Positions 1 through 64,000 of a stretch of 64,000 nt of DNA are shown piece after piece. Positions within the stretch are counted from its first letter, which is position 1. Each line of letters starts with the position of its first letter. A program made the translations under genes and the position numbers. Under the pieces are notes generated by a model. The model did no database searches. It had not been told where the DNA came from and was given only the letters and a program-made list of their open reading frames with translations. Source of the DNA: an uncultured Rickettsiales bacterium (GTDB lineage: Bacteria > Myxococcota_A > UBA796 > UBA9615); contig CAZBDA010000002.1 of assembly GCA_964490445.1 (NCBI GenBank), positions 6,078 through 70,077 of the forward strand, in the 5' to 3' direction.

Positions 1-1
1 A

Positions 2-589
2 GACTCCGTGCTCGCCGCCTGCGAGTGCAACTACTGGAACGCCGTTGCCTGGCACACGGCCGCCCAGAAGTTGGAGAGCGGCACCAACGACACAGCCCAG
101 TTGCGGGAAGCATGCGCGATGCTCGACCAATGTCACGCGCGCATCCCCGATGAGCCGTTCCGCCCACGTCACGTCACCAGTGCACTGCAGACCATCGAAG
201 CGCACCTGCTGGCCTCGACGCTGGACAGCGTCGCGCCACTCACCCATAGCTACCGTCTACAGCAACTGCTGGACGAGAACCAACGGGACCCGGAGTTGAT
301 CGACACAGGCGCGCCCGAAGTACGCGTCTTGCTCGCCTGGGCCCTGGCACTTTGTCGCCGAACAGACGAGGCAGCAGTGACAGCCGAACGCGCGGCTCTC
401 GACGCCGGCCTGGCGGGTCTTGCCACTGTTCAGGGACGGGCCCGAGTACTCCTCGGTGAGGAGCCGGATTCCTGGAACGGCCCAGCGGTCCTGCTGCAGC
501 GACTGCTGGAGCAGGCTAAGTCCGGTCCCCCTCCTCCTTCGGATCGCGAAACAGGCGCAATACCTCTTCACGGACGTCAGGAACAGTAA
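2..589 (+). CDS. hypothetical protein. 5'-partial: the ORF is open to the left window edge, so the 2..589 coordinates are provisional and the first ATG is at 8.
   Basis: Open frame with no recognisable motif. Its 3' end overlaps the convergent trkA gene by about 70 bp. Confidence 0.3.
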   Translation, partial: DSVLAACECNYWNAVAWHTAAQKLESGTNDTAQLREACAMLDQCHARIPDEPFRPRHVTSALQTIEAHLLASTLDSVAPLTHSYRLQQLLDENQRDPELIDTGAPEVRVLLAWALALCRRTDEAAVTAERAALDAGLAGLATVQGRARVLLGEEPDSWNGPAVLLQRLLEQAKSGPPPPSDRETGAIPLHGRQEQ

Positions 590-1880
590 ACACGACCACC
601 ACGTCGCCCGACAGCACCTCGTCAGTGCCGCGCGGCACAAACACCGAACGTTCCCGCACAATGCAGGCGATCAGCGCCCCGCGTGGCAGATCGACATACA
701 TCAACGTCCGCCCCAGCACCCTGGCCCGACCGGGCACATGCACCTCGAGGATCTCGGCCTTGCCCTGCTCGACCTGGACCACCCGCGTCACCTGTCCGGA
801 CCGCACCTGGGCGAGAATGTAGTTGGCGGCGCTGCGGCGCGGACTCACGGCAACATCCACACCGACACCAAGCGCCGCACTGAGGTAGTCGCCGCGGTGG
901 ATCAGCGCCATCGCGGTGCCGGCGCCGAGACCCTTGGCAAGGAGCGACGCCATGATGTTGGCCTCGTCGCTGCGAGTAAGGGCCAGGAAGGCATCCACCT
1001 CGCCGACATCCTCCTCGACCAACATGGCGCGGTTGGTCCCGTCGCCATGCAGAATCAGGGTCTGACCCAGGTGCGCGGCCAGCTCTCGGCAACGGTCCAT
1101 GTCCCGCTCGATGATGACCGGCTCGAGACCGTCGCGCTCGAGACGACGCGCGACTTCCAGACCAATGCCCCCGCCACCCACCACCACGATCCGGTCAGCA
1201 CGCGCCTCGCGAGTCATGCCGAACATCTCCTCCAGCCGTGGGATGGCATCGATGTCACCGACCAGCCAGAGATGGTCGTTGAGCTCGACGTGGTCCCCCC
1301 CGTGGGGGATGAGCATGCGCCCGTCACGCACGATGGCGGCCAGCAACACGCCCTTGGGCATGGACATGTCACGTAACTGCTTGCCCAGGTAGCGGGTCTT
1401 CTCGCGGACCGCCAGATCCACCACCTCGACACGATTGTCGGCGAGATTCTCGGTCTCCAGAGCACCGAAGCTGCGGATCACCCGGTGCAACTCCATGGCC
1501 GCGAGGACCTGTGGATTGATGAGCAGGTCGACGCCAACGACATTGTGGGCAACGCCGCCCTCTTCCTCGTAGTAGGCGCGGTTGGCAACCCGGGCAATCG
1601 CCTGTTTCACGCCCAACTGCTTCGCCGTGATCGAGGCAAGCAGGTTCACCTCGTCGCTGGCAGTGGCGGCAACCAGCAGGTCGCTATGGGCCACACCGGC
1701 GCTGCGCAGAATCGGCAGCGTCGCCCCGTGGCCACAGACCGTCTGGATATCGGCGTGTTCAGTGGCCAACTCGAGGGCATCGGCGTTGGAATCCACCGCC
1801 ACCACCCGGTGCCCCTCTTGGGACAGGGTTCCGACCAGGTGACCGCCGACCTCTCCAACCCCGATGATGACAATGCGCAC
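516..1880 (-). CDS. trkA: Trk-system potassium uptake protein TrkA (tandem NAD-binding RCK domains)
   Basis: 454-aa ORF. Two Rossmann motifs of the GxGxxG type (IIGVGEVGG; VVVGGGGIG), each followed by a C-terminal RCK fold, which is the typical TrkA architecture. Confidence 0.85.
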   Translation of the reverse strand: MRIVIIGVGEVGGHLVGTLSQEGHRVVAVDSNADALELATEHADIQTVCGHGATLPILRSAGVAHSDLLVAATASDEVNLLASITAKQLGVKQAIARVANRAYYEEEGGVAHNVVGVDLLINPQVLAAMELHRVIRSFGALETENLADNRVEVVDLAVREKTRYLGKQLRDMSMPKGVLLAAIVRDGRMLIPHGGDHVELNDHLWLVGDIDAIPRLEEMFGMTREARADRIVVVGGGGIGLEVARRLERDGLEPVIIERDMDRCRELAAHLGQTLILHGDGTNRAMLVEEDVGEVDAFLALTRSDEANIMASLLAKGLGAGTAMALIHRGDYLSAALGVGVDVAVSPRRSAANYILAQVRSGQVTRVVQVEQGKAEILEVHVPGRARVLGRTLMYVDLPRGALIACIVRERSVFVPRGTDEVLSGDVVVVFTVPDVREEVLRLFRDPKEEGDRT

Positions 1881-1910
1881 GTCGTCGAGTATGCCAGCTT
1901 CGTAGCCCTG

Positions 1911-2795
1911 CTACTTTGACCGACGTTCCTGCTCGCGGATGTACGCCTCAAATTCCTCGGGGGACATCTTCTCAATGCGGTCACCGGCCTTGAGGTTCGC
2001 TTTCTCGAACTCGTCGTCCGTAACGTCCTCGCGGCGCTTCAGCGTCTTCACCTCCTGGACTTCGGTGCGTCCTTCCTGGGCAGCGTTCACGGACACGGGG
2101 ATATGCAACTCGGCGCGCGCGCCCTGCGGATCCTCGGCGACGAATACCACCTCGCCCGAGAACGCCTCCTTGAGATCCACTGCCCGCACCCGGATCCGCC
2201 CATTGGGCTGGACCGAGATGCCCGGCGGACCTCCCTCCACCGACCAGCGGAGCTTGTCACCATCGGGGTCGCTGGCTTTGAGCTGAAGACCATTCAGCCC
2301 ACGTGCGCTACGGACATCAGAGAGGATGACGGGCTTGGCATTACGCACCTCGATGGGCTTCGAGCTGACCTCCGCCGAGTGCCCCTCGCGGTTCTCGACC
2401 CGGGCGGTGAAGTAGACCGTATCGCCACGCTCGAAGCGGCCGTTGCTGGTGAACTCGGCACGCGTGACCCCCGACACGCGAAGGCCGTTGACGTACCAGC
2501 TGTAGCTAAGCTCGGCGAACGCGTCGACCCCCTCTGCGACCGATGCGTTGGCCACCAGTGTGTCCTCGACCGTAGGGGTCTGGGGACTGATCGACACCGC
2601 CTTCGCAAAGCCGAGCTTGTCCTCCGACTTGCGGTTGGCATCCTCCTTCTCGCGCGACTCGCGCATCTCGGATTCGACACCGGACACGTCGACACCGGCG
2701 TTGCCGTCTTTGTGCTGGATGGGCCCGCGCTTCTTCGTTTCCGGGAGATCGCAGCCGACAACGAGGACAGTCAGGGCGAGTAGCAGATAACGCAT
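1911..2795 (-). CDS. hypothetical lipoprotein
   Basis: N-terminal signal with the lipobox LVVGC|D. Charged, Ig-like repetitive body. No catalytic motif seen. Confidence 0.55.
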   Translation of the reverse strand: MRYLLLALTVLVVGCDLPETKKRGPIQHKDGNAGVDVSGVESEMRESREKEDANRKSEDKLGFAKAVSISPQTPTVEDTLVANASVAEGVDAFAELSYSWYVNGLRVSGVTRAEFTSNGRFERGDTVYFTARVENREGHSAEVSSKPIEVRNAKPVILSDVRSARGLNGLQLKASDPDGDKLRWSVEGGPPGISVQPNGRIRVRAVDLKEAFSGEVVFVAEDPQGARAELHIPVSVNAAQEGRTEVQEVKTLKRREDVTDDEFEKANLKAGDRIEKMSPEEFEAYIREQERRSK

Positions 2796-2816
2796 CGAGG
2801 ACTCCTTTTCGCAAGC

Positions 2817-4031
2817 CTAGGTGCTCTTGGGGAGAGTGGCACGCTTCGGCGGCAGCAGCCCGTTGGGCCGCAGTACCATCATCGCGACGAGCACCATGCC
2901 AAAGATCAGCATCCGGTACTCCTGAAAATCACGCAGCTTCTCTGGCAGCACCGCCAGCAACACCGCACCGACGACCACGCCGCGCAGTGAGCCCATCCCG
3001 CCGAGGACCACCATGCACAGGATGATCGCCGACTCCATGAAGATGAAGGACATCGGATCGATGAAACCCTGGATGTGCGCGAACAGCAGCCCGGCAACTC
3101 CCGCGAAGGAGGCACCAATGCCGAAGGCAAGCAACTTCACCCGGGTGGTGTCGACGCCCATTGCCTGGGCAGCAAGTTCATCTTCGCGAACCGCTCGCCA
3201 GGCCCTGCCCAGGCGACTTGTATCCAGCCGCGAAGCCACCAGGGCGATCAACATCGCGTAGGCCACGGTCAGCAGGTAGTAGTTGACCTCCTTGCCCCAC
3301 ACGGCCACCGGCTGGTTCGCCAGCAGGGGGCCGAGGAAGTCGAAAATGGGCACTCCCTGGTCCAGCGAGTAGCTGCCGATGCGCGGCGACGGGATCCCCG
3401 ACAGACCCTTGGGGCCGTTGGTGACCGAGTCCCAGTTGGTCAGGATAATGCGGACGATCTCGCCGAAACCCAGGGTGACAATCGCCAGGTAATCGCCACG
3501 CAGACGAAGCGTTGGAAAGCCGAGCACCACGCCAAATAGAGCCGCCAGCACCACCGAGCAGGGCACCCAGACCCACAACGCCCACCAGTATTCGGGGAAG
3601 GTGACCGAAACCAGGGCCGAGGAGTAGGCGCCGATGGCATAAAAGGCCACGTAGCCGAGATCCAGGAGTCCGGCGAGGCCGACCACGATGTTCAGTCCCA
3701 GAGCCAGGCAAACGTAGATCCCAGCCAGCGTCGCCACGTAAATCCAGTGGTTGTTCTGAAAGCCCAGCGTGAAGATGAAGGGGAACAGCAGCAGGATGGC
3801 GACGAAGCCGCCGCGCGAGGCTCTGGGGACCTTGCCGAAAGCTGCCACGACCTGCTCGAGCCGTCCGGTCCGTGCCAGCAGAGCGCGCGCCCCCCAGTAA
3901 AGCCCGCCTACGAGTAGCAGGAACGCAACGAAGAGCCCGGGCTGGCGAATGCGGAGGCCGATGACCACCGCGGCCAGCAACAAGCCTTGCAGCAGCCAGA
4001 CAACAAGCCGGTTCTTCCAGGGGCCACTCAC
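2817..4031 (-). CDS. branched-chain amino acid ABC transporter permease, LivM-like
   Basis: Polytopic membrane protein. Typical LivM/LivH permease stretch ...AVREDE..A.AMGVDTTRVKLLAFGIGASFAGVAGLL... No LivK/H/G/F partner is visible nearby. Confidence 0.8.
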   Translation of the reverse strand: MSGPWKNRLVVWLLQGLLLAAVVIGLRIRQPGLFVAFLLLVGGLYWGARALLARTGRLEQVVAAFGKVPRASRGGFVAILLLFPFIFTLGFQNNHWIYVATLAGIYVCLALGLNIVVGLAGLLDLGYVAFYAIGAYSSALVSVTFPEYWWALWVWVPCSVVLAALFGVVLGFPTLRLRGDYLAIVTLGFGEIVRIILTNWDSVTNGPKGLSGIPSPRIGSYSLDQGVPIFDFLGPLLANQPVAVWGKEVNYYLLTVAYAMLIALVASRLDTSRLGRAWRAVREDELAAQAMGVDTTRVKLLAFGIGASFAGVAGLLFAHIQGFIDPMSFIFMESAIILCMVVLGGMGSLRGVVVGAVLLAVLPEKLRDFQEYRMLIFGMVLVAMMVLRPNGLLPPKRATLPKST

Positions 4032-4197
4032 GAACGGGAGTGTAGCGTGGATCCTCCCCGAATAGGCCAGAGCGAAGCTCCCCGGCCGAAAGTCGCTGGG
4101 GTATCGTGGGTGGCCCCGCCCGGAGGCCCAAACGGCACCTGAACACCAGACGCAACTCCCCGCACCCGGACGTCCCGTACAGTTCGGCCGTTACGAG

Positions 4198-5799
4198 TTG
4201 CTGGAACTGCTTGGCGAGGGCGCAATGGCGCAGGTGTTCCGCGCCCGGCAACGCGGACCACTGGGCTTCAGCAAGGAAGTCGCGGTCAAGCGCCTTCGAC
4301 GCGACGTCGCAGGCCGAGACCGCACCGAGTTGGAAGCACTGGTCAACGAGGCGCGGGTCGGCGGACGGCTGAAGCATCCCAACCTGGTCGAAGTCTACGG
4401 CTGCGAGGTGGTGAACGGCTCGCTATGCATCACCATGGAGTACGTACGCGGCTGGACGCTGGATCAAGTCCTGTGGCGCTTCAGCGAAGTTGGCGTGACG
4501 ATGCCTGTCGAGACCGTCATCGATGTCCTGCGGCAGTTGGCCCAGGGCCTCGGTTCGGCCCACCAGGCCCGCGATGAGCACGGCACGCCGCTGGGCCTCG
4601 TACACCGGGACCTCAAGCCTCAGAACATCTTCCTGGACATGCTGGGCGGCGTGAAGATCGCCGATTTCGGGCTCGCCAAATCGAACGTAAACCTCTATCG
4701 CACCCAGGAGGACCAGGCCAAGGGAAGTCCGCTGTACATGAGCCCCGAGCAGGTCAACGGCGACCCCGTCGACCACCGCTCTGACCTGTTCGCACTGGGC
4801 ACCATCGCAATCGAGCTGGTCACCGGGCTGTGGGCCTTCGACGGCAGCAGCATTGCCGAGACGCTGGCTCGGGTGCTGGCCGTCGACTGCGACGAGGCGT
4901 GGAAGGAACTGGGCAGGTTAGCTCCCGAGCTTCAGCCGGTGGTCGCCAGGCTACTGCAGGCAAAACCAGGCGGCCGCTTCCCATCAGCACAGGCTGCAGA
5001 GCAGCAGTTACTGACACTGGCAGGACCCGTAGTTACCACCACCCATACCCTGCCGCTGGTACACGCCTTGCTCGGCCACAGCAACCTGCCGGCGCGGTAT
5101 GCGCAGTTGTCGGCTGCATTCCGGGAACGGGGCATCCACTACACCGACGAGAGCGTGATCGACGAGGATGCGACCTGGGATCAGCTACCTGCTCTGGGCC
5201 GTGGCAACGCAGGCCGGAGTGGGCAGAGCCCTGGCGACCCACCCGACCCGGCACACTCACGCACCCGCTTCATCCGGCTCGCAGTGCTCGTTTCCGGGGG
5301 CCTGCTACTAATCGCAATGGTTGCCCTGCTGAAACCGCTCGACCCGCTACGAGGCGGTCCAGCCCTGGACGCACCGGTATTCAATAGTGCCATCATCCGT
5401 GCTGAAGGGGACCGGCTCGCAGAGGTCGGCCCAACACCGGCTCTGGAGTCGGCGGCGAAGGACAAAGCGACGAGCGAGACAGCAGGCCCTGAGCGCGGCT
5501 TGGTCCATCAGCCGATTTCTGCGGCGAGGCTCTGGCAGGACATCACGCTCACCGCCCAGGTGCAGGGACCCGGCTCCTGGCGTGTCACTTGCCACTACCG
5601 GCCGGTACAGGGCGCCGACACCAGTTGGCACACCGTCGCCCTGGGGGCTGGAGACGACGGGCAATTCACCGTCGACATTCCGGTCACAGAGCGGCTTAGC
5701 GAAGGAATGCTCTACTTCCTCGAGGCCGACGACAAGCGCAAGGGCCAGCGACTGACCCTCGGCAGCACAGAGCAGCCCTTCACAGTCCGAGTCGAGTAA
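4198..5799 (+). CDS. Hanks-type serine/threonine protein kinase with a TM segment and extracytoplasmic C-terminal domain
   Basis: Kinase motifs: LGEGAMAQVFRA...AVK (Gly-loop/Lys), HRDLKPQNIFL, DFGLAK, SPEQ. One TM helix (LAVLVSGGLLLIAMVALL). The conserved ..FGRYELLELLGEG.. segment is in frame upstream of the TTG at 4198 (the frame is open from 4066), so the true start lies upstream and is non-canonical or affected by a sequence error. Confidence 0.85.
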   Translation: MLELLGEGAMAQVFRARQRGPLGFSKEVAVKRLRRDVAGRDRTELEALVNEARVGGRLKHPNLVEVYGCEVVNGSLCITMEYVRGWTLDQVLWRFSEVGVTMPVETVIDVLRQLAQGLGSAHQARDEHGTPLGLVHRDLKPQNIFLDMLGGVKIADFGLAKSNVNLYRTQEDQAKGSPLYMSPEQVNGDPVDHRSDLFALGTIAIELVTGLWAFDGSSIAETLARVLAVDCDEAWKELGRLAPELQPVVARLLQAKPGGRFPSAQAAEQQLLTLAGPVVTTTHTLPLVHALLGHSNLPARYAQLSAAFRERGIHYTDESVIDEDATWDQLPALGRGNAGRSGQSPGDPPDPAHSRTRFIRLAVLVSGGLLLIAMVALLKPLDPLRGGPALDAPVFNSAIIRAEGDRLAEVGPTPALESAAKDKATSETAGPERGLVHQPISAARLWQDITLTAQVQGPGSWRVTCHYRPVQGADTSWHTVALGAGDDGQFTVDIPVTERLSEGMLYFLEADDKRKGQRLTLGSTEQPFTVRVE

Positions 5800-5821
5800 G
5801 AGGCAGCAGCGAGTACTGAGA

Positions 5822-6751
5822 TCAACGTCCGAGCAGTCGGGCGGCAACCCGAGCAACTCGTGGGTCCGGATCCGAAAGCAACTCCGCCAGGTTCGGCAGC
5901 TTCACGGTGGCTGACTCGTCGATTCGAGACAGCGCCCGCAACGAGTGCAGACGGACATCAGCCGAAGGGTCACTGAGCAACGGCAGGAGCGGGCCAAACG
6001 CGGCGCCGACCTCGCGCCAACCGAGGGCACGGGCAGCCATGGCACGAACTCCCGCATCGGCATCGCGGACAGCCTTGAGCAGTTGGTCGGCGTAGTCAGC
6101 ACCATCGCTACGCCAACCCACCGATCGGCAGGCCTCAGCGCGGACGCTTGGGACGTCGTCTCCCAACCCGAGTGCGATCCCCTGCCCTGCCGGTGCAGCA
6201 GCAGCCCGACGCATCGACCACACCAGCGCCTCGCGCACATCCGGCATTGCCTCGTCGCGGAGCAGCCTTGTATTGAGTTGGTCCCAGTCCGCGCGCAGGC
6301 CGATCAGCGCCGAGGCCAGGGCCGCGCGCAGCTTCGGCGACTCACCGCCATGAAGGAGGCGCTCAACAACGGCTGGACGAGCTGCCGGATCCCGGAACTG
6401 CGCCTGGGCAAAAATGGGGCGGCCTGCGCGGTCGAGGACAGGGGCAGCAGCACTTACCTCGGCGAACAGCGCCCGCCGATGCCGCCAGCCGAGGATCACC
6501 TCGCTCTGCTGGCGAACCCGCCAGTCCGGGTGCGAAGCCAGGGCCGCCAGGGCCTCGTCAGCCACGAAGCCATCACCGCTCAGCGTATCTCTTTGCAGCG
6601 AGTAGTCGGTGCTGGCCTCGTGCAGGCTGAGCAACCTCTCGCTGAGACCACCCTCGGCAAGAACACTCGCAGGCGCGAGCGACAGAGCCAATGCCGCCAC
6701 CATCGCGGCGACAACAAAAGGAGAACCGGGCCTCGCGAGCAGCGGCAGCAT
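5822..6751 (-). CDS. HEAT-repeat (PBS-lyase-like) secreted protein
   Basis: Signal-like N-terminus (MLPLLARPGSPFVVAAMVAALALSLA). Repeated ..D.D..VR..AA.ALG.. HEAT/PBS motifs. Abuts the stop of the upstream PAD gene. Confidence 0.55.
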   Translation of the reverse strand: MLPLLARPGSPFVVAAMVAALALSLAPASVLAEGGLSERLLSLHEASTDYSLQRDTLSGDGFVADEALAALASHPDWRVRQQSEVILGWRHRRALFAEVSAAAPVLDRAGRPIFAQAQFRDPAARPAVVERLLHGGESPKLRAALASALIGLRADWDQLNTRLLRDEAMPDVREALVWSMRRAAAAPAGQGIALGLGDDVPSVRAEACRSVGWRSDGADYADQLLKAVRDADAGVRAMAARALGWREVGAAFGPLLPLLSDPSADVRLHSLRALSRIDESATVKLPNLAELLSDPDPRVARVAARLLGR

Positions 6752-8448
6752 CAGGGTTGCTCCTCCAGCAGGTGCCCGGCGACTTCCCACCAGTTCGCGG
6801 ACGGCGTGCGAGTAGCATTGCTGCCGCAGTGCACTTCGCCCAGGCTCATGTGATAGACGGACCAGTTGTCGACGAAATGAAAATCGATGTACTCCGGCAT
6901 CATCTCTTCGACGTGCGCGATGAAGGGATCTTCATCCTGGCCGATCGAAGTTTGTGCCGTACTCCGCATGAAGGGATCTGCGAGAAACACGTCGGTCCGG
7001 TCCCCGCGATTGGTGACGAACATGTTGGCCATACCCGGAATCAGCGCCGCCACGTAGCCACCACAGCCGGGGGGCTCTTCGAACAGCGAGGGCATGCGCA
7101 GGATGTCTTCCTCTTCGAGGGCGAGCTCGGACTTGACCTGCTCGAGTAGCGGGTCCAGGTAGTCCTCCTGGAGTTCCTCGTTCAAGTAGCGGATGGCGTT
7201 GGAATCGAGGAAGTCGTCGACGTAGTCGAGATCGTGGCCCCCAGGGTAAGGCAGCGCATAGCGCGGCAGCGGAAGGTTCGGATCCATGGACTCCAGCAGG
7301 TCCCAGGCTGCACCCGTGTCGGACCACACAAAGCGAAAGCCCTTGGGCGACGTTGGGTCCGGAACGAAGGAGCTGACCTCGTCGATGTGGCTTACGCAGA
7401 GCCAGGTCGTGTCGATGCGGAAGGGATTCTGGACCGCCTGGCTGGCCAGGAAATCGGTGAGCTCTTCGTCTGGATGAAGTCCGTCGTCACCACCGAAGTA
7501 GATCCGACCAAAGGGATAGTGAACACCGTCTACGGTGACCGGCGGGCTCACTTCGAGATTCCCGAACGAGTCCAGAGAGTTGACGGACGAGGTGTCACCC
7601 CAGGTCATCACGACCCAGTCAGGCTGCTCCAGTTCGTCCTCGGGGTAGCGGTCCAGCGGCCGGTCGCGAATCGAATCGACGACAATGTCGTTGCGCAGCC
7701 CGGGAGCAGTGGTCAGACCGAACTGGAACTCGTCCTGTACCCAGGGATCTCCGCCGTAGGTTGGCCCATCGATTGGCGTGAACATGTCCCCGAGTACGTC
7801 CTCGAAGACTGCGAGCATCTGCTGGTTGTTGTAGTTCGGTCCCCCGTCGGAATCGAGTACCCAGACCTCCTCGGTCTCCTGCAGGTGGTGATTGAGGATC
7901 AAGGGCGACGAGGTCAGGTGAATCCGATCGGACTCGAGCACTTCATCCCCCTCGCGCCACTCCAGGGTCAGCGTCGCCCGGACGAGGAACTTGCGAAACT
8001 CCAGCCGGTACTCGATGTCCTCCTCGGCCGCGTGGACGCGATGCTCCTCGACGTGGCCACCTTCGACCTTGCCGAGGGCCACCCTGCCATCGCGCCACAA
8101 GCGCAGGTCACCCTGGTCGCCGCCCAGCACCAGGTAGATTCTCTGGCCTTCCTTCACGCCTGTGAACACGTCGGCCTTCAGCCATAGCGACGCCAGGTCG
8201 TTCTCTTCAGCGAGCAGCTCACCCTCATCCCAATCCACGCGGCCGTTCTCGTTGTCGTCATCGAGATTCGGGATCCCCACGAAGCCCGGAAAGGTGTGGC
8301 CCGCGCCTTGGGGATAGGCATCGGGGAGCGTGATGGTCACATCCGGCTGCGGACAACCGACGAGCAGGAGCCCAGCCCACAGCAATGCCAACCTCACGCC
8401 TGAACGCGGCAGCGGAAACTCGGTACTGGAGTCACCGATCGACATCAA
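6751..8448 (-). CDS. protein-arginine deiminase (PAD) family lipoprotein, eukaryote-type
   Basis: Lipobox LLLVGC|PQ. The C-terminal catalytic domain carries the PAD4-like motifs LDSFGNLEVSPPVTVDGVHYPFGRIYFG, TWLCVSHIDEVSSFVP.P.SPKGFRF and the catalytic-Cys motif GEVHCGSNATR. Confidence 0.8.
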   Translation of the reverse strand: MMSIGDSSTEFPLPRSGVRLALLWAGLLLVGCPQPDVTITLPDAYPQGAGHTFPGFVGIPNLDDDNENGRVDWDEGELLAEENDLASLWLKADVFTGVKEGQRIYLVLGGDQGDLRLWRDGRVALGKVEGGHVEEHRVHAAEEDIEYRLEFRKFLVRATLTLEWREGDEVLESDRIHLTSSPLILNHHLQETEEVWVLDSDGGPNYNNQQMLAVFEDVLGDMFTPIDGPTYGGDPWVQDEFQFGLTTAPGLRNDIVVDSIRDRPLDRYPEDELEQPDWVVMTWGDTSSVNSLDSFGNLEVSPPVTVDGVHYPFGRIYFGGDDGLHPDEELTDFLASQAVQNPFRIDTTWLCVSHIDEVSSFVPDPTSPKGFRFVWSDTGAAWDLLESMDPNLPLPRYALPYPGGHDLDYVDDFLDSNAIRYLNEELQEDYLDPLLEQVKSELALEEEDILRMPSLFEEPPGCGGYVAALIPGMANMFVTNRGDRTDVFLADPFMRSTAQTSIGQDEDPFIAHVEEMMPEYIDFHFVDNWSVYHMSLGEVHCGSNATRTPSANWWEVAGHLLEEQP

Positions 8449-8547
8449 GGTGCCCTCTGGGATTGCGGGTTTGACCAGAGCGTCGCCGACGCCTGACGAG
8501 GCACAACACGACAGCGGCGAAAGTATAGGGCAGCCATGGGGGTTTGT

Positions 8548-9504
8548 TCAGGAATTGTCGTGCCCGGTTCGGTCCTCTACAGCCCAGTAGTGCTGCTTCA
8601 TACAGAACACCGACCCACCAGAAAGCAGAAACTCGCTCGTGTCGAGTCCGAGGACTTCGAAACCTCGCTCGGTCAGCCAGTGAGTGACCCGCTCGGAGCC
8701 CTGCTGCATGAGGACGTGGCGACCGTCCGGGCTGTGGCCGTTGCAGGCCATCCGCATCGCCTCCTCCTCGGTGACCGCCAACGGTTCCTCGAACAAAGTC
8801 TCCAGCATCCGCAACCCGTTCTCGTCAAAAGCGTCCGGGTAGTACAGGGCGGTCTCGTCATCCAGCACCGACAGGCAGGTATCCAGGTGATAGAAGCGGG
8901 GATCGGACAACTGGAAGACCACAATGGGCAGGCCCGTCCAGGCCTGCAGGTACCGATAGGCCTCGGCGCTGCTGCGTGGCCCGACCCCAGCGTACAAGAG
9001 CGCCCGACCCGGGTGCCAGAGAGCATCGCCACCACCCTCGAAGGAGGGCACGTGAAAGGGGTTGAGCCGCTCGATGTGCAGCCCGGCAGCGGTCAGGAAG
9101 TCGGCGACCTGCACGGTCTCGGCCTGCCGCCTGCCCCACTTCATGATGGAGACCACAGCCCCGGGCTCAGGCCCGAGCAGCCCCGCCGGAAGGGGCAGAG
9201 CCTGGTTTGCCGTGAACACGAAGTCGGGAAGCAACGGCACACCGGGCAACACGTCGACGGGAACCCCCAACGACAGGTAGGCATCGTGCAGACTCTTCCA
9301 CTGACAGCGAGCGGCAAACCTGTCGACCCGCCCCAGGTTGCCGTCCATGTGGGGATTGATGACGTACTCGACGTCGAAGAACTCCGGATCAGCCATCAGC
9401 AGCCGGTCTGGGCGCGGCAGTACCGGGAGGTCTACAAGTCGAAAGGAGACGCCCTCGGCGGTGGTGACCAGTCCCATGGCCGAAGCGTCAGTCGGCTGCT
9501 CCAC
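8548..9504 (-). CDS. DDAH-like enzyme, amidinotransferase/guanidino-group-modifying superfamily (dimethylarginine dimethylaminohydrolase-like)
   Basis: The C-terminal motif LGLDTSEFLLSGGSVFCM matches the DDAH active-site end (DTSEY.K.DGGVSCMS). Size is about 318 aa. No signal peptide. Confidence 0.65.
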   Translation of the reverse strand: MEQPTDASAMGLVTTAEGVSFRLVDLPVLPRPDRLLMADPEFFDVEYVINPHMDGNLGRVDRFAARCQWKSLHDAYLSLGVPVDVLPGVPLLPDFVFTANQALPLPAGLLGPEPGAVVSIMKWGRRQAETVQVADFLTAAGLHIERLNPFHVPSFEGGGDALWHPGRALLYAGVGPRSSAEAYRYLQAWTGLPIVVFQLSDPRFYHLDTCLSVLDDETALYYPDAFDENGLRMLETLFEEPLAVTEEEAMRMACNGHSPDGRHVLMQQGSERVTHWLTERGFEVLGLDTSEFLLSGGSVFCMKQHYWAVEDRTGHDNS

Positions 9505-9525
9505 CCCGGATGCTCCCTGCTCGCC

Positions 9526-11460
9526 TTAGTCGGCGATCACCAGCAGCGGGTAGGTGATGTTCTGCGTCTTGCCCTCAAACGGCGGGAAGCGCAGCGCGTT
9601 CACCTCGCGACTGATGCAGGTGTCCAGAGCAGTGCCTGCGTAACGAGACGTGGTAACCCGCGCTCGAGAGACCTGGCCGCTGGGAGCGATCTTGAACTTG
9701 ACGTAGATCTTGCCGGACAGGTCCGGGTCACGGGTTTTCTGCGAGGTAATGCATCGCTTGATGGATTTGTTGCTGCCGATGATGGTCTTGATGATGAAGG
9801 GGTTCGGCGCACCACCCGACGACTTGCTTCCAGAGTCCTTCTTGGCACGCTTGGGCTGCGAGGTGCGTGGGGTCGACGAGGAGCGATCAGCCGACCGGGA
9901 GGCGACCGGTTGCTCAGACCGCCCGGAGGCGCTACGACGCTGGTAGCTCCCGTTAGAGTCACTGCCGGCGATCTCGTCGCTGGGCTGGTAATCCCGTCTG
10001 CGCGAACTGGCCTCACGGCCCGAGTGCGAGCCGCGCCGTTCCGGCACCTTGTCATCAAGTCTGCTCGCCGAGGCCGTTTCCTCGAGGTCTTCCAGGTCGG
10101 ATGCTGACAGTCCAGGCATCACCGGCTCACGGGCCTCGCGGCGAGTTTCACGCTCGCTGCGACGGCTGGAGCGCCTTTCGGCCTCGCGCTTCGCAGACGA
10201 CTCGGATTGCTCCTTCCGGCTGGACTCGGAAGCGGCGCCCCGCGCCGGAGTTTCAACCTCTTCGGCGGGCGGTGTCGCGACCGTGGAGGGGGTGGGCGTA
10301 GCGACCGCACCGCTACCACCTGCAACAGACGCCACCTGCACTGCGGGCCGCGCGGAAGTCTCAGCCTGCAGCCCCTCGTCGGACGAAGCTGCGTCGGAAC
10401 CATCGGAGGGGCTGTACAGGGCAAAGGAAAGGCCTGCACAACCCAGCCCCATCACCACTCCGAGCACCATCGCCGAGGGCAGCTTGGCCGGCCAACGGCC
10501 CTTCTCTGTAACCAGGGCAAGGGCCATGGTGCCCGCTGCGCCGAAGCCCGCCAGGAAGTACCCCAAAGCAGCGAGGCGGCCAGGAACCAGGATGATGAGC
10601 AACAATCCGAGGAAAGCAACGGCTCCGAGCACCCCCGATGTACCGAGCAACGGCGATCCCTGGTGCTCGACCTGGGTGACGGAGGTGTTGCTCGGCGCAG
10701 CCTCGCCCGACGGCGACGTATAGCCCCTACCCATCGGCGACGGCTGGGTCGGGGGAGCCACCGGAAGGGATGGCTGCGATGGCTGGGAGTAGGGCATCGG
10801 GCGCTTGGGGCCTTCCAGCGGCATCGCGGGAATGGCTGCTGGGCCGGCGGCGCTCTGTGCAGCCGCAGCACTCAACACCGGACCCGACGGAGCCGGACCC
10901 CGGTAGACCTGAGTTTGCGGATTGTCCTTGGCAGGAATCGGCGTCATCACGGCGGCACTGGCCGAGCCGTTTCCGGAAGCCGGCGCAGGGGTTGGCGACG
11001 ACATTGGCGCCGAACTCGGCGGAGTGCGGCTCGGAGGCTGGTTCAGACCCGGAATCGAACTGCCCACGGGTAGGGTTCGCGCCGCGTCGGATGGAGCGAC
11101 CGCAACGTCCGCGCCGGCCTGGGCGGCAGGACCGAGAATCGCGGCACTGCTGCCGCCCGAAGCCGAGCTCGGCGCGGAAATAGCGTGCAACTCTGCGGTG
11201 AGGCTGCCCAGGGAGGGCAGGCCGCCATTGGTCATCTGCGCTAGCTTCTCGATGTCGTGGGCCGAGGGGGCAGCAGCCTCGCCGCCGTCAGCGACGGGGC
11301 TGACATTGCCCTTGAGTGTCGAGCGAGCCGAGGCCGGATTGTGGCGAAAGATCACGATCTTGTGCCCGCAGCGCTTGCACGTGGCCCTGTTGATCTCCTT
11401 GACCAGCTTGTGGTCAGCGATCTTGTAGATGGCCTCGCATTTGTCGCAGACGACTCTCAT
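9526..11460 (-). CDS. MJ0042-type zinc-ribbon / TonB C-terminal domain protein (GltJ/AgmX-like architecture)
   Basis: N-terminal CxxC...CxxC zinc ribbon (VVCDKCEAIYKI...CKRCGHKI). Long Pro/Ser/Ala-rich linker, TM helices, a charged low-complexity region, and a C-terminal TonB_C-like fold (IYVKFKIAPSGQV...TYPLLV). Confidence 0.6.
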   Translation of the reverse strand: MRVVCDKCEAIYKIADHKLVKEINRATCKRCGHKIVIFRHNPASARSTLKGNVSPVADGGEAAAPSAHDIEKLAQMTNGGLPSLGSLTAELHAISAPSSASGGSSAAILGPAAQAGADVAVAPSDAARTLPVGSSIPGLNQPPSRTPPSSAPMSSPTPAPASGNGSASAAVMTPIPAKDNPQTQVYRGPAPSGPVLSAAAAQSAAGPAAIPAMPLEGPKRPMPYSQPSQPSLPVAPPTQPSPMGRGYTSPSGEAAPSNTSVTQVEHQGSPLLGTSGVLGAVAFLGLLLIILVPGRLAALGYFLAGFGAAGTMALALVTEKGRWPAKLPSAMVLGVVMGLGCAGLSFALYSPSDGSDAASSDEGLQAETSARPAVQVASVAGGSGAVATPTPSTVATPPAEEVETPARGAASESSRKEQSESSAKREAERRSSRRSERETRREAREPVMPGLSASDLEDLEETASASRLDDKVPERRGSHSGREASSRRRDYQPSDEIAGSDSNGSYQRRSASGRSEQPVASRSADRSSSTPRTSQPKRAKKDSGSKSSGGAPNPFIIKTIIGSNKSIKRCITSQKTRDPDLSGKIYVKFKIAPSGQVSRARVTTSRYAGTALDTCISREVNALRFPPFEGKTQNITYPLLVIAD

Positions 11461-11679
11461 GGGGCTTTCCGAAGATGAGAGAGTGAGCAGAACACCGATC
11501 GGCTGGACCGGCGGAGATGGAGATTTCTACGATAGGGCCGCATTTAAGTCAATAATTAGTCAAGAGTTGCCGATTGCTGAGCTCCAGACGATTGTCCGGG
11601 CCAAATCGGCGAACTCAAGTTGAGTGCACCCCATCCGAGATGCGAAGCGCATCGTGGGGCAGCCTGCTAGGCTCCTGCC
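11461..11679. promoter_or_regulatory. AT-rich divergent intergenic region; probable promoters for the zinc-ribbon/TonB gene (-) and the dNK operon (+)
   Basis: A 219-bp non-coding gap in dense high-GC DNA. Local AT-rich island ...atttaagtcaataattagtcaagagttg... with a direct AGTCAA repeat. Confidence 0.3.
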
Positions 11680-12312
11680 GTGCCGCATCCAGGTGCCAAA
11701 CCACGCAAGTTCATCGCCGTCGCCGGCAACATCGGTGCCGGCAAGTCGACCCTGGTGGACTTCCTCTGCCAGACCTACGGATTTCGGCCGTTTGTCGAGC
11801 CCAACCTGCTCAACCCCTACCTCGACGACTTCTACCAGGACATGTCGAAGTGGTCCTTCCACTCCCAGATCAGCTTCCTGAGCCACAAGTTCCGACTGCA
11901 CATGGAGCTGATGTCCGAGCCGGCGACCGTGGTTCAGGACCGCACGATTTACGAAGACGCCGAGATCTTCGCCCGCCACCTACACTCCGTTGGCCACATC
12001 TCGGATCGGGACTTCGCCACCTACAACCACCTGTACGAGGCGATGCAGAAGGCCCTTGCTCCCCCTGACCTGCTGATCCGGCTCAATTGTTCAGTGCGGG
12101 CTCTACGCAAGCGCATCCGCAAGCGCGGCCGCAAGAACGAGCAAGACATCCCAGCCACCTACCTGAAGCAACTCAACCAACTCTATGATCGCTGGTTCGA
12201 ACGCTATGAACTCTCTCCGGTAGTCGAGATCAACACCGAGAAACTCGACTACATTTCGGATTTCCTGGACCGCCTCGAGGTACAGAACGCCATGGAGCCC
12301 TTCTTATTGTGA
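11680..12312 (+). CDS. deoxynucleoside kinase (dAK/dGK/dCK family)
   Basis: P-loop AVAGNIGAGKST, the DRTIYED..IFA motif and an overall ~210-aa dNK layout. Its stop overlaps the start of the next gene. Confidence 0.8.
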   Translation: MPHPGAKPRKFIAVAGNIGAGKSTLVDFLCQTYGFRPFVEPNLLNPYLDDFYQDMSKWSFHSQISFLSHKFRLHMELMSEPATVVQDRTIYEDAEIFARHLHSVGHISDRDFATYNHLYEAMQKALAPPDLLIRLNCSVRALRKRIRKRGRKNEQDIPATYLKQLNQLYDRWFERYELSPVVEINTEKLDYISDFLDRLEVQNAMEPFLL

Positions 12313-15272
12313 GCATCACCGTCCAGCTCTGCCGCACGACTGCACTGCTCGGCCTGCTCGCGCTGCTCGTGGCCGGCTGCCCGAAGCAGAAGGAGATCCC
12401 ACCTCCCGAGGCGCCCCAGGGCGAGGGGCCGATCGACAAGATCCTGGACCTGTTGGAGCGGGACCGCGACGACCTGAGCCTGCCTCGCTCCGAAGAAGCT
12501 GGTTACCAGTTACCGATGACCTACCCCGTCGTGGAAGCGGCGCTCTCCCGCCCCCTCGCTGTGCCTCCCTGGGCCGAGCAACTGGGCGCTCGCCTGGACG
12601 CTGCTGGCAACGCCGGACAATTGTGGGCGGCCCTGCGGCCGCTGTCGCCAGCGGGATCCGCAGCAGACCCACCACGAGGCGAGACTGAGCAGGCGGTCGC
12701 GGGCAGCCCAGAACCGCGCCTGCGTCGCACATCTCCGGCGGCGCTGCCGCGGGACGCCTTCGCAACCAAGCAGGCCGCCGTGCAGACAGAGCAACTCCCA
12801 GAGGAGTTCGTCACCCTACTGGTGGAGTTGGCCGGGCTGCTCCAGGACCTCGAAGCCGAAGCCGAGAGCTGGTATCGACTCGAGGGCTTGATCCGCCGAC
12901 CCAATCGCGCCGCCGAGGAGTTCTTCATCGACCGCTACAGCGGCGAGTTCCGCTTCAGGACCCATCCGGTTGGAGTGCAGCTTGAGTTCCTGCGCAGCGC
13001 CATGTTCATCGACCAGCAAGCGATCAGCCGTTCCGCCGCCAGGCTGGTGCTGGAACTTGAGCGCCTTTTGCCGCTGCTGGCAACTGCCGCCAAGGAACTG
13101 CCCGACAGCGGGGGCCGCCTGCTGCACCTGCCCACCCGACTCGGCCCAATCATCGTCGGCAGCACCGGTAGCGACCTGCACGAGGAGGATGCCTTCCTGC
13201 TCGTTGACCCCGGCGGTGCCGACCAGTGGCACAACAACGCCGGCTCCAATGTCGGCCTCAGCTCTGCCCTTGCGCTGGCCGTCGACCTCGACGGCAACGA
13301 CCAGTACCGGAGCAACCGTGGCCACAGCCAGGGAGCCGGCTTCATGGGCATCGGCATGTTGGTGGACTGGGGCGACGGAAACGACCAGTACACGGCTGGC
13401 GCGCAGAGCCAGGGAGCCGGCTTCATGGGTATCGGCATGCTCTGGGAGCGGGGAGGCAACGACTCCTACCGTAGCTATGGCTTCAGCCAGGGTGCCGGCA
13501 CCTTCGGCGTCGGCGTCTTGCTCGACGAAGGAGGCGATGACCGCGCAGTGGCCGGCAGCCGTGCCCAGGGATTCGCCTCCAGCGGCGGACTCGGCGTGTA
13601 TCTCGACCTCGCCGGCAACGACGAGCGTCGCATCGGCACGCCCAGCGGCAAGGAAAACAGCGTCGAAGGTGGCGGCGGACAGGGAACCGCCTGGGGGACG
13701 CGTCCCTTCCCCTGGACCAACGATCTCAGCCTGCATGGCGGAGTCGGCCTTCTCTACGACCGTGCCGGCAACGACCGCAATTTCGCACGCGCCTACGGAC
13801 AGGGCAGCGCCTGGTTCCTGTCGTTGGGCCTGTTGCTGGATCGAGCCGGCAGCGACCAGTACCTGTGTGGCCAGAATTGCCAGGGGAGTGCCGAGCACCT
13901 GGCGGCTGCACTGCTGCTCGACAGCGACGGCAACGACCGCTACGAGGGCAGCCAGGACCTCCAGGGCTTCGCCGACGACCGATCCGTGGGGATCCTGTGG
14001 GACCGAGGAGCGGGCTCGGATCTGTACCGACTCGCGGAACGGGGCCGCGTGAAACCCGCCGAAGTCGGCCGAGGGCAGGGCTACGCGCGCCAGCCCCACG
14101 CACTCGGAGTGCTGGTCGACAATGGCGGCGACGACCAGTACGTGTCCTTTCGGGAAGCTCTCGGCCACGCGGAGCCGACCCGGCACCCGGGTCGCAATCC
14201 CACCGCCCTGCTCATCGACCTGGCCGGGAAGGACCGCTACACAGAGGGACAGAGTCGTGCTGGCGCCATTCCCCGCGACAAGAGCACCTGGCTGCAAGGC
14301 GACCATGCCGCCGGACTCGACACTTTCGTCGCCTCACCCGGCTGGGACGTTGCCAGCTTCGAGCCGGCAGAAGGCTTTGCCGGGCTCGGTTGGAACCGAG
14401 CCCTCCTCGATCCTCCTCCCGCGAATGATGACAACGAGACCGCTGCTGGAAACACCTCCGAAGATTCCTCCAACGACGTCGCCATACCTGCTGACAGCGA
14501 CCGATTCACCCCCGACGGCGATGCCGTAGCCCGCTGGACCTGGCTGCAGAACCGATACCGAGAGCGCGTCACCACGGAGCCGACAGCAGCCCTGGAAGAG
14601 CAGGAGCTTGACCAGTTGCGCCAACTGGCAGGCAGCGACCCGTCGACAAGCGTACGTCGCGAAGCCGCCCGACTCCTGGTCAGCGCAGGCGACACCCTTG
14701 GCCTACGGGTGCTCATCGCCTCCCTTGGCCATGCCAGCCAGGACAATCCAGGTGGCAAGCGGGGTACCGGCGAACTGGGCGCATTCCTGAACCTTGTCAC
14801 AGGGACGGGGCTCCACTTCGACGCCGAACAATGGAGCCGTTGGTTCCAGTCCGAGGGCAAGGATCTGGACCTGGCGACTCGTTGGCCTGCCGTTGCGCTG
14901 CTGGAGGCCGCCGCGGCCTCGGCGACGGCCGGCGAGATCGAGAAAATGGCAGACCAGTGCATGCAGGCCCGCGAACTCCTTCCGGACGACTCCTGGATAG
15001 ACGCCCGATCCGGGGCACTAGTGGGCCACTGGGCCTGGGTACTCGGGCATCCCGAGTCGCACGCGAACCGCAACGCCGACCTGGCAGTGGAGTTGGCAAC
15101 TCTCTGGACCGTCTGGCACCCCGACACCGCACAATCCTTCATCACCCTGGCCCAGGCCTGGTTCACCCAGGGGGAGTACAAGCTCGCTAGCCTGGCGCTG
15201 GACAAGTCGGCAATTCTCGACCCCGACAACATCCGAATGACCGCCCTGCGACGCGCCATGGAGAATCGATAG
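12309..15272 (+). CDS. large repeat lipoprotein (N-terminal helical region, ~11 tandem ~27-aa G[ND]D.Y...QG.G..G.G.L.D repeats, C-terminal HEAT/TPR-like region)
   Basis: Lipobox LLVAGC|PKQ. Repeat units such as GNDQYRSNRGHSQGAGFMGIGMLVDWGD / GNDQYTAGAQSQGAGFMGIGMLWERG. A near-identical 30-mer occurs at 13329 and 13413. C-terminal TPR-like helices. Confidence 0.6.
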   Translation: MSITVQLCRTTALLGLLALLVAGCPKQKEIPPPEAPQGEGPIDKILDLLERDRDDLSLPRSEEAGYQLPMTYPVVEAALSRPLAVPPWAEQLGARLDAAGNAGQLWAALRPLSPAGSAADPPRGETEQAVAGSPEPRLRRTSPAALPRDAFATKQAAVQTEQLPEEFVTLLVELAGLLQDLEAEAESWYRLEGLIRRPNRAAEEFFIDRYSGEFRFRTHPVGVQLEFLRSAMFIDQQAISRSAARLVLELERLLPLLATAAKELPDSGGRLLHLPTRLGPIIVGSTGSDLHEEDAFLLVDPGGADQWHNNAGSNVGLSSALALAVDLDGNDQYRSNRGHSQGAGFMGIGMLVDWGDGNDQYTAGAQSQGAGFMGIGMLWERGGNDSYRSYGFSQGAGTFGVGVLLDEGGDDRAVAGSRAQGFASSGGLGVYLDLAGNDERRIGTPSGKENSVEGGGGQGTAWGTRPFPWTNDLSLHGGVGLLYDRAGNDRNFARAYGQGSAWFLSLGLLLDRAGSDQYLCGQNCQGSAEHLAAALLLDSDGNDRYEGSQDLQGFADDRSVGILWDRGAGSDLYRLAERGRVKPAEVGRGQGYARQPHALGVLVDNGGDDQYVSFREALGHAEPTRHPGRNPTALLIDLAGKDRYTEGQSRAGAIPRDKSTWLQGDHAAGLDTFVASPGWDVASFEPAEGFAGLGWNRALLDPPPANDDNETAAGNTSEDSSNDVAIPADSDRFTPDGDAVARWTWLQNRYRERVTTEPTAALEEQELDQLRQLAGSDPSTSVRREAARLLVSAGDTLGLRVLIASLGHASQDNPGGKRGTGELGAFLNLVTGTGLHFDAEQWSRWFQSEGKDLDLATRWPAVALLEAAAASATAGEIEKMADQCMQARELLPDDSWIDARSGALVGHWAWVLGHPESHANRNADLAVELATLWTVWHPDTAQSFITLAQAWFTQGEYKLASLALDKSAILDPDNIRMTALRRAMENR
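13280..14325 (+). repeat. intragenic tandem repeat array (~81-bp period, degenerate) encoding the GND.Y...QG.G repeats
   Basis: Repeated agccagggagccggcttcatggg(c/t)atcggcatg and ggcaacgaccagtac-type segments at regular spacing. Confidence 0.6.
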
Positions 15273-16297
15273 TGGCCCTCTTTCTGGAAATCGAAACCAC
15301 GCTCCATTCACTGCCCGAGTTGGCTTCTGTGCTCGATGAACTCGACCAGACCTTCGGCGCTACTGTCCAGTTGAACACCATCCAGGCCCTGGACCTCGAC
15401 TGTGGGGTTCGCAAGGTCTCCTGGTGTCCCTGGCCGGATGAACGAATCGAGTTGTTCATTGCCGGTGCCAGCACCCGAGGTACCGACATCATCGTCGAGC
15501 AGCAGGGCAGCAGCGTGCTGCTACGCGTGTGTCTGAAGGCCCTCTCTACCTGGACCGACTGGCAACTGGGAGTCGAGGCAGCCTGCGTGCTGGCCGATCG
15601 TAGCGGTGCCGCAGGCATCCTCTGCAGTGAAGACAGCGAGCAACTGCAGGACCCGGAGACGCTCCGGAAACGACTACTCGATGACGACGAGTTGTACTGG
15701 AACGAGTGCGAGGGTGGCGCAATGGGCATTCGCCGAGCGGTAGTCGAACAGGGCGAGATCGTGCGCATCGGCGGCCCAGCCGGACTCGCCGCCATTGGCC
15801 CGCGCACCTGGGCAAAGTTCGAGGGCAACCCGTTGGACGGCGAGGAACTGAGCTGTGTGATCCTCGATGCGATGCGCGCCAGTATCGAGGCGCGCGGGTT
15901 CGAAGGATTTCACCTCGCCAATCCGATGATTCTCGACGGTCGATCCGGACAGTCCGTGGTCGCCCTGCTGGTGGCCCCCGACCAGCCCACCTTGTTGCGT
16001 GACACCGAGTACCTGGTGCTGAGCGAAGACCTCGAGGGTGCCGCCGGAGCGCCGCTCTACATGCTGCCCTACGAGGACATCGACAAGGCATTCCCGGCGT
16101 CGGTCGCGTGGCTGGACGACCGCAACTGTGCGCTGGCGGCAATTCCGGCCGCGAGTTGGGCGCGCAGACTCGAAGAGATCAAGCCCATGCTCTTAGAGGT
16201 CGACCAACTTCTTGACCAGCGTCCTGTGCCAGCAATCCCTCCTGCCAGCCGCTCCGAAGAAGCCACTGCGACCGTTCGAAAGTCGAGTTCGGTCTGA
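15272..16297 (+). CDS. hypothetical protein
   Basis: 341-aa ORF. Its start coincides with the stop of the repeat-protein gene. No recognisable motif. Confidence 0.45.
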   Translation: MALFLEIETTLHSLPELASVLDELDQTFGATVQLNTIQALDLDCGVRKVSWCPWPDERIELFIAGASTRGTDIIVEQQGSSVLLRVCLKALSTWTDWQLGVEAACVLADRSGAAGILCSEDSEQLQDPETLRKRLLDDDELYWNECEGGAMGIRRAVVEQGEIVRIGGPAGLAAIGPRTWAKFEGNPLDGEELSCVILDAMRASIEARGFEGFHLANPMILDGRSGQSVVALLVAPDQPTLLRDTEYLVLSEDLEGAAGAPLYMLPYEDIDKAFPASVAWLDDRNCALAAIPAASWARRLEEIKPMLLEVDQLLDQRPVPAIPPASRSEEATATVRKSSSV

Positions 16298-16329
16298 ACA
16301 GCGCAATTGTTCTGCTAGCCTGAGCCGCG

Positions 16330-18138
16330 ATGTTTACAGTCGCCAACCTGGGTCGTGTCTGCGACATGCTCGTCTCAGACGGCCTGATGCACGACGGTCA
16401 GATCAAAGACGTAATGGTCCGCTACTCCATCCAGGAGAAGCGCATCCTGATCGACCGTCGCAACCACTTGCGCAAAGCAATGGGGGGGCGTCGGGTCAGC
16501 TACGAAGTCGGCGAAATGGAGCTCATCGCCAGCTTCAAATTCCCGCTACTCGGCCGGGAAGGACAGAAACTCACCGAGCACCTGATCACCGAGTGCGTGG
16601 CTCGCCACCTGGCCATGCCCTTCCTCATCCCGGACCCCACCAAGCTGGACTACAAGTTGATCACCGGCACCTTCCCCGGGCAATTTGCCGAGCGCCACCT
16701 GATCATCCCCATCCGCAAGACCAAGAAGAGCGTCACTCTGGCGGTCGCCAACCCATTCGATACCCAGCTGCTGGAGAGCTTGCGGCGCTACACCGGCTCC
16801 GATATCGAGTTGGTCCTGGCCCCCAAGAGCGAACTGCTCAAGACGATCATGGAATTCCACGGCTTCAAGAAGTCCGTGGACCTGGCCGCACAGCAGTTCA
16901 GCAACGAGTTCGACGACCTGGGGAACCTCGAGGCTCTCTCGAAGATGAAGGCGCTGGAGGACATCGACGCCTCCGATCAGCCTGTGATCCAGGCCGTCTG
17001 GTTCCTGTTTAACTACGCCTTCGACCAGCAGGCATCCGACATCCACATCGAGCCCAAGCGGGACACCTCGGAAGTACGGCTGCGCATCGACGGGGTACTG
17101 CACCGCATCCACGTGATGCCGAAGCTGGTGCACCGGGCGGTGCTCAGCCGTATCAAGACGCTGGCACGCATGGACATCGCCGAACAGCGGCGACCCCAGG
17201 ACGGACGACTGAAGACCACCTTCAAGGACAGCGAGATTGAGCTGCGAGTATCGACTGTACCGACGGCCTTCGGCGAGAAGGTGGTCGTGCGGGTGTTCGA
17301 TCCCGAGGTCCTGACCCAGGAGATCGCACAACTCGGCATGTTCGCCCCCGAGCAGGAGTTGTTCGAGAGCTTCGTGTCACGAACCAACGGCCTGGTGCTG
17401 GTCACCGGCCCGACGGGCTCCGGCAAGACGACCACCCTCTACAGCACTCTCCAGTTCCTGTACTCGGCGCAGGTAAACATCACCACCATCGAAGACCCCA
17501 TCGAGATGGTCCGCGAGGAGTTCAACCAGATCTCGGTGCACAAGCGGCTCGGTATCAGCTTCTCCTCGGCGCTTAGGAACGTGCTGCGCCAGGACCCCGA
17601 CATCGTCATGGTCGGCGAGATCCGTGACCAAGAGACGGCCGAAGCTGCCGTGCAGTCCTCGCTCACCGGCCACCTTGTCCTGTCGACCCTGCACACCAAC
17701 GACACGGCAACCTCGGTGACCCGCATGCTGGACCTCGGCGTCCTGCCATTCCTGCTGTCATCCGTATTGGTAGGTGTCATTGCCCAACGGCTGGTGCGCT
17801 GCATCTGCGAGCACTGCAAGGTAAGCACCCTGCTCAACCACGATCAGATCATGTCCCTGAACATTCCTGGCGCCGAAGGCCGGGAACTTCGAGTCGCCTA
17901 CGGAGCCGGCTGCGCCAAGTGTCGCGGCACCGGCTACCGGGGCCGCACCGGCGTGTTCGAAATCATGCCAATCAACCCCCACATCCGCTCCTTGATCCAG
18001 CAGGAAGCCAGTGCGGACGCCATTCGCCGCGAATCGCTCGCAGAAGGCATGATCACGATTCGGGAATACGCCATCAAAAAGATGGCCATGGGCGTCACGA
18101 CCTACGAAGAGGTCGTGCGGGTCACCAGCGAGAACTGA
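16330..18138 (+). CDS. GspE/PilB-family secretion ATPase (T2SS/T4P-type traffic ATPase)
   Basis: N-terminal GSPII_E_N-like domain. Walker A GPTGSGKTTTLYS, Asp box, Walker B DPDIVMVGEIRD, His box LSTLHTND, and the tetra-Cys motif CEHC...CAKC. Confidence 0.85.
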   Translation: MFTVANLGRVCDMLVSDGLMHDGQIKDVMVRYSIQEKRILIDRRNHLRKAMGGRRVSYEVGEMELIASFKFPLLGREGQKLTEHLITECVARHLAMPFLIPDPTKLDYKLITGTFPGQFAERHLIIPIRKTKKSVTLAVANPFDTQLLESLRRYTGSDIELVLAPKSELLKTIMEFHGFKKSVDLAAQQFSNEFDDLGNLEALSKMKALEDIDASDQPVIQAVWFLFNYAFDQQASDIHIEPKRDTSEVRLRIDGVLHRIHVMPKLVHRAVLSRIKTLARMDIAEQRRPQDGRLKTTFKDSEIELRVSTVPTAFGEKVVVRVFDPEVLTQEIAQLGMFAPEQELFESFVSRTNGLVLVTGPTGSGKTTTLYSTLQFLYSAQVNITTIEDPIEMVREEFNQISVHKRLGISFSSALRNVLRQDPDIVMVGEIRDQETAEAAVQSSLTGHLVLSTLHTNDTATSVTRMLDLGVLPFLLSSVLVGVIAQRLVRCICEHCKVSTLLNHDQIMSLNIPGAEGRELRVAYGAGCAKCRGTGYRGRTGVFEIMPINPHIRSLIQQEASADAIRRESLAEGMITIREYAIKKMAMGVTTYEEVVRVTSEN

Positions 18139-18152
18139 GGCAAACGCGGCTC

Positions 18153-18713
18153 TCAATCGTCCCCGCTGTCCTCCGCAGCCACGGACTGCTTGTCCTTCAG
18201 CTTCTTGAGTTCGACAGTAGCGGCACGCCGAACCTGGCTGTGGGGATCACGCAGAGACATGTCCTCCATGATCCGCAGCGAACCCGCTGAACCGACACGC
18301 GCCAGCGCAGACAGCGCATACAACCGCACCTTGAACTCGGCGTGGTAGGCCTGAGTCTGCAGCACTGGAACGGCGCGGGTGTGACCGATGTGGCCCAGGC
18401 CTTCGATGGCTCCGCAGCGAACCATGGTGGACACCTCGGGCTCACTCAAGGCCTCCACCAGCGGCTTCATGCCCGCGACACCCCCCAATTGCCCCAGGGT
18501 GGCGAGGGCAGCCGCACGAAGGCGGTGCAACTTCTCATCGCCACCGCCGGTCACGGCAATCGTATAGAGCAGACGCATTCCCTGTGCGCCAAGCGCGCGC
18601 CACTGGTCACGACTCGCCGAACTGCCGCCTTTGAGGTAGGCAATCACGCGCCGCTCGATCTCGGCGGAGGTCAGGACGGGCGCATCAGTCATCGCCACTG
18701 CAACGGTTTCCAA
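18153..18713 (-). CDS. HEAT-repeat (PBS-lyase-like) protein
   Basis: Repeated ...VR..A..ALG..G motifs (EVSTMVRCGAIEGLGHIG; FKVRLYALSALARVG; SQVRRAAT). Confidence 0.55.
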   Translation of the reverse strand: METVAVAMTDAPVLTSAEIERRVIAYLKGGSSASRDQWRALGAQGMRLLYTIAVTGGGDEKLHRLRAAALATLGQLGGVAGMKPLVEALSEPEVSTMVRCGAIEGLGHIGHTRAVPVLQTQAYHAEFKVRLYALSALARVGSAGSLRIMEDMSLRDPHSQVRRAATVELKKLKDKQSVAAEDSGDD

Positions 18714-18736
18714 GCGGCTGATGCGAGAGTCAACTA

Positions 18737-20146
18737 CTAGTTCCCCGACCCGGTTCCTGGCTCGGCCGGCTCGCTCATGCCCATCAGCTTGCGGAAGCGG
18801 GCATGGCCGTGGAGGCTGCCCAGGTCGGGATCGTGACGGGCAAAACCGAGCTCCGTAAAGCCGAGTTCGATGGCCTGCTCGAGCATGTGCAGGCTCTTGT
18901 CCTCGTCGCCGTTGAGGGCGTACAGGCAGGCCAGGTTGTACGAGACGTAGACCGACTCCGGCTCCAGCTTGAACAACTCCTCGAGAAGCCCCCTTGCAAC
19001 ATCGAGGTCATGGCGACGGTAGGCCTGCAGGACCTCCCGGTTGAGTTCGTCGGAACGCTTCCACAACGCCAGTTCAGCGTCTGAAGGAGCCGGCCAGCGG
19101 CGCTCGCGACCCGCTACCATCTTCTGGAAGGGCACCGCAGGGCTGTCCTGGTACCAGTAGGCCACTGCGCCGATCCGGTCGGTCCGCTCGTTGTTCGAGC
19201 CGTGGTCGAGACGCAACTCGATGGACTCGTCAAAGGGCACCGGGTCCGTCAGGTGAAAACGGTACACGCTGCTGCGCGCCTGGACGCGGTTGCCCTCGTC
19301 GAGCGTCGTGCCCTGGAACGAGCCGTTGGTCTTGGACAGACCGAAGATGCTGCCGAAATAGTTCAGCGCCGGGATGGACGCGGGTCCCTTGTTCGGGTCA
19401 CCGTCCACCAAAAAGTGAACTGCGCCTGTGCCCCAGGCACCCGGCGTGGTGTTCTGAGCTGCTAGCGAGAGGCCAACGTACTGGCCGCGGCCACTGGCAC
19501 GGAGCACGGTCAACGGCACGCCCTTCTTGGGCGCGGTCTCCTGGCTGTACTGGGCGTGGAAATACAGGGTTCCGTCCGGCAGCGCATCCACGACCCGGTA
19601 GTCCACCTCCCAGCGCAGCTGGCGGGTCTCGTGGTTGCCCTCGTTGACGAGACTGATCTTCGCCGACGCCTTGAAGGGCATCTTCCACAGACAGGCAAAG
19701 GACCGTCCCTGGGAGTGCACAGCGATGGGCAGCGACTGCAGGCTCTGTCGCACCCCGGGCCCGACCGCAAAAAAGTCGCCGATGGGCGCCTCGACCGAAG
19801 GACCTGCAGCGCCATCCCAGGTGATGCGTACCAGGATGTCGCGTGGGAACGTGTCGGCGCCCTCGATGGCAATCCAGAGCCGGTCGATGACGGCCGGCCC
19901 CTCGATGTCAGCGATGACTATGGACTCACCCGGGGCCAGTACCGTCTCAGCGCTGTTGTCCGCCGAAGACGCGCGGCCGGGACGGCCCTGGGTCTGCTGC
20001 GTCAGCGCATCGAGAGTACCGCCGGACTGAACCTTGACGGCCTGGCGACCCCAACCACCAGCGCAGGCTGAAGCGGGAATGACAAGCAGCAGGAGCAGCG
20101 CGAACAAGGCGCTCTTGCGTAGAGCGGTGGAAAACGAAAGCGGCAT
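18737..20146 (-). CDS. secreted DUF2961/GH172-like domain protein with C-terminal TPR
   Basis: Signal peptide MPLSFSTALRKSALFALLLLLVIPASA. The central region resembles DUF2961 (..IDRLWIAIEG.., ..AVHFLVDGDPNKG..). C-terminal TPR (YNLACLYALNGDEDKSLHMLEQAIELG). The longer ORF-track start at 20374 looks like spurious upstream extension. Confidence 0.45.
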   Translation of the reverse strand: MPLSFSTALRKSALFALLLLLVIPASACAGGWGRQAVKVQSGGTLDALTQQTQGRPGRASSADNSAETVLAPGESIVIADIEGPAVIDRLWIAIEGADTFPRDILVRITWDGAAGPSVEAPIGDFFAVGPGVRQSLQSLPIAVHSQGRSFACLWKMPFKASAKISLVNEGNHETRQLRWEVDYRVVDALPDGTLYFHAQYSQETAPKKGVPLTVLRASGRGQYVGLSLAAQNTTPGAWGTGAVHFLVDGDPNKGPASIPALNYFGSIFGLSKTNGSFQGTTLDEGNRVQARSSVYRFHLTDPVPFDESIELRLDHGSNNERTDRIGAVAYWYQDSPAVPFQKMVAGRERRWPAPSDAELALWKRSDELNREVLQAYRRHDLDVARGLLEELFKLEPESVYVSYNLACLYALNGDEDKSLHMLEQAIELGFTELGFARHDPDLGSLHGHARFRKLMGMSEPAEPGTGSGN

Positions 20147-20204
20147 CAAAGGGGTCTCCGGCGCGAGGGTTCCGGAGCGGGCGCACCCCGGGACGCGCAT
20201 TCTA

Positions 20205-21029
20205 TCAAAGGCCAGATATGCCGTGTTCGCTATTGGCGACGAGCCGCTCCCGCTCTTCCAAAGCCGCCAACTTGGCCCGTTTCTGCCCACGTCGCTTCCA
20301 GGCGGCAACGAGGAACAGCACACTCGCAAAGCCCCAGAATGCGTTCTGACCACCCAGCAGCGGCACCAGGGCATGCCAGATGGTCATCCGCTTGCGCCAG
20401 CCCTGCTCCAGTTCAGCCAGCGGCCGGCCGGTAGCAGAAGCGACCGCGGACGGTAGATCCCTGCCAGCTGCGAGTTCCTGGATCATCGCCGACAGGACCC
20501 CCTCTCCCTGCCGAAAAATGTAGGCGACAAAGTCCACCGATTGCAGGTAGGCGAGGCGGGCCTGGCGACTACCCGTGGGCCAGCTTCGGGTAATTTCCTC
20601 CATCGGCAACAGCGAGTTGGAAACCGCCGCACGAACCAGGACCGCCTGGTCCGAGGGGCGCATCTCGCCGGCGAACAGCATCGCAACACCCTCCTGCAGC
20701 CAGCGGGGGGGGCGTCCCTCGTCAAAAACACTGCCCACCATGATGTGGCAGAGCTCGTGGGTAAACGTCTTCTGGATGGGGTCAGGGCCGGTATGAGGTA
20801 GCCCCGTACGTAGGTAGATCTCCCTCCGCACCGGCCAGGCAGTGCCCACAGCCCAGCTCGGAGGAGGGCTCGGCTGCAAACGGGAGAAGGACTCGAAGTC
20901 GGACGCCAGGATGACGTCGATGTGCTCGGGGATTGGCGTCCCCGTGGCCATGGAAATGTAGTCCACTGTGGACGGGCCGATGTCGGAGATCGCCTGTGCA
21001 AGGCCAGCATCGTGGTCGCGGTAGTACAT
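20205..21029 (-). CDS. HExxH zinc metallopeptidase-like protein
   Basis: HELCH motif (TFTHELCHIMVG). A C-terminal TM helix followed by a coiled/charged tail. An in-frame hydrophobic signal-like segment lies upstream with no start codon. Confidence 0.5.
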   Translation of the reverse strand: MYYRDHDAGLAQAISDIGPSTVDYISMATGTPIPEHIDVILASDFESFSRLQPSPPPSWAVGTAWPVRREIYLRTGLPHTGPDPIQKTFTHELCHIMVGSVFDEGRPPRWLQEGVAMLFAGEMRPSDQAVLVRAAVSNSLLPMEEITRSWPTGSRQARLAYLQSVDFVAYIFRQGEGVLSAMIQELAAGRDLPSAVASATGRPLAELEQGWRKRMTIWHALVPLLGGQNAFWGFASVLFLVAAWKRRGQKRAKLAALEERERLVANSEHGISGL

Positions 21030-21181
21030 GACCAGGGACTCTGCCTGCAGGCTCTGCCAGCCCGCCCCGCTGGGGGCTTCCGCAGCTGCAGGGTCGGCAA
21101 ACAGAACCGTGAGGAACAGGGTCCCAGCCGCTGCCAGAATCGGCAGCAGGCCACACGAACTGCGAGACCAACAGGAGCCGT

Positions 21182-24100
21182 TCAGCCCGCCGCTCCGGTG
21201 TGCCAGTCCTGCACCGACTGCACTTCGAAATCTCGCTCGGCCAAAGCTGCGATGCCGGTCACCATGGCATCGGCTGCCGCCAGTGTCGTCAGGCAGGGAA
21301 TGTTGTACTGCAAAGCAGCCATCCGAATGGCCCGCTCATCAAAGCGGGACGTTCGGCCCATCGGCGTGTTGACGATCAGGTCGACCTCATCGTTCTTCAC
21401 GTAGTCCACCAGGTTGGGCCGACCCTCGTTGACCTTGTAGATGGCCTGGCAGGCAATGCCCGCATCCTGCAGCGATTTCGCCGTACCGCTGGTGCCAATA
21501 AGGTGGAAGCCGAGATCACAGAGACGCTCGGCGATGCTCGGCACCTGCTGCTTGTCTTCGTCATTCACAGACAGGAAGACCGTTCCCCCGGTTGGCACTT
21601 TCTCACCGCCTGCCATGGTTGCCTTGGCAAAGGCCTGGCCGAAGGACTCGGCGATGCCCATGACCTCGCCAGTGGACTTCATTTCCGGCCCGAGCAGCGG
21701 ATCGGAGCCCGAGAGCTTGCGGAACGGCAGGACCACCTTCTTGACGGAGAACATGTTGGGCACCGGCTCTTCGCTGAAGCCGACCTCGGCAAGAGTCTTG
21801 CCGACCATCAGTAGCGCAGCGATCTTGGCCAGCGGCACTCCTATCGCCTTGCTCACAAATGGCACTGTGCGGGAGGCTCGCGGGTTCACCTCGAGGGTGT
21901 AGAGATTGCCCTCGTGGATGGCAAACTGGGTGTTCATGAGGCCGATCACCCCGAGGCCGCGGGCGAACCTGCGCACGATGTCGCGCATCTCATCGAGCAG
22001 CTCTTCGGAGACACCGTAGGCAGGCAGGACGCACGACGAGTCGCCGGAGTGAATCCCAGCCTGCTCGATATGCTGCATGATGGCTCCCACCACCACGTTG
22101 CCTTCCTTGTCGGCCAGGCAGTCGACGTCGATCTCTTCAGCGTTCTCCAAGAACTTGTCGATGAGCACAGGGCGGCTGGGATCGATTGCCAGGGCGTCCT
22201 GCATGTAATGGCGCAGGCGCTGCTCCTCGTAGACGATCGCCATGCCACGTCCGCCGAGCACGTAGGAGGGACGAACCAGTACGGGGTAACTCAACTCATC
22301 TGCGATCTCCACCGCAGCATCAACGCTCAGGGCCGTGCCACCGTGGGGAACCCGAGCCCCCACTTCACGAGCCAGGGCGAGAAACTCATCTCGATCCTCG
22401 GCGCGATCGATGGACTCGGGAGGAGTGCCGAGGATCTGGACGCCAGCCTCCTTCAGAGGGACCGCCAACTTGAGCGGCGTCTGGCCACCGAACTGGACGA
22501 TCACGCCCATGGGCTTCTCGACCTCCAAGATCCCCAGTACCGATTCCAGGGTCAACGGCTCGAAAAACAGGCGATCGACCATGTCATAGTCGGTCGACAC
22601 GGTTTCCGGGTTGAGGTTGACCATGACGGTCTCGAAACCGGCCTCACGCAGAGACAGGGCGCCGTGGACACAGCAGTAATCAAACTCGATGCCCTGACCG
22701 ATTCGATTCGGACCGCTGCCAAGGATCACGACGGTCTTATTGCCCTCCTTAGCCCCGGGAAGCTCGCTTTCGTCGCTCTCGTAGGTGGAGTAGTAGTACG
22801 GGGTCTCAGCCTCGAACTCCGCCGCACAGGTGTCCACCGCCTTGTACACCGGGACCAGGCCGTCCTCGATGCGACGAGCGCGCACCTCTTGCTCCGAGAC
22901 CTTCAGCAGGTGCCCCACCTGGATGTCGGTAAAGCCGTCACGCTTGGCAGAGCGCAACCCTTCGCTGGAAAGAGCCTCCAGGGAGCCCACCTCTCGCAAC
23001 TCTTCCTCGCGCTCCACCAACTGCTTGATCTGGTCGAGGAACCAGGGATCGATCCCCGTATGTTCGCGAAGCTCGGGCACCGTCATGCCGAGCCGCAGGG
23101 CATGGCGGAGGAAGAAGATGTTGTCGGACTGAGGACGGCTGAGTCGCCGCCGAATCGACCGCACCAGTGCGGCACGGGTCTCGGGCCCCTGGTTCGGATC
23201 GAGATCGATCTCGTCGTGACCGTCGGCGCCCAGGCCGTGGCGGCCCTGCTCGAGACTGGCGAGCCCCTTCTGCAGGCTCTCGCGGAAGGTCCGTCCGATG
23301 GCCATCACCTCGCCCACCGACTTCATCTGCGTGCCGAGCGTCGCGTCTGCCCCGGGGAACTTCTCGAAAGCCCAGCGAGGGATTTTCGTGACGACATAGT
23401 CGATGGTCGGCTCGAAGGCGGCAGGAGTCTTCTTGGTGATCGCGTTGGGAATTTCGTCGAGGCGGTAACCCACCGCCAGCTTCGCCGCCATGTGAGCGAT
23501 GGGAAAGCCCGTCGCCTTCGAAGCCAGGGCCGAGGAGCGGGAAACTCGTGGATTGGCCTCGATGACCACCATGCGCCCGGTCCGAGGATTGACACCGTAC
23601 TGGATGTTCGAACCACCCGAGGCGACCCCAATCTCACGGATAATGGCCAACGCCGAGTCACGCATGAGCTGGTATTCGACGTCGCTCAGAGTCTGCGCCG
23701 GGGCGACCGTAATCGAGTCTCCGGTATGCACACCCATCGGGTCGAAGTTCTCGATGCTGCAGACGATCACGACGTTGTCCTGCAGATCGCGCATCACCTC
23801 CAGTTCGTACTCCTTCCAGCCGATGATCGACTCCTCGAGAAGCACCTCACCAACGGGCGAGTTGCGCAGGCCCCACTCGACGATCGAACGGAACTCTTCG
23901 CGGTTGTAGGCAATTCCACCCCCGGTGCCGCCCATCGTGAACGAGGGGCGGATGATGGCCGGGAAACCCGTGGTTTGGACCAGGCGCTCGGCGTCGTCCA
24001 TGTTGTAGGCGAAACCGCCGCTGGGCATCTCCAGCCCGATCTTGTCCATGGCCTTCTTGAACAGAGAGCGATCTTCTGCCTTCTGAATCGCCTCGATATT

Positions 24101-24454
24101 GGCGCCGATGAGCTCGACGCCGTACTTCTCGAACACGCCGCGCTTGGCCAACTCGACTGCACAGTTGAGGGCCGTCTGACCTCCCATAGTGGGCAACAGT
24201 GCCGAGGGGCGCTCCCGGGCGATGACCTTCTCGATGGCGTCGGCGGTGATTGGCTCGATGTAGGTGGCGTCAGCGAGCTCCGGATCGGTCATCACCGTGG
24301 CCGGATTCGAGTTGATCAGGATGACCCGGAAGCCATCCTCTCGCAGTGCCTTACAGGCCTGGGTACCGGAATAGTCAAACTCGCAGGCCTGACCGATGAT
24401 GATCGGCCCGGAACCGATGATAAGGACAGACTCAAGGTCGGTACGGCAAGGCAC
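21182..24454 (-). CDS. carB: carbamoyl-phosphate synthase large subunit
   Basis: 1090 aa. Duplicated ATP-grasp halves. The N-terminus [29 protein letters not shown] is the CarB signature. MGS-like C-terminal domain. Confidence 0.95.
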
Positions 24455-24583
24455 GTGGCAATCCCTCCGGTCGACCTCTTACAGAGGCCCCGTAGTACGC
24501 CCCGGTTGATAGCCCGGAACCGGAATGTACGCAAGACGTCTGAGCCCTGCCGGCGCACTTCTCTCTCGCACCGCTGTCGGACC

Positions 24584-25648
24584 TCAGGGAGGAAAAGCGA
24601 CCAGAGCATCATCCCCAACTTCCAGAGTGCCGGGAAGCTTGAGGGGAAGGTCGACGCGAACCTGGCGCAACTTCTCGATACTGCCGTCGTCGAGCATCGA
24701 CTCGATCTGCAGGGAAGTCACCTCACCTATCGCCCCCCGAACCACCGCGCCGCTCGCGCTGCCGTCGACAGGGGCTAGTTGGATCAGTGCCGGGGCTCCG
24801 CGAAACAGGGGGGCTCCCGCAGCCTCAGGAACGAGTGTCCAGACTACGAGGCGAGTCACATCCATCAGCCGGAAGGTGGCACGTTGGCTGCGCGGATTCC
24901 AATTCCCACCGACGAAGCCATTCACCTCGACGACCACCCCGTTCGCTGGACTGAGCAGACGCGACGCACGGACAACCTCCTCCAGCCTGGTGACCTTGTC
25001 GCTGAGGTCGGCGTAGAGGCGCTGGTTATGGCGTTCTCGGTTGAGTCTGTCCCCTGTCTTCGTACTGCGCCTCGTGCCGCGGCGCTGCAGGATCTCGATG
25101 GCCACGGCAGTCGCCTCCTTCTGACCACCTTCTTTGACGGCCCGCTTCAGGCGGCGCAAGTCGCCCTTCTGGCGGTTAATCGCTGGCTGGAGTTGGAGTT
25201 GGCGCGCTCGCGCCGATTGCTTCATCCAGAGTGGCGGCGGCCCGTTCCTGGAAAGCCGCCTCGGAGGCAGAGTCCGCTGCGCCACACGCCGCTGGGAGCG
25301 AGCTTCCTGCAACTGCTCCTTCAGAGCATCGCTCTCGAGCACACCCAGGAGTTGGCCACGCCCAACCGAGTCACCGATGCCAACCGTCAACTCGCGAATC
25401 ACACCCGACCTCGCAAAGCTGGCGTCGATGTACTGGTGCGCATCCACCATGCCGTCGACTACCGTGCTGCCGGGCGGCGCTCCCGGCATCACCAGGAGCT
25501 CATCGGCCCCCTCCAGGGCAGTGTCCGCGACATCGCTCAGTTCGCTGGAGTCCTGACCGGAACAGGCACTCAGCAGGGTCGCCATGACCAGCAACCCCAA
25601 TCCGCTCGTACCGAGAGCCAAAGGACGGATTGCAGGGAGGCTACTCAT
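24584..25648 (-). CDS. HlyD-family membrane-fusion / periplasmic adaptor lipoprotein
   Basis: Lipobox LLSAC|SGQ. Biotin-lipoyl-like hairpin (GVIRELTVGIGDSVGRGQLLGVLES), coiled-coil region and a beta-barrel domain. Confidence 0.55.
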   Translation of the reverse strand: MSSLPAIRPLALGTSGLGLLVMATLLSACSGQDSSELSDVADTALEGADELLVMPGAPPGSTVVDGMVDAHQYIDASFARSGVIRELTVGIGDSVGRGQLLGVLESDALKEQLQEARSQRRVAQRTLPPRRLSRNGPPPLWMKQSARARQLQLQPAINRQKGDLRRLKRAVKEGGQKEATAVAIEILQRRGTRRSTKTGDRLNRERHNQRLYADLSDKVTRLEEVVRASRLLSPANGVVVEVNGFVGGNWNPRSQRATFRLMDVTRLVVWTLVPEAAGAPLFRGAPALIQLAPVDGSASGAVVRGAIGEVTSLQIESMLDDGSIEKLRQVRVDLPLKLPGTLEVGDDALVAFPP

Positions 25649-26511
25649 CAGAAGTTCATCCCAATACGAAAGCCAGGAAACGGCAGAAGGAGGGCTCGAC
25701 TGGTACCCGAAGGGTCCACAATCACTGCCGGGACAAGCCCCATACCACCACTCAGTAGCAAGCCGATCGGCGCGTCGTAGCGAATGCCGACAAGGATGTA
25801 AGGAAGCACCCGAGCGAGTTCCTGCCCAACGGCCCGGAACCCCTGAGCATCGACCTGAGTTACCAGGTTCCCGGCCAGAAAGGAGAGACCAATCCCGACA
25901 ATGGGCGTCAGTCGCCGCGGTACCGGCTGTAGTTGCGCCTCGGCGAACAGCCCGAGCAAAGCACTCTCACCGCTCTCGAGGACAGCAGCGAATCCACCGA
26001 TCCCGCCGCCTATCGCCAGCAGCCAGTGGGGTCGAAACTGGACCGCAAGGCCAAGACCCAGAGTCGGTCCTCCCAGGCTCAATGCGGCACTACCCCTTCG
26101 GTAGGCACGGGGATTTGCGGCTCTTCGCCGGGCCTGTGCGCTGGCCTTCGCCGTCGCAACTGCCGTGCTCGCGGCAGGCTTCGGCGAGGCCAAAGGGGCG
26201 GCAGTACCTGCCCCCTGAGCGCGACGACTCAACACGGCGAGCGACTCCGCCAGGTAATTGCGAGCGCTGCGGTGCTGCGGCTGGCGCTCGAGCACCTCGC
26301 GAAAGGACGCGACTGCACCCTCGAACTCGCCGGCAGCGAACAGCCGATACCCCTCGAGGAACAGGTGCTCGACCGCCTCGGTGTGGGAACTGGAACTCTC
26401 GTGTGCGGCGTCCTGCTCGCCCTCCTCATCGTGAGCCTGTGCCAGCACGGGCAGACTGAGGGCCAGGGCCACCGCCAGGGCGGACCATGGAATTGCTGTT
26501 GTTGAGTTCAC
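25648..26511 (-). CDS. secreted TPR-containing protein with Gly-rich beta C-terminus (possible OM beta-barrel)
   Basis: Signal peptide; TPR-like helices (FAAGEFEGAVASFREVLERQPQH); C-terminal alternating hydrophobic strands ending ...FRIGMNF. Start/stop coupled to the HlyD-like gene. Confidence 0.4.
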   Translation of the reverse strand: MNSTTAIPWSALAVALALSLPVLAQAHDEEGEQDAAHESSSSHTEAVEHLFLEGYRLFAAGEFEGAVASFREVLERQPQHRSARNYLAESLAVLSRRAQGAGTAAPLASPKPAASTAVATAKASAQARRRAANPRAYRRGSAALSLGGPTLGLGLAVQFRPHWLLAIGGGIGGFAAVLESGESALLGLFAEAQLQPVPRRLTPIVGIGLSFLAGNLVTQVDAQGFRAVGQELARVLPYILVGIRYDAPIGLLLSGGMGLVPAVIVDPSGTSRALLLPFPGFRIGMNF

Positions 26512-26582
26512 AGCAGCAGTCTACTTCGCCGAGAGCGCACCCTGCCAAGTCACTTCGATGTGGTCTACACTCTGCATCGCCC

Positions 26583-27695
26583 ATGAAAGGACTACCAGCC
26601 CGGACCACAGCTCTCTGCACAGCGCTGCTGCTGTTCCTGTCCGCCCCGGGAACAGCAAGGGCTTACGGTGAAGACACCGGCGGCGCACCGAGCCTCGAGG
26701 AGCGTGCGGTACACCTGTTCACGGACCGATTACGCGTGGAGCCTGATGCCACCGACGCGGAGTTCTCCGACTACCCGCCTGTCGCGCCCCTGATCTACAA
26801 CAGCGAACTCGGAGCAGCCGCTCGCTTCCACGCCGACGATATGGCCGAGAATGACTGCTTCCAGCACGAGAGTTGCGACGGTACTGACTTCGGCGAGCGC
26901 CTATGGCGCTACTACGACGGCATGGGCATCGGAGAGAACATCGCACTCGGCTCCCCCGACGCGCTCACGGTTGTCTTCGAGGGATGGCTCTACTCGCCAC
27001 CGCACCGCGACAACATGCTGGCAAGCGACTGGCGGGAATTGGGGACCGGCTTCTCGGACAATGACGGGGGCCCACCGCTGTGGGTGCAAGACTTCGGCTT
27101 CCGTGGTGGCGAGGTCGAACCGATCACCACCTCATCGACCCACTGGCCGCTGCGTCCGGCAGCTAACGAAGAGGTGTCCTTCTTCCTGGCAGCCTACGAC
27201 CCGGACGGCACGCCCGAGGGCGCCGACCTCCTCTTTGGCGGCGTCCGTTACCCGATGGAGGACGACCGGGGCGCCGACGGGAAGCAGACCTTTGCCCGGG
27301 CTCTTGATGCCGATGTTCTGTCCTGGGTCTTGTCTGAGGGCGACTACCGCGAGGATTGCCCGAGCTACTACTTCGAGTTGACCCGCGCCGACGGCAGCGT
27401 GGTCAGCTATCCCAGCGAAGGAGGCCTGTTGATTCCCCTGGGAGCCTTGGGAGGCAGCGACTGCGAGCCCTGGAGCGGGTCGCGGCCGACAGTTCGCAGT
27501 GGCTGCGGCGGCGACTCCGGCCTCACTGGCACCGGCAGCGGCTGCCAGACAGATCCCGACCGGGTCGGCGGTCCCGACGACAACACTCAGAATTCAGTCA
27601 ACTACTCGAACTGTGCGCTGGCACCTCAGCCGCGGCAGGGCAACTGGGCAGTGCTCGCCGTCCTCGCTCTGCAACTACGCAGACGGCGGCGCTGA
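26583..27695 (+). CDS. CAP/SCP/PR-1 domain secreted protein with MYXO-CTERM-type tail
   Basis: Signal peptide MKGLPARTTALCTALLLFLSAPGTARA. CAP-domain motifs (HADDMAENDCFQHES.., GENIALG, YSPPHRDNML). C-terminal CALAP..WAVLAVLALQLRRRRR. Confidence 0.65.
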   Translation: MKGLPARTTALCTALLLFLSAPGTARAYGEDTGGAPSLEERAVHLFTDRLRVEPDATDAEFSDYPPVAPLIYNSELGAAARFHADDMAENDCFQHESCDGTDFGERLWRYYDGMGIGENIALGSPDALTVVFEGWLYSPPHRDNMLASDWRELGTGFSDNDGGPPLWVQDFGFRGGEVEPITTSSTHWPLRPAANEEVSFFLAAYDPDGTPEGADLLFGGVRYPMEDDRGADGKQTFARALDADVLSWVLSEGDYREDCPSYYFELTRADGSVVSYPSEGGLLIPLGALGGSDCEPWSGSRPTVRSGCGGDSGLTGTGSGCQTDPDRVGGPDDNTQNSVNYSNCALAPQPRQGNWAVLAVLALQLRRRRR

Positions 27696-28964
27696 GTCGA
27701 CAAAGGTCGCCGCGAAGACGGCATCAATAGCAGCACGCCCCGACTCGCTCAGCTTCCGGGTTCCCGTGCCGCAGACCCGCACCGACGTGATCCGCGGGGT
27801 ATCCACTTTTCGCCAGCAAGCCTCCCGAACGCTCCAACGGAACCAGCTCTGCTCTTCCTGGTCGTAGACCCACAACGCCTTGTTCCAGACTCGAGCCAAC
27901 TCACCAGCCCAGCCAGTCCCACCCGAGAGCGTGTCGTCGTCCTGGATCGAACCGACGACAAGTACCTGGTCGGCGCTATGCACCTGGTGCCAGAGCGTCT
28001 GCAGGACACGCCGGAACGCGTGGGTAGAGTCGTAGCCTCGGTGCATGCGCCGGGACGCATAGGCCAGCGACACATCGCCCTGGCGCAGCTCGCGCTCGCT
28101 GAGCATGACCAGACCGCGCTCACGCGCAGGCTCGTGTCCCGGATAGCTGTAGTTGACTTCCGCCAGGCCGTAGCGCTCGGCGACCTCTCCAAAGTAGGCC
28201 TCGCTACCGGCTGCCGCACCCGAGTACAGGGTGTAGGCGTCCGGGCTGTAGGTGACCGGCAAGCCCGTTCCATTGCCCTCGAAGACCGCACGCATGTGGC
28301 TGGGCTCGAGCAGCATGGGTTCCGAGGACGAGTCGGACTCCTGGGTCTGGCCACACAACTGGAGCTCGACGTGCTCGCCCCGAGACCTCAACTGGACCGC
28401 AAGATCAATGAGACCGGCAACCGGCTCGAAAGCAGCAGGCAACTGCGCAGGACTCGACTCGCGAGAAGCGGGCTCACTCAGCGTGGTGACCCAGAGTCGG
28501 GTGCCGTGGGCCCAGGCGAGCGCCTTGTAGGACGCCACCTCGGCTCGGCTGAGTGCGCTCCAGTCGAGGCCATCGAGCAGAATTACCTCGGGACGAAAAT
28601 CCGCGTGCTCAGCAAGTATGCCCAGCAACTGCGTGAGCTTCTGCGTGCTGAAGCCACCAGGAGTGTAGCTCTGCACCATGCGGTGGCGCTGTACAGCTGT
28701 GCGCGCGGCAATCGGGTCAGGCAGGGCGCCGCGACTGTCGTAGTCGGCAAGCAACTCCTCGTAGCGAGAACAGATCTCGGCGATGGACTCACCCTCGCTG
28801 ACGTGCAGCACGCAGCGCCTGCCGAGCAGATCTTCCAGGCCGAGATGCACCAGCAGCGCGGTCTTGCCGAGACCCGCCGGGGACAGGATAAGGCCCAACT
28901 CTCCAGCGGTGAGGCCGCCACTGCTGGCGCGCTCGATGAGACTGAGTGGGCTTCCGTCGAGCAT
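27675..28964 (-). CDS. KaiC/RecA-like ATPase domain fused to a SLOG (DprA/Smf/LOG-like) Rossmann domain protein
   Basis: N-terminus: GGLTAGELGLILSPAGLGKTALLVHLG...CVLHVSEGES (KaiC/RadA-like P-loop layout). C-terminus: ..YSGAAAGSEAYFGEVAERYG.. and ..VLVVGSIQDDDTLSGGTGWAGELARVWNKALWVYD.. (SLOG/DprA-type pattern). 6-bp gap to the upstream EF-G gene. Confidence 0.45.
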   Translation of the reverse strand: MLDGSPLSLIERASSGGLTAGELGLILSPAGLGKTALLVHLGLEDLLGRRCVLHVSEGESIAEICSRYEELLADYDSRGALPDPIAARTAVQRHRMVQSYTPGGFSTQKLTQLLGILAEHADFRPEVILLDGLDWSALSRAEVASYKALAWAHGTRLWVTTLSEPASRESSPAQLPAAFEPVAGLIDLAVQLRSRGEHVELQLCGQTQESDSSSEPMLLEPSHMRAVFEGNGTGLPVTYSPDAYTLYSGAAAGSEAYFGEVAERYGLAEVNYSYPGHEPARERGLVMLSERELRQGDVSLAYASRRMHRGYDSTHAFRRVLQTLWHQVHSADQVLVVGSIQDDDTLSGGTGWAGELARVWNKALWVYDQEEQSWFRWSVREACWRKVDTPRITSVRVCGTGTRKLSESGRAAIDAVFAATFVDSAPPSA

Positions 28965-28970
28965 CGTCCT

Positions 28971-31073
28971 CTACCTCCTGCCAGCGGCTTCTTGTTCCCG
29001 GGCAGCCTGCTTCCGGGCAATGATATCCTCAGAAATCTGCGCCGGCACCTGATTGTAGCGACTGAACTCCATGGTGAAACTCGCCTTGCCCTGGGTCGAC
29101 GAACGAATCACAGTCGCGTAACCAAACATCTCTGACAGCGGGACTTCGGCCTCTATGCGAGCGAAGCCCTCGCCCTCCTGGGTGCCGCTGATCTGCCCTC
29201 GTCGCTGAGTGATCGTGGCCACCATCGCACCGAGGAACTCCGTCGGCCCCTCCACCTCGAGGCGCATCACCGGCTCGAGAATCACCGGCCCAGCACTGGA
29301 ATAGGACGCGCGGAAAGCGCCGCGGGCAGCTTCCTGGAAGGCCACATCGCTGGAGTCGACCGAGTGGTGCCCACCGTCGAGTAGTTCAACCCGGACACCG
29401 CATACAGGGAAACCGAGCAAGGGACCCTTGGCGAGCATGGACTTGAAGCCCTTGTCGACCGCCGAGATGAACTCCTTGGGGATGTTGCCTCCCTTAACCT
29501 TGTCCTCGAACTCGTAGTCGCCCTCCGCGAGCGGCACCAGCTTGCCGACGACCTTGCCGTACTGGCCCGAACCACCCGTCTGCTTCTTGTGGGTGTAATT
29601 AAAGGCGGCCTCGCAGGTGATCGCCTCTCTGTAGGCCACTCTCGGCGGCGAAGTGGTGACGTCGGCGTTGTACTCGCGACGCATCCGCTCGATGTAGACA
29701 TCCAGGTGCAACTCACCCATACCCGCAACGATCGTCTCGTTGCTCTCAGGGTCGAGGCTGACCTGGAAGGTCGGGTCTTCCTTGGTGAAACGGTTCAGCG
29801 CCTTGGACATGTTGTCCTGGGCCTTGTTGTCCACTGGATTCAGGGACACCGAGATCACGGGGTCGGGCACGTGCATCGACGACATGACGCACTCGGTTGT
29901 CCCGTCCGTAAAGGTGTCACCACTGCGACAGTCGACGCCGAACATCGCGACAATGTCCCCGGCAATGGCCTCGTCGATATCCTCCATCTCGTCCGAATGC
30001 ATGCGTACGACCCGGCCAACCTTGAGACGTTTGCCAGTACGCACGTTGACGATAAAGCCGTCACGGCGAAGCGTGCCGCAGTAGATGCGCAGATAGGTCA
30101 GCTGGCCGTAGCGGCCATCTTCGAGCTTAAAGGCCAACATCACGAGCGGACCGTCCGGATCCGAGGGCAGCACAGTGGGCTCACCCTCAACTCCCTTGTT
30201 GAGCGGCAGCATCTCGTTCGGGACCTCGGTGGGATCGGGCAGATAGGCCACCACGGCGTCCAGCAGGGGCTGAACGCCCTTGTTCTTGTAGGCGGATCCG
30301 CACAGGACGGGGCACAACTGGAGGCTGATCGTGGCGTCGCGAATGGCCTGCTGCAGCAACTCCACCGGCACGGCGTCTTCGAGGATGGCAACCATCAGGT
30401 CATCGTTGAACATCGAGACCGCATCGAGCATCGCCTCGCGGGCAACATCGGCCTCTGCCTGCATGGCATCGGGAATCTCTTCGAGACGCAACTCTTCGCC
30501 ACTCGGTCCGTCGAAATAGATCGCCTTCATCTGGACCAGGTCGACCACGCCATTGTGGTCGGACTCCAGGCCAATCGGGATCTGCAGCATCACCGCGTTC
30601 AGGTTGAGCTTCTCGCGCAGCTGCTCGGTGACACGCCCCGGGTTGGCACCGGAGCGATCGCACTTGTTGACGAAGGCGATGCGGGGAACGTTGTAACGAC
30701 GCATCTGCCGATCGACAGTAAGAGACTGGCTCTGTACGCCGGCCACGCCGCAGAGCACCAGCACGGCCCCATCGAGGACGCGCATTGCCCGCTCCACTTC
30801 GACGGTAAAATCCACGTGTCCCGGAGTGTCGATGATGTTGACGTGATGGCCTTGCCACTCGCAGTGGGTGGCGGCGGACTGAATGGTGATACCTCGTTCC
30901 CGCTCGAGATCCATCGAGTCCATCTTGGCGCCGACACCATCCTTGCCACGTACGTCGTGGATGGCGTGAATCCGTTCGGTGTAGAACAGAATGCGCTCGG
31001 TCAGGGTTGTTTTCCCCGAATCGATATGGGCCGAGATTCCGATGTTCCGGTGCGTAGACAGATTCGCGGACAT
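28971..31073 (-). CDS. fusA: elongation factor G (EF-G paralog, not in a str-operon context)
   Basis: GTPase G1-G5 motifs ([18 protein letters not shown]), EF-G domains II-V, 700 aa. No rpsL/rpsG/tuf neighbours, so probably a second EF-G copy. Confidence 0.9.
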
Positions 31074-31180
31074 GGCTCTGGTCGTTCCGACAAGCGGTGA
31101 GAGGGCGAGGAGGACGGATGGTCCTCCGCCCTGTAGAAATCAGCGCGCCTTATATGGGGAACGAGCAGGTCGGTCAACTG

Positions 31181-31915
31181 CTATAGCGCTTCGCCGACCA
31201 ACGACAACTCTTTCAAGACACTGTCAGGATGCAGCCCACTGAGCCTGTCAGCGGCGAGACCGGCAGCTTCTGCCATGCTCCCGGCGAACACCACATACTC
31301 CCGATCTTCGCCGGCCACATCAGCCACAACACGGTAGGCAAACCTCTCAGCGCCTCGCACCGACACCGCCTTCGCGGACACTGGTCGGGCGGTCTCGGCG
31401 GGAGAAGCCGCAACGTCGGCGAGCTCGTCCCCGCGCCAACGCGCCGGGATCCCACGCCGCACCCGGTAGGCACGCACATTCTCGGGAGTCACTCCCGCCT
31501 TGTCGGCCAGCTCCCGATCCGAGATATCACCGAGTAACTCCAGGTACGGATCGAGGCGGGACGCGCGACGGCGACGCATCTTGCGCCTCTTGCGCTTGGT
31601 TGGACGCACCTTGATTTTCTTCGCTGCTCGGCGCTGCTGCTTCGCCTGCAGCGCCTCGAGGCTCTCACCCCGCCACGCGGCTGGGATGCCGCGGCGCAAG
31701 CGATAGGTTCGGACATTCTCGGTGCTCACCCCGGCCTTCTCGGCCACTTCCTTGTCGGATAGGGCGCCGATTACGTCGTGGAAGTCGCCGAGGGCCGACT
31801 TCCGGGGAGCAAAGGACTTGACGGGCAAGACGGGATCCCTCAGGCGAACTACCTGAACGCCTCGATGACGGTCCAGGGCTCGTCCTTGTACTTGCTGGCA
31901 TCCCCTTCGACCCAC
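31181..31915 (-). CDS. basic protein with two tandem HTH-like repeats (putative DNA-binding)
   Basis: Internal duplication: LGDFHDVIGALSDKEVAEKAGVSTENVRTYRLRRGIPAAWRGE vs LGDISDRELADKAGVTPENVRAYRVRRGIPARWRGD, separated by a Lys/Arg-rich linker. GTG start. The 5' end overlaps the neighbouring ORF by about 67 bp, so the start is uncertain. Confidence 0.4.
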   Translation of the reverse strand: MGRRGCQQVQGRALDRHRGVQVVRLRDPVLPVKSFAPRKSALGDFHDVIGALSDKEVAEKAGVSTENVRTYRLRRGIPAAWRGESLEALQAKQQRRAAKKIKVRPTKRKRRKMRRRRASRLDPYLELLGDISDRELADKAGVTPENVRAYRVRRGIPARWRGDELADVAASPAETARPVSAKAVSVRGAERFAYRVVADVAGEDREYVVFAGSMAEAAGLAADRLSGLHPDSVLKELSLVGEAL

Positions 31916-32421
31916 GGGTCAGAGCGGATCTTGTAACCGGAGCCTGCAACGTCCGCCTCCCCCACAAGTACCGAGCGCGTGACCCATACGTCCTCGTCGA
32001 ACAGGAAGAAGCGCTTCTGCGTCCACCAGACGTTGGCAATCAAGGCACTGGCATGCACATCAGTACCCACGACCTTCACACCGGCAGAAGTAGGCAACGC
32101 CATGCCATCCAGCCAAAGCAGGGGGATGGTCGGCTTGTAGTGGTAGATGAACACTGCGTCCTTGGTAGCCATCTCAGACAACGGCCGCTCATAGGTCACG
32201 CCGGGTCCGAAGAAGTCGTCCTCGCCGACGATCTTGATGCTCGCCTCTGCCAACTGACGCTGCAGCCCCACTCTGTCCTCGAAGGTATGCGCGTTGGAGG
32301 GCAACAGGATGTCGTCAACCGCCTTCCCCACGGCCGCACGCTCCCAGCCATTCTGGCCAAGAGAAGTAACCGCCAGCCCCCCTGCGATTACCACGACAAC
32401 GATGAACAGCTTCTGGATCAA
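31849..32421 (-). CDS. hypothetical membrane-anchored protein
   Basis: N-terminal TM/signal anchor MIQKLFIVVVVIAGGLAVTSLG. No known motif. Confidence 0.4.
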   Translation of the reverse strand: MIQKLFIVVVVIAGGLAVTSLGQNGWERAAVGKAVDDILLPSNAHTFEDRVGLQRQLAEASIKIVGEDDFFGPGVTYERPLSEMATKDAVFIYHYKPTIPLLWLDGMALPTSAGVKVVGTDVHASALIANVWWTQKRFFLFDEDVWVTRSVLVGEADVAGSGYKIRSDPWVEGDASKYKDEPWTVIEAFR

Positions 32422-32511
32422 GTCGCGAACCCTCCATTCACGTAACAGCCGCGGCCCTGTCAGTACCAGGCCGAGACAGATACTAGCAGTCCTGAATCAC
32501 TGCGGCAGGCG

Positions 32512-32985
32512 TCAGTCGAAGACCGTAAACACACCGACTTTCTCGAGGGGATCTTCTCCATCACCGCCACCTGTAACGGGTTGCGACGGCTCCCGGGGCG
32601 GCCTCGCAGTGGAACGGTCGCGAGCGTGCTTCTGCAGGCCTTCGGCCGCCGCTGCGGATCGGGCCTCTCGAGTCGGCTCCTCACCCTGATCGTGCTCCAA
32701 CCGGCCCGCGAGCGCCAGCAACTGCTCACGCAGCCGCCCTCGCACCATGCGGGCCAACTGGGTTGCAGGCTCCACGCCCGCCGCCGCAGCAACCGAGCGA
32801 AGAGCTGCAGCGGCCACGGGATCCAATTCCACCCAGGTTCCAGTCTGCTGGTCTGCACGGGCAAGAACCAACAACTGTTCGAGGGTCTCACCCAGGGGAA
32901 GATCACGACGCTGCGCCTCTGCTCGCAGTTCCTCAGCCACCTGCTGCGAGGCGCGAACATTGATCTGCTCAGATTTCTCGTTCAT
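32512..32985 (-). CDS. ribbon-helix-helix (CopG/Arc-like) domain protein
   Basis: MNEKSEQINVRASQQVAEELRAEAQRRDLPLGETLEQLL is the RHH beta-strand plus two helices. Low-complexity C-terminal tail. Confidence 0.45.
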   Translation of the reverse strand: MNEKSEQINVRASQQVAEELRAEAQRRDLPLGETLEQLLVLARADQQTGTWVELDPVAAAALRSVAAAAGVEPATQLARMVRGRLREQLLALAGRLEHDQGEEPTREARSAAAAEGLQKHARDRSTARPPREPSQPVTGGGDGEDPLEKVGVFTVFD

Positions 32986-33194
32986 TCGACTCCACTCCGG
33001 GGCGCGGCCCCTACTGATAGCAAAGACGCTATCACAGCTGATCGGCACGCGCTATCAGCCAAGCTATCAAACTCGTCGCAAAGATCCTGTGGGACTTTCA
33101 CTTGTCTTTGCGACCGCGGCGCAGCATCATTCCAGCCGACATCAATCACAGTTACGCGTGTGCAGGGTGTGAAGGTGCACCCTGGGAGGTTTCA

Positions 33195-34010
33195 ATGCGT
33201 CCGATACAGGCTCTTCTCTCCGCCCTGCTTCTGCTCAATCTCGGTGGCTGCGAGGCTCTGAATCCCGATCCTGATGAGGATGGCCTGACCACTGAGTTCG
33301 AGGAGAGCATCGGCACCGACCCGCTGCTGAATGACACCGACGGAGACGGCTTCGACGACGCGACCGAGGTGCTGACCTACTTCTCCCCACGCAACCAAGA
33401 CGATCACCCCTATGAAGGCGCGTATCCCAGGGGGCCGCTCATGAACGGCGACGCCTGGGACGAGTACACCGACGATGCCGGCTGGGACGAGGGCGAGATC
33501 AGCAGAGGCTGGAAAGTGACCGACCAGCACGGTGACGAAATCAAGCTGAAGCGATTCTTCGGCAGCGTAGTCCTCATCGACATGAGTTCCGAGTGGTGCG
33601 GCCCCTGCCGTTCGACCGCCGAGACCCTCGACGAGGAGTACCAGGACCGCAAGGAAGACGGCTTTGTCATCATCCAATTGCTGCTCGACGGCCTGGGCAT
33701 GGGGGACAGGAACCCCCAGGGAGATCGCTGGATCGAGGAATTCGACATCACCTTCCCCCTGATTGAAGATGGTGACCTGCACGCAGCCCCGCACTACATT
33801 CCGTCGGGTAGTTTCGGAATTCCCAACTACACCGTCATCGATCGTCAGCACCAGATCGACACCTGGTACCAGGCAGGCGGCGAGCCCCCGTGGGAGCTCA
33901 TCGACGACCTGCTCGACGAAGATCGACCTGACGTAGACTATGTGCTCCCCGAGAATGCCGACGAGCTCTACGAGAGTCTCGAAATCAACCCCAACTCCTG
34001 GATCAACTGA
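33195..34010 (+). CDS. TlpA/ResA-like thioredoxin-fold lipoprotein with N-terminal Asp-rich calcium-binding-type repeats
   Basis: RBS GGGAGG at 33184. Lipobox LNLGGC|EA. D.D.DG..D repeats (NDTDGDGFDDATE). Redox motif WCGPC. Confidence 0.7.
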   Translation: MRPIQALLSALLLLNLGGCEALNPDPDEDGLTTEFEESIGTDPLLNDTDGDGFDDATEVLTYFSPRNQDDHPYEGAYPRGPLMNGDAWDEYTDDAGWDEGEISRGWKVTDQHGDEIKLKRFFGSVVLIDMSSEWCGPCRSTAETLDEEYQDRKEDGFVIIQLLLDGLGMGDRNPQGDRWIEEFDITFPLIEDGDLHAAPHYIPSGSFGIPNYTVIDRQHQIDTWYQAGGEPPWELIDDLLDEDRPDVDYVLPENADELYESLEINPNSWIN

Positions 34011-34091
34011 CTGCTGGGACCACAGAAGCCACCGACAACTGGCTACCGTGAATCGATTCGCACTTGAAGGTCCGGCCCAGGTCGGGGCATC

Positions 34092-35180
34092 ATGAACGGA
34101 CTCCAGCGAAAGGCACCTGCAATGCAACGCTTGCTTCTTACCCTCGTCTCCTTACCCCTGCTACTGGTCGGCTGCGGCCCCAGAGACACGGACGAGGACT
34201 ACCTGCTCGACGATTTCGAGATCGCAATCGGAACCAATCCCGAGTTGGCGGACTCCGACGGTGATGGCTTTTCCGATACCGAGGAGTACCTGCAGTACTT
34301 CGACCCAACCGATGAGGACGACTTCCCCTACACCGGTGGCTACCCGCGCCTTCCACTGCCCGCCGAGATCGACGATGAGGGCTGGGACGTGGGCGAAGTC
34401 AGCCATGACTGGGACAGCGATGACTCCGAAGATCAGCACGAAGAGGCCGTCAACATCCACAAGTTCTACGGCAACGTCGTGGTCATCGACATCGCAGCCG
34501 AGTGGTGCGGACCCTGCCGACAGGCCGCTCCCGAGGCCGAGCAGGAGTACCAGGACTTCATCGACAGGGGCTTCGTGGTCATCAACATACTGCTCGACGG
34601 ACTGAGCCAGTCGGAAGAGCCCGACCTTGACCGCTGGACAGAGGACCTGGAATTGACCTTCCCGGTAGTAGGTGACCACGACCAGTCGATCGCCAGCAAC
34701 TACATCGCGTCTTCAGGGAGCTTCGGCATCCCGAACTTCAGCATCCTCGACCGCGAGTTGAACATCCGCGCCAAGCAGATCAACCCCGTCGACTGGGAGT
34801 TGGTCGGTGAACTCCTCGACGAGGATCCGCCGCAGGTAGACTGGCCTCTGCCCGAAAATGCCGACGAGATCCGCGCCGAGTTGGGGATCTCCATCACCGC
34901 TTCCACTGCGGATTACATCGTCCCCGGCGAGGGCATCCCCGAAGCCTCGGGTGGCGCCAACCTGAACGGTGGCGGTGGAGCCAGCACAACCGATGGCCCT
35001 GAGACCGGCGGAGAGGTCTCCAACGAGGCTGCGGAAGCCGTTGTGCCTGGCGAGTACGCAGGCCCTCCGTTCGGCGGTGCCGGTTCCGGCTGCGCGGTCG
35101 CTGCGAACTCCTCCAGTACCGGCCTCGTGTCACTGGCATTGGTGCTTGTCGGCATGCTCGGTCTGCGCCGCCGCCGCTGA
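34092..35180 (+). CDS. TlpA/ResA-like thioredoxin-fold lipoprotein paralog with MYXO-CTERM-type tail
   Basis: Lipobox LLLVGC|GP, DSDGDGFSDTEE repeats, WCGPC motif. C-terminal GSGCAVA...LALVLVGMLGLRRRR. Paralogous to 33195..34010. Confidence 0.7.
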   Translation: MNGLQRKAPAMQRLLLTLVSLPLLLVGCGPRDTDEDYLLDDFEIAIGTNPELADSDGDGFSDTEEYLQYFDPTDEDDFPYTGGYPRLPLPAEIDDEGWDVGEVSHDWDSDDSEDQHEEAVNIHKFYGNVVVIDIAAEWCGPCRQAAPEAEQEYQDFIDRGFVVINILLDGLSQSEEPDLDRWTEDLELTFPVVGDHDQSIASNYIASSGSFGIPNFSILDRELNIRAKQINPVDWELVGELLDEDPPQVDWPLPENADEIRAELGISITASTADYIVPGEGIPEASGGANLNGGGGASTTDGPETGGEVSNEAAEAVVPGEYAGPPFGGAGSGCAVAANSSSTGLVSLALVLVGMLGLRRRR

Positions 35181-35257
35181 GTCCATTCGCTGCTCTCTGA
35201 TTTCTGACGCTTTTGCTGAACGCTGACGGGCGTTTCGCCCAACTGCTCTACCGGACG

Positions 35258-36031
<774 letters not shown>

Positions 36032-36064
36032 ACCGTCGACTAGAGTCCGACGACCGGGAGAATC

Positions 36065-38167
36065 ATGAGTCACGACTCCGCTACGGCGGTGAAGCCGGCG
36101 GGCCTCGTCGAGCAGGTCCAGAACCTGGACAACCGCTTCTGGATCGTCAACGTCATGGAGATGTTCGAGCGTCTCGCCTACTACGGCGTGCGCGCGGTCG
36201 TCGCCATCTACATGGTCCTGCCCCTGGAATTCGGCGGGCCCGAGTTCACCCACGTGCAGAAGGGCTCCATCTTCGCTGCCTGGGCCTCGGTCCAATCCGT
36301 GCTGCCCGTCTTCACGGGCGGTTTCGCCGACCGCTACGGCCACAAGCGCACCATCGCGGTGGCGATCTTCATCAAGATCATCGGCTACATCATGATGGCG
36401 CTGTTCCTCGATTACTGGGGCTTCTTCATCGGCTGCATGTTGCTGGCAGCCGGCACCGCGATCTTCAAGCCGGGTGTGCAGGGCACCCTCGCCGCAACCC
36501 TGAAGCGCTCCGAGGCGTCGGTCGGCTGGGCGATCTTCTACCAACTGGTCAACATCGGCGGTTTCCTGGGCCCGGTAGTGGCCGGCATGCTGCGCATCCT
36601 CGACTGGAAGTACGTGTTCTATTCCTGCGCGGTCATCGTCGCCATCAACTACCTGTGGCTGCCTTTCTACAAGGACCCCACCGAAGAAGAAGGCGGCGAC
36701 ATCGAGAAGAAGCAGACTCTGTCCATGGCTGCGCTGAGCCGCAGTGTCAGTAGCAAGGTCGCCACCTGCTGGGCGAGCATCTGGGTCGTCGCCCTGATCG
36801 CATCCGCGTGGTCGTGGTGGCAACATTCTCAAGCCGGAGACGTCACCAACGAGTGGCTGTACTTTGTCTGGGCAGCCCTGTTCGCCTTCGCCCTGCTCGT
36901 CTACGTGCCGCGCAAAGCGGAGTACGACGCGGGCCGTGGCGATGCCTTCAGCGTGTTCATCGTTTCGGTCGCAGGGTTGTTCCAGCACCGAGTCATCTGG
37001 TTCTGCCTGCTGTTCGCCGGCTTCTGGATGATGTTCAACCAGGTCTTCGATCTGCTGCCGAATGTCATCGACGACTGGGTCGATACCTCGGGAATCATCG
37101 CCAGCCTCGGCGAGGCCTATTCCTCGCCGCTGCCGCCCACCGTCCTCGCCATCTTCCTGGGCTGCGTGTTCGGCTTCGCTTGCAGCGTCTGCATCTTCCT
37201 GGCGATGCGCCCTGACCGCCGGGAGGCGTCTTCAGTACCTGCACCTGCCTACTGCATCGTCGCCCTGACCCTGGCGGCGAGCGCGGTGTTCCCGCTGAAG
37301 CTGTATCTCGGCCCGGAGCTTGCCAGCGGCACCCTGACACCCATGGCCTTGATCCTGGGCCTGATGGCAGGCGGAACGGCGATGCTCATCTCGATCCCGG
37401 GGCGTCCCCTCGCACTGGGAGCCGGGCTTGTCGGTGGCGCCGCCGCGATCCTATCGCTGCGCTCAACCCTGATAGCGAGCGCTCCGGGCATGATCGAGTT
37501 GGCCGATCAGGGTGCACAGGTACCTCCCGAGTGGATGATCAACGCGAACCCCGCGCTCATCGTCTTCACCATGGTCGGCTTCGGCTACCTGACCTCGTTC
37601 GTACGACCACTGACCTCGATCCTGATCGGCATGGTCATCGCGACCGTCGGCTCGATCATCGCCGGCACTGCCGCCATCGGCTGGGTCTGCATCGGCGGCA
37701 TCCTGGTGTTTTCGATCGGCGAGATGCTGTCGTCGCCCAAGAAGATGGAGTTCCTGGCCACCCTCGCCAAGAAGGGCCAGGAAGGCACCTTCATGGGCTA
37801 CGCGAACATGCCCGTCGCCATTGGCTGGATTGCCGGCTCGATCTTCGCTGGAAGCAAGTACGAAGAGGAAGGTGACAAGGTCAACCTTGCCAAGAAACAC
37901 CTCGAGGAAACCCTGCAAGTGCCCAGCGAGACAATCGAAGCGCTACAGAAGTCCGAGGTCGTGCCGCTGCTCGCCGAAAAGCTGCAGATGACGCAGCTCG
38001 AGGTGCAGAGCTTCCTCTTCGAGACCTACAAGCCCTGGGAGATCTGGATTGACATCGGCCTGGTCGGGCTGGCATCTGTCGTCGGAATGGTGCTTTACTC
38101 CGTGGTCCTCGGCAGGGTGGACCGCCGCGCGTCGACCACCGACGGACTCTCGACGGAAAGCCCATGA
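36065..38167 (+). CDS. MFS transporter, proton-dependent oligopeptide transporter (POT/PTR2) family
   Basis: PTR2 signature region FERLAYYGVRAVVAIYM. About 14 predicted TM helices; 700 aa. Confidence 0.8.
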   Translation: MSHDSATAVKPAGLVEQVQNLDNRFWIVNVMEMFERLAYYGVRAVVAIYMVLPLEFGGPEFTHVQKGSIFAAWASVQSVLPVFTGGFADRYGHKRTIAVAIFIKIIGYIMMALFLDYWGFFIGCMLLAAGTAIFKPGVQGTLAATLKRSEASVGWAIFYQLVNIGGFLGPVVAGMLRILDWKYVFYSCAVIVAINYLWLPFYKDPTEEEGGDIEKKQTLSMAALSRSVSSKVATCWASIWVVALIASAWSWWQHSQAGDVTNEWLYFVWAALFAFALLVYVPRKAEYDAGRGDAFSVFIVSVAGLFQHRVIWFCLLFAGFWMMFNQVFDLLPNVIDDWVDTSGIIASLGEAYSSPLPPTVLAIFLGCVFGFACSVCIFLAMRPDRREASSVPAPAYCIVALTLAASAVFPLKLYLGPELASGTLTPMALILGLMAGGTAMLISIPGRPLALGAGLVGGAAAILSLRSTLIASAPGMIELADQGAQVPPEWMINANPALIVFTMVGFGYLTSFVRPLTSILIGMVIATVGSIIAGTAAIGWVCIGGILVFSIGEMLSSPKKMEFLATLAKKGQEGTFMGYANMPVAIGWIAGSIFAGSKYEEEGDKVNLAKKHLEETLQVPSETIEALQKSEVVPLLAEKLQMTQLEVQSFLFETYKPWEIWIDIGLVGLASVVGMVLYSVVLGRVDRRASTTDGLSTESP

Positions 38168-39525
38168 TCGCCGCTCAACCCAAGGGGATGACCATGACCG
38201 CTGCCGACGAGCCCATTGATTGCACGGTCTGTACGCCTCCCGGTGAGGACGAAGCAGCGTTCTCTGCGCGCGCTCTCAACTCCATGAGCCAGGGCCTGGG
38301 CGGCTCGCAGATCCTGCGCATCGCGGGTGAGATCAAGGCGATGCAAGCCAACGGTCAGGACATCTGCAACCTCACCGTCGGCGACTTCTCGCCGCAGGAA
38401 TTCCGGATCCCAGAGCGGATGGCCAGGGACATCGCCGCGGCGCTGAGCCGGGGCGAAACCAACTACCCCCCGGCAATCGGCCTTCCCGAGACGCGAGAGG
38501 CCGTCCGCACTCTGTACGAACGGGAATTGGGCCTGAAGTACCGCATGGACAGCGTCATCATGGGCAGCGGTGCCCGCCCGCCGATCTTCGCCACCGTCGC
38601 CCTGGTGGTGGAACCGGGCGACAAGATGCTGTTCGGCATTCCCTCGTGGAACAACCCCTACTACGTGCACCTCGCCGGCGCTGGTGCTATCGCCCTTGCT
38701 ACCAACGCCGAAAGCAACTTCCTACTCACCGCCGAGATGATCCGCCCGCACCTGGACGGCGTGACACTGCTCTGCCTGAACTCACCATTGAATCCCTGCG
38801 GCACGGCCTACTCAGAGCAGCAACTGGCGGAACTCTGCGACGTCATCCTCGACGAGAACGCTCGCCGTGCCAGCTCTGGACAGCGACCGGTCATGGTCAT
38901 GTACGACCAGGTGTACTGGATGCTGTGCTTCGGAGAAACCCGACACCACAGCCCGGTGTCTGTGCGACCCGAGATGGCGCCCTACACGATCTACGTGGAC
39001 GCCATCAGCAAGTCCTTTGCCGCCACCGGCCTGCGGGTCGGCTGGGCCGTCGTCCCACCAGCCCTGACCCCGCGCTTCAAGGCGCTCATCGGCCACATGG
39101 GCGCCTGGGCACCGCGACCGGCGCAGCTTGCCACGGCAGCCCTCCTGCACGATCCCCAGGCAATCCGCGAATACCACGCCACCATGAAGACCGACGTCGA
39201 GGCGCGCCTGGATGCCCTCCACCAGGGCTTTTCGGCCATGGCTGAGCAGGGGCTTCCTGTCCACTCGCTCGCGCCTCAAGGTGCCATCTACCTGTCCGTG
39301 CACTTTGACATACTCGGCCGCAGCCACCGGGGCCACAGCATCGAGACCGACGAAGACGTCCGCAGCTTTCTACTGCAGGAGGCAGGCCTGGGAATCGTCC
39401 CCTTCCAGGCATTCGGACTGAGCGAAGATACCGGCTGGATGCGCTTCTCGGTCGGTGCGGTCTCGCTGCAGGCGATCGAAAAGGGTTTGCAACGCGCCGA
39501 AGCTGCTCTCAAACAACTGGATTGA
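38164..39525 (+). CDS. PLP-dependent aminotransferase, class I/II (aspartate aminotransferase family)
   Basis: Fold-type I layout. PLP-lysine region YVDAISKSFAATGLRVGWAV. ATGA overlap with the POT transporter stop. Confidence 0.8.
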   Translation: MIAAQPKGMTMTAADEPIDCTVCTPPGEDEAAFSARALNSMSQGLGGSQILRIAGEIKAMQANGQDICNLTVGDFSPQEFRIPERMARDIAAALSRGETNYPPAIGLPETREAVRTLYERELGLKYRMDSVIMGSGARPPIFATVALVVEPGDKMLFGIPSWNNPYYVHLAGAGAIALATNAESNFLLTAEMIRPHLDGVTLLCLNSPLNPCGTAYSEQQLAELCDVILDENARRASSGQRPVMVMYDQVYWMLCFGETRHHSPVSVRPEMAPYTIYVDAISKSFAATGLRVGWAVVPPALTPRFKALIGHMGAWAPRPAQLATAALLHDPQAIREYHATMKTDVEARLDALHQGFSAMAEQGLPVHSLAPQGAIYLSVHFDILGRSHRGHSIETDEDVRSFLLQEAGLGIVPFQAFGLSEDTGWMRFSVGAVSLQAIEKGLQRAEAALKQLD

Positions 39526-40975
39526 GCCCCGCGTCTGGTCCAGGCAACCGGCGCTGCTGGTGAGACAGCAATCGAAACGAAGCCGAGGACTCGAACCGCC
39601 ACAAGCAGAGAGCCAACCTGGCAAGGCTCCCAGAGCCGAAACTCAGTCGCCACCACCCCCGGGGCGCGTGGACCCGCCCCCGCTTCACATCCTCGCGGTC
39701 ATACACCTCGCTGTAGCCCTTGTCGGCATCGGCTTCGCCCCCCGTGCCAGTCGCGCTGGACCGGCGCGCCTGCCGCACGCTGTCGGGAACATCGGTGTAC
39801 GCCGGGTGAGGATCCAGGGGATACACGAAGGGTTCCTGCCCCGGTAGCGTCACAGAGAAGCTCGTCTCCCCGTCGCTCTCGATGACAATGTGACCATCCG
39901 CTACCCGCTGCGTCCGCCCGGTATGAGGGTGCTCCCCAGAGAACAGGAAACCATCGTCGTTCTTGGTTTGGAACACGTCGGAGCCCATGGGCCGACCCGA
40001 CCAGTAATCTTCCCAGCCGAGCAGGCGGTGCACGGTGTACTGGTTGGGGTGCTTGTGCCCACGCCCGCAGGAAATCACCGACACCTGCGGCATGATTCGC
40101 TGCAGGAAGGGATACGAACTCGACCATTGGCTTCCGTGGTGGTTGACCCGGTAGGCCTCCACCGGCCGCAGGTGCGGGAAGGTCGCGCCTTCGATGTTGT
40201 GGTACCAGGCACCCCAACTCTCGTGCAGATAGCCGCTCAGGTCTCCGCCCAGGTAGATGTCGAACTTCTTGTAATGCAGGACGAGCACCGCTGAAAAGTC
40301 ATTCTGGCTGGTACTGCTGACGTGTTCCTCCTTGACGACCCGCCCTCGCCCCTCGACCCTCGCCCCGACGGCGAGCACTTCGACCCAGACGTCCTTGCCC
40401 AGGTCGATCTGGCGGTCCGCGCCGAGTTGGTCGAAGGCCAAGGTCGAGCGCTTCACCTGGTTCTCCTCGATCCAGCGGCGATACGCCCGATCTCCCTGGC
40501 CTCCCGCGTCGTAGTTGATGCCAGTGTCCAGTAGGCGTCCGATGCGCACGTTCAGGGCATCCCAAAGGTAGAACAGGCCGGTCCACTCCCGACCCGTCGC
40601 CGCGCCAGTGTGGTCCTTGTGGTAGTGCGATGGGATCAGGTAGTCGACGTTCAAGACCGGTCGTCCCGATGGCCCATCGTCGAGATGACGTCGCAAGTAG
40701 GGTTCGATCACGTGACGAGCCTCGTTGCCCAGCTCGCCACTCTCTCCCGCGTCGTAGATCAAGACCTTGCGATCACCGCGAGCGTCCCTGGGACCCTCAA
40801 TGATCGTAGCGTCACCCTGCCCTACGTTGAGAACATGGATACGCAGAGTGTCTGGTGCGGGCCCCTGCTTCCGTGCACCGCTGACAAACAGCGACAACGT
40901 GGTGATCAGCAGCAGGCTGGCAGCCACCGCCAGGGAGCCCCTGGCCTGGCTCCCAGAAGCCGGGGATGCGCTCAC
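39509..40975 (-). CDS. metallo-beta-lactamase-fold hydrolase, ComEC/Rec2 C-terminal-domain-like (secreted)
   Basis: Signal/TM LAVAASLLLITTLSLFVSGA. MBL motifs IHVLNVGQGDATII, SHYHKDH, YRVNHHGS. The C-terminal ~60 codons of the stop-to-stop ORF may be non-coding. Confidence 0.65.
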   Translation of the reverse strand: MSASPASGSQARGSLAVAASLLLITTLSLFVSGARKQGPAPDTLRIHVLNVGQGDATIIEGPRDARGDRKVLIYDAGESGELGNEARHVIEPYLRRHLDDGPSGRPVLNVDYLIPSHYHKDHTGAATGREWTGLFYLWDALNVRIGRLLDTGINYDAGGQGDRAYRRWIEENQVKRSTLAFDQLGADRQIDLGKDVWVEVLAVGARVEGRGRVVKEEHVSSTSQNDFSAVLVLHYKKFDIYLGGDLSGYLHESWGAWYHNIEGATFPHLRPVEAYRVNHHGSQWSSSYPFLQRIMPQVSVISCGRGHKHPNQYTVHRLLGWEDYWSGRPMGSDVFQTKNDDGFLFSGEHPHTGRTQRVADGHIVIESDGETSFSVTLPGQEPFVYPLDPHPAYTDVPDSVRQARRSSATGTGGEADADKGYSEVYDREDVKRGRVHAPRGWWRLSFGSGSLARLALCLWRFESSASFRLLSHQQRRLPGPDAGLNPVV

Positions 40976-42951
40976 CGGACCCTCCTGCGTACGAGCGGCA
41001 ACGCGAACATCAACAGCATTCCGAGCCCAGCCGGGCCGAACTCCGAGGCTCCCCCGGAATCACAGCGACATCCCGGTCCCGAAGTCGGCAACTCGACCTG
41101 GCCGACAACGCAGGGCACAAGCTCGCCGGGGCTGCCGTAGTTGAACTCACCGTCGTCGGTCTGCATGGCGGGGATTTCCTGCTGAAGAGAAGCCTCGCAC
41201 CACTGGAAGGGATCTGCATTGTCGCGGCTCTCATCGGGTCCACTGTAATCGAACTGCATGGTCCGACCCTTGCGGTGGCCGGTCCGGGTCATGTCATAGC
41301 CAGCCGTGTCCACGACAAACTCTCCGCCAAAGCCATCGGGACAGAGTAGCGAGAGCGACTCCCTCGTGCTGTCTGTCAGGGAGATCGACGCGTAGGTGTA
41401 CTCCCCTGGTTGGCAGCCGACGGCTTCTGGATCCGTCGGGTCGTCGCCACTGAGCAGGCAGCCCTTGCTGAACACCACGGCCTGCCCCGCGGTGACTACT
41501 GGCTGGACGACTTCGTTGCCCAGGAAGGTCGCCTGGTTCTCAGCAACCAGGTCTCCTGCCTCATCAAAGCGCTCGCGAAGCAGCCGGCAACCACTCAGCT
41601 CGAAGTCTACGGTCCCCGGATTGTAGAGTTCGAACCACTCCGCAAACTGGGGCGCACCCTCGCCGCCATGCCGCTCTGGAGCCACCATCAACTCAGTAAA
41701 GACCAACTCGTCGACAGCTGGCCAGGCCCTGCTCTGACAGGCGCCCGGCTCACCGGGCGTCGCCAGGAACGTCAAGCCATCCGCGTGGGAAGACACCCAG
41801 TCTGGTGCCAGTGGCGGCAGGCACCAGTGACTGAAGTCGTCGTTGCTCCCGGCGTCCTCCGCCGTGCTGCTCAGGTTTACCGAACAGGAGCTACCCAGGC
41901 AGGCCGGCGCAAACTCGTCCCAGGCATAGGGAGCCGAGTCCACCGTCGCCTCAGCGCAAAGCAGGTGCACCCAGTGACTGCCCGAGTTGGCAAAAGACAG
42001 CCCGGAGTAGTTGTAGACCGCCGAGTACTGGGACGACCCGTCACCAGCGGTGGCAACGGTGCTTGCCGAGCTCTCGGAGAACAGGGCGTACTGACCCGAA
42101 ACGAGCGGCAGGGTGTTGCCCGGTGCATCGATCTCGTGAGTCGACCATTCCTCGGAGGTGAGATTGTCTGCCGTGATCTCGTCAAAAGGCCCTTCCCACA
42201 GGACACAGCCGTGCAGGTCACAGCCCGACTTCGACGTGACCAGCAACTCGAACCACTCGATGCTATCGCTGGTATCGGGTGGATCGATCATGAACTCCGT
42301 GAAGATCACATCGCCTGGATTGCAGCCCGGTTCGGTCGAGGCACACTGGTTGACGAGCCTCGGCGTCGACACCGACTCCAGGCCCAGCTCGTCATAGACA
42401 AAGGCCGTCGCTGGCGGCACACACCAGTTCTCGCTCCACTGGTCGTTGCCCTGTTCGGTCATGACCGCCGGGTCCAGGTTCACAGAACAGGTGCCGCTAC
42501 CTGCACCGGTGCAAGCAGCGGCGAAGACCCGGTCGTCGTAGGTCACATCGTCGATGACCGTACCGGTACCGCAGATCAGCTCCAGCGTCTGGGCTTCGCT
42601 GTCGTTCAACGTGATGGTGCTGTACACAAAATCCGAAACCTGCACGCAGACCTGGTCGGAGTCGAACACGACGCAATCGACGCCCTTGCTGAGCAGCGAG
42701 AACGAGCCAGGCGCCAGGCTAAGCCCCGTGAGCGCAACCTCGTCATTCTCTTCGCGCAACCTGCAGTCACTCAAATCTGCCGTAACGGTCGACGCGTTGT
42801 AGAGCTCAATCCACTCCGACGCAGCACCCGAGCGAACCAGCAATTCGCTGATCACGACGTCGCCAGGCTCGACAGCCTCGGCGCGGCCTGGAGCAAGGCA
42901 CACCAACAGCGATGCCATTGCGACACTCACCAGGGCTGGGATCCGCAACAT
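40972..42951 (-). CDS. secreted protein with three lamin-tail domains (LTD) and MYXO-CTERM-type tail
   Basis: Signal peptide. LTD-like segments VVISELLVRSGAASEWIELYN; VIFTEFMIDPPDTSDSIEWFELL; LVFTELMVAPE...AEWFELYNPG. Cys-rich. C-terminus PGCRCDSGG...GLGMLLMFALPLVRRRVR. 4-bp overlaps with both neighbouring genes. Confidence 0.6.
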   Translation of the reverse strand: MLRIPALVSVAMASLLVCLAPGRAEAVEPGDVVISELLVRSGAASEWIELYNASTVTADLSDCRLREENDEVALTGLSLAPGSFSLLSKGVDCVVFDSDQVCVQVSDFVYSTITLNDSEAQTLELICGTGTVIDDVTYDDRVFAAACTGAGSGTCSVNLDPAVMTEQGNDQWSENWCVPPATAFVYDELGLESVSTPRLVNQCASTEPGCNPGDVIFTEFMIDPPDTSDSIEWFELLVTSKSGCDLHGCVLWEGPFDEITADNLTSEEWSTHEIDAPGNTLPLVSGQYALFSESSASTVATAGDGSSQYSAVYNYSGLSFANSGSHWVHLLCAEATVDSAPYAWDEFAPACLGSSCSVNLSSTAEDAGSNDDFSHWCLPPLAPDWVSSHADGLTFLATPGEPGACQSRAWPAVDELVFTELMVAPERHGGEGAPQFAEWFELYNPGTVDFELSGCRLLRERFDEAGDLVAENQATFLGNEVVQPVVTAGQAVVFSKGCLLSGDDPTDPEAVGCQPGEYTYASISLTDSTRESLSLLCPDGFGGEFVVDTAGYDMTRTGHRKGRTMQFDYSGPDESRDNADPFQWCEASLQQEIPAMQTDDGEFNYGSPGELVPCVVGQVELPTSGPGCRCDSGGASEFGPAGLGMLLMFALPLVRRRVR

Positions 42952-45224
42952 CAGAATTTCACCCGCGCAGTAAACAGCAGCTCACCAAAGTGACGGAGGT
43001 CATAGTCGTCGGGACTGTACGTGCTGTCGGCGCCAAAGTCGCAGGTCTGTGGTGCATCGGGGAGATAGCGGCCGATTCTGCCGCGCAGGCGTAACTGGAC
43101 GCGCTCCTTTATGGACTGCTCCAGCTGCACATAGCCCTCCAAGCCCCGACTCCCCTTGCTGCCGCGGGTGTCGTCATCCTCGTAGCTGAAGCTGGCCACA
43201 ATCCGGGTGCTCGGGCTCGGCGCTACGCGCCCATGCACACGCAGGCGATGACTCTGCTGCATGACCAGTTCGCAGGCTCCGGACTCGGTGGCAACCTCCT
43301 TGCCCGTGTCCTCCCAGGTGTGGCTGTAGCGAACCACCAGGCTACCTCGACGAGGGTGCTGTAGCCGGATCGAGCCGCCCAGGCGAACGTGCTCACCGGC
43401 GCGCTCGTAGCTCTCCTCCTCCAGATCGAGTTCGTCATCTGCAGCGAGGCCAAAGACCAGGTCGTCGTCATAGGAGCCGCCGTAGCGCTGGTCGGGACCA
43501 CTCACAGCCAGGTTCTGGTTGACATACTCGGTGAACAGCCGCAGCTGCAGCCAGTCAATAGGCTTGCCCTTGAGACTGGCACGAAAGTTCAGGTCGGTGA
43601 CGTTGAACAGGATGTTGCGACTGAGATCGAAGCGGACGTTTGCCCGCAGTCGCTTGTCGGGCCGCACCGTTGCCGACAAACGCAGCCCCTGCTCGTTGCG
43701 CGCCGAGTTTCCTGCATAGCGATCAGCCGCCGCTTCGGCCCGCGTCATCGGGTTGCCGTAGCCGGTGTCGTAGTGCCGCAATGCGAGAGCTATCACGCCC
43801 CAGGAAGGCTCGAATTCCGCACGAATGAAAAACGCGTTCGCCGGAGACTCGGTAAGCCAGAGTCCCCATTCACCCTCGATATTGAACAGGCCGATGCCGA
43901 CCGATCCGTTGACACCGAGCGCGCCGAAGCCCGGCGCCGAGGGCCAGCGTTGACGAATCAGCAAGGTGTTCGGATCCTCAACCCCGGCCAGCACCGTGCG
44001 ATCGAGGAACGCCCCGTAGCCGGTCACACCGACGTGTGTGCGGCGATTGAAACGCGCGGTGAAATTGCCTCCCAGCAGGCCGACTCGAAACACGCTCGGG
44101 ATGGTCATGTAGCTGGCGCGCTTGCCATCCACCCACACCCGTGGCGACTCGACGTCTGCGGTCGCCGCGTCCAACTGCTGGCCCGCAGCGAGGCCGATGT
44201 AGCTGATGTACTGGTCATAGTTCCGGATCGACAGGAAGGCCGACATGTCGAATCGCACCTTGCCGGCTCTCAGCGCAGCAGTTCGAACCGCCGCACCCAT
44301 CAGTCCGTCGAACTCGCGGATGCGGTCCTCACCATGACCGATGCTGCGGCGCAGATAGAAGCCGTGCCGATCCCGGGCGCCGAGCGTGCTCATTACCAAG
44401 CCCTGGCCATAGTGGAGGTGGTACGAGCCGACGACCGCCTGGCCGGAGGGGCGAATGACCCGCGCATAGCCCATGTAGGGCCGGAACACCGGGGTGCCGT
44501 AGGCAGCGTAGATGTCGCCGGACCCCGGATCGTAAGCCGCCGCCTTGAGCCCCTCCTGGGCGACCCCCGCGACCCCGACGTCGATCCAGTTGAGGATTGA
44601 TACGGAAGTGCCGAGCGCAAACGCCGGCCACTTGTCATAGCCGAGCTGCGCTGCGCTGTGCCCGTAGGCTGGATAGTCATCAACAATCGGCCGGGCCACC
44701 TGGAAACCCTTCGCCATCAGGAAGTCCACCTGGCCCCGCACAGGCAGCCGCTTGTCTTTCCGGTGGTGGGCCAGGGAAAAGGACTCGATCTGGCTCTTGA
44801 TCTCCTGGGTGATGCCCTCGACCCGCGAGGCCAGATCGAGCAGCGACGCAAAGGGGCCGTCGGCTTCGCGGGCATCGACGACCGCCTGCGCCAGCAGCGG
44901 AGTGATCCCCGGCAGAGACACCAGGTCCGATGCTTCCGCGCGGTTGAGATCGACCGGAGCCTCGAGCAACCGCAGCAGCAGATCCAGCTCTTCGTCGTCG
45001 ATCAGCCCGTCATAGTAAAGCTGGCGTAGCTCGCCCTCGTCGGCGACCCGAATCTCCACCGAGAAGTCCCTCGCCTGCACCGGCACGGACACCAGCAGGG
45101 CACACGACAAGAGGCCCCACAACAGCCAGTAGCCCCGCTGCGGGCAACAACAAGCGGGGGACCGTGGTTGATCTCGGTCGTGGCACAGATCGGAATCGGG
45201 CTGCATGGAATCGTCTGGCATCAT
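42951..45224 (-). CDS. outer-membrane beta-barrel-like protein with N-terminal ComEA-type helix-hairpin-helix DNA-binding domain
   Basis: Signal peptide RGYWLLWGLLSCALLVSVPVQA. HhH motif LNRAEASDLVSLPGITPLLAQAVVDAREADGPFASLLDLASRVEGI. Long C-terminal region rich in alternating aromatic/Gly beta-strand patterns ending ...FTARVKF. Confidence 0.55.
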   Translation of the reverse strand: MMPDDSMQPDSDLCHDRDQPRSPACCCPQRGYWLLWGLLSCALLVSVPVQARDFSVEIRVADEGELRQLYYDGLIDDEELDLLLRLLEAPVDLNRAEASDLVSLPGITPLLAQAVVDAREADGPFASLLDLASRVEGITQEIKSQIESFSLAHHRKDKRLPVRGQVDFLMAKGFQVARPIVDDYPAYGHSAAQLGYDKWPAFALGTSVSILNWIDVGVAGVAQEGLKAAAYDPGSGDIYAAYGTPVFRPYMGYARVIRPSGQAVVGSYHLHYGQGLVMSTLGARDRHGFYLRRSIGHGEDRIREFDGLMGAAVRTAALRAGKVRFDMSAFLSIRNYDQYISYIGLAAGQQLDAATADVESPRVWVDGKRASYMTIPSVFRVGLLGGNFTARFNRRTHVGVTGYGAFLDRTVLAGVEDPNTLLIRQRWPSAPGFGALGVNGSVGIGLFNIEGEWGLWLTESPANAFFIRAEFEPSWGVIALALRHYDTGYGNPMTRAEAAADRYAGNSARNEQGLRLSATVRPDKRLRANVRFDLSRNILFNVTDLNFRASLKGKPIDWLQLRLFTEYVNQNLAVSGPDQRYGGSYDDDLVFGLAADDELDLEEESYERAGEHVRLGGSIRLQHPRRGSLVVRYSHTWEDTGKEVATESGACELVMQQSHRLRVHGRVAPSPSTRIVASFSYEDDDTRGSKGSRGLEGYVQLEQSIKERVQLRLRGRIGRYLPDAPQTCDFGADSTYSPDDYDLRHFGELLFTARVKF

Positions 45225-45272
45225 AGGCCACTGGCACCACGAACCAAACAAGCCGGAGGAGTACTCTGTTCG
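45225..45272. promoter_or_regulatory. short divergent intergenic region between the HhH-OMP operon (-) and the MBL lipoprotein gene (+)
   Basis: Only about 48 bp separate the two inferred start codons at 45224 (-) and 45273 (+). Confidence 0.3.
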
Positions 45273-46547
45273 ATGCAGAAGCCAGACACTCGCCACGCTG
45301 CTCTCTTCGCAACCAGCTTGATGGTCCTGCTACTGCTCGCGGCTTGCCCCCCCAGGCACGCTGCTACCGGCCTTGCATCGAGTGGCTCGACCGCCACCCA
45401 AAAGGGTGCGCAGGCCGACGCCGACCCCCTCGACACCGGCCTCTCGATTCACATCTTCACCCTGGCCCAGGCGGATTCACTACTGGTGCTCGGCCCCGCT
45501 CCGCAGCGGCGCTCCTTGCTCATCGACCTCGGCTCTACGCGCGGTGGTGACCGAAAAAACCACCTACGCGTCGCCGACCGAATCGAAGCACTCAGTGGGC
45601 GTCGCCAGGTCGACTACTTCCTTGTCTCCCACTTCCACGCTGACCATGTCGGCACTGCGGGCCGAGGCAAGGGCAAGCCCAGCGGAATGTTCGCACTGCT
45701 CGCGGACGACAACGAGGCGTTCAGGATCGGCACCTGGCTGGACCGCGGTGACAGCGGCGAAGAATTCGCCCCACGCACAAGACCGCACAAGGATCTGCTC
45801 GAACACATCGACGGCTGGCTGGGCTCGGGTCGCGTCGGCAAACGCGAAGTTCCTGCCATGGGAGTCGGCAGCATTGACCTGGGGCCGGGCGTAACCGTCG
45901 AAGTCCTCTCGCTGAACGGCAAGCGCAGCGACGGCGCGAGTGCCCTTGAGGAAATCGAAGCGAAACACCCGGGCAACTACGCGCAGGCGCCGGCCTCGGA
46001 GAATGATTTCTCCATCGCTCTGCTCATCCGTAGCGGTGAGTTCGAGTTCTTCACCGCCGGAGACCTGACGGGAGCTGCCTGGCCCGGCGCCGGCAAGGCC
46101 TATCCCGCGAGCACCCGGCGAACCTTCGGGCGCAAGTCCTCTACCTACACGAACGTCGAGTCCTGGCTTGTCCAGGACTGGCGCAACAACGGCCGGCAGT
46201 TGGACGTCGAAGTCTACCGCGCAAATCACCACGGCTCGGCCTATTCGTCCAACGAAGACCTGCTAGGGGAACTCGACCCGGAGTTCATCATCTACTCCTG
46301 CGGCGGCATGTACGGGCACCCTGCCCCCGAGGTCGTGCAGCGCGGCGCAAAGACAGCACGGCAACTTGTCACCTATGCTGCCTCGCTGAGTAGTTGGCCC
46401 AGCGGACTACCGGCACAACTGGCAACACTGGTCGGCGAGATCGCGATCCATGTGGCCAGCGATGGCCGGAACTACACCATTGCCGGCGAGTCGCAGCCGG
46501 CCTATAGCGACAACGACGAGGCCCAGGGCAAGGACCGCAGACCCTGA
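45273..46547 (+). CDS. metallo-beta-lactamase-fold hydrolase lipoprotein (ComEC-type MBL domain paralog)
   Basis: Lipobox LLLAAC|PP. MBL motifs IHIFTLAQADSLLV, SHFHADHVG, YRANHHGS. Paralogous to 39509..40975. Confidence 0.7.
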   Translation: MQKPDTRHAALFATSLMVLLLLAACPPRHAATGLASSGSTATQKGAQADADPLDTGLSIHIFTLAQADSLLVLGPAPQRRSLLIDLGSTRGGDRKNHLRVADRIEALSGRRQVDYFLVSHFHADHVGTAGRGKGKPSGMFALLADDNEAFRIGTWLDRGDSGEEFAPRTRPHKDLLEHIDGWLGSGRVGKREVPAMGVGSIDLGPGVTVEVLSLNGKRSDGASALEEIEAKHPGNYAQAPASENDFSIALLIRSGEFEFFTAGDLTGAAWPGAGKAYPASTRRTFGRKSSTYTNVESWLVQDWRNNGRQLDVEVYRANHHGSAYSSNEDLLGELDPEFIIYSCGGMYGHPAPEVVQRGAKTARQLVTYAASLSSWPSGLPAQLATLVGEIAIHVASDGRNYTIAGESQPAYSDNDEAQGKDRRP

Positions 46548-46558
46548 ACGGAGAGAAC

Positions 46559-47143
46559 ATGGCACGCACCCCTTCGACAATGATGCTCGACCTCGGCCAG
46601 AGCGCCCCCGACTTCCAGTTGACCGACACAGTCAGCGGCCGGCCCGTCTCCCTCGCAGAGCACGGCGGAGAGCGTGGTTCCCTGGTGATGTTCATCTGCA
46701 ACCACTGCCCCTTCGTAGTGCACATCCTCGAGGAGTTGCGCAACATGGACCGTGACTACCGTGGCAAAGGGGTCGAGCTCTTCGCCATCAGCGCGAACGA
46801 TGTCGCCAACTACCCGGACGATTCCCCCGACAAGATGCAGGCGATGGCCAACAGCCAGGGTTGGAGCTTTCCCTACCTGTACGACGAGAGCCAGGAAACT
46901 GCGAAGAGCTACGGGGCGGCATGTACGCCCGACTTCTTCCTGATCGACGGAAACGGCTGCCTGGTCTTCAGAGGCCGCATGGACGGCAGCAGCCCGGGCA
47001 ACGGCGTCCCGGTCACCGGCGCCGACCTGCGTGCAGCCCTGGACGCTCTAATCAGCGGCAGCCCAGTCCCCCCCGACCAGAAGCCCAGCCTCGGCTGCAA
47101 CATCAAGTGGAAGCCGGGCAACGAGCCGGCCTACTTCGGCTAG
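46559..47143 (+). CDS. thioredoxin-fold thiol-disulfide oxidoreductase (AhpC/TSA/redoxin-like)
   Basis: C.HCP motif (FICNHCPF). Redoxin fold of about 190 aa. Confidence 0.7.
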   Translation: MARTPSTMMLDLGQSAPDFQLTDTVSGRPVSLAEHGGERGSLVMFICNHCPFVVHILEELRNMDRDYRGKGVELFAISANDVANYPDDSPDKMQAMANSQGWSFPYLYDESQETAKSYGAACTPDFFLIDGNGCLVFRGRMDGSSPGNGVPVTGADLRAALDALISGSPVPPDQKPSLGCNIKWKPGNEPAYFG

Positions 47144-49674
47144 ATCGGAGCCGGCCCGGTTCCAGTCACCGGCACGCTCTGGGCAGCATTCAACTCGTCG
47201 ACCTGCAGGACCTGCGTAGAGGTCGTGTCGCGGACCCCATCCAGTGTGCCCCCAGAGCCGGTGTCGGGACCACTCTGGCCGCGGTTGTCAGCGATGTAGT
47301 TGCCCGTCACGCTCTGCCCGTACACCAGCCCCCAGTCCGCGTTGCCGGTGATGTTGTTGCCAACGATGTCACAGAGATTGGCAGCGATGCTGGTGGTCTG
47401 GATGCCTCGGAAACTGTTGTTGGCAATGTTGGAGCCGGTGATCGAAGACACGTCGTGTCCACTGAGCAGGACCCCGGTGTAACCACCATTGCTGATGGTG
47501 CTGGCTGAAATCGTTCCCGACTGAATGTTGACGCCGTAGCTGCTTGCCTTGTCGACAAGCGTGTTGCTGATCGTCGCCTGGCCCAGGATCACTGAAATCC
47601 CGTTGCTACCGGCGCTGGGCTGATCTCCCGCCTGGCTCTGGTCGACGACCTGGCTCTGGTCGACGCTCAGGTCACCGAGGTAGCTGTAGATCCCGTGCAG
47701 CGTGGAGTTGGCCACTGTGCTGTTGGATACGCTCAGCCCACCGTCATAGACATAGATTCCGTGCGAACCGCTCGCTACGACCGAAGTTGTCGTCACCTGC
47801 ACGCCGACACGGTAACCATAGATCCCGCCCAGACCAGAGCCGTCCACCGAGGAGCCCGTAACGACCAGGTTTCCGCCGCTGCTGTGCTTCACGCCGTAGT
47901 TGTAGCTGCCACTAATGGTGCAGGACGCGACGCTCAGCAACGGGCTCTGACGACCGCTGATGCCATCACTGCCGGCACCCTCGATGGTGCAATCGCTGAC
48001 CAGACCCTGTCCGTTGTAGACGTCGACCCCGGCAGCAAAGGAGTTGCGCACCTCCAACCCCTCGGCGCTGAGGTTTCCGCCAGAGACCAGCACACCTGTG
48101 CCGCCGACAGACTCAACCACTACTGAACCATCAGTGGACACGATCAGCGCGTTGCCATCGGTAACGGAGACCCCATGGGACGCCGTTCCCGTGATCGCGG
48201 TGTTGCTCAAGCTAAGGTCGCCTCCATCGCACGAGACCCCGATGCCGCCGGTGTCGGTGACCGCGAGCCCTACCGCCGTGATCCCACCCTCAGATGCAAC
48301 CACACCATGGCTATCGACACCCACGATCGAGACACCGCTGGTTCCTGCCTGGACCACCACGTCACCTCGATAAGTGCGCAGACCGTAGCCCCGCGCATCA
48401 CTGACTGTACTGTCCGCAATGGTCAAGGTGCCGTACTGGGCGTACACGCCGGAAGCCTCGACGTCGCTGATTGTGCTGCCGACCACGGTGACCGCACCGT
48501 TGTAGCTGTGGGCACCCGAACCACGGGCAGCAGTGATCGTGGTGGAGAGCACAGTCGCATCGCCATCGATCACGTAGATCCCGGTGCGACCAGAATCCTG
48601 AACGCTGCTGTTCTCGACCGTCAGCGGGCCCTCGGCGTAGATTCCGTAAGAGTCCGTATCGACCACAGTCGAGTCCCTGATCACACCACCTACCGGACCG
48701 ACCAGGATGCCGCTATCGCTGCAGGCACTGACCGCCAGGTTGTCTGCTTCGACACCGCCATAGGCGACTACGCAGTAGCTCTCACAATCGGTAAGGGTTG
48801 TGTCGCTTACAGCCAGGCTGGACGAACTGTCGGCGAAGATGCAGTTCCTGCCCGAGCCCTCGACCGTGGTGTCCCGCACCGTCACTTCGGCGTTGTAGAA
48901 CTCCAGGGAGTGATAGTCCGTATCGGTGACGGTAACCGTGTCGACCACCACGGTGTGCGGCACGCCTGCAGTGCCGGAGTGCACCGCGCGCTGCAGGTCG
49001 CTGAAGCTACTGCCGGTAACGTTGAGGACAGGCGCCTCGCCGCTACCGTCGAACTGGACGCCCCGGAACAGCCTCGAGAAGCTCGAGGAGATCACATCAA
49101 GCCGGTTCAGATCCCTCGCAACGACGCCCGTCTGGAAGTCTCGCTGACCATCGACGAAGCTGCAGTTGTCCACTAAGAACGGCGCGCTCCGGCTGCTGAC
49201 GGACAACGAAGCGTCGGAGAAGCTGCTACCGACGATCGAAGCCGAGGCGCCTCCTTCGAGGTACAAAGAGACCCCGGTAAAGCTGGCATTGTCGAGGTTG
49301 GAGAGATCCCCATCGCCGCCGACCGAGACACCGAAGTTGCCGACACTCAGCGTCGCAGCGTTGACGAAGGTGACCGGCTCTTCGGGGGTGCCGGCGAGGT
49401 CCAGCACGCCGTCGACGATCAGCCCGGTAGCCGGCAGGAACGACACCTCAACGCCAGCCTGGATGCGCAGCGTCACTCCAGCCGCCACGTACCAGACCCC
49501 GGAGACCAGCGTGTCCTCACTCCAGGTGAGATCCTGGTCCAGGGTGTAGACCGTCTCACCAGGAGCAGGCTCATCGGGCACTTCGGGCTCAGGAACCGGT
49601 TCGCCTTCCGGCGCATCATTGCAACCAAACAGGAGCAGCAGCACTAGCAAGAGAGACCATCGCTGGGACATCAC
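47140..49674 (-). CDS. right-handed parallel beta-helix repeat lipoprotein (pectate-lyase/NosD-like fold)
   Basis: Lipobox LLLFGC|ND. Dozens of ~22-aa PbH1-like repeats (..GI.V..G...V.N..V..) through 844 aa. Confidence 0.65.
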   Translation of the reverse strand: MMSQRWSLLLVLLLLFGCNDAPEGEPVPEPEVPDEPAPGETVYTLDQDLTWSEDTLVSGVWYVAAGVTLRIQAGVEVSFLPATGLIVDGVLDLAGTPEEPVTFVNAATLSVGNFGVSVGGDGDLSNLDNASFTGVSLYLEGGASASIVGSSFSDASLSVSSRSAPFLVDNCSFVDGQRDFQTGVVARDLNRLDVISSSFSRLFRGVQFDGSGEAPVLNVTGSSFSDLQRAVHSGTAGVPHTVVVDTVTVTDTDYHSLEFYNAEVTVRDTTVEGSGRNCIFADSSSSLAVSDTTLTDCESYCVVAYGGVEADNLAVSACSDSGILVGPVGGVIRDSTVVDTDSYGIYAEGPLTVENSSVQDSGRTGIYVIDGDATVLSTTITAARGSGAHSYNGAVTVVGSTISDVEASGVYAQYGTLTIADSTVSDARGYGLRTYRGDVVVQAGTSGVSIVGVDSHGVVASEGGITAVGLAVTDTGGIGVSCDGGDLSLSNTAITGTASHGVSVTDGNALIVSTDGSVVVESVGGTGVLVSGGNLSAEGLEVRNSFAAGVDVYNGQGLVSDCTIEGAGSDGISGRQSPLLSVASCTISGSYNYGVKHSSGGNLVVTGSSVDGSGLGGIYGYRVGVQVTTTSVVASGSHGIYVYDGGLSVSNSTVANSTLHGIYSYLGDLSVDQSQVVDQSQAGDQPSAGSNGISVILGQATISNTLVDKASSYGVNIQSGTISASTISNGGYTGVLLSGHDVSSITGSNIANNSFRGIQTTSIAANLCDIVGNNITGNADWGLVYGQSVTGNYIADNRGQSGPDTGSGGTLDGVRDTTSTQVLQVDELNAAQSVPVTGTGPAPI

Positions 49675-49800
49675 TGAGTCCTTTCAGGCTATGCCGCCGC
49701 CTGGGAAACCCTCCCTGGCACCCCCATGCAACGGGATCGAAATGATAGGCCGAACGGCAAGGTGCTGCCCGGGCAAATGTGCGGCGCCAGGCAGAAGCTG

Positions 49801-51069
49801 CTACCAGCGCTGAACGATACGGGCCGGGCTGCCATCGCGATGGACGATGGCGGAGAGAAAGCGCTGGCGAATTGCCTGGTCCGCAGCCAGGACGAGGTCG
49901 GCAGGACTGGCCACTGCCTTACCGTTCACCTCGACCACGATGTCTCCGGGCCGAAAGAGCGATCCGCGAGCCACCGCGACCACCTCGAGCCCCGTATCGA
50001 TGAGGATCCGGTCGGCAACATCCGGTGCCACCCGCTGGACACGAACCCGCAGGACCTCGACATCCACTGCCTTGCCGACACGGCCACGAGCCCACTGCGC
50101 ACGATTCTGCAACTGCAGCACGGCCTTGATCGGAGGCTGGCCTGGGCGACGAGCGACAAGACCCAACTCGACACGATCCCCGGGAAAGGCGCTCCCGAAC
50201 ACCTCGGACCAACCGGCCCGACCACGGCAGGGTCGCCCGTCGATTGTGACCACCTGGTCACCCATCTGGACTCCGGCATTGGCCGCTGGCCCGCCAGCAT
50301 AGACCGCAGCGACTCGCAGGCCGCCGCCGCCCTCTTCCTCGAGTCGCAGGCCCGGCCATCCCGGGACCACCTCTTCGCCAGCCAGCAGCAGCCCTATCGC
50401 CGAGCGCACCAACTCCACCGGCATGGCAAAGCCGATCGACTCCCCACGGCTATCGATCGCCGTGTTGACGCCGACCACAAGTCCCTTGGCATCGAACAGA
50501 GGCCCACCAGAGCTGCCCGGATTGATCGCTGCGTCGGTCTGCAGGAAGAGATCGAACTCATCGCGTCCGAGAGAGCGGGCCCGAGCGGAGAGAATTCCTC
50601 GCGTGACGCTGTGGCCGTGTCCGTACGGGTTGCCCACCGCAAACACGTCCTCGCCGACGCGAAGGGTACGCGAATCACCCAGTGTCACCGCCGGCAGGCC
50701 GGCGTCCTGCACCTGCAGTACTGCCAGGTCGATCCCCTCATCGGCACCCAGCAGCTTGGCCTGGAGGACTCGGCCCTGGTGGTCCATGACGAGGATCTCC
50801 GTGGCGCTGCCGATGACGTGCTGATTGGTGACGATCAGGTTGCGCTCAGCATCGATCACGAAGCCCGAACCCAGCGACTCCCAGTGCCGCGGCCCACCGA
50901 AAAAGGCATCCCAGTAGCTTCGTACCTGGCGCACCCCGCTGGTGTGCAGGTTGACCACCGACGGGGCGACGCGCTCGACCAGGTCGGCAAGGGCAGAGTC
51001 AGCGCGAGCCTGCGCGAGCGGGAGTAGCAGGGACGCGAGCAGTGCCCCCAGCGCCAGGCGGACGCTCAT
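49801..51069 (-). CDS. HtrA/DegP-family periplasmic serine protease with PDZ domains
   Basis: Signal peptide. Catalytic triad regions TNQHV, DLAVL, GNSGGPL. Two PDZ-like domains. Confidence 0.85.
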   Translation of the reverse strand: MSVRLALGALLASLLLPLAQARADSALADLVERVAPSVVNLHTSGVRQVRSYWDAFFGGPRHWESLGSGFVIDAERNLIVTNQHVIGSATEILVMDHQGRVLQAKLLGADEGIDLAVLQVQDAGLPAVTLGDSRTLRVGEDVFAVGNPYGHGHSVTRGILSARARSLGRDEFDLFLQTDAAINPGSSGGPLFDAKGLVVGVNTAIDSRGESIGFAMPVELVRSAIGLLLAGEEVVPGWPGLRLEEEGGGGLRVAAVYAGGPAANAGVQMGDQVVTIDGRPCRGRAGWSEVFGSAFPGDRVELGLVARRPGQPPIKAVLQLQNRAQWARGRVGKAVDVEVLRVRVQRVAPDVADRILIDTGLEVVAVARGSLFRPGDIVVEVNGKAVASPADLVLAADQAIRQRFLSAIVHRDGSPARIVQRW

Positions 51070-53522
51070 CTGCTGTCGCGGCGCCGCTGGACTTCCAGTG
51101 CTCCCGCCATACCGACGAGCATGTGCTGGTTGTTGTCGATGCGGCAGTGGTTGTCCACCTGGCCCATCCGATAGGCACCATCCGCCCGGCTCAGGTTGGG
51201 CAACCAGTAGGCATTTCGCTCCGAGAATTGCTGCTCGATCATGTGACGAGATGCCGCCAGCAGGCTGTCCTCGTAAATCGTCGCATCATCGCCCCGTTCC
51301 CAGGCCAGGTGCACGATTGCCCGCAAAGCCTCGCTGCGAGAGCCGGCGCGAGTAGTGCGCGGCGTGTCGTTGGTGCGGCGCCACGAGCCGAGATAGTCCG
51401 GAAACGGCGTATACACGTTCGGGTACTGCTCGGAACTGTAGTGGGTGGCCATGGCATAACCGGACTTCGCATAGCGATTGTCCTTGGTGGCCCGCCACAG
51501 GTGCAGGTAGGCCTGCATGACCCAGTGGTCGGGGACCTGGAAGCGATTCCGCTGGTACGAAGCGAGCTGCCGCTCGCCAATACGCTTGGCGCCGTCCAGC
51601 CAGCGAGGATCCTGGCTGCGATTGTAGAGCTGCATAAGGGCCAGCATGGACTCACCGGGGTAGTAGAGCGGTTCCTTCTTGACCGCATCCATGGAGGTCG
51701 CCTCGCGGTAGTTTCGGAAGACCTTGCCGTCCTTGTCGATCATGTCGAGCAGCGTCAGGCCCAGACCTTCGATGAGCGCCTCGTCATCGTCACGGAAGAG
51801 TGCCTCGCGGTAGCGCTTCGGCACCTTGTTCTTCTCGGGCCGGACCAGGTAGGTAAGAAGCGTGAGTGCAGCTGACCCCGACTGGCAGCGGTTCCTCTTG
51901 TCGCGCTCAAGCAGGCAGATGCGATCGCCCACCTTGTCCGTGTTGGGCTTGCCCACCGCTTCGTAGATGAAGCTCATTGCCCGGGCAGCTCGCTCGAGAT
52001 ACATGTCGCGGTCGTCCGCCAGCGCCTGCTCGTGGAGGGACATCTCGTACATCTCGAACAGCCCGTACACCGAGCCTGCGTGCCGGACAATGTTGTAGTC
52101 CTTGCTGCCACGATCAAGATTCGGGAAGTACTCGTAGTCGAACTTGCCGTCCTCCTTGACGGTGCCAGCCAGCCACCGACCACCGAGCTTGATCGACGCG
52201 AGCAGGTCGGCCTCGGTGGGCTCCCCCTCGAACAACACGTTGCCCCGGTAAAAGTCGGTGGCCGGGCCCTCGGGCTTCACGACTCCGAACGACTGCGTCT
52301 GGAAACGGAACAGCTCGGTGTCCTCCTTCTTCCAATCGTCGAGGCCCAGACCGGCCCACTTGCAGACCTCACGGAACATCGTCTCAAGCTTATTGGTGCG
52401 CTTGTGCTTGCGCGGCGACAGGAATCCGAGGGTTACCGGCTCGGCCGGAATCATCACGCCCTGCTCGTCACCCCGCCTGACAATGAGACCGTCCACGCCA
52501 GGCTCGACCAGGTACCAGAGCGACTTCATGTAGCGGGTCGGCAGGGGGGTCGGCTCGCCAGCAAGGTCAATGGAGAAACGCATCGAGCCCGAGGCCTCGC
52601 GCCACTGGCTGGCAGCTGGGCCGGCAGAGGCCAGTGCGTTGCGTGTCGCAGTCGCGATTGCCGTACCGATGCTGCCGGCACCATGCTCACCCCGTAGGCG
52701 CACTGTGCTGCCTTCACGGAACAGGCTGACGTAGACGGGGTGCTCGAGCTTGTCAGCTAGTTGTCCCACCCCTGCCGCTGCCTCCAACTGCGACGGCAGC
52801 TTGTCGCCTTGCCACTGTGTCCGCAGCGCGGCCCGCACGAGCTGTACCGCAGCTTGCTTCGACGCGTCGTCGAGGACGGGCCCCGAGTAGGGATTCTGCC
52901 AGGCGCGAGCCAGGACATCGGAGGTCATGCCGCCGTCAAATCCGAGTCGCGAGTCCCACTCCTCGGAGGCACCAAAAAAGTGACCTACGGTACCGCCCTC
53001 ATCGATGAGTGCCGCGCTCCGGGGCGACCATCGGGTACTGGTACCGAAGCCGCCGGTGTGATCGACGGCCAGCTTCACCGTGTTGGCTACCTGGCGCTTG
53101 CGCAGCCACGTGTCGAATTCGGCGACCTCAGTGCCCCAGGTAAAGAGCACAACTGTGCGGAAGCCGACGCCGCGCCCCTCACGCACCAGCCGACGCAGCA
53201 TTCGCGTAGCGGCACGGTTCTGGCGGTTGTCGGTGTCCGAATCGATGTAGACCAACAGGGTCGGCCCGCTGACCAGCTCACTGAGCTTGACGACCTCGCC
53301 GCCGCGGGTACGCACTTCGACGTTGAGAGGCACGCTGTCGGTGCCTTCCAGCGCCTTCACCGGGAACTCGATGGGTTCCGCAGGAAAGGTCGAGCTGGCG
53401 AGCTTGGCGGCAGGAGCGCTGTCCGTAACAGTGGGCTCGGCCTTGTCACGACAGGCCAGTGGCCCGATGGCCAGAGCGATGGCCAGGAGTGCAAACAGGA
53501 TTTTCTTGTTGAGATCTTGCAT
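51066..53522 (-). CDS. secreted multidomain hypothetical protein (thioredoxin-like N-region, AMMECR1-like segment, alpha/alpha-barrel-like C-region)
   Basis: Signal peptide MQDLNKKILFALLAIALAIGPLA. A middle segment (..RLRGEHGAGSIG.., ..GLIVRRGDEQGVMIPAE.., ..FREVCKWAGL..) is reminiscent of AMMECR1. No catalytic assignment. Confidence 0.35.
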   Translation of the reverse strand: MQDLNKKILFALLAIALAIGPLACRDKAEPTVTDSAPAAKLASSTFPAEPIEFPVKALEGTDSVPLNVEVRTRGGEVVKLSELVSGPTLLVYIDSDTDNRQNRAATRMLRRLVREGRGVGFRTVVLFTWGTEVAEFDTWLRKRQVANTVKLAVDHTGGFGTSTRWSPRSAALIDEGGTVGHFFGASEEWDSRLGFDGGMTSDVLARAWQNPYSGPVLDDASKQAAVQLVRAALRTQWQGDKLPSQLEAAAGVGQLADKLEHPVYVSLFREGSTVRLRGEHGAGSIGTAIATATRNALASAGPAASQWREASGSMRFSIDLAGEPTPLPTRYMKSLWYLVEPGVDGLIVRRGDEQGVMIPAEPVTLGFLSPRKHKRTNKLETMFREVCKWAGLGLDDWKKEDTELFRFQTQSFGVVKPEGPATDFYRGNVLFEGEPTEADLLASIKLGGRWLAGTVKEDGKFDYEYFPNLDRGSKDYNIVRHAGSVYGLFEMYEMSLHEQALADDRDMYLERAARAMSFIYEAVGKPNTDKVGDRICLLERDKRNRCQSGSAALTLLTYLVRPEKNKVPKRYREALFRDDDEALIEGLGLTLLDMIDKDGKVFRNYREATSMDAVKKEPLYYPGESMLALMQLYNRSQDPRWLDGAKRIGERQLASYQRNRFQVPDHWVMQAYLHLWRATKDNRYAKSGYAMATHYSSEQYPNVYTPFPDYLGSWRRTNDTPRTTRAGSRSEALRAIVHLAWERGDDATIYEDSLLAASRHMIEQQFSERNAYWLPNLSRADGAYRMGQVDNHCRIDNNQHMLVGMAGALEVQRRRDSR

Positions 53523-53591
53523 GGCGCGCACCCTAATCAAACTGCCCTGAACCCACAAGGGAGGGCAACTAGCAGGCGGGAAACAGCGACC

Positions 53592-54743
53592 TTAACGACC
53601 AGCGCGAATATGCCAGGCAGACACCGGCAGGCCGCCATTGCGGAAGCGCACAATCGGCTTGCCCTTTGCACCGAAGGCGCGGGCAAATTCGGGCGCAGGA
53701 GCTAGCAGCAGCAGGTCCCAGCCGGGACGCGTCTCTCGCACTGCGGCACCCCAGGAAGACCAGGTCTCGAGACTGAGGACCTCGTCACCAGCCCCCTCGA
53801 GCCGCCGGCCATAAGGCGGATTCATGACGATGAGGCCGCCGTCGGAGTCCGGCTCGAGATCTTCCAGAGCCCGCTGCTCGATGCGCACCTGCGCCGGCAT
53901 ACCAGCCCGCCGCACGTTGTTCCTGGCTGCGCGCACCGCACCCGACTGCCGGTCCGAGCCCTCAATCCCGGCGCCTCCGCCGTCCGCGACCAGTTGTTCG
54001 CGGCTCTGCTGCAGGAGCTGCTGCCAGCGCGCCTTGTCGAAGCACGGAAATTGCTCAAAGGCGAAGGAACGATCCATGCCCGGCTCACGACGCTGAGCCA
54101 TGCAAGCGCCCTCAATCACGAAGGTCCCGGAACCACACATCGGATCCAGCAGCCGCTGAGCAGGCGTCCAGCCCACCCTCTGCAGCAGGGACGCGGCGAT
54201 CGTCTCACGCAGAGGCGCCTTGGCAGTCTCCTTGCGGTAGCCACGCCGATGCAGTCCAGCACCCGACGTATCGACGCAGACAACGAAGTGGTCCGCGGTG
54301 CCACGGATATCGACCGCGCAGGACGGCCCCTTTGCCCTACCGTCTCGCGGCCCGGCAGGGGCCCGCACGTCGAGTCCCCTGCCCACCATGGCCTCGAGCA
54401 GAGCTTCGTGCATGGCACCGGTGTGAAACAGGCGGCAGGCCCGGGTACTCGCGTGGAGCCGGACCGAGCTTCCCCGCGGAACCCAGTTTTCCCAGGCAAT
54501 GGACGCTACCTGATCGCCCCACTCCGTCATCACCCGCGCCGAGAACGCACCCACCTGAAGCAGGATCCGCTCGGCAGTACGAAGCCTCAGGTTGGTGCGG
54601 TACACAGCATCAGCCGGTCCTTCGAAGAAGATGCGCCCGGCGCGCGCTGTGGTCTTGCCGATCCCCCCGCCGAGGGCGCGGACCTCGCGAGCCACGACCT
54701 TGTCGAAACCGATGGGGATAGCGGCAACCAGTTGCAGGGTCAT
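53592..54743 (-). CDS. THUMP-domain class I SAM-dependent RNA methyltransferase (RlmL/RlmK-like)
   Basis: N-terminal THUMP-like region. SAM motif LLDPMCGSGTFVIEG. Amino-methyltransferase motif IVMNPPYG. Confidence 0.75.
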   Translation of the reverse strand: MTLQLVAAIPIGFDKVVAREVRALGGGIGKTTARAGRIFFEGPADAVYRTNLRLRTAERILLQVGAFSARVMTEWGDQVASIAWENWVPRGSSVRLHASTRACRLFHTGAMHEALLEAMVGRGLDVRAPAGPRDGRAKGPSCAVDIRGTADHFVVCVDTSGAGLHRRGYRKETAKAPLRETIAASLLQRVGWTPAQRLLDPMCGSGTFVIEGACMAQRREPGMDRSFAFEQFPCFDKARWQQLLQQSREQLVADGGGAGIEGSDRQSGAVRAARNNVRRAGMPAQVRIEQRALEDLEPDSDGGLIVMNPPYGRRLEGAGDEVLSLETWSSWGAAVRETRPGWDLLLLAPAPEFARAFGAKGKPIVRFRNGGLPVSAWHIRAGR

Positions 54744-54758
54744 GGCAGCGACAGCGAT

Positions 54759-57700
54759 CTATTCGAGGGGCGGTGGGGGGATGAGAAAGGGCTCCTGCGA
54801 TGCACCTGGATAAGCAAGCTCCAGGTGCTCAACGAGGACGCGTGAAGGAGTGGTGACGACCATCGGCAGCCCGGACACAGAACCCGGGCGACCGCCCGCA
54901 GAGGTCGAGCCCAGGTAGGCCATGGTGCGGACGCCGCCACCCACGCCAGCGATGTCCCGGAGCGTACGACGATCAATCCCCTGGAACTCGAGCAACAGGA
55001 CCGGCTCTTCGCGACCGTCGGCATAACGCCAGACGGCGCCGGTCGGGGCCGACACCGAGCCCTGACGCGAGCGGACCAGGTCCCGGATCACCAGGACCCG
55101 GTCGTTGCCCGCTGCCTGCTGCGCCTTGGCGACCAGTCGGGCAAAGTCACGGTCATTCAGGTTGCGGGGAGAGGTCACAGTCCAGTTGCTGAGACGCCCG
55201 GCACGATGGCCACCAATGCCGCCGCGGGCATGGCCGTTACTGCCGCTTACCTCTGCACGGGGAATCCTGGACATGGCGAAGTCCACGACGCGGCCGTCGC
55301 GAACCAGTTCTACGCGGGTCGCCGGGGCGCCTTCCTGGTCATAGCGATAGCCGCCCGGAAAGGTCTCGTGGCTGAGAGTCGGGTCATCGACGACCTGCCA
55401 GCCTGCCGGCAGCACCTTGCGGTTCAAGCGGGGGCCCCGACGAGTCTGCTGCTGGTACGACCGGCCCGCCTCGGGCGACGGCGGCGTGCCATGCAGCGAC
55501 GGCGGCACGATCTGGACGAACAGCTGTGATGCAGCGCGGCCTTCGAAGAGCACCGGGCCCTCGTAGTAGGGCACGACGGTCGCTGAGATCCGCGACTGCA
55601 GGGACTCGCCCATCGCCTTCACCTCGGCCGAGATCTCGGCGAGGGATGGGAGGTCTGCCTCGCTACGAACCAACCACTGGCGGTGGTCGCTAATCTTCAG
55701 TCCGTCGCTCCGCGCAGCGCTCGCTCTGGCCAGCACCACCGTGTATCCGTACGGCTGGACGATAAGGGTCCCGTCGCTACGCACCAGGTACTCGTTGCCA
55801 CGGATGGTCCTGGCCGTCACGGTCCCGGTCAGCAGGCCTGCGCCGCGCAAGGTTGCCGAAGTGGATACCGCGATCTCGTTGAGAAGCTCGCGGGGGATGG
55901 GCTCGGGGCTACGGGGCGCAACGTGCACCACCGGCGGTAGAGTCGCCAGGTCCGGCGGAGGCTTGTCGCCCACCGCAGTGGACCGCGACGACACCTTGAA
56001 GGCGTAGCGCTGCCGCGCCGCCTTGTAGCTGTGGTCACCGATGAGCCAGAAGTCCCGGGGCACGTTCTCACCTCGGTCCTCGACCACCAGCGTAGCCTGG
56101 ACGATCGCATGCGGAAGGGAAGCAACTCCGCCACCCCGGATCCGACTGGAGTTCAGCTCCTCCGTACCGACCACGACTTCCATGCTGGCAGGCCGACTGG
56201 CGCCTCCGTTGGTGTTGCGCAAAGCCCCGAAGTCGGCAACAGCGGTATGCCGGTCCAGGTCGCGCACCACAATCTCGGTCCAGGCCGGTGACGGCTGGCC
56301 ATCCAGAGACAACTGCTGTGATGCTCTGACAGCCGCCTCCAGTTGCTTGACCAGGCGATCCGCTGAGCCAGCCTCGGGCGAGGGACCAGGAGGACTCAGA
56401 AGGGGCGGCTTGGACTGGCCCTTGAGCTGACGTTGCGCTTCCACCTGGGAGACAAGCAACGACGGAGCGGCAGCGCTGACCGGCACCCAACCGCTCTCGG
56501 CACCGCAGCTGCCATTGAATACCTCGACCTGTTCACCCGCCGCCACGATCTGGGAGAAGGTCTGCAGCGGGGTTCCGATGAAGTCAATTCCCCGCACCAA
56601 CTCGTCGGGACGACCGTCGACGAAGATGCGTCGCGCCAGCAACACGCTGATCTTGTAGGCATTCGGCAGGAAGGTGCCCGTAAAGGTGAAGCCGCCCGAG
56701 ATGTCCTCGATGTAGAGGCCGTACTCCAAGCCGGCCCGCTTCGCCAACTTGCGCAGCTTCTTGCGAAGCTCCGCATCGGAGATGCTCTTGTGGGCAGTCA
56801 CCAGCAGGTTGCCCTGACGCGCAACCACTGCCCGACCCGCCTGGCGACGGCCGTGCGCGTTGCTCCGTCCGCCTTCGGTGGCCGGTGATCGACTCTCGAG
56901 GAAACCCTTGAGTACGCCCTTGTCTACCAGCGTGACCGGCGCGCTACGGACACCCTGGTTGTCGAACGCATAGGCCCCCCTCAGGTCGATTCCCTCGGCC
57001 TGCGAGAGGGAGGGGTCATCATGGACCGACAGGAACTTGGGCAGGATCGATTCGCCGACCCGGTTCAAGAAGGTCTGGCCGTTGTCGACCTGCTTGAGAC
57101 GGCTTCCCTCTACACGATGACCGAAGATCTCGTGAAAGAACACCGCTGCGGCCCTGCCGCTCAGGATCGCCGGACCGCTGTAGGGTTGCTCACGGGGTGC
57201 AGCGCGCAACGCTACCAGCTGCTTCTCCAACTCTTTGGCCACCGCCGTAAGCCCAGCCGCATCAGGCAGCGTGTCGCTGCTGGCCGTATCGACGGCCTCG
57301 TAAATCTGAATGCGATCGCCATCCGATGCGACGGTGTCAGCCGTAACGCCCATGCGGAAGCGCTTCCTTCCATGGCGTACGCGGTGTCCTTCGGAGCTGA
57401 CAAACCACTGGTTGGTCACCTCGGCGGTCAGGCTCACCGAGGGGTCCAGTGCCGTCGCACTGCTGCTAAAGACCGCGGATGCCGTGCGCACGGCGTCCTC
57501 CAGGACTTGCAGGTCCAGGTCCTCTAGTGACGCGAGGGGCAGAATCTCCTGCTCCGGCTCCGCGGGCGCGAGGTCCAATCCCTTGCCCTCCTCGGCCACC
57601 AGCACCTTCTTCTCCGACTCCACCTGTTGCATCCGCTCGCGGCTTTCGCGGTAGGCGTGTTCGACCTCTCGCCAGATGGCCCGACGCAAGACACCGACGT

Positions 57701-58079
57701 CAGAGCCAGAACCCAACTCACGGCCTGAGCGGCTGTAGTCGGAGTTGCTTTCACGCAGAGGGTGGGTCGAATCCATGCTGGGATCGCCCAGCCGCACATC
57801 CGCATGCACAATTCGCCGGCTGCCCAGACGGTAGCCCTGCAAGCCACCCTCCTCGCCGTGCATCTTCACCCCCTGCAACTCGATGACCTCCAGGCCGATG
57901 AAGTAAGGCACCTGCTCCTTCTTGCTGAGCAACTCCTGGCTCCTGCGAAGTTCGAGCTCCAGGGCCTCGAGAACCGGGTCCGAATCAGCCGTCGGAGGCA
58001 CTTCACCGGCAGTCACCGGGACAGACAGAAGCAAGACGGCTAGTGAGACGAAGGAGGCAAAAAGGTGGTTTGGCTTCAT
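54759..58079 (-). CDS. secreted tandem TldD/PmbA-family (peptidase U62) metalloprotease fusion
   Basis: Signal peptide MKPNHLFASFVSLAVLLLSVPVTA. Two TldD/PmbA-like modules (..AVFFHEIFGHRVEGSR.. and a second C-terminal copy) in a single 1100-aa polypeptide. Confidence 0.65.
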   Translation of the reverse strand: MKPNHLFASFVSLAVLLLSVPVTAGEVPPTADSDPVLEALELELRRSQELLSKKEQVPYFIGLEVIELQGVKMHGEEGGLQGYRLGSRRIVHADVRLGDPSMDSTHPLRESNSDYSRSGRELGSGSDVGVLRRAIWREVEHAYRESRERMQQVESEKKVLVAEEGKGLDLAPAEPEQEILPLASLEDLDLQVLEDAVRTASAVFSSSATALDPSVSLTAEVTNQWFVSSEGHRVRHGRKRFRMGVTADTVASDGDRIQIYEAVDTASSDTLPDAAGLTAVAKELEKQLVALRAAPREQPYSGPAILSGRAAAVFFHEIFGHRVEGSRLKQVDNGQTFLNRVGESILPKFLSVHDDPSLSQAEGIDLRGAYAFDNQGVRSAPVTLVDKGVLKGFLESRSPATEGGRSNAHGRRQAGRAVVARQGNLLVTAHKSISDAELRKKLRKLAKRAGLEYGLYIEDISGGFTFTGTFLPNAYKISVLLARRIFVDGRPDELVRGIDFIGTPLQTFSQIVAAGEQVEVFNGSCGAESGWVPVSAAAPSLLVSQVEAQRQLKGQSKPPLLSPPGPSPEAGSADRLVKQLEAAVRASQQLSLDGQPSPAWTEIVVRDLDRHTAVADFGALRNTNGGASRPASMEVVVGTEELNSSRIRGGGVASLPHAIVQATLVVEDRGENVPRDFWLIGDHSYKAARQRYAFKVSSRSTAVGDKPPPDLATLPPVVHVAPRSPEPIPRELLNEIAVSTSATLRGAGLLTGTVTARTIRGNEYLVRSDGTLIVQPYGYTVVLARASAARSDGLKISDHRQWLVRSEADLPSLAEISAEVKAMGESLQSRISATVVPYYEGPVLFEGRAASQLFVQIVPPSLHGTPPSPEAGRSYQQQTRRGPRLNRKVLPAGWQVVDDPTLSHETFPGGYRYDQEGAPATRVELVRDGRVVDFAMSRIPRAEVSGSNGHARGGIGGHRAGRLSNWTVTSPRNLNDRDFARLVAKAQQAAGNDRVLVIRDLVRSRQGSVSAPTGAVWRYADGREEPVLLLEFQGIDRRTLRDIAGVGGGVRTMAYLGSTSAGGRPGSVSGLPMVVTTPSRVLVEHLELAYPGASQEPFLIPPPPLE

Positions 58080-58109
58080 TGCAGTTCCAGGCAACTCAGT
58101 GAATGGAAG

Positions 58110-59531
58110 TCAGGAGCGAACGAAGGCTGCAGCATAGAAGCCGTCGGTGCCGTGACGATGAGGGTACATACGTACAACCCGTCCGTCGCCAACTTGTTCC
58201 GCGAGAGTCGAACCGAGCAGTTCGGTCGATGGCCGCAGAGTAAACTCGGGGTGGCAAGCGAGGAATCGATCGCTCACCTCTTCGTTCTCGCTCGACAGCA
58301 CGGAACAGGTGGCATAGACGAGCAAGCCGCCACTGCGGACCAGGGGTGCGAAGCGGTCGAGGATCCCTGCCTGCTTCGCGGGCAGGGCGGCAAGTTCGAG
58401 AGGCGACAGGTGCCAGCGCTGCTGCGGATTCCGACGCAGAGCGCCGGTTCCTGAACAGGGAGCATCCACCAGCACTCTGTCGATGCCGCCGATCAAGTTC
58501 TGCAGTTCTGGGGGCAGGCCGCCCTGCTCCTCCAGCAGCACCGGCTGAACGCAGGTCAAGCCGCTCCGACGTAAGCGTCTAGCGGCCTCTTTGAGGGCTC
58601 CCTGCCGCACATCTCCGGCGAACAACCGACCGCGACCCGCCATGGCTGCGCCCAGGGCCAGGGTCTTGCCGCCAGCACCGCTACAGGCATCCAGCACTAC
58701 CTGGCCCGGCGACGCAGCCACGAGTTCGGCGATGACCTGGCTGCCCTCGTCCTGCACCTCGAGCCGGCCCTCGCGCACCCCGGCCAGGGAGTTCACGTCC
58801 AGGTGCGAACCGAGGACGATACCGTGTCGGCTGTAACGACTCGCGCGGGCTACTACCTTTGCTGCTCGTAACTCCGCCAACGCCTGGTCCCGCTCGATCT
58901 GCCCTGAATTCACGCGCAGGCACAGGGGGGCGCGCTCGTTGAGCGCCAGTCCGAGAGCGACCGCTTCGGGCAGGCCGTCGTAATCAGCGCTGAACTCAGC
59001 AAACAGACGCTCACCGAGCCAGGCCGGCAGCGACACGGCGACAGAGAATGCCGCTGCGGTGTCGGGCTGGTCCTCGAGCAGCCATCCCTGCAAGGCGTGC
59101 AGTGGATCCGCGAGCAAGTCCCAGTCAATCTCCGCGCGTCCACCCAGAGGCCCTACCTTCTCCGCCGGCAGGCCCAGCAGCATGACCAGGCCACCGAGAA
59201 CGTAGGCGCGGTCCAGAGCCCCTCCGACAGCAGCCTCGCTGAGACCGGCGCGCTGCAGAACCACTTCGAGGCTCCGGTGATGTCGGCCGAGGCCGTGCAG
59301 AAGTTCGCCCAGCAGGCGACGCTGCGCCGACGGAAGGATGCTACGGCCCTTGCGCTGAGCCCCCGAGACCACCGCACGAGCGCGTCGCCAGTCGGTGCGC
59401 AGACGTCCGTAGGCATCGCAGGCCAACTCCATGAACGCGGGAGACGGCACCACATCCTGCGAGAACAGACCACCCACCTGCGGCCGAGGGACGGCCACCT
59501 CCAGGAGTTTCCACGCGACACTGTCCCTCAC
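58110..59531 (-). CDS. rsmB: 16S rRNA (cytosine-C5) methyltransferase, RsmB/Sun/NOL1 family
   Basis: SAM motif VLDACSGAGGKT. Catalytic motifs DRVLVDAPCSGTG and VYATCS. N-terminal NusB-like domain. Confidence 0.8.
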   Translation of the reverse strand: MRDSVAWKLLEVAVPRPQVGGLFSQDVVPSPAFMELACDAYGRLRTDWRRARAVVSGAQRKGRSILPSAQRRLLGELLHGLGRHHRSLEVVLQRAGLSEAAVGGALDRAYVLGGLVMLLGLPAEKVGPLGGRAEIDWDLLADPLHALQGWLLEDQPDTAAAFSVAVSLPAWLGERLFAEFSADYDGLPEAVALGLALNERAPLCLRVNSGQIERDQALAELRAAKVVARASRYSRHGIVLGSHLDVNSLAGVREGRLEVQDEGSQVIAELVAASPGQVVLDACSGAGGKTLALGAAMAGRGRLFAGDVRQGALKEAARRLRRSGLTCVQPVLLEEQGGLPPELQNLIGGIDRVLVDAPCSGTGALRRNPQQRWHLSPLELAALPAKQAGILDRFAPLVRSGGLLVYATCSVLSSENEEVSDRFLACHPEFTLRPSTELLGSTLAEQVGDGRVVRMYPHRHGTDGFYAAAFVRS

Positions 59532-60286
59532 GGCCAGTCCCCTGGAATCGGAAGTTCGGGAAGCGGGTCCGATGGCCAGCCCTGCAAAGTCGCGTGGTGC
59601 AGATAAAACCGTCCATGACCCAGCGGATCCGGGCTGCCGCCGTACAGCTTGTCACCCAGCAGCGCCAATCCGGCGGCAGCAGCGTGCACACGCACCTGGT
59701 GCATCACGCCGGTCGACATCGTCGCCTGCCAGAGCCCATAGCTTCCGGCCTCCCTACCGACTCTGCGGAAGCTGGTCTGCGCCTCGTACCACCGACCTCG
59801 ATGCGGCGTCGAACGACCCCGCTGCCAGGTCATCCGGGTGCGCTTACGCTTGTCGTGGGCAAGCGCATGCTCGAGGTGATGTTCATCCCAGTCGACATCT
59901 CGATCACTGAGAAAGAAGTAGCTCTTGCGCAGGCGACGCTCGGCGAAAGCAGCTCGAGCCTCGGCAAGGGCCTCCAGCGAGCGCGCAGCGATGACCAGCC
60001 CCGAGGTCCAGTTGTCGAGACGATGAACGAGCCCCCCCGCAAACCCCTCAGGCCACTGCGAGCCGGTACCGGGCTGTTCCTGCTCCGGGAGCAGGGACAG
60101 CAACAATGAGCAGAGGCTGTCACCCACAGAGCCATCGTGCCGGTCGAATACCGGCACCCCGGACGGTTTGCTCAGGTACAGGAACGAGGCGTCCGAAGAC
60201 ACCACGACATCGGCTCTGGACACGCTCAGCTCTCCTGCTCGTCCGCACAGGGGCTGCGCCCGGTACTCTTGCCCCACCGGGCACAC
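59528..60286 (-). CDS. RluA-family pseudouridine synthase
   Basis: Catalytic-Asp motif GLVHRLDNWTSG. Conserved HQVRVH motif. 4-bp overlap with rsmB. Confidence 0.75.
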   Translation of the reverse strand: MCPVGQEYRAQPLCGRAGELSVSRADVVVSSDASFLYLSKPSGVPVFDRHDGSVGDSLCSLLLSLLPEQEQPGTGSQWPEGFAGGLVHRLDNWTSGLVIAARSLEALAEARAAFAERRLRKSYFFLSDRDVDWDEHHLEHALAHDKRKRTRMTWQRGRSTPHRGRWYEAQTSFRRVGREAGSYGLWQATMSTGVMHQVRVHAAAAGLALLGDKLYGGSPDPLGHGRFYLHHATLQGWPSDPLPELPIPGDWP

Positions 60287-60825
60287 AGATCCGCGTACCA
60301 GTCCTCCAGGCGGCGGCCCGCAAAGAAGCCCTCGCGCGTCTCAACGAGGAGGCGTTCACCACCGTCGAGGTGAATCCAAAGGGTGTCGTCCAGGGCGCCA
60401 CCCTCATCACGTCCGAAGTGGCGCAAGTTGGCGACATCGCTCCACTGCGCAATTGCACACAGTTGCAATGAACGGAAACAAATCTGCTCGCTGGTCCAGG
60501 CAAGGGCATGCCAGCCCTCGTCGCCCGAGGTAAGGCGACGATAGCGTCGGACCGCTCGAAAGGTACGCAGGAAGCCCCAAGACGCAAGGATCACAAGGAC
60601 CAAGGTGCCGGCGCGCGCCAGCGGCGGGTCGACACCCAACTGCGGCGCAACGAAGTAGAGCGCCGGGGCCACGGCAAGCAACAGCCAGTCCCGGCAACCG
60701 CCACGATACGGCGGCCAGGGACCCTTGTCGGTGCCCTTCACCAACAGGTCCGCGTCAGCCAGGAAGTCGACCAGAGCCCGTTCATCGTCCCTGCCGAGAC
60801 GCTCAAAGGGTAGTACCAGCGCCAT
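60226..60825 (-). CDS. hypothetical membrane protein
   Basis: 199-aa ORF with 2-3 TM helices and no recognisable motif. Overlaps the RluA gene start by about 60 bp, so the ends are uncertain. Confidence 0.35.
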   Translation of the reverse strand: MALVLPFERLGRDDERALVDFLADADLLVKGTDKGPWPPYRGGCRDWLLLAVAPALYFVAPQLGVDPPLARAGTLVLVILASWGFLRTFRAVRRYRRLTSGDEGWHALAWTSEQICFRSLQLCAIAQWSDVANLRHFGRDEGGALDDTLWIHLDGGERLLVETREGFFAGRRLEDWYADLCARWGKSTGRSPCADEQES

Positions 60826-60826
60826 C

Positions 60827-61801
60827 TCAGTCCTCTTCGAAACCGGTCGGAAGGAGCATCAACGCACCCAGCGCTTCTTGCAGCGGGCGGCCTCCAATCA
60901 CGTCGTGTACAGCATTGACGATGGGCATGTCCACGCCCATGCGCTGCGCCAGCTTCACGAGAGTGCCGACTCGCGCAGCCGCCTCGGCATGACCGCCACC
61001 GCCGGACGAAGTCGCGAGGGCCATGCCGGCGCGCACCACCTCGTCGTCGAAGTCCTGCAGACTGCGCATCCAATCGCCGACACCCCCCAGCCCGGAGAGG
61101 GTCCTGCGCTGTCCCCCCATAGCAACCGACAGGCGCCCGGCTTCGACGATGGCGCGCGTCAGCAGAACGGCGGGAAGCCCGCGGCCCAACTCGGCAGCCG
61201 CAATCATTCCGGCAGCGAGCGCGACTGGAGCCCACATGGCGCCGCCCACCTCGACCCCCGGCAGGTCCATCGAGCCGTACAGCCGCAGACGTGGGTGCCC
61301 GAGAAGCTGACAGACCTCTTCGACCAGCGAGCCGAAGGGACTGGCCACCACCGCTGCGCAGTCATCGCCACGCCAGAGGTCATCAGGCACCACAGGACCG
61401 GCCAGGGCCCCTACCCGCAACACGCAACTACCATCCACCACGATCCGAGACACCGACCGACCATCAGCTGCAAAGCCCTTGGCTGTATGCACAACCCGGT
61501 GCTCAGGACGAAGAAATGGCGCCATTCGGGCCACCAACTCAGCGGCCCTGGACGGCGGCACCGCAAGAAACAGCACCTCAGCTTCGAGAGCCTCTGCCAA
61601 CTCCGCCACGGGGGTCACCTGCTCAGGAAGCTCCCCTGGCACCGATTCAGTGCGGCGGGTCTGCGCGATTTCGGCGATCCTGGCGGCGCGGCTCGACCAC
61701 AGGCGAACAGGGTGGCCGGAACTGCCCAGCAGAAAGGCAAGCGTGGAGCCCCACTGGCCGGCACCCACGACCCCTGCGACGGGCGCCTCTGCGCTCATCA
61801 T
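60827..61801 (-). CDS. gpsA: NAD(P)H-dependent glycerol-3-phosphate dehydrogenase
   Basis: N-terminal Rossmann VVGAGQWGSTLAFLL. GpsA-like length and conserved core. Confidence 0.85.
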   Translation of the reverse strand: MMSAEAPVAGVVGAGQWGSTLAFLLGSSGHPVRLWSSRAARIAEIAQTRRTESVPGELPEQVTPVAELAEALEAEVLFLAVPPSRAAELVARMAPFLRPEHRVVHTAKGFAADGRSVSRIVVDGSCVLRVGALAGPVVPDDLWRGDDCAAVVASPFGSLVEEVCQLLGHPRLRLYGSMDLPGVEVGGAMWAPVALAAGMIAAAELGRGLPAVLLTRAIVEAGRLSVAMGGQRRTLSGLGGVGDWMRSLQDFDDEVVRAGMALATSSGGGGHAEAAARVGTLVKLAQRMGVDMPIVNAVHDVIGGRPLQEALGALMLLPTGFEED

Positions 61802-63453
61802 GCACGTCCCTTCACAACGGGAGCCGGAGCTGAAAGGGGGTAGCCTGCCAGGCGATTCGCATAGAACAACGCCAACTTTGGATCGTCCATCAAAAGGGTC
61901 GTGCCCTCCTGGGAGACCGCCCGACTGTTGTGATAGCGGCCGAATTGTTCAATCCCGGCTCTGCAGACATCCTCTGGCCGACCCTCCCGCAAGGAGCCGC
62001 CGAGCCTGACCTGCTGGCGCGCCGCAAGTTCGCGCAGCTCGGCAAGCAGCGCGCGTAGCTCCGCGTCCACCTCTCTCTGGTCGAAGCGACGCGCCTCCAG
62101 CGGCAGCAGCAGGCGACGAAACAGGTCCTGCCCCGGGTTGTGTGCCTCGAGGCGGCGGTGCATCGCAGCCGCCAGCACGTGGGTGTCATAGAGGATGGTG
62201 TCGCGATCATAGGCAGCCGAGACCGCCTCGGCGAGACGGCCGGTGTAGAAGCGGTCCCGCTGCTCATCAGACACCAGCTGACCACCGGACATCACGTAGC
62301 CAGCGGGATCGAAGGAGCGGCCGCTGGGATCCAGCGAGTCGCCCTTCTCGTCTACTGGATTGCCGAAGGGATCCAGCGGCCGACCGAACACCACTTCGAC
62401 GGGATTATCGAGGCTGAGCATGTTGCGCACGAACTGCAGCACCCGGTCCGGACGGCTGAATTCGTCGTCTGTGATGATGTAGCGCGACTTACCGGCATCG
62501 AGCAGGTGGTCTTCCACCAGGGTCTCGGCCTCCAGCACCAGGTTGTAGTTGATGGTCGCGGGAATAAAGAACACCCGCGCCTTGTCGACGCCCCGGGCAA
62601 GGTTCCGCTGGTAGGCCTCCAGTCCCGTCGCAAGAAGGCCCTTCTTGAGGCGAGTCTCGACCCTGCCGCTTCGGGACCTGGTACCGCCAGGGAAAAACAG
62701 CGAATGCCAGCGCCGCTCCAGTGCGTAGGTGGAGTACTCCTTGAGCACCTCTTTGTAGAGGCCGTGCTGCTTGGCGCGATCGATTCGATACGCGCCCAGG
62801 TGGTCCATGAACCATGACAACAGCCAGTTGGTAAAGAGGTTGATCCCCGCTCCATAGATCATGGGCGGCAGACCCGCCTCGTGCAGGGCGAAGCCGATGA
62901 CGGGAGAATCCAGGTTGCTGATGTGTGTCGGCACCAGCACGCAGGTGCCCAGTTCGACCAGCTTGTCGAAGCTCTCCACCGCACCACGGGATTGGATCTT
63001 GTCGCTGAGGGTCAGTTGACCACTGAGGGTACGACTGAGCATGCCCCACAGTTGCTGCTTTCTCAGCAGCAGCGCGAGCCCCTGGGGCAGAACTCGCGTC
63101 GCGCTCTCGTAGGTAGCAGCATCGAAGTGACCGTGGATCTCGGCCACGTACAAGCGAACCATGTCGCGAAGATCCGCACGTAGTTGGTCGTCGTTTGCCC
63201 ACGCGAGTCGGCGGCGGATCTCACGCAATCGCACCAGTTGCTCGAGGTCGCGACCCTGGGCATCCCTACCGATTCGCTTCTCTTCGCTGAAGCAGCACTC
63301 GTTGAGCAGGTAGGCAAGCTCCACGCCCTGAAGGCGGCTTTCGACCCGGGTGACGAGGTCCCCGAGGACCCCTTCGTCGTCGACCGGCTCCCTGGCGATC
63401 CCCTCGCGACGTAGCATAGCCACGAGCCTGGGGGTTCTGCCCGGGGCTGTCAA
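61798..63453 (-). CDS. glycerol-3-phosphate/acyl-glycerolphosphate acyltransferase, PlsB-like
   Basis: H(X4)D acyltransferase motif VPTHISNLDSPVIG and a FPGGTRSRSG block. 4-bp overlap with gpsA, consistent with phospholipid-synthesis coupling. Confidence 0.65.
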   Translation of the reverse strand: MTAPGRTPRLVAMLRREGIAREPVDDEGVLGDLVTRVESRLQGVELAYLLNECCFSEEKRIGRDAQGRDLEQLVRLREIRRRLAWANDDQLRADLRDMVRLYVAEIHGHFDAATYESATRVLPQGLALLLRKQQLWGMLSRTLSGQLTLSDKIQSRGAVESFDKLVELGTCVLVPTHISNLDSPVIGFALHEAGLPPMIYGAGINLFTNWLLSWFMDHLGAYRIDRAKQHGLYKEVLKEYSTYALERRWHSLFFPGGTRSRSGRVETRLKKGLLATGLEAYQRNLARGVDKARVFFIPATINYNLVLEAETLVEDHLLDAGKSRYIITDDEFSRPDRVLQFVRNMLSLDNPVEVVFGRPLDPFGNPVDEKGDSLDPSGRSFDPAGYVMSGGQLVSDEQRDRFYTGRLAEAVSAAYDRDTILYDTHVLAAAMHRRLEAHNPGQDLFRRLLLPLEARRFDQREVDAELRALLAELRELAARQQVRLGGSLREGRPEDVCRAGIEQFGRYHNSRAVSQEGTTLLMDDPKLALFYANRLAGYPLSAPAPVVKGRA

Positions 63454-63470
63454 TCAGGCAGAGTGTGCCC

Positions 63471-64000
63471 ATGCAGCGATCCAAACGCCTACGCTACGGT
63501 CGTTTCTACACCAACCCGTCCGTCGCCGAACTCACCTTGCAGCTCGCTGCTGCCGGCCCCCGCGACCGCATCTGGGACCCCACCTGTGGCGACGGTGCCT
63601 TCCTGCGCCGCGCCCATCGCGATGGGCACAACGCGCAACGATTGTTCGGACACGACATCAACCCAGAAGCTGTCGCCACCTGCGCTGCGGCGCTACCCCA
63701 GGCGACCGTGCAGGTCGCGGACCTGTTCGACCTCGATCCGTCACAACTCGGAACCTTCGAGGTCATCGTCGGCAACCCGCCCTATGTCCGGAACGAACGT
63801 CTGCCGGCAGAGCGGCGCGCCGAGATCCGCTCTCGGATTCAAGCCAGCCTCGGCTTGCGACCACCCGCCCAGTGCGACCTCTCGCTACTTTCTCTGCTGC
63901 AGGCTCTGCGCTTCCTTGCACCGGGCGGCCGGCTCGCCTTCGTCATGCCGAACACCTGGATGGATGCCGACTCTGGCCAGTCCCTCCGCCCTTTCCTGCT
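63471..64000 (+). CDS. N6-adenine DNA methyltransferase (Eco57I/N-6 DNA methylase family), 3'-partial
   Basis: SAM-binding motif RIWDPTCGDGAFL, catalytic motif IVGNPPYV, and FVMPNTWM. The ORF is open to the window end. Confidence 0.65.
   Translation, partial: MQRSKRLRYGRFYTNPSVAELTLQLAAAGPRDRIWDPTCGDGAFLRRAHRDGHNAQRLFGHDINPEAVATCAAALPQATVQVADLFDLDPSQLGTFEVIVGNPPYVRNERLPAERRAEIRSRIQASLGLRPPAQCDLSLLSLLQALRFLAPGGRLAFVMPNTWMDADSGQSLRPFL

Follow-up and report, generated by a model that had tools for sequence, protein, structure and literature searches.

Protein-arginine deiminases (PADs) are the enzyme class that produces citrulline in animal proteins, and the locus described here raises the question of what such an enzyme does in a bacterium, where it acts and with what partner. 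The initial annotation of the window, by which we mean the whole 64,000-nucleotide stretch of DNA that was analysed, had read the gene as an animal-type PAD made as a lipoprotein by a Myxococcota-type organism, one of a sparse and patchy set of bacterial homologs. The reading that we favour, with a probability of about 0.62, is that this gene and the HEAT-repeat gene that follows it would encode a calcium-loaded, two-component citrullination module that works outside the cytoplasm. The enzyme is encoded as follows.

6751..8448, minus strand: PAD coding sequence (open reading frame list, PF03068 match and identity to the public protein P0001)

The reading frame encodes 565 residues from a TTG at 8448 or 564 residues from an ATG at 8445, its second codon, and ends with a TGA at 6751-6753. 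The ATG is the more likely start: the 564-residue product is identical to P0001, a protein from public metagenome contigs, and the same start was chosen by independent gene callers on 11 public contigs. The Pfam family PF03068 (PAD), for which the cutoff is 25 bits, covers residues 172-555 with positions 3-395 of the 395 in the model (E = 6.1e-65, 220 bits) and is also matched by all 57 aligned relatives. In a phmmer search against PDB sequences, human PAD2 and human PAD4 were found at ~2e-44 and ~5e-42, respectively. The AlphaFold2 model of the protein (pLDDT 89.9) is matched to human PAD4 by Foldseek with an E-value of 6.5e-43 and a TM score of 0.74, and its best 50 PDB matches are without exception human PAD1-4, the alpha/beta-propeller fold of which it shares. 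The sequence match far exceeds chance and is independently confirmed by the predicted structure; judged by its sequence, the gene is an intact PF03068 protein-arginine deiminase. The blocks that had suggested a likeness to PAD4 are indeed there: LDSFGNLEVSPPVTV is letter-for-letter the same as in human PADI2 and is also kept in cyanobacterial PADs, and WLCVSHIDEVSSFVP and GEVHCGSN align with WLTVGHVDEFMSFVP and GEVHCGTN. Both the Pfam search and the structural comparison with PAD4 that the initial annotation had proposed as checks speak for it, the D/H/D/C tetrad being complete. Two domains make up the mature protein.

7906..8343, minus strand: divergent PAD_M-like beta-sandwich domain, about residues 35-180 (AlphaFold2 model, alignment to human PADI2, family conservation)
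6766..7905, minus strand: PAD_C catalytic domain, about residues 181-560 (Pfam, PADI2 mapping, Foldseek)

PAD_N, the cupredoxin domain present in human PAD4 and PAD2 (PDB 1wda, 8r8u, 4n20), is missing. Residues 55-179 of the model are all-beta with a pLDDT above 90, and the mature protein begins 4 residues ahead of the first PAD_M strand, with no PAD_N before it. Profile matches to PAD_N and PAD_M, which had been suggested for counting the domains, were found at E-values up to 1 in none of the 57 family members, the PAD_M of this protein being unrecognised by Pfam. The linker between the M and C domains, SSPLILNHHLQ, is of the two-domain type and not the animal APWIMTPNTL linker, so that NHH stands where the human enzymes have TPN.

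The catalytic tetrad comprises D238 (7732-7734), H353 (7387-7389), D355 (7381-7383) and C540 (6826-6828), coordinates that were checked by translation. It is invariant in all 57 family members and aligns with D351, H471, D473 and C647 of PADI2, the tetrad of PAD4 being D350/H471/D473/C645. The equivalents of the substrate-contact residues are W235, R260, R262 and H539. W235 and H539 are conserved, and the two arginines, which correspond to the R372 and R374 with which PAD4 binds the backbone of its substrate peptide, are kept in 18 of 18 (R260) and 16 of 18 (R262) family members. Mapping onto PADI2 places the Ca1 ligands at Q237, Q241 and E298, with Gln241 in the position of PADI2 E354, a residue that is Glu in animals and either Glu (11 of 18) or Gln (7 of 18) in the family. 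The Ca2 ligands E239, D257, S258 and D261 (PADI2 E352, D370, S371 and D374) are conserved family-wide, and the acidic cluster of Ca3-Ca5 is formed by N60, D62, D64, D71, D83 and E149 (PADI2 N154, D156, E158, D166, D180 and E253). The window PAD, ~36% identical to human PAD4/PAD2 over the last 330 residues, thus shares with them the catalytic fold, the tetrad, the substrate-backbone arginines and, except for the Glu-to-Gln change at Ca1, the ligand positions of Ca1, Ca2 and Ca3-5. Two further positions are less conserved: D276, the counterpart of the PADI2 calcium-switch residue D389, is present in the window PAD but is Asp in just 11 of 18 family members, and Pro234 takes the place of the gatekeeper R347 of PADI2, with V or P at this position in the family. 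Calcium control therefore cannot fully match that of PAD2. From its residues and fold, we predict that the enzyme is catalytically competent and binds calcium.

Directly downstream of the PAD gene is a second gene, whose product carries a distinctive hairpin.

5822..6751, minus strand: 309-residue HEAT-repeat protein with a Sec signal peptide (Pfam HEAT_2, overlap with the PAD gene, synteny)
6410..6442, minus strand: beta-hairpin PVLDRAGRPIF, residues 104-114, the signature of the HEAT family (conservation, DSSP)

The HEAT ATG and the PAD stop codon share one base (TGATG). The product matches Pfam HEAT_2 (2.2e-18) and HEAT (2.2e-16), and its signal peptide has the h-region FVVAAMVAALALSLA with cleavage predicted after VLA32. 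The AlphaFold2 model (pLDDT 94) is an all-alpha solenoid for which Foldseek found alphaRep and HEAT scaffolds at E-values of ~1e-6; these generic designed and natural HEAT/ARM scaffolds were the only matches and gave no functional lead. In the model, the hairpin strands are formed by residues 105-106 and 112-113 (DSSP). The family consensus of the hairpin is PxxTRAGxxRF, and its arginine, Arg108 (6428-6430), is found in 97% of 70 orthologues and is invariant among 34 database homologues. The initial annotation had overlooked this gene, conserved and translationally coupled though it is.

In 73 of 80 related loci, over a PAD identity range of 40-77%, the gene that directly follows PAD is a HEAT homologue. 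It usually overlaps the PAD stop codon, most starts falling between -4 and +12 nt of that codon, and almost every product bears a signal peptide or lipobox. The reverse look-up gave the same picture, with distant HEAT homologues directly after a PAD in 3 of 3 cases. Three genomes each contain two divergent PAD-HEAT pairs, between which PAD identity is 48-62% and HEAT identity 39-43%, and the orthologues of these duplicated pairs hold the same pairing in other genomes: the pair has been duplicated and inherited as one unit. The PAD and HEAT distance matrices are correlated (Pearson 0.68, Mantel p 0.001), but with a Spearman coefficient of just 0.17, an indication that close relatives supply most of the co-divergence signal; with mean distances of 0.65 and 0.54, HEAT evolves faster than PAD. 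This synteny leads us to infer that the two proteins would form a physical complex. Candidate fusions were set aside as proof of the link, since P0115, a 799-residue protein with PF03068 and HEAT_2, had no second fusion beside it among the 120 best matches and is a possible artefact, and two seemingly in-frame fusions (L082 and L025) both contain stop codons.

Upstream of PAD lie two further features.

8522..8550, minus strand: sigma-70-like promoter match TGAACA-17-TATACT (consensus scan)
8548..9504, minus strand: cytoplasmic DDAH/arginine-dihydrolase-like guanidino-modifying enzyme with the motif GGSVFCM, which holds the C-terminal nucleophile (Pfam, NCBIfam)

The promoter match sits in the ~100-nt gap upstream of PAD and may serve the PAD-HEAT operon as a promoter of its own; the scan, which gave 2 sites over 6.2 kb where 0.7 were expected, is weak evidence for this. 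The neighbouring enzyme is matched by Pfam DDAH_eukar (4.8e-8) and by the NCBIfam models for dimethylargininase (3.9e-61) and arginine dihydrolase (2.5e-51), both matches being under their cutoffs. We considered this gene as a part of the module and rejected it: it adjoins PAD in just 11 of 80 loci and is missing from two (L087 and L088) that retain the Zn-ribbon-PAD-HEAT order. It is probably a lineage-specific neighbour outside the PAD-HEAT module. G+C content is uniform over the window and housekeeping genes flank PAD, which by these measures is a resident gene of its host; neither tRNA genes, by scan, nor signs of mobile elements were found near the locus.

A conserved enzyme followed by a tightly coupled gene with its own export signal could also be an effector and its immunity protein, an explanation that we judge unlikely. 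The PAD lipoprotein would then be a toxin passed to prey or competitors, for example via outer-membrane vesicles or outer-membrane exchange, and the HEAT protein its periplasmic inhibitor, with the Arg108 hairpin plugging the PAD active site as a pseudo-substrate and so sparing the producer's envelope. An invariant arginine on an exposed hairpin would suit this role, as would a PAD family that is without the in-cis gatekeeper of PADI2, and paralogous pairs that co-diverge as cognate units, with HEAT the faster partner; the coupling and the co-divergence are, however, compatible with an adaptor too. The architecture is not that of a polymorphic toxin, for PAD is a single conserved body with neither a delivery domain nor a variable C-terminus, and its housekeeping surroundings and uniform G+C are accompanied by no secretion-system or mobile-element linkage within ~10 kb. 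Orphan HEAT copies were found in none of the three look-ups, and we know of no case in which extracellular citrullination harms bacteria.

The substrate could instead be a small exported molecule, such as a ribosomal peptide product, an arginine lipid, or arginine in the cell wall or exopolysaccharide, which the HEAT protein would carry or present. Secondary metabolites are made in abundance by myxobacteria, but no precursor-peptide or biosynthetic genes adjoin PAD-HEAT in the window or in the related loci, and we regard this explanation as quite improbable. It draws on a precedent, since the sole bacterial PF03068 enzyme that we found with a demonstrated product, the PAD of Streptomyces albulus, was identified by Harris et al. 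(2020, bioRxiv 10.1101/2020.07.16.207027) as the enzyme responsible for the citrulline of the lasso peptide citrulassin, and substrates other than proteins are therefore possible. The residues with which PAD4 grips the substrate backbone are conserved here and suit peptides and proteins equally. The genomic contexts of bacterial PF03068 enzymes were called 'highly diverse' by Harris et al., whereas the clade of the window PAD has a fixed HEAT neighbour.

Where the enzyme is found in the cell is indicated by its N-terminus.

8353..8445, minus strand: lipoprotein signal peptide, residues 1-31 (sequence, family conservation)

The n-region contains R14 and R18, the h-region is LALLWAGLLL, and the lipobox L28-V29-G30-C31 (8353-8364) agrees with the pattern used, [LVI][ASTVI][GAS]C after a positively charged n-region and a hydrophobic h-region. 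The mature protein is predicted to begin with a lipidated Cys31 (8353-8355), followed by Pro at +2. The lipobox reported in the initial annotation is thus found at C31, and 84 of the 90 full-length family members likewise have a lipobox-like Cys behind a hydrophobic stretch, although their N-termini are otherwise unalignable, so that the LLVGC of the window PAD is not accidental. The six members without a lipobox resemble N-terminally truncated gene calls. Some relatives have an additional disulfide-rich somatomedin-B-like domain at the N-terminus, which in our judgement indicates an extracytoplasmic location. We predict that the window PAD is exported and lipid-anchored, with a signal peptide and a dedicated partner gene, while human PAD4 and PAD2 are cytosolic or nuclear. 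That the lipobox is a chance match or the start miscalled, and the enzyme cytoplasmic like its animal and cyanobacterial counterparts, is very improbable given the recurrence of signal peptide and Cys, the export signal of the HEAT partner and the identical start called on the 11 contigs. A functional analogue is the peptidyl-arginine deiminase PPAD of Porphyromonas gingivalis (PF04371), which is secreted and retained on the cell surface and vesicles. PPAD belongs, however, to an unrelated sequence family inside the guanidino-modifying superfamily, does not depend on calcium and leaves the cell through the type IX system, whereas the window PAD is a predicted Sec lipoprotein.

In the exported citrullination module that we favour, PAD would leave the cytoplasm via Sec, be lipidated on Cys31 and remain tethered to a membrane on its extracytoplasmic side, and the Pro at +2 points to the outer membrane or outer-membrane vesicles as its likely destination. 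Since calcium is plentiful outside the cytoplasm, the calcium sites would be constitutively occupied and the enzyme would be active without the calcium-spike control of animal PADs. The HEAT protein would be co-made through translational coupling at TGATG, and its solenoid may be a subunit that recruits substrate or controls activity, the Arg108 hairpin being a candidate contact with the PAD active site. The module would act on proteins of the periplasm or the cell surface, or on foreign ones, turning their arginine side chains into citrulline, and the enzyme would depend on calcium. The predatory or developmental role that the initial annotation had suggested is speculative.

The family to which this PAD belongs is Myxococcota-specific (more than 900 proteins, 313 species genomes), and the best 80 related loci are from Nannocystales, Kofleriaceae, Enhygromyxa, Paraliomyxa and similar groups. 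These loci, together with a GltJ/AgmX-type tail on a gene neighbouring PAD, bear out the Myxococcota host that had been proposed. Across bacteria as a whole the distribution is indeed sparse and patchy (1,704 of 1.84 billion representative proteins), but within Myxococcota the family is common and diverse. In a distance-based neighbour-joining tree with 300 bootstraps, the family is monophyletic (100%) and split from the actinobacterial/fungal clade (99-100%). The same tree, a comparison for which the initial annotation had called, places the window PAD outside the clade of animal and late-cyanobacterial three-domain enzymes, which excludes the family in 90% of replicates; the two are grouped as sisters in just 62%. 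On this evidence, the clade is separate from both the animal/cyanobacterial three-domain clade and the actinobacterial/fungal/Myxococcus clade. The term eukaryote-type is apt for the Ca2 ligands and for the scores, which are nearer to the animal/cyanobacterial clade (Cyanothece 202 bits, human 164) than to actinobacterial, fungal and Myxococcus PADs (62-141); it does not fit an enzyme that is without PAD_N, has a two-domain linker and falls outside that clade.

The top-scoring relative outside the family is the three-domain PADI of Cyanothece, which has the Ca2 residues E/D/S/D in common with the window PAD but differs in its degenerate PAD_N and in that no signal peptide is present in the cyanobacterial sequences examined. 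Cummings et al. (2021, PMC8826395) showed that a cyanobacterial PADI is active in vitro and described the Ca2 ligands as confined to PADIs of animals and late cyanobacteria. The actinobacterial and fungal PADIs, among them the Streptomyces albulus enzyme, have the same two-domain layout as the window PAD, a similarly His-rich M-C linker (THHH vs NHH) and, in the published sequences examined, signal-peptide-like N-termini, with an LSGC lipobox in Nocardia brasiliensis, but have F/R at Ca2 positions where the window clade has E/D. Within the family, the PADs of Sandaracinus amylolyticus DSM 53668 (43% identity, 414 bits, lipobox present) and Plesiocystis pacifica SIR-1 (39% identity, 339 bits) carry the same family motifs and are rows of the alignment in Supplementary File 3 of Cummings et al. 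(PMC8826395), in the main text of which the terms 'signal peptide' and 'lipoprotein' are absent. Recent acquisition of a truly eukaryote-type PAD from an animal is hardly credible, as the block shared with human PADI2 is conserved in cyanobacterial PADs too, PAD_N is missing, the G+C of the gene equals that of its host, and the family is deep and monophyletic, with 40-77% internal identity over Nannocystales, Kofleriaceae, Sandaracinus and other groups, and lies outside the animal clade.

No NCBIfam model matched the window PAD in our search. Members of its clade have an NCBI family name and are found in the published PADI alignment, so the enzyme is not new; these organisms already have annotated members of a known family, and the gain is to that extent incremental. 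In the literature searched, we found no earlier description of the PAD-HEAT link, of the conserved lipoprotein signal of this clade or of its Ca2 ligands, and no gene-neighbourhood or calcium-site analysis of the clade; searches for arginine deiminase with HEAT, lipoprotein, Myxococcota or secretion yielded nothing on this family, just papers on Porphyromonas PPAD.

The roles of bacterial PF03068 enzymes are largely obscure, the sole product that we found assigned being the lasso peptide of Harris et al. With a fixed, co-exported partner, a conserved predicted lipid anchor and culturable members (Sandaracinus, Enhygromyxa, Plesiocystis and Paraliomyxa), this clade makes substrates and regulation open to direct study. 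The presence of Ca2 ligands in a large two-domain bacterial clade means that the calcium switch may have arisen before the three-domain architecture acquired by animals. We tentatively raise a bolder possibility, that PAD-HEAT is an unrecognised, Myxococcota-specific two-component citrullination system outside the cytoplasm, in which the HEAT solenoid would control or direct the enzyme through the Arg108 hairpin, in trans replacing the gatekeeper arginine of animal PADs, and that the clade is the nearest two-domain relative of the cyanobacterial/animal PAD lineage. Were this kinship true, the Ca2 switch would be older than PAD_N and would have originated in exported bacterial enzymes.

The open reading frame at 6751..8448 on the minus strand (PAD, for protein-arginine deiminase) has a TTG start with an ATG as the very next codon; from that ATG, at 8445, it encodes 564 amino acids, and gene callers use the same start on 11 public contigs carrying a 100% identical protein (P0001). 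By sequence and predicted fold the product is a genuine protein-arginine deiminase. The Pfam model PF03068 (PAD) is matched in full by residues 172-555 (E 6.1e-65), a PDB sequence search returns human PAD2 (2e-44) and PAD4 (5e-42) as best matches, and the block LDSFGNLEVSPPVTV is identical in human PADI2 (human PAD2 under PADI, the published name for PAD enzymes). The AlphaFold2 model, computed from an alignment of 57 sequences, has a mean pLDDT of 89.9, and its best 50 Foldseek matches in the PDB are all human PAD1-4 (top E 6.5e-43, TM 0.74). The initial annotation had placed a PAD here from conserved sequence blocks and had looked to a profile HMM and a predicted structure as checks; the PF03068 match, the alignment to PADI2 and the Foldseek result all bear it out, the sequence blocks it cited are genuine, and the D/H/D/C tetrad is kept. 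Numbered from the ATG, the protein is laid out as follows.

Layout of PAD
Residues 1-31: lipoprotein signal, with R14 and R18, hydrophobic LALLWAGLLL and lipobox L28-V29-G30-C31
Residues ~35-180: PAD_M-like domain, all-beta, aligning to PAD_M of human PADI2
Residues ~181-560: catalytic propeller with the tetrad D238, H353, D355, C540

The active site is intact: D238/H353/D355/C540 align to PADI2 D351/H471/D473/C647 and are invariant in 57/57 relatives. Also conserved are W235, R260, R262 and H539, which correspond to PAD4 residues that line the active site and hold the peptide backbone of the substrate. The PAD_M-like domain, matched by no Pfam model, keeps an acidic calcium cluster (N60, D62, D64, D71, D83 and E149) equivalent to the ligands of Ca3-Ca5, the calcium sites being named as in human PADI2, and the PAD_N domain is absent. 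According to Cummings et al. (PMC8826395), only animal and late-cyanobacterial PADIs have calcium sites 2 and 4. Unexpectedly, the Ca2 ligands are complete in PAD (E239, D257, S258 and D261) and kept throughout its family, a Myxococcota clade of two-domain PADs, whereas the first two Ca2 positions are F/Y and R in actinobacterial and fungal PADs and in those of Myxococcus. The linker joining PAD_M and PAD_C (SSPLILNHHLQ) is close to the 'triple-His' linker found in two-domain PADIs, unlike the three-domain type, and Pro234 and Gln241 replace the PADI2 gatekeeper R347 and the Ca1 Glu of the three-domain type, respectively. With Ca2 ligands as in three-domain PADIs and these differences elsewhere, PAD is therefore a mosaic of the diagnostic features of both published types; the earlier label 'eukaryote-type' is only partly right: this is a real PAD, but the architecture, which also lacks PAD_N, is not that of the animal enzymes.

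A word-indexed protein search gave 911 matches at E <1e-5, the named ones being 'protein-arginine deiminase family protein' of Nannocystales, Kofleriaceae, Paraliomyxa and Myxococcota MAGs, and a scan with one genome per species found a relative in 313 species, the best 80 all of the same family. HMMER, run exhaustively against 1.84 billion representatives, returned just 1,704 PAD-like proteins at E <1e-3, of which ~85 clusters scoring >235 bits make up the family. PADs had been called sparse and patchy in bacteria; they are indeed rare overall, but common and diverse in part of the Myxococcota. A neighbor-joining tree (300 bootstraps, trimmed alignment) took in 19 PADIs from the supplement of Cummings et al. 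as references. The family comes out as monophyletic in 100% of its replicates, a clade of actinobacterial, fungal and Myxococcus PADs is separate in 99%, and the animal and late-cyanobacterial clade leaves the family outside in 90%; a sister relationship to that last clade has only 62% support. By BLAST the nearest non-family PADs are those of Cyanothece (202 bits) and human PADI2 (164 bits), compared with 133 bits for Myxococcus xanthus and 62-141 bits for actinobacterial and fungal PADs. Two unrelated PAD lineages occur in the Myxococcota. One, the Myxococcus type (Myxococcus xanthus DK1622, Chondromyces apiculatus), lacks the Ca2 ligands and groups with actinobacterial and fungal PADs; the other, described here, is that of Nannocystales, Kofleriaceae and Sandaracinus. 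PADs of Sandaracinus amylolyticus (414 bits) and Plesiocystis pacifica (339 bits) belong to the family and are rows of the 150-sequence alignment of Cummings et al. (PMC8826395), so the family is already sampled, as well as annotated, in published work. Relatives that can be cultured are S. amylolyticus DSM 53668, Enhygromyxa salina DSM 15201, P. pacifica SIR-1 and Paraliomyxa miuraensis SMH-27-4.

The lipobox reported in the initial annotation is present, and the signal extends across the family. In 84 of the 90 members whose called N-terminus begins at least 25 residues ahead of the conserved PNLDDD motif, a hydrophobic run is followed by a Cys with G, A or S just before it; the other six look like truncated gene calls. 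The residue that follows the lipobox Cys is mostly Gly or Pro. Some members (P0216, P0228 and P0235, and the N-termini of P0043, P0049, P0070, P0083 and P0111) have an extra Cys-rich somatomedin-B-like domain (PF01033), inserted after the lipobox and ahead of the PAD_M-like domain. It is of a disulfide-rich type, otherwise typical of extracellular animal proteins, that would be expected outside the cytoplasm. The main text of Cummings et al. (PMC8826395) makes no mention of a signal peptide or lipoprotein. In their supplementary File 6, fungal and actinobacterial two-domain PADIs have signal-like N-termini (with an LSGC lipobox in Nocardia brasiliensis), which are missing from the animal and three-domain cyanobacterial sequences, a pattern that suggests that two-domain PADs may in general be exported.

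PAD is translationally coupled to a conserved partner, a HEAT-repeat protein of 309 aa (HEAT) that carries signals for co-export and is inherited and duplicated with it. The HEAT ATG overlaps the PAD stop codon (TGATG), and its product bears its own predicted Sec signal peptide. By tblastn, a HEAT homologue lies directly downstream of PAD on the same strand in 73/80 related loci, which span 40-77% PAD identity, and upstream in one further locus (L024); of the six loci lacking a match, three end within ~400 nt of the PAD end. In most loci the distance from the PAD stop to the HEAT start is -4 to +12 nt, and nearly all copies have a signal peptide or lipobox. Conversely, 3/3 distant HEAT homologues (41-44% identity) immediately follow a PAD. 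Three MAGs each contain two pairs (L041/L061, L042/L065 and L048/L079) that are divergent (PAD 48-62%, HEAT 39-43% identity), and orthologous pairs elsewhere keep the pairing, at 93% and 89% in one case and 85% and 72% in the other, indicating that the unit duplicates whole. PAD and HEAT distance matrices are correlated (Pearson 0.68, Mantel p 0.001), with a weak rank correlation of 0.17. The HEAT model, with a pLDDT of 94, shows an all-alpha solenoid resembling designed alphaRep binders. The HEAT family hallmark is a short hairpin, PxxTRAGxxRF, ahead of the repeat array, and its Arg108 is conserved in 97% of 70 HEAT orthologues and invariant in 34 database homologues. A survey of 837 bacterial PF03068 proteins by Harris et al. 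(bioRxiv 10.1101/2020.07.16.207027) described their contexts as 'highly diverse'; a fixed HEAT partner is mentioned neither there nor in the other literature searched.

Genes around PAD
5822-6751, minus strand: HEAT
6751-8448, minus strand: PAD
8548-9504, minus strand: DDAH / arginine-dihydrolase-like enzyme of the guanidino-modifying superfamily, directly upstream of PAD
9526-11460, minus strand: 644-aa protein: MJ0042-type zinc ribbon at the N-terminus, long low-complexity middle rich in Pro/Ser/Ala, C-terminal domain of GltJ/GltG/AgmX type
12309-16297 and 16330-18138, plus strand: two large ORFs (987 and 341 aa), no Pfam match, syntenic in L001-L003
18737-20374, minus strand: DUF2961 protein (E 4e-59), ordinary chromosomal context
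21182-24454, minus strand: carB, carbamoyl-phosphate synthase large subunit, ordinary chromosomal context

The 100-nt gap ahead of PAD contains a sigma-70-like match. The DDAH-like protein, which has no signal peptide (cytoplasmic) and a C-terminal nucleophile motif GGSVFCM, matches NCBIfam dimethylargininase at 3.9e-61, yet below cutoff. Its gene adjoins PAD in 11/80 loci and in L086 and is gone from L087 and L088, which keep the Zn-ribbon-PAD-HEAT order, so we do not count it in the module. The closest relatives keep the 644-aa Zn-ribbon gene in synteny with PAD, and the tail of its product is related to myxobacterial gliding-motility proteins; judging from this GltJ/AgmX-type tail, the subject of a myxobacteria-specific NCBIfam model, the window DNA is myxobacterial. 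Many related loci (L006, L009, L011, L014, L017 and others) come from MAGs labelled 'uncultured Rickettsiales', 'Enterobacterales' or 'Enterobacteriaceae', names that are probably wrong; along their contigs the myxobacterial gene order of the window (GltJ-like gene, DDAH, PAD, HEAT, Ser/Thr kinase) recurs, with proteins 50-77% identical. The 987- and 341-aa ORFs, immediately upstream of a T2SSE/MshEN secretion ATPase, may be part of a pilus/secretion-related cluster ~4 kb from the PAD operon. carB feeds arginine synthesis, and nothing ties it to PAD. The wider region is housekeeping (carB, TrkA, deoxynucleoside kinase, Ser/Thr kinase) and even in G+C, and neither G+C nor flanking genes give a sign of recent transfer of the PAD locus.

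We favor, at a probability of roughly 0.62, an exported PAD that is constitutively calcium-filled, directed by HEAT and active on protein arginines. After Sec export and lipidation PAD would face the periplasm or cell surface, where calcium may be high enough to keep its sites filled; its activity would then not be gated by calcium transients, unlike in animals, and HEAT would supply control or targeting instead. Substrates would be arginines of exported, envelope or foreign proteins. An effector-immunity pair is an unlikely alternative that would share the coupling and joint inheritance of the two genes. In it the Arg108 hairpin of HEAT would act as a pseudo-substrate plug. Still less probable is a small exported substrate, for example a ribosomal peptide, in place of protein arginines. 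A cytoplasmic enzyme, set against the family-wide lipobox, and a recent acquisition from animals, set against a family that is monophyletic in every replicate, are effectively excluded.

What we say of PAD-HEAT function beyond sequence, fold and synteny is offered as a proposal for an exported, HEAT-directed PAD. Relative to the literature found, three features of this Myxococcota family are new: a clade-wide lipoprotein export predicted from sequence, a conserved HEAT partner of PAD, and Ca2 ligands retained in a two-domain clade.

Follow-up and report, generated by a model that had tools for sequence, protein, structure and literature searches.

A lipobox-bearing PAD and a HEAT-repeat protein form a conserved gene pair beside a lineage-specific guanidino-modifying enzyme

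Do three neighbouring genes that encode a guanidino-modifying enzyme, a protein-arginine deiminase (PAD) and a HEAT-repeat protein constitute a dedicated arginine-modification module, as the initial annotation had proposed? These genes lie on the minus strand at 5822–9504 of the window, that is, the whole stretch of 64,000 nucleotides that was analysed, and an ORF check confirmed that they are real and co-oriented. The gene of the guanidino-modifying enzyme, hereafter called DDAH-like, occupies 8548–9504 and encodes 318 aa from a GTG codon, or 309 aa when translation begins at the ATG at 9477. The PAD gene (6751–8448) starts with TTG, with an alternative ATG at 8445, and is separated from the former by a spacer of 99 nt (8449..8547, minus strand), in agreement with the gap of about 100 bp described earlier. 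The real start of the HEAT-repeat gene (5822–6751) is the ATG at 6751, in place of the 5822–6790 given by the ORF list. On identical metagenome contigs, gene callers assigned 564 aa to the PAD and 309 aa to the HEAT protein, the latter with a 1-nt overlap with the PAD gene. The PAD stop and the HEAT start are joined in the sequence TGATG (6749..6753, minus strand), and a GGAGGAG Shine-Dalgarno element is placed 6 nt upstream of the HEAT ATG, within the 3′ end of the PAD gene. Judging from the sequence, this overlap is predicted to be a translational-coupling junction.

A fourth co-oriented gene (9526..11460, minus strand) precedes the DDAH-like gene and stops 21 nt short of it. In its product, an MJ0042-type zinc ribbon is followed by a long linker rich in Pro, Ser and Ala and by a C-terminal domain of the AgmX/PglI type, with matches to NCBIfam myxo_SS_tail (62 bits, cut-off 40) and Pfam Zn_ribbon_4. 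It resembles GltJ/GltG, but its identification as GltJ was rejected since it reached 83.9 bits with the NCBIfam GltJ model against a cut-off of 450; it is referred to as GltJ-like. The gaps along the GltJ-like, DDAH-like, PAD and HEAT genes are 21, 99 and −1 nt, and a terminator search across this block gave no convincing candidate. Given these short gaps, the co-orientation and the lack of a convincing terminator, read-through co-transcription of the DDAH-like and PAD genes may occur. In addition, a sigma-70-like promoter match (TGAACA-17-TATACT) was identified from 8550 to 8522, in a consensus scan that gave 2 matches versus 0.5 expected. CCCTATA(C/A)T or CCCTTATACT is shared by the spacers of loci L001, L002 and L031, and an element of the CTTGACCGAAAC type together with a −10-like box is found in four spacers, being exact in L007 and L085 and variant in L003 and L005. 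The formal enrichment test of the promoter motif was weak. The spacer element may be a separate promoter for the PAD and HEAT genes.

The identities given earlier to the PAD and the HEAT-repeat protein were borne out. The PAD is a two-domain protein, with an Ig-like N-domain followed by a catalytic domain matching Pfam PAD (PF03068) with 220 bits over residues 172–555. A phmmer search of the PDB retrieved human PAD2, PAD4, PAD3 and PAD1 (E 2e-44), with the QDE, HxDE and EVHCG motifs aligned. The catalytic residues D239, H354, D356 and C541 align to those of human PAD2 and are invariant in 27 relatives. The AF2 model (pLDDT 86.7, pTM 0.84) superposed by Foldseek on human PAD4 with TMq of 0.74–0.76 over about 540 columns. 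Both arginines of the DSIRDR motif are present, R261 being invariant in the family and R263 being the family consensus; the second one is presumably the counterpart of PAD4 Arg374, which touches the substrate peptide backbone. Residues 61–66 (NLDDDN) are a conserved Asp-rich motif of the N-terminal domain and a probable calcium-site motif, which we take to resemble the region of calcium sites 3–5 of human PAD2/PAD4. At a probable calcium site, Gln242 stands where the family consensus is Glu. The N-terminus carries a lipobox, LLVGC, whose Cys32 shows a conservation of at least 90% among the aligned relatives, and this supports the lipoprotein assignment of the initial annotation. No secretion-system or toxin-delivery domain was recognisable in the PAD by Pfam or in the alignment.

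The product of 5822–6751 scored 66.7 bits with Pfam HEAT_2 and 58.8 bits with HEAT and is predicted to be an alpha-solenoid of PBS-lyase-type HEAT-like repeats. It begins with a cleavable-looking Sec signal peptide ending in ...ASVLA/EGG, so the description of a secreted protein abutting the PAD stop was accurate. A MAFFT alignment of 76 HEAT partners taken from the loci revealed P..TRAG..RF as the most conserved non-repeat motif; in the window (6410..6442, minus strand) it reads PVLDRAGRPIF, residues 104–114, and its Arg108 is conserved in 97% of these partners. This loop is a candidate for a PAD-contact or pseudo-substrate loop.

Evidence on which genes belong together came from 80 genomic loci that contain a relative of the PAD, 77 of them informative. 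In 75 of the 80 loci, the PAD gene is immediately followed, in the same orientation, by a HEAT gene; among the informative loci the pair is conserved in 76/77. The five loci lacking it directly after the PAD gene comprise three contig ends, one tandem array and one real exception. Most of the 80 loci have a junction of −4/−1/0 to +6 nt, and nearly all the HEAT partners present a signal peptide or a lipobox at the N-terminus. No other gene family was conserved around the PAD gene in the 80 loci, and neither a conserved neighbour hinting at a PAD substrate nor conserved secretion genes were found near them. At least three MAGs contain two separate PAD–HEAT pairs, and a tandem array is present in L018. 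Furthermore, both parts are found in one chain in the proteins P0115 (799 aa) and P0352 (761 aa), which share 43% identity over 746 residues; the P0115 junction contains no signal peptide in an alternative frame. In an AF2 model of a natural fusion, the linker is disordered and the pTM reaches only 0.64, and a PAD–HEAT interface therefore cannot be read from it. The loci and the fusions show that the PAD and HEAT genes are a conserved unit across marine myxobacteria-like genomes. Neither this pairing nor any HEAT partner of a PAD was described in the literature searched.

The identity of the DDAH-like enzyme proved to be less specific than its label. It matches Pfam DDAH_eukar weakly, with 33 bits, but none of the three NCBIfam DDAH equivalogs reached its cut-off: the best match, DdahMtb (Rv2323c-type), gave 206.7 bits against 300, and the others gave 53 bits against 340 and 22 bits against 450. 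The cut-off of the ArgZ-type model Arg_dihydro was not reached either (174.5 bits against 450). The designation DDAH is thus imprecise for 8548–9504. Only AgrE and ArgZ were retrieved from the PDB (E about 1e-39, 38% identity over about 270 residues), with no DDAH at E up to 1e-3. The C-terminus ...EFLLSGGSVFCM aligns with the active-site Cys region of ArgZ/AgrE, the cysteine being Cys301, and His206 and FEGGGD (155–160) are also present. The claim that this C-terminus is a DDAH active-site end was therefore right as to the active-site Cys motif, but not as to its specificity, since this motif occurs throughout the guanidino-modifying superfamily. The protein has no hydrophobic N-terminus, in accordance with the cytoplasmic location predicted before. 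ArgZ functions in the catabolism of free arginine, and the reaction of ArgZ-type enzymes passes via a citrulline intermediate. Taken together, the DDAH-like enzyme falls into the Rv2323c/ArgZ branch of the superfamily as a cytoplasmic hydrolase, and free L-arginine is its most likely substrate. Besides ArgZ/AgrE, Rv2323c is its nearest characterised relative, and M. tuberculosis depends on Rv2323c to grow on arginine (PMC4569260).

Whether this enzyme belongs to the PAD–HEAT unit was judged from its neighbourhood. Only 11 of the 80 loci have the DDAH-like gene upstream of the PAD gene, and no substitute gene was found in its place in the remaining 69. All 11 loci share other genes of the window region (GltJ-like, dNK, the 987-aa gene, LivM or TrkA), which indicates a single lineage, and in the PAD tree they form two neighbouring clades. 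Conservation of the three-gene arrangement, proposed as a check, was consequently found within one syntenic lineage and not more widely, and the adjacency of the DDAH-like and PAD genes is indistinguishable from a single ancestral event followed by inheritance. The family of the enzyme, with more than 5,330 members, includes proteins from Rhodothermus and Bacteroidota with an identity of roughly 50%; no PAD was nearby in the two such contexts viewed, one from Rhodothermus and one from another contig. A homologue with 51% identity from a different Myxococcota genome adjoins an arginine decarboxylase. A true triad, in which the cytoplasmic enzyme, as an arginine dihydrolase or a citrullinase for instance, would salvage free citrulline or arginine after the PAD-modified proteins are degraded and imported, would account for the different compartments, and the ArgZ-type citrulline intermediate would suit it. 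At least 12 of 14 distinct related loci outside the window retain the order GltJ-like, DDAH-like, PAD, HEAT, both flanks having changed while PAD identity within the group bearing the block falls to 42%, and this intact block is compatible with some selection for linkage; co-orientation, short gaps and the lack of a clear terminator point in the same direction. However, the absence of the DDAH-like gene from most PAD–HEAT loci, its inheritance with a single syntenic lineage and its PAD-free contexts elsewhere argue against it. Moreover, the gene stays closer to the GltJ-like gene (−1 to about 44 nt, with a 1-nt overlap in L083) than to the PAD gene (roughly 10–275 nt). We regard a functional triad as quite improbable. 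The DDAH-like gene is a lineage-specific neighbour of the PAD–HEAT unit and probably not a member of it. The proposed module is therefore supported in part: the PAD and HEAT genes are a functional pair, but membership of the third gene is not supported.

The region is probably best described as two functionally separate, co-oriented units, a PAD–HEAT module and a cytoplasmic arginine hydrolase, and the puzzle of a cytoplasmic enzyme beside exported proteins is most simply resolved because the two would be unrelated. The coupled PAD and HEAT genes would yield roughly equal amounts of both proteins, and these would assemble into a complex once exported, either in the periplasm or on the surface of the cell. 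There, the lipid-anchored and probably calcium-dependent PAD would convert peptidyl-arginine to peptidyl-citrulline in envelope, secreted or foreign proteins, and the HEAT solenoid may serve as its obligate accessory subunit, either as a substrate-recruiting or as a regulatory scaffold. Separately, the DDAH-like hydrolase would most likely hydrolyse free L-arginine in nitrogen/arginine catabolism, yielding citrulline or, one step further, ornithine.

A different role for the HEAT protein, as inhibitor, immunity protein or chaperone and not as substrate adaptor, seems rather unlikely. It would restrain the PAD or shield the cell's own envelope until the enzyme reached its site, for instance outer-membrane vesicles or the prey of a predatory myxobacterium. 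Toxin–immunity systems usually have an effector gene with a small cognate gene immediately behind it, and the tight coupling, the export of both proteins, the own HEAT gene of each PAD in multi-pair genomes and a conserved Arg loop that could be a pseudo-substrate fit this possibility. Two divergent natural fusions are nevertheless unusual for toxin–immunity pairs; the PAD is a lipoprotein devoid of a recognisable delivery domain, and neither PADLOC or polymorphic-toxin hallmarks nor conserved secretion genes were found nearby. It is also unlikely that the PAD, instead of modifying folded proteins, acts extracellularly on free arginine, on small peptides or on antimicrobial peptides rich in arginine, so as to scavenge nitrogen or protect its own cell, with the HEAT protein as a binding protein. 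A Streptomyces PF03068 PAD does act on a lasso peptide (bioRxiv 10.1101/2020.07.16.207027). The anchored, extracytoplasmic position of the PAD and the absence of a protein substrate encoded near it are also in line with a small substrate. Against this, albeit not decisively, DSIRDR keeps both arginines, including the presumed Arg374 equivalent, and the fold matches that of protein-modifying PADs, including the Ig-like domain.

With respect to known systems, the DDAH-like protein keeps the active-site Cys, His and acidic residues of the arginine dihydrolases ArgZ (Sll1336) and AgrE (Alr4995), but is single-domain and lacks their C-terminal ornithine-cyclodeaminase-like half. With classical DDAH (EC 3.5.3.18; Pseudomonas, Streptomyces and eukaryotic) it shares the superfamily and the C-terminal nucleophilic Cys motif. 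The PPAD of Porphyromonas gingivalis is, like the window PAD, an extracytoplasmic bacterial enzyme and deiminates peptidyl-arginine; it is exported by the type IX secretion system, and we know of no HEAT partner for it. The window PAD gave no PF04371 match with Pfam. This is the family of PPAD, which is calcium-independent (bioRxiv 10.1101/2020.07.16.207027). Compared with human PAD2/PAD4, the catalytic residues align and the structures agree (TM about 0.75, 24–27% identity), but PAD_N is absent and the gatekeeper Arg of GDRW is replaced by Pro; in addition, the human enzymes are cytosolic or nuclear, whereas the window PAD is predicted to be exported and lipid-anchored and has a dedicated partner. 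In architecture, the window PAD resembles the two-domain PF03068 PADs, with the same family, fold and Asp-His-Asp-Cys residues, and an Ig-like plus a catalytic domain without PAD_N. Cummings et al. (2021) described a two-domain PADI that occurs in fungi, in actinobacteria and in proteobacteria; the LNHHLQ motif at the domain junction of the window PAD is comparable to the histidine-rich junction of such enzymes (PMC8826395). In Streptomyces, the PAD that produces citrulassin modifies a small lasso peptide whose gene lies elsewhere in the genome, and bacterial PF03068 PADs were reported in "highly diverse" genomic contexts with no conserved partner described (bioRxiv 10.1101/2020.07.16.207027). 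In contrast to these two-domain PADs, the window PAD is a lipoprotein with a coupled gene for an exported HEAT protein almost always downstream.

Positions 5822-11460 of the reverse strand contain four ORFs, all of them co-oriented. The first (9526-11460, -) encodes a GltJ-like protein of 644 aa, with an MJ0042-type zinc ribbon, a long Pro/Ser/Ala-rich linker and an AgmX/PglI-type C-terminal domain, and 21 nt past its stop codon starts the gene of a DDAH-like guanidino-modifying enzyme (8548-9504, -; 318 aa). A 99-nt spacer separates the latter from the gene encoding a protein-arginine deiminase (PAD; 6751-8448, -; 565 aa). The last gene (5822-6751, -) encodes a HEAT-repeat protein, and its ATG at 6751, with GGAGGAG just upstream, overlaps the PAD stop codon as TGATG. 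A mechanical ORF list puts this start at GTG 6790; the sequence favours ATG 6751, and in identical metagenome contigs the gene callers predicted a PAD of 564 aa and a HEAT protein of 309 aa with a 1-nt overlap. The ORFs, the spacer and the TGATG overlap bear out the three genes, the gap and the abutment described in the initial annotation. The GltJ-like protein resembles GltJ/GltG, yet it scored only 83.9 bits against the GltJ equivalog, far under the cut-off of 450, and its matches to GltJ/AgmX are limited to the zinc ribbon and the C-terminal AgmX/PglI domain. Rfam and tRNA searches found nothing within the window, which has a G+C content of about 64% and matches contigs of uncultured marine metagenomes. 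The genomes with related loci carry the labels Myxococcota or unclassified Deltaproteobacteria. Many MAG records with a Myxococcota-type locus (L001, L004, L006, L009, L012, and others) are titled "uncultured Rickettsiales" or "Enterobacterales bacterium", which is almost certainly wrong given their gene content and G+C of about 64%.

The PAD is a member of the known PF03068 family. The Pfam profile gave 220.2 bits (cut-off 25) with positions 3-395 of its 395 covered, and phmmer against the PDB matched human PAD2/4/3/1 with an E value of 2e-44. Residues D239, H354, D356, and C541 align to QDE, HVDE, and EVHCG of human PAD2 (WxQDE, HxDE, and EVHCG motifs), and the catalytic residues of the family (D350, H471, D473, and C645 in PAD4) are all present and do not vary among the 27 aligned relatives. 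The AF2 model of the protein (pLDDT 86.7, pTM 0.84) matched PAD4/1/3/2 in Foldseek at E ~5e-41 (TMq 0.70–0.76, ~540 columns), and human PAD4 superposed on it with a TMq of 0.74–0.76 over ~540 columns, so that the model presents the PAD fold, with an Ig-like domain and an alpha/beta-propeller catalytic domain. On the basis of this superposition, the ~140 residues preceding the catalytic domain correspond to the Ig-like domain of PADs. Pfam PAD_N and PAD_M gave no match on residues 33-176 even at E up to 10, and with just these ~140 residues before the catalytic domain the protein does not belong to the three-domain animal/cyanobacterial PADI. In addition, the gatekeeper Arg of the GDRW motif is replaced by Pro. 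The N-terminus has a lipobox (LLVGC) whose Cys is conserved in at least 90% of the relatives, and the protein is therefore considered a lipoprotein acting outside the cytoplasm. An Asp-rich motif (N61-x-D63-D64-D65...D72), also invariant among the 27 relatives, presumably resembles the acidic sites at which the middle domain of PADs binds calcium. The sequence and the model show an exported, lipid-anchored PAD with an intact active site. Of the 1,704 related cluster representatives that an exhaustive HMMER search with it recovered (E up to 1e-3), 272 reached an E value of 1e-30 or lower. In distant relatives with 31–38% identity (P0373, P0387, P0408, P0425, and others), the PAD domain forms the C-terminus of proteins of 1,600–2,860 aa, an architecture from which both the animal PADs and the PAD-HEAT pair differ.

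The C-terminal half of the HEAT protein matched the Pfam families HEAT_2 (66.7 bits, cut-off 27.7) and HEAT (58.8 bits, cut-off 23.5), and these repeat profiles together with an alpha-solenoid place it among the HEAT-repeat proteins (PF13646/PF02985). Its PDB matches were limited to designed alphaRep proteins, so its fold must be considered generic. The only strongly conserved feature outside the repeats is a P..TRAG..RF loop (residues 104-114) with an Arg108 found in 97% of the sequences, and this loop is a candidate site for contact with PAD or a candidate pseudo-substrate.

The PAD alignment was scanned against one genome per GTDB species, giving 289 relatives, from which the best 80 loci were kept with flanks of up to 10 kb on each side. 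A same-strand HEAT homologue directly 3' of PAD was found by tblastn with the window proteins in 73 of these 80 loci, and a profile built from 76 HEAT partners raised this number to 75/80 (best 80 of the 289 relatives). A count of 79/80, obtained by single-linkage clustering of six-frame ORFs, was rejected in favour of this HMM count because the cluster was contaminated by alternative-frame ORFs inside PAD. In three loci without HEAT (L007, L015, and L042) the sequence ends less than 300 nt from PAD, and locus L018 (7455-11482) holds a tandem PAD-HEAT-PAD array which ends soon after the second PAD. The only real absence among the 80 loci is that of L050 (6294-8066), where there is room for the partner yet no HEAT, and where the downstream gene is on the opposite strand; the PAD of this locus is extended at its N-terminus by a Cys-rich segment (CDPDDCGG...CWCDDLCVQYGDCCSDKAAVC) resembling a somatomedin-B-type module. 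When the ORFs from the 80 PAD loci were clustered all against all, no other conserved neighbour gene emerged. Relative to the PAD stop, the first HEAT start codon is at −4, −1, or 0 to +6 nt in most of these loci, and the N-termini of almost all HEAT proteins bear a signal peptide or a lipobox of their own. Moreover, three MAGs have two separate PAD-HEAT loci each (L034/L054, L036/L058, and L040/L071), which, together with the tandem array of L018, suggests a paralogous expansion of cognate PAD-HEAT pairs.

Two natural fusions of both proteins were identified among the PAD-domain relatives: P0115, of 799 aa, with PAD at residues 171-541 and HEAT_2 at 608-689, and P0352, of 761 aa, with PAD at 163-520 and HEAT_2 at 674-754. 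They are divergent from each other (43% identity over 746 residues), the HEAT half of P0352 aligns to the window HEAT protein (E 2e-23), and the other frames at the P0115 junction, where a signal peptide was looked for, do not encode any. For these reasons the fusion is regarded as a retained natural form and not as an assembly error. The possibility of a third fusion, P0361 (812 aa), was discarded as nothing in its C-terminal extension resembles the HEAT partner. Owing to its word prefilter, a homologue search with the HEAT protein yielded just 48 matches, 34 of them orthologue-like proteins of ~300 aa, and no fusions. In L077 (11495-11500), PAD and HEAT are in the same frame with apparently just one stop codon between them, and thus one substitution could create a fusion like those of P0115 and P0352. 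The AF2 prediction of P0115 with PAD-only rows (pTM 0.64) gave an all-helical homologous HEAT region, a disordered linker (541-575) and no confident packing of the domains. The A2 alignment, which combined fusions, PAD-only and HEAT-only sequences, was rejected for structure prediction, its HEAT-only rows having fallen on the PAD region. The near-universal adjacency (75/80 loci), the translational coupling, the shared export and the two natural fusions strongly support the link between PAD and HEAT already drawn in the initial annotation, and make a strong case for both proteins working together, most simply as a complex.

The DDAH-like gene behaves differently. According to the initial annotation, it would form with PAD and HEAT a dedicated arginine-modification/citrulline module. 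When conservation was checked, it was found to precede PAD in 11 of the 80 loci (L001–L007, L010, L026, L031, and L053), all from one syntenic lineage, vs. 75/80 for the PAD-HEAT pair; three further metagenome contigs with the same adjacency were reached from the DDAH-like side. The GltJ-like gene is directly upstream in 10 of these 11 loci, and many of them also carry a deoxynucleoside kinase (73–87% identical), the gene of a 987-aa protein, LivM or TrkA. As they share these further genes of the window region, the 11 loci must come from one organismal lineage. In the window, the kinase gene (11680-12312, +) is followed, with a 4-nt overlap, by the 987-aa gene (12309-15272, +), which encodes a probable lipoprotein with many GNDxY/GxDxY-like repeats and no Pfam family; this gene pair is kept in the same lineage at 42–58% identity and in variable orientation with respect to the PAD block. 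In a neighbour-joining PAD tree the DDAH-like-PAD loci fall in two adjacent clades, which with the shared synteny indicates that a single historical event, or two at most, brought about the adjacency. It is thus indistinguishable from chance followed by inheritance, and the conserved three-gene module does not hold.

The DDAH-like protein belongs to the guanidino-modifying superfamily, and its Cys301, YHLDT (His206) and FEGGGD align to conserved ArgZ/AgrE positions. These positions are catalytic in that family; as Cys-His-acid residues are common to the whole superfamily, they do not identify a DDAH. The name DDAH, used in the initial annotation, could not be maintained, since all three NCBIfam DDAH equivalogs remained under their cut-offs (DdahMtb 206.7 vs. 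300 bits, DdahStm 53.2 vs. 340, and Ddah 22.2 vs. 450) and the PDB gave no relatives at E up to 1e-3 other than the N-terminal domains of ArgZ (Sll1336) and AgrE (Alr4995), with E ~1e-39 and 38% identity. Pfam DDAH_eukar was passed marginally (33, cut-off 23). The protein is not an ArgZ/AgrE member either (Arg_dihydro 174.5 vs. 450, bifunc_ArgZ 171.9 vs. 1025): it matches just residues 6-266 of the ~700-aa chains of these cyanobacterial arginine dihydrolases and, unlike them, lacks the C-terminal ornithine-cyclodeaminase-like half. Rv2323c, prototype of the best-scoring model DdahMtb, is required by M. tuberculosis for growth on free arginine and for producing proline from arginine (PMC4569260). 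More than 5,330 matches at E up to 1e-10 make this a large family, and proteins with ~50% identity occur in Rhodothermus marinus, Rubricoccaceae, and Bacteroidota. No PAD was found near the homologue in two outgroup contexts (one Rhodothermus and one metagenome contig), where it is surrounded by ordinary housekeeping genes. In L081 (6001-8880; GCA_023150875.1), a Myxococcota MAG, there is no PAD near a 51%-identical homologue; 45 nt after it comes the gene of a biosynthetic-type arginine decarboxylase, with shikimate-pathway genes next in line, and this neighbourhood hints that the homologue takes part in the metabolism of free arginine. Read most economically, the DDAH-like enzyme would be a hydrolase of the cytoplasm that acts on free arginine, or on a close analogue, and gives citrulline or ornithine as product. 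This suggests that "DDAH" annotations of the Rv2323c/ArgZ-like branch are better read as free-arginine hydrolases.

That the DDAH-like enzyme nevertheless works with PAD and HEAT as a true triad would agree with the four-gene block being intact where both flanks differ, and with the fact that no convincing terminator was found between the four co-oriented genes. However, the DDAH-like gene is closer to the gene upstream of it (−1 to ~44 nt) than to PAD (~10–275 nt); of the 14 distinct related loci, at least 12 have the GltJ-like gene alongside it, and in locus L083 both overlap by 1 nt. Furthermore, the two enzymes act in different compartments. The window spacer between the DDAH-like gene and PAD contains a sigma-70-like match (TGAACA-17-TATACT), and those of L001, L002, and L031 share a CCCTATA(C/A)T or CCCTTATACT box. 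In addition, a CTTGACCGAAAC-type element is present in the spacers of four loci, exact in L007 and L085 and as a variant in L003 and L005, with a −10-like TATAnT-type hexamer ~31–33 nt 3' of it. As this distance is too long for a standard −35 box, the element may be a regulator-binding site. A −10-like hexamer 5' of PAD was present in 3 of 14 loci, compared with a mean of 0.4 and a maximum of 3 after shuffling, and none was found upstream of PAD in loci without the DDAH-like gene, in part because the gene starts were approximate. Given this weak enrichment and the high divergence seen in the alignment of the spacers, a separate PAD-HEAT promoter stays a hint. We consider a true triad very unlikely; the three genes probably lie together through an accident of synteny. 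The succession of two guanidino-modifying enzymes would here not amount to a pathway, which corrects an attractive but misleading reading.

With PAD and HEAT as the functional unit, both proteins would associate at a ratio of ~1:1, either in the periplasm or on the cell surface, where PAD would deiminate peptidyl-arginine on envelope, secreted or foreign proteins and the HEAT solenoid would recruit or gate the substrates, or otherwise regulate PAD. We tentatively propose that the pair is an undescribed two-component extracytoplasmic citrullination system of marine Myxococcota, fused in some lineages, in which PAD works only with its cognate HEAT solenoid selecting or gating the protein substrates. 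If so, no bacterial PF03068 PAD before it would have had a dedicated partner, and the system would be a sign that free-living bacteria citrullinate envelope, matrix or prey proteins in a programmed way. The HEAT protein could instead be an inhibitor, an immunity protein or a chaperone of PAD. Against this, PADLOC gave just a generic 20-bit HEAT match, and hence no membership of a defence system, and the Pfam search found no toxin-delivery domains; we regard this explanation as rather unlikely. Still less probable seems to us a PAD acting on a non-protein substrate.

To our knowledge, citrullination has been studied almost entirely in animals and one oral pathogen, and the roles of bacterial PF03068 PADs are largely unknown. 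The loci of the clade described here, at least 80 in species-representative genomes, are labelled as Myxococcota or unclassified (delta)proteobacteria or carry implausible MAG labels, and two of the 80 belong to the cultured strains Enhygromyxa salina DSM 15201 (L019) and Paraliomyxa miuraensis SMH-27-4 (L017). They offer an experimental handle, with a partner for pull-down, fusions for expression and cultured Enhygromyxa/Paraliomyxa for knock-out. Full-text literature searches that combined PAD with myxobacteria or with HEAT repeats gave no relevant paper. The PAD-HEAT module, an obligatory exported pair, is real, widespread and apparently undescribed. A PF03068 PAD of Streptomyces makes the citrulline of citrulassin, and the survey of 837 bacterial PADs in the same study described their genomic contexts as "highly diverse", with no conserved partner, concluding that they were too diverse to inform (bioRxiv 10.1101/2020.07.16.207027). 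In the large clade studied here, by contrast, an exported and lipid-anchored PAD has one specific HEAT protein coupled to it in nearly all loci. Cummings et al. (2021) described a "two-domain PADI" in fungi, actinobacteria, and proteobacteria (PMC8826395); the window PAD fits this type, for which that paper mentions neither export nor a partner.

Follow-up and report, generated by a model that had tools for sequence, protein, structure and literature searches.

A divergent TfpB-like ATPase encoded apart from pilus genes in a Myxococcota-like bacterium

The ATPase encoded at 16330–18138 of the plus strand in the 64 kb window, which is the whole stretch of DNA analysed here, is probably a divergent motor of the TfpB type with a stand-alone gene, and the three genes that precede it probably do not contribute parts to its machine. 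This is the best overall explanation of a locus of four plus-strand genes at 11680–18138, for which the ORF map confirms the operon-like layout described by the first-pass annotation. The order of the genes is deoxynucleoside kinase (dNK), a 987-residue repeat lipoprotein (REP987), a 341-residue hypothetical protein (HYP341) and the ATPase. The locus reveals no new secretion mechanism. Instead, an apparently orphan secretion ATPase can be explained by the family of second extension motors that was described in 2021 as TfpB.

According to this explanation, the ATPase would be a Myxococcota-type TfpB, that is, a PilB-like, hexameric extension motor of type IV filaments that is encoded among unrelated genes. 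Most likely, it would dock on a PilC/GspF-type platform of a T4P or related machine encoded elsewhere in the genome, and the docked motor would then help to start or to drive filament extension. The dNK, REP987 and HYP341 are best explained as proteins that are not parts of the pilus machine.

Domains and family placement of the ATPase

The 602-residue ATPase has the domain order of a canonical type IVa PilB: a GSPII_E_N/MshEN (N1E) domain (PF05157, residues 95–176, nt 16612–16857, E = 4.3e-15) is followed by the T2SSE core (PF00437, residues 215–597, nt 16972–18120, E = 3.9e-123). The core includes a Walker A motif (GPTGSGKT, residues 360–367), an Asp box (EDPIE, residues 388–392), a Walker B motif (DPDIVMVGEIRD, residues 422–433) and a His box (residues 446–456). 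In addition, there is a Zn-binding tetracysteine site, typical of extension ATPases, which is formed by CEHC at residues 493–496 and CAKC at residues 528–531, with cysteines that align with those of Geobacter PilB. Motif location and the alignment to Geobacter PilB show that the catalytic motifs are all intact, and the Walker, Asp, His and tetracysteine motifs are all shared with canonical PilB. The best relatives among solved structures are likewise PilB proteins from Geobacter and Myxococcus (5zfr, 5tsg and 3jc8, with 397, 389 and 369 bits). Unlike canonical type IVa pilB, however, the window gene has no adjoining pilC or pilT, and the RLG motif for c-di-GMP appears not to be conserved in its clade.

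The region preceding the N1E domain is particular to this clade. In an alignment of 17 members, the N-terminal ~75–80 residues (nt 16330–16569) are clade-specific and conserved. The c-di-GMP motif of MshE is said to have been defined by Wang et al. in 2016 as two 24-residue RLGxx(L/V/I)(L/V/I)xxG... repeats at the extreme N-terminus. In MshEN domains, the two 24-residue motifs are separated by a 5-residue spacer (review PMC11656802). When the same 17 members were checked by eye, one helix of similar pattern was seen, with different spacing, and the second motif was not evident. The arginine of the RLG motif is replaced by N, E, Q or A across the members.

Family placement was made by model scores, and here the ATPase reaches 629 bits against TfpB (NF053534), compared to 524 bits against GspE (TIGR02533) and 518 bits against PilB (TIGR02538). 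The TfpB match is near full length, as residues 35–599 of the protein align with model positions 17–582. The same preference is seen in clade members that are 67, 61 and 56% identical, with ~630 bits for TfpB and ~500–540 bits for the other models, so that in four members of the clade TfpB leads the next model by ~100 bits. Control ATPases from canonical operons behave in the opposite way: they score best on GspE or PilB, with TfpB in last place and 100–165 bits lower. Two of these, L025 and L111 (639 and 631 bits), pass the GspE cut-off of 630.25 bits and have adjoining T2SSF or Secretin genes. The window ATPase does neither, although it shares the superfamily of T2SS GspE, is similar to it in length, and JGI labels members of the clade "general secretion pathway protein E".

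The window ATPase lies under all three cut-offs, which are 850 bits for TfpB (an equivalog model), 675.65 bits for PilB and the 630.25 bits for GspE. As 629 bits is below the equivalog cut-off, orthology with the characterised TfpB is not established. Among the closest metagenomic relatives are true TfpB proteins, 43–47% identical, with scores of 853, 866 and 869 bits. From these sequence scores, the ATPase appears to be a divergent TfpB family member, with PilB, GspE and MshE more distant. The first-pass description of a GspE/PilB-type traffic ATPase thus stands at the level of the superfamily, while the clade, which had been left between PilB, GspE, MshE or another group, is TfpB-like by model scores. 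The motor motifs and the solitary gene, which lacks pilC, pilD and pilT, are common to the window ATPase and the TfpB of A. baylyi. They differ in that A. baylyi belongs to the Gammaproteobacteria, whereas the window ATPase comes from Myxococcota-like MAGs (by source names), and in the N-terminal ~75 residues, which belong to the clade of the window ATPase only. This placement would extend the TfpB family well past the Gammaproteobacteria, where it was defined, to a conserved subclade of ~600-residue proteins in marine Myxococcota-like MAGs.

Genomic setting of the ATPase and its relatives

When all large genes of the 64 kb window were scanned against Pfam, neither T2SSF, Secretin, N_methyl pilin and prepilin peptidase nor an additional T2SSE was detected, which upholds the earlier observation that the ATPase has no partner gene there. 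Neither the window nor the ~10 kb past its left end yielded a platform protein, a secretin, a pilin, a prepilin peptidase or PilT. As positive controls, identical scans picked up T2SSF next to a PilB-like gene from Planctomycetota, and all of Secretin, T2SSF and N_methyl next to a GspE gene from Chlamydiales. A defence system at the locus was considered separately and rejected, as PADLOC returned trivial P-loop matches only.

The solitary location extends to the relatives. The gene records around the sister-lineage ATPases L029–L031 contain no pilus or T2SS genes, a Pfam scan found none at L020 or in one ORF of L017, and an HMM search found no T2SSF at L017–L021. A metagenome scan, which used P0208 as the query and was aimed at the subclade with 64–67% identity, was dominated by a generic pattern and returned relatives with 43–54% identity, and these served as an outgroup and as a sample of TfpB. 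T2SSF is absent near 79 of the 80 nearest relatives, 31 of which are flanked on each side by 3 kb or more, and the single exception is a true GspE. A second T2SSE ORF is present at none of the 80 loci. No family of neighbours recurs in more than 10 of the 80, and the neighbours that could be identified are housekeeping genes. Genes that score as true TfpB are present in metagenomes of soil and of aquatic habitats, and housekeeping genes surround nearly all of them. As a stand-alone location is a trait of the TfpB family, the solitary ATPase lends no support to a new export system.

TfpB was named for lacking the synteny of pilB with pilC (Ellison et al. 2021, PMC8213720). In A. baylyi, TfpB and PilB are both required for T4P extension, so that TfpB is a second extension motor, and natural transformation needs TfpB (PMC8213720). 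PilB is also present in 15 of 16 species that have TfpB (PMC8213720; PMC11656802). It was suggested that multiple extension motors may be common (PMC8213720), and the result for the window ATPase supports this suggestion. The function of TfpB has been studied in one gammaproteobacterium only. A role as the sole motor has been suggested for P. fluorescens A506. The literature on M. xanthus PilB/GspE paralogues and on orphan extension ATPases yielded nothing on an orphan ATPase of this kind, and no mention of UBA6601, a MAG of this lineage (DJIF01), was found in the literature.

It is unlikely, although conceivable, that the ATPase clade has left type IV filaments and acts as a regulatory or signalling ATPase, or as a motor with a different membrane partner. 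The conserved, clade-specific N-terminus, the variable RLG arginine and the lack of pilus genes in any context looked at are each consistent with such a role. A signalling role is also documented for PilB, and in M. xanthus it is reportedly for exopolysaccharide. The candidate partner would be a membrane protein: in the lineages with 56–58% identity, a gene without a Pfam match overlaps the start of the ATPase gene (L020 and L031), and the translation of the L020 gene reads as a polytopic membrane protein. However, a membrane protein of this type is absent upstream of the ATPase in the window's own lineage. In addition, the ATPase keeps every catalytic and Zn-binding motif that an active motor has, and TfpB, the closest characterised relative, is a true pilus motor, both of which argue against such a role.

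The upstream genes and their linkage to the ATPase

The dNK gene (210 residues, 11680–12312), the REP987 gene (12309–15272), the HYP341 gene (15272–16297) and the ATPase gene are all on the plus strand. An AgmX/GltJ-like Zn-ribbon gene on the minus strand (9526–11460) is divergent from dNK. The intergenic region between the two (11461–11679) is the likely promoter region, since no other non-coding stretch of notable size precedes the four genes. The first two junctions are as the first-pass annotation gave them, with a 4-nt GTGA overlap between dNK and REP987 (12309–12312) and contact between REP987 and HYP341 at 15272, which is a 1-nt overlap in TAGTG. The gap before the ATPase gene (16298–16329) is 32 nt and not the 33 reported earlier, and in relatives it varies from 9 to 55 nt. 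GC3 is 0.74–0.84 in all four genes, typical for real genes of this 64% GC window. A promoter scan of 11300–18800 gave no match to the sigma-70 consensus, which is uninformative for the host phylum. Two terminator-like sites were found in 11300–18800, compared to 4.2 expected by chance; both are within the ATPase coding region and none is in the gap at 16298–16329. The four genes are probably co-transcribed in the source genome, and this is best explained as a reflection of local gene packing and not of a common mechanism.

The first-pass annotation had identified the four products correctly as a kinase, a lipoprotein with an unclassified repeat, a hypothetical protein and a PilB/GspE-type ATPase that is full-length and has every motif, and had raised their co-occurrence in relatives. 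This co-occurrence was found: in 14 of the 16 distinct loci the four genes are syntenic and face the same way, and REP identity there falls as low as 41%. In the remaining two (L009 and L010), the block of dNK, REP and HYP lies in the opposite orientation to the ATPase gene. The identity among relatives is 73–90% for the ATPase (comparable to CarB), 73–89% for dNK, 41–65% for REP and 40–69% for HYP.

The dNK matches PF01712 with 170 bits, where the cut-off is 27 (E = 6.7e-50), over residues 12–206 of its 210, and thus has a full-length kinase domain with a P-loop. It is best explained as a cytoplasmic salvage kinase whose gene is an old neighbour of the ATPase gene. Adjacency is retained down to 67% ATPase identity and in both orientations, as the two genes are head-to-head in L029, and the head-to-head gaps in L009 and L029 are only ~30–56 nt. 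This could be functional if the TfpB-like motor drove a competence-type pilus and the dNK phosphorylated deoxynucleosides from imported DNA, and the need for TfpB in A. baylyi transformation points the same way. Elsewhere in the window, clustered genes encode secreted proteins in which a ComEA-type HHH motif, a lamin-tail domain and a ComEC-like metallo-beta-lactamase domain are found. We nevertheless consider this coupling of DNA uptake to salvage very unlikely. The matches to ComEA and ComEC are weak (E values between 1e-3 and 1e-5) and 21 kb distant, and dNK is absent beside the ATPase gene in the lineages with 56–61% identity and at all 80 metagenomic TfpB-type loci. Furthermore, the AgmX-like and Peptidase_MA neighbours are as conserved as dNK in L029, so that inherited synteny explains the adjacency of dNK and ATPase.

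Slighter still is the chance that this adjacency and the secreted cluster of ComEA-like, ComEC-nuclease-like and LTD-like proteins form a DNA-scavenging module of marine Myxococcota-like bacteria. Here, the TfpB-like motor could power a DNA-capturing filament while dNK salvages the deoxynucleosides, and REP987 and HYP341 could be accessories specific to the lineage, such as a surface binding protein that depends on Ca2+. In a variant of this idea, the ATPase clade could be independent of any PilC-type platform.

REP987 begins with a signal that ends in LLALLVAGC, in which Cys24 is conserved in at least 90% of 50 homologues. The lipobox pattern is [LVI][ASTVI][GAS]C. Due to this lipobox, REP987 should leave the cytoplasm via Sec and lipoprotein processing, without a traffic ATPase. 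The protein has 12 repeats with a core of 26–27 residues, which no Pfam or NCBIfam model matched. The predicted architecture consists of an N-terminal helical domain (residues ~40–260), a beta-solenoid of 12 coils (residues 295–659, nt 13191–14285), a disordered linker (residues ~707–731) and a C-terminal TPR/HEAT-like helical domain (residues 739–986). The solenoid is predicted to be of the Ca2+ type, and the model resembles the Ca2+-dependent beta-helical region IV of the Marinomonas primoryensis RTX adhesin/antifreeze protein (PDB 3p4g). The two are 19% identical in sequence, and the coil of 26–27 residues in REP987 contrasts with one of presumably ~19 residues in 3p4g. They also differ in context, as helical and TPR domains flank the solenoid in the lipoprotein REP987, whereas the M. 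primoryensis protein is a giant adhesin secreted by a T1SS.

HYP341 is a cytoplasmic alpha/beta protein without a Pfam match of its own. In a profile search, its remote homologues P0287 and P0291 score 41 and 31.6 bits against DUF4299 (PF14132, cut-off 31), and from its sequence HYP341 appears to be lineage-restricted and remotely DUF4299-like. DUF4299 is a family without known function, so this likeness adds no mechanism. A fold search with HYP341 gave no match to PilM, GspL, PilZ or other known motor partners. As REP987 and HYP341 are found only in the marine Myxococcota-like lineage that carries this ATPase subclade, the best explanation would have them as a lineage-specific, translationally coupled pair that was inserted between dNK and ATPase, with REP987 as a Sec/Lol-exported lipoprotein that combines a putative Ca2+-type beta-solenoid with a TPR domain.

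There is a very slight chance that the four genes are instead the dedicated, non-canonical export or assembly system proposed in the first-pass annotation, in which the ATPase, perhaps with HYP341 as a cytoplasmic adaptor, would power the surface display or the assembly of REP987 in the manner of the T2SS-dependent lipoprotein pullulanase, but with no recognisable platform or secretin. The tight packing and shared direction, the restriction of REP and HYP to genomes with this ATPase subclade and the likeness of the solenoid to a domain of a secreted RTX adhesin are compatible with such a system. The comparative evidence argues against it. Sister lineages that carry the clade (L017–L021 and L029–L031, with 67, 61 and 56–58% identity) have neither REP nor HYP next to the ATPase gene, the block is inverted in L009 and L010, and the supposed partners diverge much faster than the ATPase does. 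The REP repeat module is also present across several phyla and, outside this lineage, does not adjoin ATPases. REP987 carries its own lipoprotein signal, a solitary gene is the rule across the TfpB family (79 of the 80 relatives above), and no polytopic platform is present in the window. PilB-type motors are not known to work without one. The proposed export system is therefore not sustained, and the divergent stand-alone TfpB-type motor is preferred.

The locus also defines two uncharacterised families with confident structure models, the REP family with its 26–27-residue repeat of the predicted Ca2+-type beta-solenoid and the DUF4299-related, cytoplasmic HYP341. One point against the preferred explanation is that 14 of the 16 loci retain the four-gene order and have very short gaps between the genes, which would also fit a degree of functional coupling.

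The four-gene locus and its source lineage

The locus consists of four plus-strand ORFs encoding a deoxynucleoside kinase (dNK; 11680-12312), a 987-aa repeat lipoprotein (REP987; 12309-15272), a 341-aa hypothetical protein (HYP341; 15272-16297) and a 602-aa PilB/GspE-type traffic ATPase (16330-18138). The ORF map places them where the first-pass annotation had put them, and in all four GC is enriched at third codon positions, as in genuine genes of this window (64% GC). The identity of the kinase is confirmed by Pfam (E 6.7e-50). At the first junction the genes overlap by GTGA, at the second by one base (TAGTG), and a gap precedes the ATPase gene; here, the two junctions described earlier as overlapping or zero-gap are both overlaps, and the gap is corrected from 33 to 32 nt. 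As the gaps are short, we infer that the four genes are co-transcribed in the source genome, without sharing a mechanism. Elsewhere on the plus strand, the antisense ORFs at 21914-24778 (954 aa, opposite carB) and 8536-10107 (523 aa, opposite the DDAH/AgmX genes) are high-GC artefacts and not genes.

REP987 and HYP341 have no matches in Pfam, NCBIfam or PADLOC. The lipobox cysteine of REP987 is conserved, and a confident AF2 model (pLDDT 91.6, pTM 0.91) predicts, from N to C terminus, a helical domain, a 12-coil beta-solenoid, a disordered linker and a TPR-like domain. Each solenoid coil has a core of 26-27 aa with the consensus hGhLhDxxGNDxYxxxxxxQGxGxxG. This module also occurs in other phyla, in fusion with PDZ or HEAT domains, and no traffic ATPase lies near it in the two such contexts inspected. 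JGI calls for loci L001 and L003 (7189-8943) shorten REP987 to 584 aa via an internal start, and the call for L002 is 5980-8943. The 987-aa form is favoured because of the ENA call and the alignment of homologues with their conserved lipobox. In locus L015 (184-3392), the homologue is divided between two ORFs that overlap, reflecting a frameshift/pseudogene or an assembly error.

The locus sequence also turns up on contigs from marine metagenomes, up to 260 kb long, and the relatives are MAGs labelled Deltaproteobacteria bacterium UBA6601 or Myxococcota bacterium. Many MAGs with the locus (L008-L021) bear the label 'uncultured Rickettsiales' or 'uncultured Enterobacterales'; these labels are unreliable, since a GC3 of 0.9 and the gene content fit Myxococcota-like genomes.

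An intact, stand-alone PilB-type motor of the TfpB family

The ATPase comprises a T2SSE core (E 3.9e-123) and a GSPII_E_N/MshEN domain, with Walker A, Asp box, Walker B, His box and two CxxC pairs all present, so that Pfam and motif location agree with its earlier description as full length. Its closest relatives of solved structure are the Geobacter and Myxococcus PilB proteins. The N-terminal ~75 residues are conserved within, and particular to, its clade, and the RLG arginine of the MshE-type c-di-GMP motif is not conserved there.

On the NCBIfam models the ATPase scores 629 bits for TfpB (NF053534), 524 for GspE and 518 for type IVa PilB, each below its curated cut-off. Its homologues form an unbroken series of ~600-aa proteins from 90% down to 56% identity, and members at 67, 61 and 56% rank the models alike, with TfpB at ~630 bits and leading by ~100. 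As controls, ATPases from canonical operons rank TfpB last, the Chlamydiales protein exceeding the GspE cut-off (639 bits) and the Planctomycetota protein scoring best as PilB. A metagenome scan returned relatives of 43-54% identity at 80 loci. Ten of these were scored: three exceed the TfpB cut-off of 850 bits (853, 866 and 869), two are N-terminally truncated fragments (843 and 848), four are intermediate (628-684) and one is a true GspE (631). The TfpB lead across the clade, together with relatives grading past the cut-off, indicates by sequence that the window ATPase belongs to a divergent TfpB-family subclade.

Platform protein, secretin, pilin, prepilin peptidase and a second traffic ATPase are all absent from the 64 kb window, where every large gene was compared with Pfam, and from ~10 kb past its left end, covered by a Pfam-annotated gene record. 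The absence of the first four from the window, as first reported, thus holds. The canonical contexts serve as positive controls: the Chlamydiales homologue is flanked by a Secretin gene on one side and T2SSF (platform protein) and pseudopilin genes on the other, and the Planctomycetota homologue is followed by T2SSF. Sister-lineage contexts contain no pilus or T2SS genes, as examined by gene records (L029-L031), Pfam (L020 and one L017 ORF) and a T2SSF HMM (L017-L021). Among the 80 metagenomic loci, 31 of which extend 3 kb or more to either side, T2SSF occurs once, beside the GspE, and a second T2SSE ORF never. Genes that recur next to these ATPases have housekeeping functions (ArgA-like, M20 peptidase, class IV aminotransferase, CYTH, GlnE, PhoU_div), each family in at most 10 of the 80.

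These data agree with published TfpB, which was named in Acinetobacter baylyi for the absence of pilB-like synteny with pilC; there, pilus extension and transformation require TfpB together with PilB, and PilB is also present in 15 of 16 TfpB-bearing species (PMC8213720; review PMC11656802). The "orphan" location is a trait of the TfpB family.

Upstream genes and the role of the ATPase

The order dNK-REP-HYP-ATPase is kept in 14 of 16 distinct loci of the window's own lineage, so the check for co-occurrence suggested earlier comes out positive in close relatives. Identities across these loci are 73-90% for the ATPase, 41-65% for REP and 40-69% for HYP; in degree of conservation the ATPase roughly matches CarB, and the other two evolve much faster. 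In the remaining loci, L009 (5616-9965) and L010 (4436-8848), an in-place inversion puts the dNK-REP-HYP block head-to-head with the ATPase gene, the divergent dNK and ATPase starts being only ~30-40 nt apart in L009 and separated by an extra 296-aa gene in L010. In the 67% sister lineage (L029), AgmX-like and dNK genes on the minus strand are followed by ATPase and Peptidase_MA genes on the plus strand, and REP and HYP are absent. All three upstream genes are missing from the ATPase loci of the 61% and 56-58% lineages. The upstream genes are therefore separable from the ATPase in evolution, and REP and HYP, being absent from sister loci, are a lineage-specific insertion. A functional unit is further argued against by the inversions, the rate mismatch, the small number of HYP341 homologues (33 in a word-seeded search) and the REP module occurring in other phyla with no traffic ATPase nearby in the two contexts inspected.

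We lean towards the ATPase serving, as a second extension motor or the sole one, a type IV filament machine whose genes lie elsewhere. A role unconnected with filaments, or with another membrane partner, is unlikely; the pilus-free sister contexts would suit it, and the role of TfpB in A. baylyi pilus extension speaks for a filament motor. A DNA-uptake/salvage link with dNK is improbable: the kinase is an older neighbour of the ATPase, and the AgmX-like and Peptidase_MA genes are equally old neighbours, so that inherited synteny suffices. Least probable is a dedicated REP export system, and the non-canonical export or assembly system first suggested is unsupported, as a TfpB-family ATPase normally stands alone, the block is inverted in two loci and REP and HYP are absent in sisters, despite the order kept in close relatives. 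The ATPase is a new divergent TfpB-like protein beside two uncharacterised lineage-specific genes.

Other genes near the ATPase and in the window

In the 56-58% lineages, an unknown gene lacking a Pfam match runs with a start/stop overlap into the TfpB-like ATPase gene (L020, ~7500-9283; L031, 8490-10001), and an unknown ORF in L017 (6807-9992) terminates just upstream of it. The L020 translation looks like a polytopic membrane protein, which could be a lineage-specific membrane partner. Zn-ribbon/TPR proteins are also encoded close to the ATPase gene in both L020 and L031.

Upstream of the window's locus, the minus-strand gene at 9526-11460 has a 644-aa product. This protein ends in an AgmX/PglI (GltJ/GltG-like) domain, its long centre is of low complexity and rich in Pro, Ser and Ala, and it also carries an MJ0042-type zinc ribbon; the gene still adjoins dNK in the 67% lineage. 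Beyond it lies a minus-strand block (5822-9504) that is conserved wherever this flank was recovered in the lineage. The block groups the gene for a HEAT-repeat protein with those for a DDAH-like amidinotransferase and a protein-arginine deiminase of eukaryotic type (PF03068, E 6e-65); deiminases of the PF03068 family are uncommon among bacteria.

Downstream, a minus-strand GH172/DUF2961 gene (18737-20374) has a C-terminal TPR 'end-of-group' domain, and its start is uncertain because the longest ORF is 545 aa and public calls give 469 aa. The cluster at 39509-46547 encodes four proteins with signal-peptide-like N-termini. Two are metallo-beta-lactamase proteins, one of which weakly matches the beta-lactamase-like domain of ComEC (E 1e-5); the third has a lamin-tail domain, and the fourth, of 781 aa, carries a ComEA-type HHH_3 motif. 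Together they may bind and process DNA outside the cell or in the periplasm. Finally, the product of a minus-strand gene at 54759-58094 (1111 aa) contains the PmbA/TldD metallopeptidase C-terminal domain twice and looks like a tandem fusion.
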